20,199 nt of DNA from Candidatus Hydrogenedentota bacterium (GTDB lineage Bacteria > Hydrogenedentota > Hydrogenedentia > Hydrogenedentales > SLHB01), in assembly GCA_045863335.1 (NCBI GenBank), contig BTVY01000078.1, forward strand, positions 1 through 20,199, in the 5' to 3' direction. How positions within the stretch are numbered: the stretch's first letter is position 1; the number at the start of each line of letters is the position of its first letter. Positions 1 to 20,199 of the stretch are shown in pieces. The notes under the pieces were generated by a model. That model made no database searches. It was not told where the DNA came from and was given only the letters and a program-made list of their open reading frames with translations. The position numbers were made by a program, and so were the translations under genes.

Positions 1-54
1 TGCTTGGGAAAGCTACCCGAGCCCGAATTGGTGCACAGATTCTTGTGAGGAGCC
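1..54. mobile_element. Probable terminus of an IS/MITE-like repeat element (23-bp terminal inverted repeat at 32-54)
   Basis: TGCACAGATTCTTGTGAGGAGCC at 32-54 is the exact reverse complement of 20146-20168. Both copies have their inner edge 54 bp from the window end. No transposase is in the window. Confidence 0.6.
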
Positions 55-60
55 TGATTT

Positions 61-1140
61 TTAGACGAAACTCTTGTGGTTGATGTAGTACTGGTTCTGG
101 ATGTCGTGGGGGAGCTGCTCGATGCGTGTGGAGCCGAAGCCCGCGTCGCGCAGCATCTGCAGCGCCAGTTCCTCGCCCCACATGGTGCCGAGGCCTTCGC
201 CGCCGTACGCGAGCGACACGGTCATGCAGTGCATGCAGGAAACCGTGTACAGCAAGGGCCCGATGGGGTGTTCCGTGTTGCCGTGCACGTGGCTGCACGC
301 ACGAATGTCCTGCATGAGATAGACGCCGTCCTCTCGCAAGGCGCGGTGGATGTTGGACAACACGACGCCGGGCTTCGCCTGATCGTGAATTGCGTCGAAG
401 GTCACGATCAGGTCGTAGGCGTCCGTCTCTTCGATGGTGGCGGCGTCCTGCACTTCGAAGCGGATATTCTTGAGGCCGTATTCGGCGGCCTTGGCGCGCG
501 CGCGGGTGATGCCTTCCTTCGAGAAGTCGTACCCCGTGAAGCGGCTGTTGGGGAAGGTGCGCGCGAGAAGATTCAGCGCCAGCCCCACACCGCAGCCCAC
601 GTCGAGCACGTCGATGCCTTCGAACAAGCGCTCCTTCAGGCCCGGTACTAGCGGAATTATTTCGTCCAGCAATGCGGGCAACACACTCTGGCCGCTGTCC
701 TCCGCCATGATGTCGTGGAAGCGTTTGAACTTCTCGTAGGGCACGCCGCCGCCGTTGTGGAAACACTCGACGACGTCGTCCTCGACCGCGCCGAGCTGGC
801 CGAAGTACTGGCACAAGGCGGCGAGGTTGTTGGCCGCGGCGGCGCGCGTCAAGAAGCCCGCATGCTCGCGCGGCAGCCAGTAGGTTTCCGTGTCCTTTTC
901 GTACTCGACGACGCCGCCGGTGTACATGGCGCCGAGCCATTCTCGGACGTACCGTTCATTCAGGCGCGCGGCTTCCGCAATCTCGCGCGAAGTCGAAGGC
1001 GGCAGCGTCGCCAGCGTGTCGAACAACCCCGTGCGGTGGCCGATGGAGGTCATCAATCCGAGCGCGCTGAGGTTCATCATATCGACAACTTTGGTTTCGA
1101 ATGCGTCCACTTTTTTCTGGTCCAGTGCGATGGCTTCCAT
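61..1140 (-). CDS. Class I SAM-dependent methyltransferase with N-terminal winged-helix domain (Rv2258c-like), 359 aa
   Basis: N-terminal HTH segment (GLFDTLA...TSREIAEAARLNERYVREWL), SAM motif I DVLDVGCGVG, YDLIVTFDAIHD, C-terminal SCMHCMTVSLAYGGEGLG; GGGAG RBS upstream of the ATG. Confidence 0.9.
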   Translation of the reverse strand: MEAIALDQKKVDAFETKVVDMMNLSALGLMTSIGHRTGLFDTLATLPPSTSREIAEAARLNERYVREWLGAMYTGGVVEYEKDTETYWLPREHAGFLTRAAAANNLAALCQYFGQLGAVEDDVVECFHNGGGVPYEKFKRFHDIMAEDSGQSVLPALLDEIIPLVPGLKERLFEGIDVLDVGCGVGLALNLLARTFPNSRFTGYDFSKEGITRARAKAAEYGLKNIRFEVQDAATIEETDAYDLIVTFDAIHDQAKPGVVLSNIHRALREDGVYLMQDIRACSHVHGNTEHPIGPLLYTVSCMHCMTVSLAYGGEGLGTMWGEELALQMLRDAGFGSTRIEQLPHDIQNQYYINHKSFV

Positions 1141-1257
1141 GGTTGCTCTCCCTTACCGTAGGTGTTTGCCATTTCCCTTGCAGCGCGGCCACTACGCAGT
1201 AGCTGTCGCGACCGTGATACCTGAACTGTACGGCGAAACGGGGAAACCAACAATGGC

Positions 1258-1295
1258 TGAACTACCGTATTTGGTGGGGATGGACTACCGTAATT
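1258..1295. promoter_or_regulatory. Tandem direct repeat, candidate operator upstream of the methyltransferase
   Basis: TGAACTACCGTATTT (1258-1272) and TGGACTACCGTAATT (1281-1295): 13/15 identical with a 23-bp period, lying between the LuxR regulator and the methyltransferase. Confidence 0.5.
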
Positions 1296-1354
1296 AACCT
1301 TCGCGATTAGGCACGCGATGTTCGCTAACGCAATCTGCAACAAAGGGTTGTGAG

Positions 1355-4240
1355 TCAAACCGAACTCAGTCCCAGTTCGGCGATACGGCGGGCGGCTTCG
1401 GTGCGGCTGCGGCAGTCGAGGCGGTCGAGGATGTGGGCAACGTGCATGTCGACGGTGCGCGGGCTGACGAAAAGTTTCTCGGCGATTTCCTTGTTGGTCA
1501 GCCCGTCGGCGAGGAGCCGCGCGACGTCGGTCTGGCGTTTCGTCAAGGCGATGTCGGAGGACTCGGCTGACTTCGAGCGGCGGCGCTCTTCCGCGGGTTC
1601 GCCAAGATCGTTCAGGTCGGCACCGATTCGGGAAGAGAGGGCACGCGCGCCGAGTTTCCGCATGGCGCGGTAGGCATTGCGCAAGTGCCCGACCGCTTCC
1701 TCCTTCGCGCCAGCCTGGGCCAGCGCCGCACCCGCACGCCACTCCGCGCGCGCGCGTTCGACGGGCACTTCGAGGGGCTCGAATCGCGTCGCGGCCTGTT
1801 TAAAATGATCCGCCGCTTCCTGGTACTTGCCGTCAACCATGGCGCGTTCGCCGAGCACGAACGCAAGCGCGGCAACCGCTTCCCGATGCCCCGAAGTGGT
1901 GGCCATTGTGGACAGCGCATTGGCGCAGATGGTCACATCGTCGGCGAGTTCCCGGCTGGCAAAAAACGTGGCCGCCGCGCAAAAGCCGGGGATCGCATCG
2001 TGATAGTCCTCCGTTTGCTCCCACATGCGGATGAACCGGCGGTAGGCATTGGCGGCTTCGTCGAGTTCGCCACTGGTCTCGTGGGCAAATGCGGCGAACC
2101 AAATTGTAAGAAACTCTCCGATAACGCCACCGAGAGCCTGAACGCCCGCGTTGGATTCTGCGATCATCTTCTTCGCGGGTTTCAGTTCGCCGCGATAGGC
2201 CTTGATCATCCCCATGACGCCTTTCGCCACAGCGTCGGGATACGGGATGCCCTCTTCGAGTTGCATGATCTCTTTGCAAAGATCGAGGCTTTGCCGCCAC
2301 TTGCCAGCCCGGAAAAGGACATACGACATGCAACCCATGCAGAGGTTGGTGTGGACGTTTTCGTTGCGGTCGCGGCAGTAATTTAGCGCGGTTGTGTAAG
2401 CCTCGCGCGCCGTGGCGAATTCGGAGCTGTATTCCGCGACGCCGGCAGCGTACCGGTACATCTCCGCGACCAGGTTGGGGGCGTTGAGACTTAAGGCGGT
2501 GGTCAGCGCGTCGTGGGCCAATGGGCGCGCGTCCTCAATCTGACCGAGCATGGCCGTTGCGTAGGCGAGAATGCCCTTGGCGCGGGCCTGGAGATCGGGA
2601 CGTTGCGCGTCGTCCGCGAGTTGGAGCGCCTCACGGGCCGTTTCAGTCGCGGGAGTGGGTTGGGCATTGATGATGTAACGCTCCGTCCGTTCCAACAACT
2701 CTATGACGGCCTCGGCTGGTAGGCCGGCTTCCTGGAAGGCGCGTGCGGCGTGGAACCGCGTATCGATTGCCTGCGCGTTCTCGCCGCGCAGTTCGTGCAG
2801 GGTCGCGATCGCGCGCAGTGCGCGCGCGCGGCGCAACGGGCCGGTTTGGACGGCAGGACTTTGGGTGTAGCGCTCCCAAACTTGAATCGCTTCGGCAATC
2901 AAGCCGACCGTTTGCGCGCAAGTCGCCTGTCGTTCCAGTGCGGCGGAGCGATTCTCCTCGGACTCGCCAACGGGCCAGGTCTCGAGCGCGCGTTCGTAGT
3001 TCCGGTACGCATCGCGGTATGCGTGGATGCCGTAGGAGCGGTCGGCGGCCGCGAGAAACGCCCGGCGCGCCCGATCCAATTCCGATGCTGCGGTCCAGTG
3101 ATGTGCAATTTGTTCCTGGGGTGCGTCCCGGCCTTCGAGCAGTTCGGCGACTTCGCGATGCAGCCTTCGACGGTCGGACCAGGGGACTTCCTCGAGTATT
3201 GCCTCGCGTGTCAACGTGTGGCGGAATGCACAGCGGCCGGGGAGCACTTCGGCGATAAACCCTGCATCCAGCAATTCACCTAATCCATCGTCGCCCGAGA
3301 CAATTTGCTTAAGGAAATCCGAATCGAATTCGTCGCCGATGACCGCTGCGACAGAAAGTTGAGCGCGCGCGTTTCCGGAAAGACGTTCGAGGCGGAGAGC
3401 GACCATATCTCGAATGGAAGCGGGAACGGGAACGGTACTATCCGGCACGGGCTCGAAACCGTGTTTGCCCTGCCGAATGAACGAACCCAGTTCCAGCGCG
3501 TCCGCCAGTTCCTCTATATAAAGCGGTAATCCGCGGGTTCGCTGAAACACCATTGTCCGCAGCGTCTGGTCGACGCTGCCGCCCAACCGTGCCGACAGGA
3601 GATCGCCGGTTTCATCTTCCGAAAGAGGCTCGACTGGGATCTCGCGGAGCATGCGCAGACGAAGCAACTCGCCCTTGAGCCGTCGGATGGGATGCCCGCG
3701 CCCGATCTCCTCGTCGCGATAGGTTCCGATCAGGACAAACGGATCGCCCTGAAGCCGCTCCGCGAGAATCGGCAGCAAATCCACGGTGGATTCATCGGCC
3801 CAATGCAGGTCGTCAAGAAGGAGCGCCATGGGATGCGATTGCGCTTTGGCCGCGAGGGCCGTCGCGATTGCCTCGACCAGAACGGCAGGATCCGCCAACT
3901 CCGGGACGGGTTGTTCCAACTCCGGCAGGAGAATTCCCAAGTATTTGGAAAGCGGACCGCACTCGTGAACATCCCCGCCGGCCTGGCGGAGGCAGTCACG
4001 TAGCGCGGCCGCGATAGGGCCGTAGGCCGCAGTGCCCCGTTCAATGGCACGGCCCCGGTACACGTTGAAGCCGCATTCCGAAAGCGAGTTGAGGGCGAGA
4101 TTGGTTTTTCCAACGCCCGGCTCGCCGGACAACAGAACTACCTGTCCCCCGCCCTTTGAGGCCGCGGTCAACAGCCGGTGGAACTGGGCACGCTCCTTGG
4201 CGTGCCCGATGATGCGTGACGCCTTGCACATGATACCCAT
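1355..4240 (-). CDS. Large ATP-binding LuxR-family transcriptional regulator (AAA_16/STAND ATPase, TPR-like repeats, C-terminal LuxR HTH)
   Basis: Walker A GEPGVGKT, Walker B LLLDDLHWAD, helical repeat middle, C-terminal LTKRQTDVARLLADGLTNKEIAEKLFVSPRTVDMHVAHILDRL. Start placed at ATG 4240 (alternative 4231) because the ORF-track start at 4405 overlaps the divergent gene. Confidence 0.9.
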   Translation of the reverse strand: MGIMCKASRIIGHAKERAQFHRLLTAASKGGGQVVLLSGEPGVGKTNLALNSLSECGFNVYRGRAIERGTAAYGPIAAALRDCLRQAGGDVHECGPLSKYLGILLPELEQPVPELADPAVLVEAIATALAAKAQSHPMALLLDDLHWADESTVDLLPILAERLQGDPFVLIGTYRDEEIGRGHPIRRLKGELLRLRMLREIPVEPLSEDETGDLLSARLGGSVDQTLRTMVFQRTRGLPLYIEELADALELGSFIRQGKHGFEPVPDSTVPVPASIRDMVALRLERLSGNARAQLSVAAVIGDEFDSDFLKQIVSGDDGLGELLDAGFIAEVLPGRCAFRHTLTREAILEEVPWSDRRRLHREVAELLEGRDAPQEQIAHHWTAASELDRARRAFLAAADRSYGIHAYRDAYRNYERALETWPVGESEENRSAALERQATCAQTVGLIAEAIQVWERYTQSPAVQTGPLRRARALRAIATLHELRGENAQAIDTRFHAARAFQEAGLPAEAVIELLERTERYIINAQPTPATETAREALQLADDAQRPDLQARAKGILAYATAMLGQIEDARPLAHDALTTALSLNAPNLVAEMYRYAAGVAEYSSEFATAREAYTTALNYCRDRNENVHTNLCMGCMSYVLFRAGKWRQSLDLCKEIMQLEEGIPYPDAVAKGVMGMIKAYRGELKPAKKMIAESNAGVQALGGVIGEFLTIWFAAFAHETSGELDEAANAYRRFIRMWEQTEDYHDAIPGFCAAATFFASRELADDVTICANALSTMATTSGHREAVAALAFVLGERAMVDGKYQEAADHFKQAATRFEPLEVPVERARAEWRAGAALAQAGAKEEAVGHLRNAYRAMRKLGARALSSRIGADLNDLGEPAEERRRSKSAESSDIALTKRQTDVARLLADGLTNKEIAEKLFVSPRTVDMHVAHILDRLDCRSRTEAARRIAELGLSSV

Positions 4241-4383
4241 AAGGGTAATATCAAGCCGGTTGTGATGTCCATGGTCCCAGCCGCGAAAGGCGGCGGTGGA
4301 CGTATTCGTTGCCTGGAACCATTTTGTCTTTATACTGAATACACCAAGGCGCGATGGACTGTATCGAGGAGAGGATGGAAGGG

Positions 4384-5877
4384 ATGTCTGCGGTATCGAA
4401 TTCACCCAACGAGGTCATCCTCGTCACGGGAGCGTCGGGTTATATTGGGGGCCGTCTTGCAACGCGATTGGAGGAGACGGGATATCGCGTCCGGTGCATG
4501 GCTCGGCGTCCGGCTGAACTGGAGGGACGTTTCCACGGCGATACCGAGATTGTCTTCGGAGACGTCAGCGATGCTGAGTCCCTCGGGAAAGCTTTGGAAG
4601 GCGTGTCGGTCGCGTACTATCTCGTCCATGCGCTGGGGGCTCGCGGGGATTTCGAATCGATGGAAACGCAGGCCGCGCGGAATTTTTCGGCTGCGGCAGA
4701 GGCGGCAGGGGTCGCGCTGATTGTTTATCTGGGAGGACTGGCGAGTGATTCGCCGGACCGTTCCGCGCACATGCGAAGCCGGCACGCCGTGGGCGAGATC
4801 CTGCGGGAGTCGTCCATACCCGTCGTCGAATTTCGCGCGTCGATCGTGATCGGCGCGGGAAGCTTGTCCTTCGAACTGGTCCGCGCGCTGGTGCGGCGAT
4901 TACCCGTCATGATTACACCGCGCTGGGTGCAGGTGAAGGCGCAGCCCATTGCCATTCGAGATGTGCTCGATTATCTGACGGAAGCGATCACCCTGGATCG
5001 GGAGCGAAGCCGGATCTACGAGATCGGGGGTGCGGACGCGCTATCGTACCTGGATTTGATGCGTGCCTACGCGACGCACCGCGGGTTGCGCCGGTTGTTC
5101 ATCAAGGTTCCGGTATTGACACCGTGGCTATCCAGTCTGTGGTTGAGTTTGGTTACGCCGTTGTTCGCGCAGGTCGGCCGCAAGCTCATCGACAGCATTT
5201 GTGTGGCCAGCGTGGTGCGCGATGAATCGGCGTTGCGTGATTTCTCCGTGAAACCCATGGGGGTTGCCGAAGCGATCGCGGAAGCACATCGCGAAGAAGA
5301 CGAGGCTTTCGTGCAGACCCATTGGGCGGACGCGCTTTCTACCATACCGGAAAAACGCAATTGGGGCGGGGTCCGGTTCGGTTCGCGCATTGTCGATTCG
5401 CGAACTGTGACGGTCGACACCGATCCGGCTACCGCATTTGCACCCATCCAGCGCATCGGTGGCCGGACTGGATGGTACTACGGCAATTGGCTCTGGCAAC
5501 TTCGAGGGCTGTTGGATCGCGCGGCAGGCGGCGTGGGGATGCACCGGGGCCGGCGCGACGCAACCGATCTGCGTGTGGGCGATGTGGTGGACTGCTGGCG
5601 CGTGGAGGCGATTGAACCCGACTCGCGGTTGCTGTTGTCGGCGGAGATGAAACTGCCGGGCCGCGCATGGCTGCAATTCGAGGTAAGGCCAGATGGAGGA
5701 TCGACCGTCATCCGGCAAACGGCCACGTACGATCCCGTCGGGCTACTGGGCTTGGCCTATTGGTACGTTCTCTACCCGATTCACGAATTTGTTTTCGCCG
5801 GCATGTTGCGAGGGATCGCCAAAGCGGCAGGCAATCCGCACGAACATCCAAGGAATGAGGAGGAGACCGATCGGTAG
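4384..5877 (+). CDS. NAD(P)-binding SDR-family oxidoreductase with C-terminal DUF2867 (YbjT-like)
   Basis: Rossmann motif ILVTGASGYIGG, AYYLVH, atypical SDR segment SAHMRSRHAVG, C-terminal IGGRTGWYYGNWLWQLRG...AEMKLPGRAWL. Purine-rich RBS before ATG 4384 (alternative 4375). Confidence 0.88.
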   Translation: MSAVSNSPNEVILVTGASGYIGGRLATRLEETGYRVRCMARRPAELEGRFHGDTEIVFGDVSDAESLGKALEGVSVAYYLVHALGARGDFESMETQAARNFSAAAEAAGVALIVYLGGLASDSPDRSAHMRSRHAVGEILRESSIPVVEFRASIVIGAGSLSFELVRALVRRLPVMITPRWVQVKAQPIAIRDVLDYLTEAITLDRERSRIYEIGGADALSYLDLMRAYATHRGLRRLFIKVPVLTPWLSSLWLSLVTPLFAQVGRKLIDSICVASVVRDESALRDFSVKPMGVAEAIAEAHREEDEAFVQTHWADALSTIPEKRNWGGVRFGSRIVDSRTVTVDTDPATAFAPIQRIGGRTGWYYGNWLWQLRGLLDRAAGGVGMHRGRRDATDLRVGDVVDCWRVEAIEPDSRLLLSAEMKLPGRAWLQFEVRPDGGSTVIRQTATYDPVGLLGLAYWYVLYPIHEFVFAGMLRGIAKAAGNPHEHPRNEEETDR

Positions 5878-5890
5878 AACGGTCTCCTCC
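5859..5890. terminator. Stem-loop between convergent genes (possible bidirectional terminator)
   Basis: GGAGGAGACCG (5859-5869) / CGGTCTCCTCC (5880-5890), perfect 11-bp stem; no clear U-tract. Confidence 0.45.
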
Positions 5891-5909
5891 GAAACAATCG
5901 CGTGATCCG

Positions 5910-7100
5910 CTACGCCGCAACCATTCCGTGCGGATCGATGACGAACTTCTTCGCGGCGCCTTTGTCGAAGTCTTTGTATCCCTTCGGGGCATCGTCGAGG
6001 GAGATCATGGTCACGTTGACCGCCTTGGCGATCTCGATCTTGTCGTGGAGGATGCACTGCATCAACTGGCGGTGGTACCGCATGACGGGGCACTGTCCTG
6101 TCGTAAAGCAGTGGGACTTGGCCCAACCGAGCCCGATGCGGATGCCGAGCATGCCGATCTTGGCCTTCTCGTCGATGGCGCCGGGATCGCCGGTCACGTA
6201 GAGTCCTGGGATGCCGATCGCGCCGCCGGCACGGGTGACTTCCATGGCGGCGTTCAGCACGGTCGCGGGATGTTCAGTCGAATGATCGCTGCCGTGACCG
6301 CGGGCTTCGAATCCGACGCAGTCCACGGCCGCGTCGACTTCCGGCACGCCGATGATTTGTTCGATCTGTTCCGCGAGTGTGGCGCTCTTCTTCAAGTCGA
6401 CCACTTCGCAGCCGAAACTTTTGGCCTGAGCGAGACGCTCATCGATCATGTCGCCGACTATGACGCAGGCTGCGCCGAGTAGATGACAGGATGCCGCGCT
6501 GGCCAAGCCGACGGGGCCGGCGCCCGCGACGTAGACAATGGTGCCGGGCCCGACACCGGCGGTGACAGCGCCGTGGTACCCCGTGGGGAAGATGTCGGAT
6601 AGAAGGGTCAGGTCCTTAATCTTCGCCATGGCCTGATCTTTGTCGGGGAACTTCAGCAGATTGAAATCCGCATAGGGCACCAACACGTACTCGGCCTGGC
6701 CGCCGACCCAGCCGCCCATGTCGACGTAGCCGTAGGCCGCGCCGGGGCGCGCGGGATTGACGTTGAGGCAGATGCCGGTCTTGCCTTCCTTGCAGTTGCG
6801 GCACCGGCCGCAGGCGATGTTGAAGGGAACGGAAACAATGTCGCCCTTGGAAAGGAACTCGACGTCGCGCCCGGCTTCGACGATCTCGCCCGTGATCTCA
6901 TGGCCGAGTACGAGGCCTTCCGGGGCGGTGGTTCGACCGCGGACCATGTGCTGGTCGCTGCCGCAGATGTTGGTGGAGATGATTTTCAGGATGACGCCGT
7001 GTTCGCACTTGCGATTGCCGAGCGCCAGCTTGGGGTAGTCGATGTTTTGGACTTCCACGACTCCCGGTTTGATGTATGCAACCCCTCGATTACCTGCCAT
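5910..7100 (-). CDS. fdhA: Glutathione-independent formaldehyde dehydrogenase (zinc MDR family, P. putida FdhA type)
   Basis: TNICGSDQHMVRGRT, GHEITG, structural Zn CGRCRNCKEGKTGIC, LSDIFPTGYHG, GAGPVG, C-terminal GYKDFDKGAAKKFVIDPHG; GGAGG RBS. Confidence 0.93.
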   Translation of the reverse strand: MAGNRGVAYIKPGVVEVQNIDYPKLALGNRKCEHGVILKIISTNICGSDQHMVRGRTTAPEGLVLGHEITGEIVEAGRDVEFLSKGDIVSVPFNIACGRCRNCKEGKTGICLNVNPARPGAAYGYVDMGGWVGGQAEYVLVPYADFNLLKFPDKDQAMAKIKDLTLLSDIFPTGYHGAVTAGVGPGTIVYVAGAGPVGLASAASCHLLGAACVIVGDMIDERLAQAKSFGCEVVDLKKSATLAEQIEQIIGVPEVDAAVDCVGFEARGHGSDHSTEHPATVLNAAMEVTRAGGAIGIPGLYVTGDPGAIDEKAKIGMLGIRIGLGWAKSHCFTTGQCPVMRYHRQLMQCILHDKIEIAKAVNVTMISLDDAPKGYKDFDKGAAKKFVIDPHGMVAA

Positions 7101-7340
7101 GATTCTGCCTCCTCTGCACTACTCGTTGCCGATGTTGCCCGGAACACACGACCCCGCATGCGCGGGGATACCACTTCCATCGCTGTACAGCCTGGCGAGA
7201 GAATTCGATAGAGAACAGATATTGTCGTCGCAGCACTGATGCGACGATAGCCTTGCGAGGCCCATTGTATGCCGACGGCGGGGATGCGTCAACACGGTCG
7301 GCAGGAGGCATAAAGGCGGATGCACCGGAGGTTGTGCTCA

Positions 7341-7408
7341 GACTCGGGATCGAAATCGGGATCGCAGATCGATACCGATGCCGATAGCGATCCCGATTTT
7401 CCCGAGTC
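7341..7408. repeat. Long imperfect palindrome built from ATCG/CGAT-containing hexamers (REP-like hairpin or terminator after hmuS)
   Basis: Outer stem GACTCGGGA (7341-7349)/TCCCGAGTC (7400-7408); inner perfect 13-bp stem AAATCGGGATCGC (7353-7365)/GCGATCCCGATTT (7387-7399). Confidence 0.65.
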
Positions 7409-7425
7409 CGGGCAGAGACGATTTG

Positions 7426-8490
7426 TTACAGCCGGTGTTCGCGTTCGAGTTCGTTGCAGAGGTTGGTCCACTGCTCGAGTTCGGGGATACCGGGTTTGCG
7501 CTTGCCGAAGATGATGGCGAGGTCGCGGCCGCCGGCGTCGAAGAGTTCAATTCCGGTGACGACGCCGTCTTTCGTGGGCTTGCGCGTGAGCCACGCTTCG
7601 CTCACACCTTCTTCGCGGAGGTGCAGATTGAAGTCGGAGTCCATGATGTTAAACCAGCCGGGCTCGTCGAACAGACGCGCAATGGGGCCGGTGTGAATCT
7701 GGATGCAGCCGTGATTGCCGACGAATACCATGATGGGGAGTTCGGTCTCGGCGGCGCGGGTGAAGACGTTTCGATAGATGTCTTTCGCCATTGGGACGGC
7801 GTAGGGCTCACCGACGAGCCGGAACGCCTGCGTGCGGCCGGCCTTGAACTTCTTCAACATGGGATAGAAGTCGTGGGTGTCTTGCAGGTTTGCCCATGCG
7901 TCTCGCAATCCGCTCGCATCGATGGCTTCGTCGGGTTCGGTGGAAACCGCAATGATTACGGCGGAGACCGGCTGGTGCGGGTTCTGATTGACGGACCGGA
8001 ACGCACCGACGATGTCGTCGAAGGCATCCGCGGCTTCGTCACCGACGAAGACTTTGTGGATGTGGTGCCCCGCGGCGTCGAAGAATTGGATACTGCGTTT
8101 GTATCCCTTGCTTTCTGGGTTGTGCGCGGCGAAGGCCATGGACCAGTTCTTCATGAAGAGGCGGAGGTCGATGCCTTCGTCGAGCACGAGGCCGGTTTGA
8201 TCGTGGAAACTGACGGGGTGGTAGTTCCCCTTTCGCTCGTGGACGGTGTGCTCGTTGCGCGTGATGGTCATGACGCGGCCGAGATTCTTGAACTGCCTCA
8301 GCAGTTCCTGCCAGTCGCCGTCGAGACGCGTCACGCTGTCCCCGCATTCGACAGCGAGGAGTTCGGCTTCGCTAACGCCGAAGGCGTGGGCCGCATCGTG
8401 GCGAAAGGCGCGGCGATTTTCCGATTGGTATTCTTCCCAGCGGCGGCGAAGATCCGCCACCCGGTTGAATTCGTGTGTAGTCGCAGTCAT
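7426..8490 (-). CDS. hmuS: HemS/HmuS/ChuS-family heme-degrading or heme-trafficking protein, 354 aa
   Basis: DAAHAFGVSEAELLA, MTITRNEHTVHERKG, IDLRLF (conserved Arg), SIQFFDAAG..IHKVF, DTHDF (heme-ligand His), IMVFVGNHGCIQIHTG, FNLHLRE, FGKRKPG. AAGGAG RBS before ATG 8490; ATGA overlap with the hmuV stop. Confidence 0.92.
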   Translation of the reverse strand: MTATTHEFNRVADLRRRWEEYQSENRRAFRHDAAHAFGVSEAELLAVECGDSVTRLDGDWQELLRQFKNLGRVMTITRNEHTVHERKGNYHPVSFHDQTGLVLDEGIDLRLFMKNWSMAFAAHNPESKGYKRSIQFFDAAGHHIHKVFVGDEAADAFDDIVGAFRSVNQNPHQPVSAVIIAVSTEPDEAIDASGLRDAWANLQDTHDFYPMLKKFKAGRTQAFRLVGEPYAVPMAKDIYRNVFTRAAETELPIMVFVGNHGCIQIHTGPIARLFDEPGWFNIMDSDFNLHLREEGVSEAWLTRKPTKDGVVTGIELFDAGGRDLAIIFGKRKPGIPELEQWTNLCNELEREHRL

Positions 8491-9317
8491 AGCGTCGCTC
8501 CTTGATGTGAAGACGTTAGACCCCAAACGGGGGATTCTTTTGTGGTGGAATCTGCGGCCCCGACAGGCACGACCCAGGGGCACCCGGACGGGTGCCGCCA
8601 AATCACGCATTCGAGGCCGAAACAGGTCCGGATGTTTTCGGGAGTCAACACCGCCTCCGGATCGCCCGACGCTGCCAAGGCGCCGCCGTTCAAAAGCAGC
8701 ATGCGGTCGGCGTACGCGGAAGCGAGATTGAGGTCGTGCAGCACGGCCACGATGCATCCGCCTGCGTCAAGGAATCGCCGGCACCAGATCATGAGTTCGA
8801 TCTGGTGCAGGGCGTCGAGATGATTGGTCGGCTCATCGAGCAACAAGAGGCGAGGCTGTTGCGCCGCGACGCGGGCCATGTCGACGCGGCGTTTCTCGCC
8901 GCCCGAGAGGGTCGGGTAGGTCCGTTGCGCGAGTTCGGATACGCCCTGGCGACCCATGGCGTCGACGGCGATTCGGTGGTCGTTTTCGCTGAAAGCCCAA
9001 CCTCCGCGCCATGGCGTACGGCCCATGAGGGTCACCTCGTAGGCGGTGAAGGGAAACCCGGTGTTCATCTCCTGCGCGAGGCAGGCGCGAATGCGGGCGA
9101 GATCCTCAGTCGCCATCGATAAGACCGGCGTCTCTTCGAGGGTCACGGTACCGGAAGCCGGTTGCAGTTCGCCGGACAACATGCGGATCAGGGTGGACTT
9201 GCCGGAGCCGTTGGCACCCGCGATGACCCAGAACTCGCCGGGCTCGACGCGCATGGATACGTCGCGCACGAGCCACCGGCCTTCCACCCGATATCCCACG
9301 CGGTCGGCGCTAAGCAT
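8487..9317 (-). CDS. hmuV: Heme ABC transporter ATP-binding protein
   Basis: Walker A GANGSGKS, signature LSGGEKRRV, Walker B LLLLDEPTNHLD, H-loop VLHDLNLASAYAD. Start MLSADRV at ATG 9317 overlaps the end of the permease gene. Confidence 0.9.
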   Translation of the reverse strand: MLSADRVGYRVEGRWLVRDVSMRVEPGEFWVIAGANGSGKSTLIRMLSGELQPASGTVTLEETPVLSMATEDLARIRACLAQEMNTGFPFTAYEVTLMGRTPWRGGWAFSENDHRIAVDAMGRQGVSELAQRTYPTLSGGEKRRVDMARVAAQQPRLLLLDEPTNHLDALHQIELMIWCRRFLDAGGCIVAVLHDLNLASAYADRMLLLNGGALAASGDPEAVLTPENIRTCFGLECVIWRHPSGCPWVVPVGAADSTTKESPVWGLTSSHQGATL

Positions 9318-10326
9318 AGAAGGCCTCGCGCCGGTTCCGCAGGAGCAACCAGAGGAAGAAGGGTCCGCCGACGATGGCGGTGAGCACGCCGACGGGTATC
9401 TCGGCGGGTTGTGCGACCGTGCGGGCTGCGGTGTCGGCTCCGATGAGCAGGACGGCTCCGCCCAGCGCGGCGCAGGGCAGGAGCCTACGGTTGTCCGCGC
9501 CGCAGCACAGACGGAACAGGTGCGGCACGACAAGTCCGATGAAGCCGACGCCGCCCGCGGCGGCCACCGAGCCGCCGACGGCGAAAGCCGCGCCCCAGAT
9601 GATGCGGCGCTGTAACGCGTGGACGGGCACGCCGAGATGGTAGGCGTCCCGTTCGCCGAGGGCGAGGGCATTAAGCTTGCCGCCCAGAGGCACGAGCAGG
9701 ATGAGCCCGAGCGCGATGGGCGGCACAACGGCGAAGGCCAATCCCCAGTTCGCCGAGGTCATGCCGCCCAACTGCCAGAAGGTGATCCCGCGCAGCTCTT
9801 CCTCGTCGCTGAGAAAGGCGAAGAGGCCGACGCCGGCGAATGCGATGGCATTGAGGGCGATCCCGGTCAACAGGAGCGTCGACATTTGGGTGGCGCCGCC
9901 GGCACGGGCGATTCGCCAGACGATCCAGACGATGGCCAAGCCGCCCACGAAGCCTGCGACGGGCAATCCCCATACCGCGAGCAGGCCGGTTGCTCGTGCA
10001 AAGACAATCCACGCGGAGACCGCCAGACCCGCACCGGCCGTCACGCCGATGAGGCTGGGATCCGCGAGGGGATTGCGGAACATGCTTTGCAGCGAAGCGC
10101 CGCTGACGGCCAGGGCCGCGCCGACCAAACCCGCGATGAACACGCGGGGCAGGCGGATGTACAACAAGATGCGGTACCCCTCGTCTTCGAGATGGCCCCA
10201 CAGGATCGCGGGGATTCGCAAGGCGTCGATGGGATACGCACCGGCGGCGGCCGCGACGCAGATCACCGCCGGAAGCGCCAAGGCCAGAGTCAAGAGCGCA
10301 ATGCGATAGGCGTGCGAGACGTTCAT
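9310..10326 (-). CDS. hmuU: Heme/iron-chelate ABC transporter permease (FecCD/BtuC family)
   Basis: IRLPRV, FRNPLADPSLIGVTAGA, FWQLGG, LNALALGERDAYHLG, GFIGLVVPH, EIPVGVLTAIVGGPFF. Start at ATG 10326 has an ATGA overlap with the hmuT stop. Confidence 0.9.
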   Translation of the reverse strand: MNVSHAYRIALLTLALALPAVICVAAAAGAYPIDALRIPAILWGHLEDEGYRILLYIRLPRVFIAGLVGAALAVSGASLQSMFRNPLADPSLIGVTAGAGLAVSAWIVFARATGLLAVWGLPVAGFVGGLAIVWIVWRIARAGGATQMSTLLLTGIALNAIAFAGVGLFAFLSDEEELRGITFWQLGGMTSANWGLAFAVVPPIALGLILLVPLGGKLNALALGERDAYHLGVPVHALQRRIIWGAAFAVGGSVAAAGGVGFIGLVVPHLFRLCCGADNRRLLPCAALGGAVLLIGADTAARTVAQPAEIPVGVLTAIVGGPFFLWLLLRNRREAFYA

Positions 10327-11207
10327 GGATCTACCTTTGCGACCGCGTCGCGGGGTTGATAGAGGCGTTTCCACAAGGTAAGCGCGGCTTCGCCTGTACG
10401 GGGACCGAATCCGGAGAGCAGGACGTCGTCCATGGCGACGATGCGTTTGTTCTTGCCGGCGGGGGTCTCCTTGATACCCGGACGTTGGAGGAGCGCATCC
10501 ACGCCACCACTCGCTTCCAATCCGTCCGCATAACACAGGATTACGTCCGGCTGCGCCGCGACGACGGCCTCTGGATTGAGCGATTTGTATCCCTCTAAGC
10601 CGGGGATCGCGAAGGAGCCTCGCGCCAGTTGCACCATGGCGGCGGCGTTGCTGTCTTCACCCATCATCATCGCCACGCCGGGCCGCAGGTAGAGGATGAG
10701 CACGCTGAGTTTCGGATGGTCCCCCATCTCCATGACGGCGCGTTCGAGTTCGCCCATGTCCTTGTCGATGGCCTCCTTCAGTTCAACGGCGCGGTCTTGT
10801 TTGCCGAGAAGTTGGCCGAGTACGTCGATGCGCTCTTTGGCAATATCGACGCCCGGTTCATCCGGCAGACGGACGACATCGACATGGGCCTGCTCCAGGA
10901 GATGCATGCCGGGACCGCTCATGGCGCGGTTGCGGCCTATCACGAGGGTTGGCCGTTCCGCGAGCACGGCTTCGACGTTGATTTGATGCCCGTCGCTGAT
11001 GACAGGCAAGGACTGGGCGCTTTCCGGATAGGTGGAGCCGGAATCGCGGGCGACGACGTGATCGCCCACGCCGAGGGCGTAGAGGGTTTCGGTCGTGCCG
11101 GCGTCGAGACTGACAATTCGCGCTTCGGCGCCGATGGCAAGGGGGGGCGCCCCCGCACTGAGTGCGAGGATGGCGATGGTGAATGCAGTTATTGATTTGC
11201 AACTCAT
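10323..11207 (-). CDS. hmuT: Heme ABC transporter substrate-binding protein with Sec signal peptide
   Basis: Signal peptide MSCKSITAFTIAILALSAG...; class III SBP motifs RIVSLD, TETLYALG, YKSLNPEAVVAAQPDVI, TPAGKNKRIV, GFGPR; candidate ligands His74 (GHQINVE) and Tyr173 (LYLR). AAGGA RBS before ATG 11207. Confidence 0.87.
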   Translation of the reverse strand: MSCKSITAFTIAILALSAGAPPLAIGAEARIVSLDAGTTETLYALGVGDHVVARDSGSTYPESAQSLPVISDGHQINVEAVLAERPTLVIGRNRAMSGPGMHLLEQAHVDVVRLPDEPGVDIAKERIDVLGQLLGKQDRAVELKEAIDKDMGELERAVMEMGDHPKLSVLILYLRPGVAMMMGEDSNAAAMVQLARGSFAIPGLEGYKSLNPEAVVAAQPDVILCYADGLEASGGVDALLQRPGIKETPAGKNKRIVAMDDVLLSGFGPRTGEAALTLWKRLYQPRDAVAKVDP

Positions 11208-11235
11208 TGGTGGATTCCTTTTCCGATTGGTGCCG

Positions 11236-12210
11236 TTAGCTGCCGTGTTCGTCGAGCTGACCGAAGACGCGGGCGACGCCCGGAAGGGCCGGCACATCTT
11301 CTTCGTATCTCACGAATTCGACATGGCCATCGAGGTAGAGCACATTCGAGCCACCTGGCACGTGGTTGTACTCGCTGGGAACGGTGCTCAGACGGTCGGT
11401 CATGATCCAGATCTCGCTCTGGGACCGGGCGCTGGAAGCGGGATTGTTGATATCCGTCACGAGAAAGCGCTCGATGCCTTCACGGAGACGGAAGATGGTG
11501 TCGCCGCCGGCATTGCCATTTCCCGGGCTGATCGAACCGAGATCGATGTCGGCGCCGGGATTCCCTGCGAAGAAGTCGCCGATGGCCATGGCGATTCCCC
11601 AGACCAATTGGGCGGGCCCATCGCCGGTTGCGGCGGGCGTGAGCGTGGAGATGGTTTCCGTGGGATACTCGGGCCCGACCCGGTCGAAGATGTACCCGCT
11701 GTACCAATAGCTTTCGTCGGCCAACGGCAACCCGCGGTCGTTGGAGAACTGGCTGAAGGGCGGGCCCGGGATGGGCGCAAAACACACGCGGTGGATTTCG
11801 CTTTCACCGGTAACGGGGTTGTTGAAGTCCTCCGGACTTAGGGAGGAATCGGAAGGGCACACCATGATTGCAGGGTCGGTCAGGTATTCGGGATAGATAT
11901 CGGACATCTGGGGGTTCAGCCAGTGGGTCGGCGCGCCGACGAAAGGCTGGGCGGGAGCGACCAACGCGCCCGTGTCACAGTTGACGATGGGTTCCCAGGA
12001 GGTCTGCATCCTGGGGAGCTGCTCGCCGTTGCTCTCGGACGCGAACATTTTGAAGACCAGTCCCCATTGTTTGAGGTTGTTCTGGCAACTGGCCCGGCGT
12101 GCGGCTTCGCGGGCGCGGGCGAGGGCGGGTAGCAGAATTGCGGCCAAAATGCCTATAATGGCAATGACGACCAGCAGTTCGATCAGGGTGAATCCACGGT
12201 TCGTCTTCAT
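11236..12210 (-). CDS. DUF1559 (SBP_bac_10) prepilin-type N-terminal cleavage/methylation protein with C-terminal H-X9-DG motif, 324 aa
   Basis: Class III signal RG|[46 protein letters not shown] motif, C-terminal [18 protein letters not shown]; AGGAG RBS at 12217-12221; ends 28 bp before hmuT. Confidence 0.92.
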
Positions 12211-12224
12211 AGGTGTCTCCTGCT

Positions 12225-12299
12225 GGGCCTGTCGCGCGGGAAATCCCGATAGATTTGCCGATCCGAGGGATTTCAGCCGGCAGGCCCGGTTCTTTTTTT
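12225..12299. promoter_or_regulatory. Long stem-loop in the operon leader; reads as hairpin plus T-tract on the + strand
   Basis: GGGCCTG (12225-12231)/CAGGCCC (12281-12287) and GAAATCCC (12240-12247)/GGGATTTC (12267-12274); T7 at 12293-12299; directly next to the RBS of the DUF1559 gene. Confidence 0.55.
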
Positions 12300-12331
12300 G
12301 AGTGCTAACCGATGTGATTAAGGCAGGTTAA

Positions 12332-12352
12332 TTAAGGAGAGGGAAGTGTCAT
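12332..12352 (-). CDS. Possible 6-aa leader peptide (uORF) MTLPSP
   Basis: The minus strand reads GGAGG-tcgcct-ATG ACA CTT CCC TCT CCT TAA: a strong SD with a 6-nt spacer just downstream of the predicted promoter. Could be chance. Confidence 0.3.
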   Translation of the reverse strand: MTLPSP

Positions 12353-12393
12353 AGGCGACCTCCAAACAGCTAAGACCCACACAGCTTATAAAT

Positions 12394-12433
12394 AGCATAC
12401 ATTGGAGTCATATAAAAATCAAGTGATTTTTAT
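12394..12433 (-). promoter_or_regulatory. Sigma-70-type promoter of the pilin-hmu operon, overlapped by a perfect 10-2-10 palindrome (candidate repressor operator)
   Basis: Minus strand TTGATT (12422-12417) - 17 nt - TATGCT (12399-12394); ATAAAAATCA-AG-TGATTTTTAT at 12412-12433 covers the -35; AT-rich patch in a GC-rich window. Confidence 0.65.
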
Positions 12434-12538
12434 CTATTTCATTTGCTCACTATACATAACTTAGTGCGCCCGCGCCCGTCCGGCCACTGTGCTAGAATTA
12501 GTAACAGCAAGGAACCATATGGGATGGAGGGCGCAGGG

Positions 12539-12985
12539 ATGAAAACGGTTGGCGAAATCATCGGGAACCGGGAGCCGTACTTCGTTGAGCCGGAACGAAC
12601 GGTGCGGGAAGTCGTCGAGTACCTCGCAACTAAGGGTGTGGGAGCGGTTGCGGTATGCGAGGACGGCGCAGTCGTCGGCGTGTTTTCGGAGCGGGATGTT
12701 GTGCGGCGGGTGGTTGCCGAAGGACGCGATGCGCAAACCACGCGCATTCGTGATGTGATGACCGGGGATGTTGTCTCTGTTTCCATTGAGGATTCACACC
12801 ACGCAGCGAAGGCGCTTATGCTCGACAAGAAGTTCCGGCATCTCGTCGTGATCGATCGCGAGAAACGGTTTCGGGGGTTCGTTTCGATGCGGGACCTGTT
12901 GGAGGTTGACCTGGCCGAATCGAGAGAGTTGATTCATTCGCTCAACGACGGATACTACGAGCACCAGTTCAAGCCTGGCGAATGA
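12539..12985 (+). CDS. Stand-alone CBS-domain pair protein, 148 aa
   Basis: GVGAVAV..GAVVGVFSERDVVRR, IRDVMT, KFRHLVV..GFVSMRDLL; GGAGG RBS at 12526-12530. Confidence 0.88.
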   Translation: MKTVGEIIGNREPYFVEPERTVREVVEYLATKGVGAVAVCEDGAVVGVFSERDVVRRVVAEGRDAQTTRIRDVMTGDVVSVSIEDSHHAAKALMLDKKFRHLVVIDREKRFRGFVSMRDLLEVDLAESRELIHSLNDGYYEHQFKPGE

Positions 12986-13138
12986 GCGTGACCAGCGCGA
13001 ACGTGCGTGGGTGATTCGATGGCGAGGCAACAAGGAAGGCCATCCCGTTGGACAGCACGTCGTACGGAATGGCCCTGCTGTTGAGTATCTCGAGATCACC
13101 GATAGTGGTTTCCGGCGAACGCGGAGCGCATGCCGCGG

Positions 13139-13300
13139 CTACGACTGTGCGTCGACGGCGTGCTCCTGGATCTCTTCTCCGCCTTCCTCAATATCCTCCC
13201 CAAGACCGCGCATGGTGTTGCAGCCGCTCAGGGCAAGCAGGACGACAGCGAGGACCGTCACCGCTGCTCTCCTCAACAATCCAATAGTTCTATCTTCCAT
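13139..13300 (-). CDS. Entericidin EcnA/B-family small lipoprotein, 53 aa (absent from the ORF track)
   Basis: Manual translation MEDRTIGLLRRAAVTVLAVVLLALSGCNTMRGLGEDIEEGGEEIQEHAVDAQS: lipobox LSG|C followed by the family signature CNT.RG.GEDI..GG..I; AGAAAGG RBS. Confidence 0.85.
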   Translation of the reverse strand: MEDRTIGLLRRAAVTVLAVVLLALSGCNTMRGLGEDIEEGGEEIQEHAVDAQS

Positions 13301-13380
13301 GTTTCGCCGACCTTTCTGTTGTGACCTGCCGAACCTGGCCGGGTTGTAGCGATACTATTCAAACACCGGATTACGATCCG

Positions 13381-13554
13381 TTACACCACCGGGCGCCGGC
13401 CAATCAGACCGCTGATCAGGAAGACCAGGAATAGCACCAGGAACACATAGAACAGGATTTGCGCAATGCCAGCGGCCACACTCGCGATGCCGCCAAATCC
13501 GAACAACATCGCCACCAACGCCACGATGAAGAACACCAAAGCCCAATAGAGCAT
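13381..13554 (-). CDS. DUF1328 / UPF0391 small membrane protein (YtjA-like), 57 aa
   Basis: [49 protein letters not shown] matches the family pattern; GGAGG RBS before ATG 13554. Confidence 0.92.
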
Positions 13555-13604
13555 AGGGAACCTCCCTTCACACGTTGCTGTGTTTGAAGTCACCGGAAGG
13601 GAGG

Positions 13605-13620
13605 TGCAAGCCATGTGCCA
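13605..13620 (-). promoter_or_regulatory. Sigma-54 (-24/-12) promoter for DUF1328 and entericidin
   Basis: Minus strand TGGCAC-ATGGC-TTGCA, a full consensus match about 50 bp upstream of the ATG. Confidence 0.8.
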
Positions 13621-13758
13621 AGAATTCATGGTGTGATTCTCGCCAATACTGCGGACTTTCGCGCGTGCCCGGGGCGGGGATCGTATAGAACAGTTACAGT
13701 CTGTATAAATCCCATGCCATCCCCAGAATGGATCGGTGGTAAATAAACGGTTTGTGAT

Positions 13759-13774
13759 TGGCACATGATTTGCG
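13759..13774 (+). promoter_or_regulatory. Sigma-54 (-24/-12) promoter for the lipoprotein gene
   Basis: Plus strand TGGCAC-ATGAT-TTGCG, about 35 bp upstream of ATG 13809. Confidence 0.78.
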
Positions 13775-13808
13775 CTCTCCGAAGGCACCTCAAACTGGAG
13801 GTTGCAGC

Positions 13809-14291
13809 ATGCGACACATCATGAGGCTCATGACGAGTGCTTCGGTGGCGCTATTAGCAGCCGGATGCCAGTACGGCGAACCGGATCGCGACGACGCCAG
13901 TGGAAGGAGTTCGGACGTGGCCGAGGAGACACGGGCTTCGCAAGAAGAACTGGTAGATGAAGGTTCGCACGCAACGCCGGATCAGGAAGGCCTTACAGCG
14001 ATCGACCACGTTGCGGCGCGCGAAAAGTTTAATGAAGAGCTTGACCAATTAAACGCGCGAATCGATGACGCTGCCGAAGCGTTGAGTCGAATGGGCGAGG
14101 ATGCTGGAGATGACCTCAACGAGGCGTTAGCTGAACTGAGAATGGACCGCGACGCCGTTGCGAAAGACATTGAAGATATCAGGAAGGCGTCCGCTGAAGT
14201 GGTGGCAGTCGCCGTGGAAGCCGTCCGGGAAGGACTGGACGAGTTGGGCGACGCGTTGGAGAATTTATCTGCGGAACTCAAGGAAACTTGA
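13809..14291 (+). CDS. Hypothetical acidic coiled-coil lipoprotein, 160 aa
   Basis: GGAGG RBS; signal peptide ending in lipobox LAAG|C; D/E-rich amphipathic helical C-terminal half. Confidence 0.75.
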
Positions 14292-14363
14292 CGCCTCGCC
14301 GGCCGTAACGGCTGGCCGGAGCGTCTTGTAGAGCTTCACTCCCCCCCAACCCCGCTGTGGCGT

Positions 14364-14392
14364 GCCCGCCGGTTCTCCCAGAACCGGCGGGC
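14364..14392. terminator. GC-rich perfect hairpin between the convergent lipoprotein and csbD genes
   Basis: GCCCGCCGGTTCT (14364-14376)-CCC-AGAACCGGCGGGC (14380-14392), 13-bp stem; only a weak U-tract. Confidence 0.5.
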
Positions 14393-14502
14393 GCTCCGCT
14401 TCTTGACGCGTCGGTTTGTGCGGGCGGAGCCGATACGCGACACCATGAAACGGCGCCACGCCGTTGCTTTCGACGCGACGCCGGTGGGGTATTCGATTCC
14501 GT

Positions 14503-14703
14503 TTACTGCAATCTATCGACTAATTCGGACATTTCGCGTTCGACTTGCTCGCGGGATTCGCCGTACTTGGCTTGAATCGTTCCCAACAGCCGATCGCGCT
14601 GGCCTTTCATTTGGTCCAGTTCATCGTCGGTCAATTCGCCCCATTTCTCGCGGAGTTTTCCTTTGAACACGCCCCAATTGCCTTCAATCTGATCCCAATT
14701 CAT
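14503..14703 (-). CDS. csbD: CsbD/YjbJ-family general stress protein, 66 aa
   Basis: MNWDQIEGNWGVFKGKLREKWGELTDDELDQMKGQRDRLLGTIQAKYG matches the YjbJ pattern; AAAGGAG RBS. Confidence 0.92.
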   Translation of the reverse strand: MNWDQIEGNWGVFKGKLREKWGELTDDELDQMKGQRDRLLGTIQAKYGESREQVEREMSELVDRLQ

Positions 14704-14747
14704 AGTGTCTCCTTTCTACACGTGGATCCGCATGCCTCAGTGGAGCG

Positions 14748-14763
14748 TGCAAGAGTTGAGCCA
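14748..14763 (-). promoter_or_regulatory. Sigma-54 (-24/-12) promoter for csbD
   Basis: Minus strand TGGCTC-AACTC-TTGCA (TGGC-N7-TTGCA, correct GG-N10-GC spacing), about 45 bp upstream of the ATG. Confidence 0.7.
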
Positions 14764-14821
14764 GCTATGCAGACCAATCGTCACCGTGGAGGTCCGGGGG
14801 AGAATCGAATCGCGGGTCGGG

Positions 14822-15502
14822 TTAGCGTGAATTGTCGCGGGGCGTAATCCCGAGCACGATATTGAACTGGGCGGCAAGCTCGCCAGTCGCGGATTCGGGT
14901 ATGGGTGTGAAATCGACAAGCACGGCGTCGCGGGATGCGCCTTCCGGTATGGATTGAAGGATTCCATCGCGCGCGTTCATGGGGTGTCCCTTGACGTAGC
15001 ATTGGGTCGTGAATGTTTCGTGACCCGGAACCGCTACGGCCACGTGGATATGCGGAGTCCGCTGGAAACTACCGGGAGCGTAGGGCACCGGTTTGATGGT
15101 GCGGAAGCGGTACTCGCCGGTGGACCCGGTTTCGAAGCGGCCGAAGCCTTGAAAGTGCCGATCCAACCGTTCCTGGCCGGGGCTTCCCGAGTGGATGTAG
15201 ACCCCGTTGTTATCGACTTGCCAAATCTCCACGACGGCTTTGTTGACGGGATTGCCTTTGGGGTCGAGCACCCTTCCGCTGAGGTGCGAGATCTCACCGA
15301 CCGCGGGCGTCGTAGAGTCGCCGAGGATGATGAGGTCATTGTCGCGGTCCAGTGGAAGGTGATCGGGATAGAAGGGTCCTTTGGTCTGTCGCGGGGTCAG
15401 CGTAAGGGCCTCCGCGAACGCACCTGGGGCTGTCAAGAACGCGGCGCTCAGGGCGACGCGTTCGAGAAATGTTCTCCGTTGAATCCGCACTGACGATGCC
15501 AC
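14822..15502 (-). CDS. Intradiol ring-cleavage dioxygenase family protein (protocatechuate 3,4-dioxygenase beta-like) with Tat signal
   Basis: QRRTFL twin-arginine signal; GPFYP, VEIWQVDNNGVYIH, YRFRTIKPVPY and RTPHIH supply the 2 Tyr/2 His Fe ligands; GTG start. Confidence 0.85.
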   Translation of the reverse strand: MASSVRIQRRTFLERVALSAAFLTAPGAFAEALTLTPRQTKGPFYPDHLPLDRDNDLIILGDSTTPAVGEISHLSGRVLDPKGNPVNKAVVEIWQVDNNGVYIHSGSPGQERLDRHFQGFGRFETGSTGEYRFRTIKPVPYAPGSFQRTPHIHVAVAVPGHETFTTQCYVKGHPMNARDGILQSIPEGASRDAVLVDFTPIPESATGELAAQFNIVLGITPRDNSR

Positions 15503-15642
15503 GGTGCCCTGCCCTCTGCTCCGGAACCCTTGTTTGTGTTTAGGAGAACATCCTGCCGCAGTGAATGATTCCGGGCCGGAACGGCTTGCAGCACGTTCCG
15601 GCCCGATGCAAAAACTGTGGTCAGGAAAGCACTCCGGGCAGC

Positions 15643-16386
15643 TTAGCCCTCTTGCCGGCCAGCGTCATCGTCGTCACGCCGGTCACCCCGCCCCTCGCTG
15701 CCGCTCTCACCACCACCACGGTTACCGCGATACGTGGTCGCTGTTTTCCAGGTAGCGAGTTGCTCTTCGGACAGCACTTCAGCAAGGGCGGTATCGAGAC
15801 TCGATTTCGATTCCTGAGCCTTGGTCCGGACCGATTGCCAGTCCTGCTGCGCGAACGCTTCGCGCATGGCGGCATCCGATTCGACGACGTACCCTGCGAC
15901 GAGTTCGAGAGCCTTGTTGAGTTTTTCATCCTCCAACCCGAATCCCGCGAGGGTGTTGGCCATACGATCCCATTGGCGGCTGAAGGTGCCCAAGGTGGCG
16001 GTGGCCTTTTCGGCCGCGTCGGGCGAGAGAAACTCCGCCAGTGCGGCTTTCAGTTTAGCCCGCTCTTCATCAGCGGCTTTCCGGTAGGCTTCGAAACGGC
16101 CCGGGCCGCGCTCGCCGGAATCTGCCAGCTTGGCGACGGCGGCTTCGAGGCTCGACCGGCTCGCGCTGTATACCTCGGCCACCTTGACCGCTTCGTCCAT
16201 GGTGAGGTCGAGACTGGCGGCAACGCCTTTCGCCTGCAAGGTCCATGCGGCTTCCCGGTCGGCATCGGAAAGGCGAGAACCGCCAGGCCCTTGCGCGTGC
16301 GCAGGGAATGAGAATGTGGCCGCTACCGCAATCACTGAGGCAATGGCGAGACTTCGGGGTAACGTGTATCGAAGGTACGGAGTCAT
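15643..16386 (-). CDS. Hypothetical secreted alpha-helical protein, 247 aa
   Basis: AGGAG RBS; signal peptide ending in AHA|Q; two similar helical units ending LAEFLSPD / LAEVLSEEQ; Gly/Arg/Asp-rich tail. Confidence 0.7.
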   Translation of the reverse strand: MTPYLRYTLPRSLAIASVIAVAATFSFPAHAQGPGGSRLSDADREAAWTLQAKGVAASLDLTMDEAVKVAEVYSASRSSLEAAVAKLADSGERGPGRFEAYRKAADEERAKLKAALAEFLSPDAAEKATATLGTFSRQWDRMANTLAGFGLEDEKLNKALELVAGYVVESDAAMREAFAQQDWQSVRTKAQESKSSLDTALAEVLSEEQLATWKTATTYRGNRGGGESGSEGRGDRRDDDDAGRQEG

Positions 16387-16513
16387 CTTGCGTTCTCCTT
16401 ATGGGAATTCGTGCACCTGCGGCCATAGCGTACAATGCCGCACCACCTGTGGAACCCCGGCCGGCCCGTCTGAGTTCCGCGGACAACTTGCAGTGAAACC
16501 CCGCCAAAGGGGG

Positions 16514-16542
16514 TTGCCGGAACGACAAACTCCCCCTAGAAT
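16514..16542 (+). promoter_or_regulatory. Putative sigma-70 promoter for the molybdoenzyme operon
   Basis: TTGCCG (16514-16519) - 17 nt - TAGAAT (16537-16542), about 40 bp upstream of ATG 16581. Confidence 0.5.
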
Positions 16543-16580
16543 GTAGGGGCTGTTCCCCTCCTGGTACATGGAGAGTTCCT

Positions 16581-17057
16581 ATGGCGACCATCACGTTTAC
16601 CCTAAACGGTGCCGCTCAGACTGTGGAGACCGATCCCGAACGGCTACTCCTGGAGGTTCTCCGGGAGGATCTGGATCTGACTGGAACCAAATACGGATGC
16701 GGCGAAGGGAGTTGCCGGTCGTGCACGGTCCTCGTGGATGGACGGCCGCTCGCGTCGTGCCAAGTGCCGATTGCGAAGGTTGAGGGCAAGGACCTGATCA
16801 CGATCGAGGGGCTTGCCAAAGGCGAGACCTTGCATCCGGTACAAGAGGCGTTCATCGCGGAGGGGGCGATGCAGTGCGGCTACTGCGTGCCGGGGATGAT
16901 CCTCACGGCGGTGGCGCTGCTGGAGCACAATCCGAAACCCACGCGCGGAGAGATCGTGGAGTTTATGGATGGGAACCTCTGCCGCTGCTGCAACTACGTG
17001 AACATCGTCAACGCGGTTGAAGCCGCATCGAAGTCGATGCAGGAGGCGAAGGCGTGA
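16581..17057 (+). CDS. 2x[2Fe-2S] small subunit of a xanthine-oxidase-family molybdoenzyme (IorA/CoxS-like)
   Basis: GTKYGCGEGSCRSCTV...SC, TIEGL, QCGYCVPG, GNLCRC; GGAG RBS. Confidence 0.93.
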   Translation: MATITFTLNGAAQTVETDPERLLLEVLREDLDLTGTKYGCGEGSCRSCTVLVDGRPLASCQVPIAKVEGKDLITIEGLAKGETLHPVQEAFIAEGAMQCGYCVPGMILTAVALLEHNPKPTRGEIVEFMDGNLCRCCNYVNIVNAVEAASKSMQEAKA

Positions 17058-19198
17058 TGAAAGCGGAACTGCGAGACACGGAACCGGAACGCTACGAGTT
17101 CAGCGAAGGCCCTCGATATACGTTTAGTCTGTCGCGCCGCGCGTTCGTGCAGGTGGTGGGCGCGGGATTGTTGATTACGTCGGTGGGGGGCATCAGCTTT
17201 GCACAACGGCGGCCGGGACAAGGTGTGCCGGGGGTGAGCCGGTTTCGCATCGATGCGGATGGCACGGTGACAGTCTACACGGGGAAGGTGGAAGTGGGCC
17301 AGGGATCGCGGACACAGATCGGCCAGGCGGCGGCGGAGGAATTGCACGTGCCGCTCGATCGGGTGGTGCTTGTGATGGGCGATACCGATCAGGTGCCGGA
17401 TGACGGCGGCACCTATGGGAGCCAGACGACGCCACGGACGATTCCCACCGTGCGCAATGCGGCGGCCGCGGCGCGGGAATTGCTAATCGAACTCGCGTGC
17501 AATCATTGGGGCGCAAAAACGGATGGGGCGGAGGTGGAGAACGGCGTCATTACGCATTCCAACGGCAAGACCTTGACTCTGGCGGAGTTGGTCGCCGCGA
17601 TAGCGGACGTGAACAGCGCGTTGTCTCAAGCGGAGCCTGGCGATGAGAAGCTGACTCCGCCCGACGCGTGGAAGACGCTGGGCCAGTCGGTGATCAAGAC
17701 CGATGCGCGCGCGATTGCGACCGGCGCGCATAAATACCCTTCGGACATTAAACGCCCCGGGATGGTGTATGGCAGGATCCTGCGCCCGCCTTCGTATGGC
17801 GCAACGCTCAAGGCGGTCGACGTGGACGCTGTGAAGAGCCTGGACGGAGCTGCTGCATTTCGCGATGGCGACTTCGTGGGCGTGACGGCCAAAACAAGTT
17901 TTCTCGCACAGCAAGCGCTTGACAAACTTGCCGCAACGGCGGAATGGGAAAGGGCGCCTCATCCTTCCAGCGCGGACTTGTTCACCTATCTCAAGTTGGA
18001 ATCCCAAGGGGCCGACAGGCACCGCGCGCGGGAGGAGACGGCTGGCGATGTGGATTCTGCTTTTGCAAGCGCGAAGCAAACTGTACAAGGAACATACAAC
18101 GTTTCCTACATTCAGCACGCGCCAATGGAACCGCGCGCGGCGGTGGCTGAATGGGACGCCGGAAAGCTCACGGTTTGGACCGGTACCCAAGTGCCCTTCG
18201 GAGTGCGGGAGGAATTGGCAATAGCCTTCAGCATACCCGAAGAGAAGGTCCGCGTCATTCAACCAGACTGCGGCGGGGGATTCGGCGGCAAGCATCGGGG
18301 CGACGCGGCGGTGGAAGCAGCCCGCCTTGCGAAGGCTGTGGAGAAACCCGTGGCCGTGCTTTGGACCCGGGAAGAGGAATTCACGTGGGCGTACTTTCGT
18401 CCCGCAGGGGTGCTGGAGATCGCCGCCGCGCTTGATGAAGACGGCTCGGTCACCGCGTGGGATATCAAAAACTTCAACTCCGGAATGGCAGCTATTGGAT
18501 GCCCGTATGCCTTTCCGCACCAGCGGATTCGGTTTCAGCCTTGCCAGTCACCATTGAGAGAAGGATCGTATCGCGCACTCGCCGCGCCGGCGAACAACTT
18601 TGCACGGGAAGCGTTTATCGACCGTATCGTGGCGGCGGTTGGCGAAGATCCGTTGGAATTTCGACTCAAGTATCTTGGAGACAGTGTGCTCGGCGAGCGA
18701 CTCAGGCATGTATTGATGGCGGCTGCCGAATCCTTCGGTTGGGCAACGCGGAATCGAAGTTCCGCGTGCGGACTTGCTTGCGGCACGGAAAAGGGCTCCT
18801 ACGTGGCCACCTGCGCGGAGGTGGTCGTCGACTCCGAAGCAAATAAGATCGAGGTGAAACGCATTTGTGTCGCCTTCGAATGCGGGGCGATTCAGAATCC
18901 GAAGAACCTGCGCGCGCAGGTGGAAGGGTGTATCGTCATGGGCCTGGGCGGGGCGCTCAGCGAATCCATCGAGTTTGAGAACGGCGCGATCCTGAATCCG
19001 CGTTTCAAAGACTACGCCGTGCCGTGTTTCACGGACGTGCCGCCGATTGAGGTGGTGTTGTTGAATCGTCCCGATCTACCGTCGGTCGGCGCGGGCGAAA
19101 CGCCCATGATCGCGATCGCGCCGGCGATTGCGAATGCTATGTTCGCGGCGACGGGTACCCCGCCGGAGGTGTTGCCGCTGCGGAAGGCGCTGGCCTGA
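17054..19198 (+). CDS. Molybdopterin-binding large subunit (isoquinoline 1-oxidoreductase beta / IorB-like) with Tat signal
   Basis: SRRAFVQ twin-arginine signal, KVEVGQG, AAEEL, HAPMEP, GGGFGGK, WTREEEF, QVEG, GAGE...IAPAIANA; GTGA overlap with the small subunit. Confidence 0.9.
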   Translation: MMKAELRDTEPERYEFSEGPRYTFSLSRRAFVQVVGAGLLITSVGGISFAQRRPGQGVPGVSRFRIDADGTVTVYTGKVEVGQGSRTQIGQAAAEELHVPLDRVVLVMGDTDQVPDDGGTYGSQTTPRTIPTVRNAAAAARELLIELACNHWGAKTDGAEVENGVITHSNGKTLTLAELVAAIADVNSALSQAEPGDEKLTPPDAWKTLGQSVIKTDARAIATGAHKYPSDIKRPGMVYGRILRPPSYGATLKAVDVDAVKSLDGAAAFRDGDFVGVTAKTSFLAQQALDKLAATAEWERAPHPSSADLFTYLKLESQGADRHRAREETAGDVDSAFASAKQTVQGTYNVSYIQHAPMEPRAAVAEWDAGKLTVWTGTQVPFGVREELAIAFSIPEEKVRVIQPDCGGGFGGKHRGDAAVEAARLAKAVEKPVAVLWTREEEFTWAYFRPAGVLEIAAALDEDGSVTAWDIKNFNSGMAAIGCPYAFPHQRIRFQPCQSPLREGSYRALAAPANNFAREAFIDRIVAAVGEDPLEFRLKYLGDSVLGERLRHVLMAAAESFGWATRNRSSACGLACGTEKGSYVATCAEVVVDSEANKIEVKRICVAFECGAIQNPKNLRAQVEGCIVMGLGGALSESIEFENGAILNPRFKDYAVPCFTDVPPIEVVLLNRPDLPSVGAGETPMIAIAPAIANAMFAATGTPPEVLPLRKALA

Positions 19199-19254
19199 GA
19201 GCGTATTCCACCCGAACCCTATGATGTCGCCTGGCGCGACCAACGGATAGAACG

Positions 19255-19330
19255 GGTCCACTGATGTCGCAGATTGCCGCTGACAAACACAAGATTTGAG
19301 GTCCACAGATTGCACAGATTTTCACAGATT
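19255..19330. repeat. Short tandem CACAGATT-type repeats in two degenerate ~30-bp units
   Basis: CACAGATT at 19304, 19313 and 19323; an upstream degenerate unit GGTCCACTGATGTCGCAGATTGCCGCTGAC at 19255 parallels GGTCCACAGATTGCACAGATTTTCACAGAT at 19300. Confidence 0.6.
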
Positions 19331-19445
19331 CAATACAGGAGAATATCTATAAGCTACGTGCATCAGAAGAAAGTAGTCGCGCGTGATTGACGTTGGCGAT
19401 CGCCGCGACATGGGTACCATCGTCACCGTATAAGCTCCAGCATGA

Positions 19446-20123
19446 TCAATAGGAATCGCCGAGATTCGTAATGTCGTCTTCTGGCGGCGGTGAATCTGCA
19501 GCCCCATCGACGATAGCGCCCAAGGGATACTGAACCCGCCCATCGGGGCCGCAAGAAATGATAAAGACAAGATGTTGACTATGGCCACTGGATGACCGTA
19601 CCGCAGATAATGAGTCAGGACCACCGTAGGATTTCAGTATAAGCTTCTCCACTTCCGTTCTGGGCGACCCATCGCGACTCGGCATGTAGAACAGATATGG
19701 ATTTCCCCATGCGTCGATGGCCGGGTAGTCGTGGGACTCAAGCAGGTCTACCCGAACGTCTGGCTCAAGGAGAACCTCGCCGGTTGTTCGGTCGGTCAGA
19801 AGTGAACAGAGCATTTCGGTGTGCCTAAGGATTGCTCCATAGGGCGGACCTGTGTCGAGGTCTACCGGCTCGACAAAAACATCTCGAAGGGACCCGGCTC
19901 CGGCGCTGTTGCAGAGCTTACCTGCTAGTTCCTCAAACGCTCGGATTTGCACAAGGGTAGCGACGTCTTTGCAGTCACACAGACCGACTCCAAACTTCGG
20001 CATCGACATCAACCTGAAGACAACAACTATAGATACGAAGAGACCTGTACCGAGGTAGATCAATCGAGGACGCCGAGCCGAGCGTTCCACCATTTCGTCT
20101 GTTTGCGAAACGTGTTTGCTCAA
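19446..20123 (-). CDS. Membrane-anchored hypothetical protein with a GspG/pseudopilin-like C-terminal region
   Basis: Single N-terminal TM segment (LIYLGTGLFVSIVVVF); DAWGNPYLFY, IISCGPDG and EDDITN resemble GspG C-terminal motifs; no G|FTLxE cleavage site; TTG start with GGAG RBS; visibly lower GC than neighbouring genes. Confidence 0.65.
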   Translation of the reverse strand: MSKHVSQTDEMVERSARRPRLIYLGTGLFVSIVVVFRLMSMPKFGVGLCDCKDVATLVQIRAFEELAGKLCNSAGAGSLRDVFVEPVDLDTGPPYGAILRHTEMLCSLLTDRTTGEVLLEPDVRVDLLESHDYPAIDAWGNPYLFYMPSRDGSPRTEVEKLILKSYGGPDSLSAVRSSSGHSQHLVFIISCGPDGRVQYPLGAIVDGAADSPPPEDDITNLGDSY

Positions 20124-20145
20124 TGTTCTATCTCCAAAGATTTGC

Positions 20146-20199
20146 GGCTCCTCACAAGAATCTGTGCAGAAGACAAGTTGAGGAGCATGTGCTAACGCG
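20146..20199. mobile_element. Probable terminus of an IS/MITE-like repeat element (23-bp terminal inverted repeat at 20146-20168)
   Basis: GGCTCCTCACAAGAATCTGTGCA is the exact reverse complement of 32-54; the sequence outward of it differs from that outward of the left copy. Confidence 0.6.

Follow-up and report, generated by a model that had tools for sequence, protein, structure and literature searches.

In a Hydrogenedentota genome that is 99% complete (G000), hmuT, hmuU, hmuV and hmuS form a real operon with a fifth gene at its head, which encodes a prepilin-type protein. To judge from sequence, this prepilin is quite probably the heme-binding front end of the uptake system, and a reasonable case can be made that it acts as a heme-binding minor pilin that does the job of the receptor, which would make heme import TonB-independent; a complete pilus/secretin route for heme would be a little better than an even bet. 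The inner-membrane half (HmuTUV and HmuS) is of a known kind, and what is new is the capture step, the mechanism of which we infer.

The operon and its upstream region

The five genes are all encoded on the minus strand of the window, i.e., the whole stretch of 20,199 nucleotides that was analysed. They encode the DUF1559/H-X9-DG prepilin-type protein, a member of a heme-linked clade (11236..12210, 324 aa), HmuT, a periplasmic binding protein of the heme-binding group (10323..11207, PF01497), HmuU, a FecCD-family permease (9310..10326, PF01032, 279.7 bits), HmuV, an ABC ATPase (8487..9317, PF00005; its NF010068 score of 258.9 bits is just under the model cut-off of 261), and HmuS/HemS, a cytoplasmic heme carrier or degrading protein with two PF05171 (HemS) domains (7426..8490). 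A gap of 28 bp (11235-11208) separates the prepilin gene from hmuT, and the successive overlaps of hmuT, hmuU, hmuV and hmuS are 4, 8 and 4 bp. Coordinates and domain matches thus bear out the five co-oriented genes, the 28-bp gap and the four overlapping genes of the initial annotation, which had also described the window as devoid of a TonB-dependent receptor, TonB/ExbBD, NEAT and HtaA; none of the 16 scanned window proteins matches any of these. An Rfam search of the window gave no match. One sequencing run (X1) is labelled RNA, but it cannot show transcription, because the genes and their flanks are evenly covered and the contigs are very long; the runs X2 and X6 gave small shares.

The promoter (12394..12433, minus strand) consists of a -35 element at 12422-12417, a 17-bp spacer and a -10 element at 12399-12394. 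The -35 element shares bases with a 10-2-10 inverted repeat (12433-12412), for which a Fur-box reading was also considered, and the spacer contains a degenerate second copy of the operator. The proposal of a single promoter ahead of the prepilin gene stands, and it rests on the comparison across the clade, in which an equivalent element of more than 17 bits is present in 24 of 25 upstream regions, not on the simple sigma-70 scan, which does not list the operon promoter at 12422-12394. An independent hmuT promoter was looked for as well, and neither the sigma-70 scan nor the operator search revealed a promoter or an operator before hmuT. A 19-bp operator-like site (12441..12459, assigned to neither strand) matches, with 14.0 bits, a matrix built from the promoters of 17 relatives with G000 left out. 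It ranks second genome-wide in G000, the first rank preceding dtxR-feoB, and four of the top five sites are located ahead of dtxR or DUF1559 genes; the match counts in this genome do not exceed those of column-shuffled matrices. The 19-bp palindromic operator common to the clade promoters is probably bound by an iron repressor of the DtxR family. A conserved 5'-leader hairpin (12225..12287, minus strand) is flanked by an A-run and the ribosome-binding site; it is present as a single copy in G000, has a predicted energy of -34 kcal/mol (104-nt segment) and has similar stems as counterparts in many clade leaders.

The operon encodes a FecCD permease, a HmuV-type ATPase and a HemS protein that retains its histidine: HmuS aligns with PhuS (4IMH) at an E-value of 2.5e-85, and its H205 aligns to the PhuS histidine. 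The best solved matches of HmuT are 5GJ3 (E 4.7e-44), HmuT 3MD9 (2.1e-35) and 5B58, and it is closer to solved heme binders than to BtuF (E 1e-44 vs 1e-7). In HmuT-type binders, the proximal Tyr is a heme ligand. HmuT of G000 is devoid of the Tyr of its solved heme-binding homologues, the column being occupied by Asp; H74, two residues past this column, is invariant in nine of nine proteins. The available text of PMC11002078 presents the uptake of heme by Gram-negative bacteria as dependent on TonB, with a TonB-dependent receptor in the canonical hmu/hem/phu layout. The present operon resembles hmuRSTUV, hemRSTUV and phuRSTUV in that HmuT-, HmuU-, HmuV- and HmuS-type genes are joined in one operon with a probable iron repressor. 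In contrast to these systems, however, G000 contains neither a heme-type receptor nor a TonB_C match, a prepilin-type protein heads the operon, HmuT is devoid of the proximal Tyr, and the operator appears to resemble DtxR sites more than Fur sites.

A prepilin clade and its gene neighbourhoods

The prepilin bears all motifs of the DUF1559/SBP_bac_10 (PF07596) and H-X9-DG (TIGR04294) family. It matches PF07963, PF07596, TIGR02532 and TIGR04294 above their cut-offs (N-methyl motif 37.2, PF07596 40.8 and TIGR04294 25.3 bits, with cut-offs of 21.2, 23.3 and 19), and it has a G/F prepilin cleavage site, Glu5 and a long N-terminal helix, which spans residues 9-59 in the predicted model (mean pLDDT 94.1, 150-row alignment). 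Sequence matches to solved pilins cover at most residues 1-74, and a Foldseek search gave no match at E<=0.001, the best rows being confined to the N-terminal helix and the head domain remaining unmatched. A complex predicted for the head domain and HmuT, heme included, was uninformative, with a score of 0.01. Matches in the ESM Atlas were unnamed or DUF1559 clusters only, and the clade profile matches 167,849 cluster representatives at E<=1e-10, a count that may include other pilins.

What sets the protein apart from the rest of the family are the clade's own histidines and its heme-linked neighbours; the available text of PMC8567305, which reports that DUF1559 proteins are heavily expanded and found in detergent-soluble fractions in Tuwongella, names no ligand for the family. 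The clade comprises 26 genes in 25 genomes, and is thus near single-copy, has a support of 100 and a stem of 0.51, includes none of 125 other rows and has a sharp E-value gap at its border (1e-55 to 1e-19). H96 (codon 11925-11923) is invariant in all 69 ungapped clade proteins and absent from 125 outgroup proteins and 149 outgroup representatives, and the C-terminal H322 (codon 11247-11245) is invariant in 67 of 67. Conservation marks these two clade-specific histidines as candidate heme ligands. The heme-linked DUF1559 genes therefore do form one clade with a histidine that is absent from the outgroup, as had been envisaged, while most of the ligand residues suggested initially do not hold in detail: of the four motifs, APTHW alone contains a clade-specific invariant residue (H96), the EIH histidine is found in 41 of 69 clade proteins, the PEY and YWY tyrosines (Y109, Y168, Y170) are family-wide, and H322 was omitted from the list. 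Covariation was noisy (214 rows, effective 163) and was not used as evidence; the pairs H96-H322, L98-L319 and T95-H322 rank 5642, 123 and 360 among 37,675.

In all nine genomes of the phylum that contain hmuT, a clade gene is located directly upstream of it. This linkage, far from being unique to G000, spans four genera of two families, although the clade-bearing genomes are related, so that the counts are not independent trials. G000 contains 44 paralogues with the DGH motif, and hmuT, hmuU or hmuS follows none of 66 paralogue loci; since the clade alone precedes hmuT, in nine of nine genomes and despite so many paralogues, the linkage is not due to chance. Other neighbours were seen for four of the 26 clade genes (CbiX-like twice, PepSY-TM and aldo-keto reductase once each), and one, in G066, stands alone. 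Reading by eye showed the cassette back to back with sulfite reductase- and PAPS reductase-like genes in G044, G050, G038 and G015. Stand-alone HemS-like genes (G068, G074, G128, G130 and a second locus of G129), which lie away from any hmuTUV or clade gene, were set apart, and hmuUVS of G129 is uninformative for linkage, its contig stopping before hmuT.

A second context is provided by DUF6607, for which a literature search found no paper. In 14 of 15 Hydrogenedentota cases a clade gene lies directly upstream of DUF6607, and in none of the 15 is a TonB receptor the lead gene. Elsewhere, a heme-type TonB receptor precedes DUF6607 in 57 of 61 informative metagenome loci, and in plasmid records DUF6607 adjoins a TonB receptor in four of five, two of the receptors passing the TIGR01785 cut-off and two being accompanied by HmuY. 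DUF6607 is thus tied to heme-receptor loci by gene neighbourhood. The Sphingomonadales-like cassettes with a heme-type TonB receptor and the Bacteroidota loci with TonB receptor/HmuY share with the Hydrogenedentota loci the position of DUF6607 directly behind the lead gene, but there the lead gene encodes a TonB receptor, whereas here it belongs to the DUF1559 clade. The prepilin gene therefore occupies the receptor's slot in two contexts, in agreement with the initial annotation, which had placed it in lieu of the outer-membrane heme receptor, and the filling of this slot before DUF6607 by the same clade is a second line of support for the idea of a receptor substitute. The 15 genomes with DUF6607 contain neither HemS nor HmuT of this kind, which leaves their inner-membrane step unexplained. 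A Stenotrophomonas hemA-operon gene considered as DUF6607 was dropped; the corresponding paper does not mention "DUF".

A TonB_C domain (PF03544) was not matched in G000, while 3 of 14 control genomes were positive; MotA/ExbB-family genes are present. The one PF00593 (TonB-type receptor) gene of G000, behind which come YfiR and a kinase-like ORF, scores 84.9 bits against a TIGR01785 (heme receptor) cut-off of 316.85. No receptor that is heme-type or co-regulated was thus found in this genome, and none of the 135 genomes of the phylum exceeds the TIGR01785 cut-off. A PF00593 match is missing from ten of the 25 clade-bearing genomes, and G001, G057 and G134 contain one TonB-type receptor each, cargo not assigned, one of them beside a TonB_C gene.

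Proposed heme capture and competing explanations

Seven secretin matches above cut-off are present in G000, as are T2SS- and PilMNOQ-like clusters (for type II secretion and type IV pili, respectively), read by eye from the ORFs. At low iron, a DtxR-type repressor would release the operon, and the prepilin, once cleaved, would take its place as a minor or tip subunit in a pilus or pseudopilus that passes a secretin. It would bind heme via H96 and H322, retraction of the pilus would carry heme into the periplasm, and HmuT-U-V would import it and hand it to HmuS. Competence pili contain a substrate-binding minor pilin such as ComP. Together with the Akkermansia MUL2 pilin locus, where a pilin-family protein fronts import (PMC13174399, in the portion available), ComP offers a parallel to the proposed role of the prepilin, in that the import of nutrients or DNA starts with such a protein; their cargo, however, is DNA or glycan, and only the N-terminal helix of the prepilin matches pilins. 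The available part of PMC13170364 links pilins to iron acquisition: Legionella pneumophila PilA2 aids low-iron growth without PilQ, PilT and PilD, so that pilins may also act outside pili, and the major pilin of Synechocystis is also linked to low-iron growth. Unlike the prepilin, these are major pilins for which that text shows neither a heme link nor a dedicated importer operon.

The conserved histidines and the linkage would be explained equally well if the prepilin bound heme while its pilin helix kept it in the inner membrane, as a periplasmic scavenger feeding HmuT or DUF6607; heme would then cross the outer membrane through either an open secretin or a general pore. PilA2 offers a precedent for such pilus-independent action, and the prepilin-hmuTUVS operon contains no pilus gene. 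A periplasmic binder, HmuT, is however already there, the slot filled in two separate contexts is that of an outer-membrane receptor and not of a periplasmic carrier, and the cleavage site and Glu5, which are invariant in 18 aligned clade proteins, are expected of an assembled subunit, though they are also common to the whole family; the anchored form is thus considered unlikely.

It is improbable that the scavenged cargo is instead another form of iron or another tetrapyrrole (an iron chelate, siroheme, coenzyme F430 or a corrinoid). The missing Tyr of HmuT, the CbiX-like or PepSY-TM neighbours in three cases and the sulfite/PAPS reductase-like genes of four genomes would fit such a cargo, but the HmuS histidine is kept, the solved proteins nearest to HmuT bind heme, with BtuF far behind, the receptors that partner DUF6607 are heme-type, and G000 has a separate FecCD system as well as a riboswitch-controlled B12 paralogue. 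The prepilin could also be an iron-regulated passenger, for instance an adhesin or a modifier of pili, sharing the promoter of the heme genes but having no contact with heme, as the many paralogues in G000, the lone clade gene in G066 and the low-iron induction of pilin genes reported in PMC13170364 (available part) might suggest. Against this speak the association of a single clade with two unrelated heme-receptor partners, its two specific invariant histidines, its near single-copy retention and the lack of hmuT, hmuU or hmuS behind any paralogue locus, which render a mere passenger very improbable.

If the prepilin is indeed a heme-binding receptor substitute, a pilin-family receptor without detectable TonB would represent a different way across the outer membrane, and the very large DUF1559 family would gain a concrete and cheaply testable ligand, heme. 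More tentatively, and with less than even probability, DUF1559/H-X9-DG proteins might be interchangeable cargo-binding pilus subunits that replace TonB receptors in TonB-poor phyla, one retractile pilus/secretin machine serving heme, B12, metals and more, each with its own paralogue, and the present clade being the bis-histidine heme receptor. In G000, one DUF1559 paralogue is located behind tandem cobalamin riboswitches, and one paralogue precedes a PepSY-TM gene; by their genomic setting, both are putative instances of the same receptor substitution for other cargo.

The prepilin-led hmu operon

All five genes of the hmu operon lie on the minus strand, beginning with the DUF1559/H-X9-DG prepilin gene (12210-11236; PF07963, PF07596, TIGR02532 and TIGR04294 all over cut-off) and continuing with hmuT (11207-10323; PF01497), hmuU (10326-9310; PF01032), hmuV (9317-8487; PF00005) and hmuS (8490-7426; two PF05171 domains). 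Coordinates and family scans bear out the initial annotation of five co-oriented genes, with a gap of 28 bp between the prepilin gene and hmuT and overlaps of 4, 8 and 4 bp among the last four. HmuS matches PhuS (E 2.5e-85) and retains the aligned histidine H205, the PhuS equivalent of which is a heme ligand. Among solved structures, HmuT is closest to heme-binding proteins (5GJ3, E 4.7e-44; 3MD9, E 2.1e-35), with B12 binders far behind (E 6e-7); it carries an Asp in the Tyr column of the solved heme-binding homologues and, two residues on, a His that is invariant in 9/9 orthologues.

The linkage between the prepilin gene and hmuT is real and conserved. An HmuT orthologue was found in 9 of the 135 genomes of the phylum, from four genera of two families, and in all nine a DUF1559 orthologue of the clade is directly upstream of hmuT; the search of related genomes proposed with the annotation thus recovered the same arrangement. 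DGH-motif paralogues number 44 in the source genome, which also has one further FecCD system, distant from all of these, and in 66 paralogue loci (L042-L107) no hmuT, hmuU or hmuS follows the paralogue.

Of 25 clade upstream regions, 24 contain a counterpart of the -35/17/-10 promoter element (12422-12394); the remaining region is truncated where its contig stops. For the 19-bp operator-like site (12441-12459), which we take to resemble a DtxR box, a symmetric matrix was built from 17 relatives; it excluded the source genome and the two genomes nearest to it, as well as four poor sites. This site ranks second in the source genome, the first lying before a dtxR-feoB locus and the fourth and fifth before two other DUF1559 genes; because column-shuffled matrices give as many matches (0-4 versus 2 at 14 bits, 0-10 versus 5 at 12.5), support for the operator comes from the identity of the genes behind the top sites. 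The matrix scan returned no site before hmuT or the TonB-type receptor gene of the source genome.

At the first-ranked locus (contig C12:108164-111696, L158), the best-scoring site lies in front of a DtxR-family repressor gene, some 0.7 kb ahead of feoB. Operator-like sites are also found at two more DUF1559 paralogues (C15:87029-89339, L159; C6:54672-56686, L160), the former with a PepSY-TM gene next. A conserved leader hairpin (12225-12287) follows an A-run, resembles an intrinsic terminator when read on the plus strand and has no Rfam match. Just beyond the hmuS stop, an inverted repeat with 13-bp arms (7353-7399) probably ends the hmu transcript, and the following dehydrogenase gene has a separate sigma-70-like promoter (7292-7264). 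Ordinary neighbours occupy 61-7100 and 12521-20123: a methyltransferase, a LuxR/AAA regulator, an NAD-binding DUF2867 protein, a zinc dehydrogenase, a CBS protein, a dioxygenase-like protein, and 2Fe-2S and molybdopterin subunits; in the family scan, ORFs 15643-16386 and 19446-20123 had no Pfam match.

The clade and its two partners

A FastTree phylogeny was computed for 145 proteins of 200-450 aa, all with a DGH motif and all trimmed of their first 45 residues. In it, 8 hmu-linked and 12 DUF6607-linked proteins formed one branch with a support of 100 and no other row inside. A variable-region search located 26 clade genes in 25 of the 135 genomes: 9 before hmuT, 13 before DUF6607, 2 beside CbiX-like genes, 1 before PepSY-TM and 1 before an aldo-keto reductase gene. 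In a wider database, 69 clade members were delimited by a gap in E from 1.6e-55 to 5.6e-19.

The proposal that these proteins form one clade with conserved His/Tyr residues absent from paralogues held for the single branch and for H96 (numbering of the 324-aa protein), which occurs in 69/69 members, 0/125 paralogues and 0/149 outgroup representatives, but not for the other suggested ligands, H140 being present in 41/69 and Y109, Y168 and Y170 being family-wide. H322 is found in 67/67 ungapped rows; a His among the last seven residues occurs in 4 of the 149 outgroup representatives, never together with H96. W72, C78, F90 and C143 are each present in 69/69 members. An AlphaFold2 model (150 rows; pLDDT 94.1, pTM 0.88) predicts a helix at residues 9-59; in the model H96 is part of strand 93-100, and helix 310-322 terminates in H322. 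Foldseek returned no solved structure at E<=0.001, the top rows being pilins aligned over the helix, as they likewise were in the sequence search of solved structures. Upstream of one clade gene (L040:878-4931), cas9- and cas1-like ORFs, recognized by eye, are divergently oriented.

Seven close clade orthologues without hmu genes all have DUF6607 next. DUF6607, for which no published account was found in the literature searched, occurs in 15 of the 135 genomes, none of them with HemS, and 14 of the 15 have a clade orthologue directly upstream (two cut by a contig end). In G066, DUF6607 and the clade gene lie on separate contigs (L125:3581-4700, L150:7407-8600), with promoter layouts alike by eye and a DUF6607 operator-like site of only 8.9 bits. 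Outside the phylum, 4 of 5 plasmid records have DUF6607 next to a TonB receptor, which exceeds heme-receptor cut-offs in two cases and is accompanied by an adjacent HmuY in two. Among the best 80 of at least 583 metagenome loci, which are related to each other and were ranked by likeness to a Sphingomonas DUF6607 protein, 61 offered upstream sequence of at least 1 kb; the receptor was closest to the two heme-type receptors in 57 of these, and DUF1559 was upstream in none of the 61. Taken together, the hmuT and DUF6607 linkages indicate that one DUF1559 clade takes the receptor's slot before two unrelated heme-receptor partners.

Receptors and secretins

The source genome (6.75 Mb, 99.4% complete) has a single PF00593/plug gene, which scores 84.9 bits against a heme-receptor cut-off of 316.85 and has no operator site before it; the suspected absence of a heme-type or co-regulated TonB receptor elsewhere in the genome was thereby corroborated. 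TonB_C had no match there, 3 of 14 control genomes being positive in the same search, and MotA/ExbB-family genes are present. The lack of heme-type receptors extends to the relatives searched: 43 of 135 phylum genomes have a PF00593 match, and none of the 135 passes the TIGR01785 cut-off. Ten of the 25 clade-bearing genomes have no PF00593 match, and the receptors examined in the others are mostly of the YfiR type; those of G001 (on a 3-kb contig), G057 and G134 were assigned to no class and have no operator site. Compared with TonB-dependent heme uptake, the system lacks two defining features, a heme-type receptor and a detectable TonB, and keeps the inner-membrane half.

It should be noted that the TonB-type receptor genes of clade-bearing genomes mostly have a YfiR/HmsC-like gene next, usually with a kinase (L135-L138, L140, L142, L145), and in the source genome (C7:46208-52225, L132) with a kinase-like ORF; these receptors look like sensors, not importers.

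Filament machinery is present in the source genome, with seven secretin matches over cut-off and, among ORFs read by eye, T2SS-like and PilMNOQ-like clusters. A tandem pair of short secretin-domain genes (products of about 384 and 460 aa) after a lipoprotein-like gene (C46:15164-18720) is a candidate channel.

Proposed route and side loci

The operon would be repressed by iron; the prepilin-type clade protein would be processed, assembled as a minor or tip subunit, bind heme via H96/H322, retract through a secretin and hand heme to HmuT. We lean towards this route as a whole with modest confidence. An inner-membrane-anchored heme binder would equally accommodate the two histidines and the linkage; it appears rather unlikely. 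The cargo might also be another iron form or another tetrapyrrole, to which the CbiX-like neighbours could point and the HmuT and HmuS matches do not, and we consider this improbable. That the clade gene is a passenger is very improbable.

No pairing of pilin or prepilin with heme and TonB in Hydrogenedentes appeared among the literature matches listed, most subscription journals lying beyond their scope, and a prepilin-led heme uptake operon is undescribed as far as the literature was searched. Four of the papers listed mention DUF1559. Related subjects in the literature are the expansion and fractionation of the DUF1559 family (PMC8567305), Legionella PilA2 (PMC13170364), MUL2 (PMC13174399) and canonical hemin uptake (PMC11002078).

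Two tandem cobalamin riboswitches directly precede another prepilin/DUF1559-like gene of the source genome (C3:41373-42996; L147, L148). Of 30 riboswitch loci, drawn from 73 listed matches across 41 genomes, 12 have a prepilin-motif gene at most 900 bp behind the riboswitch, in keeping with a family that generally stands in for receptors. Genus g45 has a second, stand-alone HemS-like type with an apparent signal peptide (L029:9696-10907, L030:9508-11088, L109-L111), one copy of which, located ahead of an ApbE-DUF2271 gene, has EF-hand-like motifs that score below cut-off.
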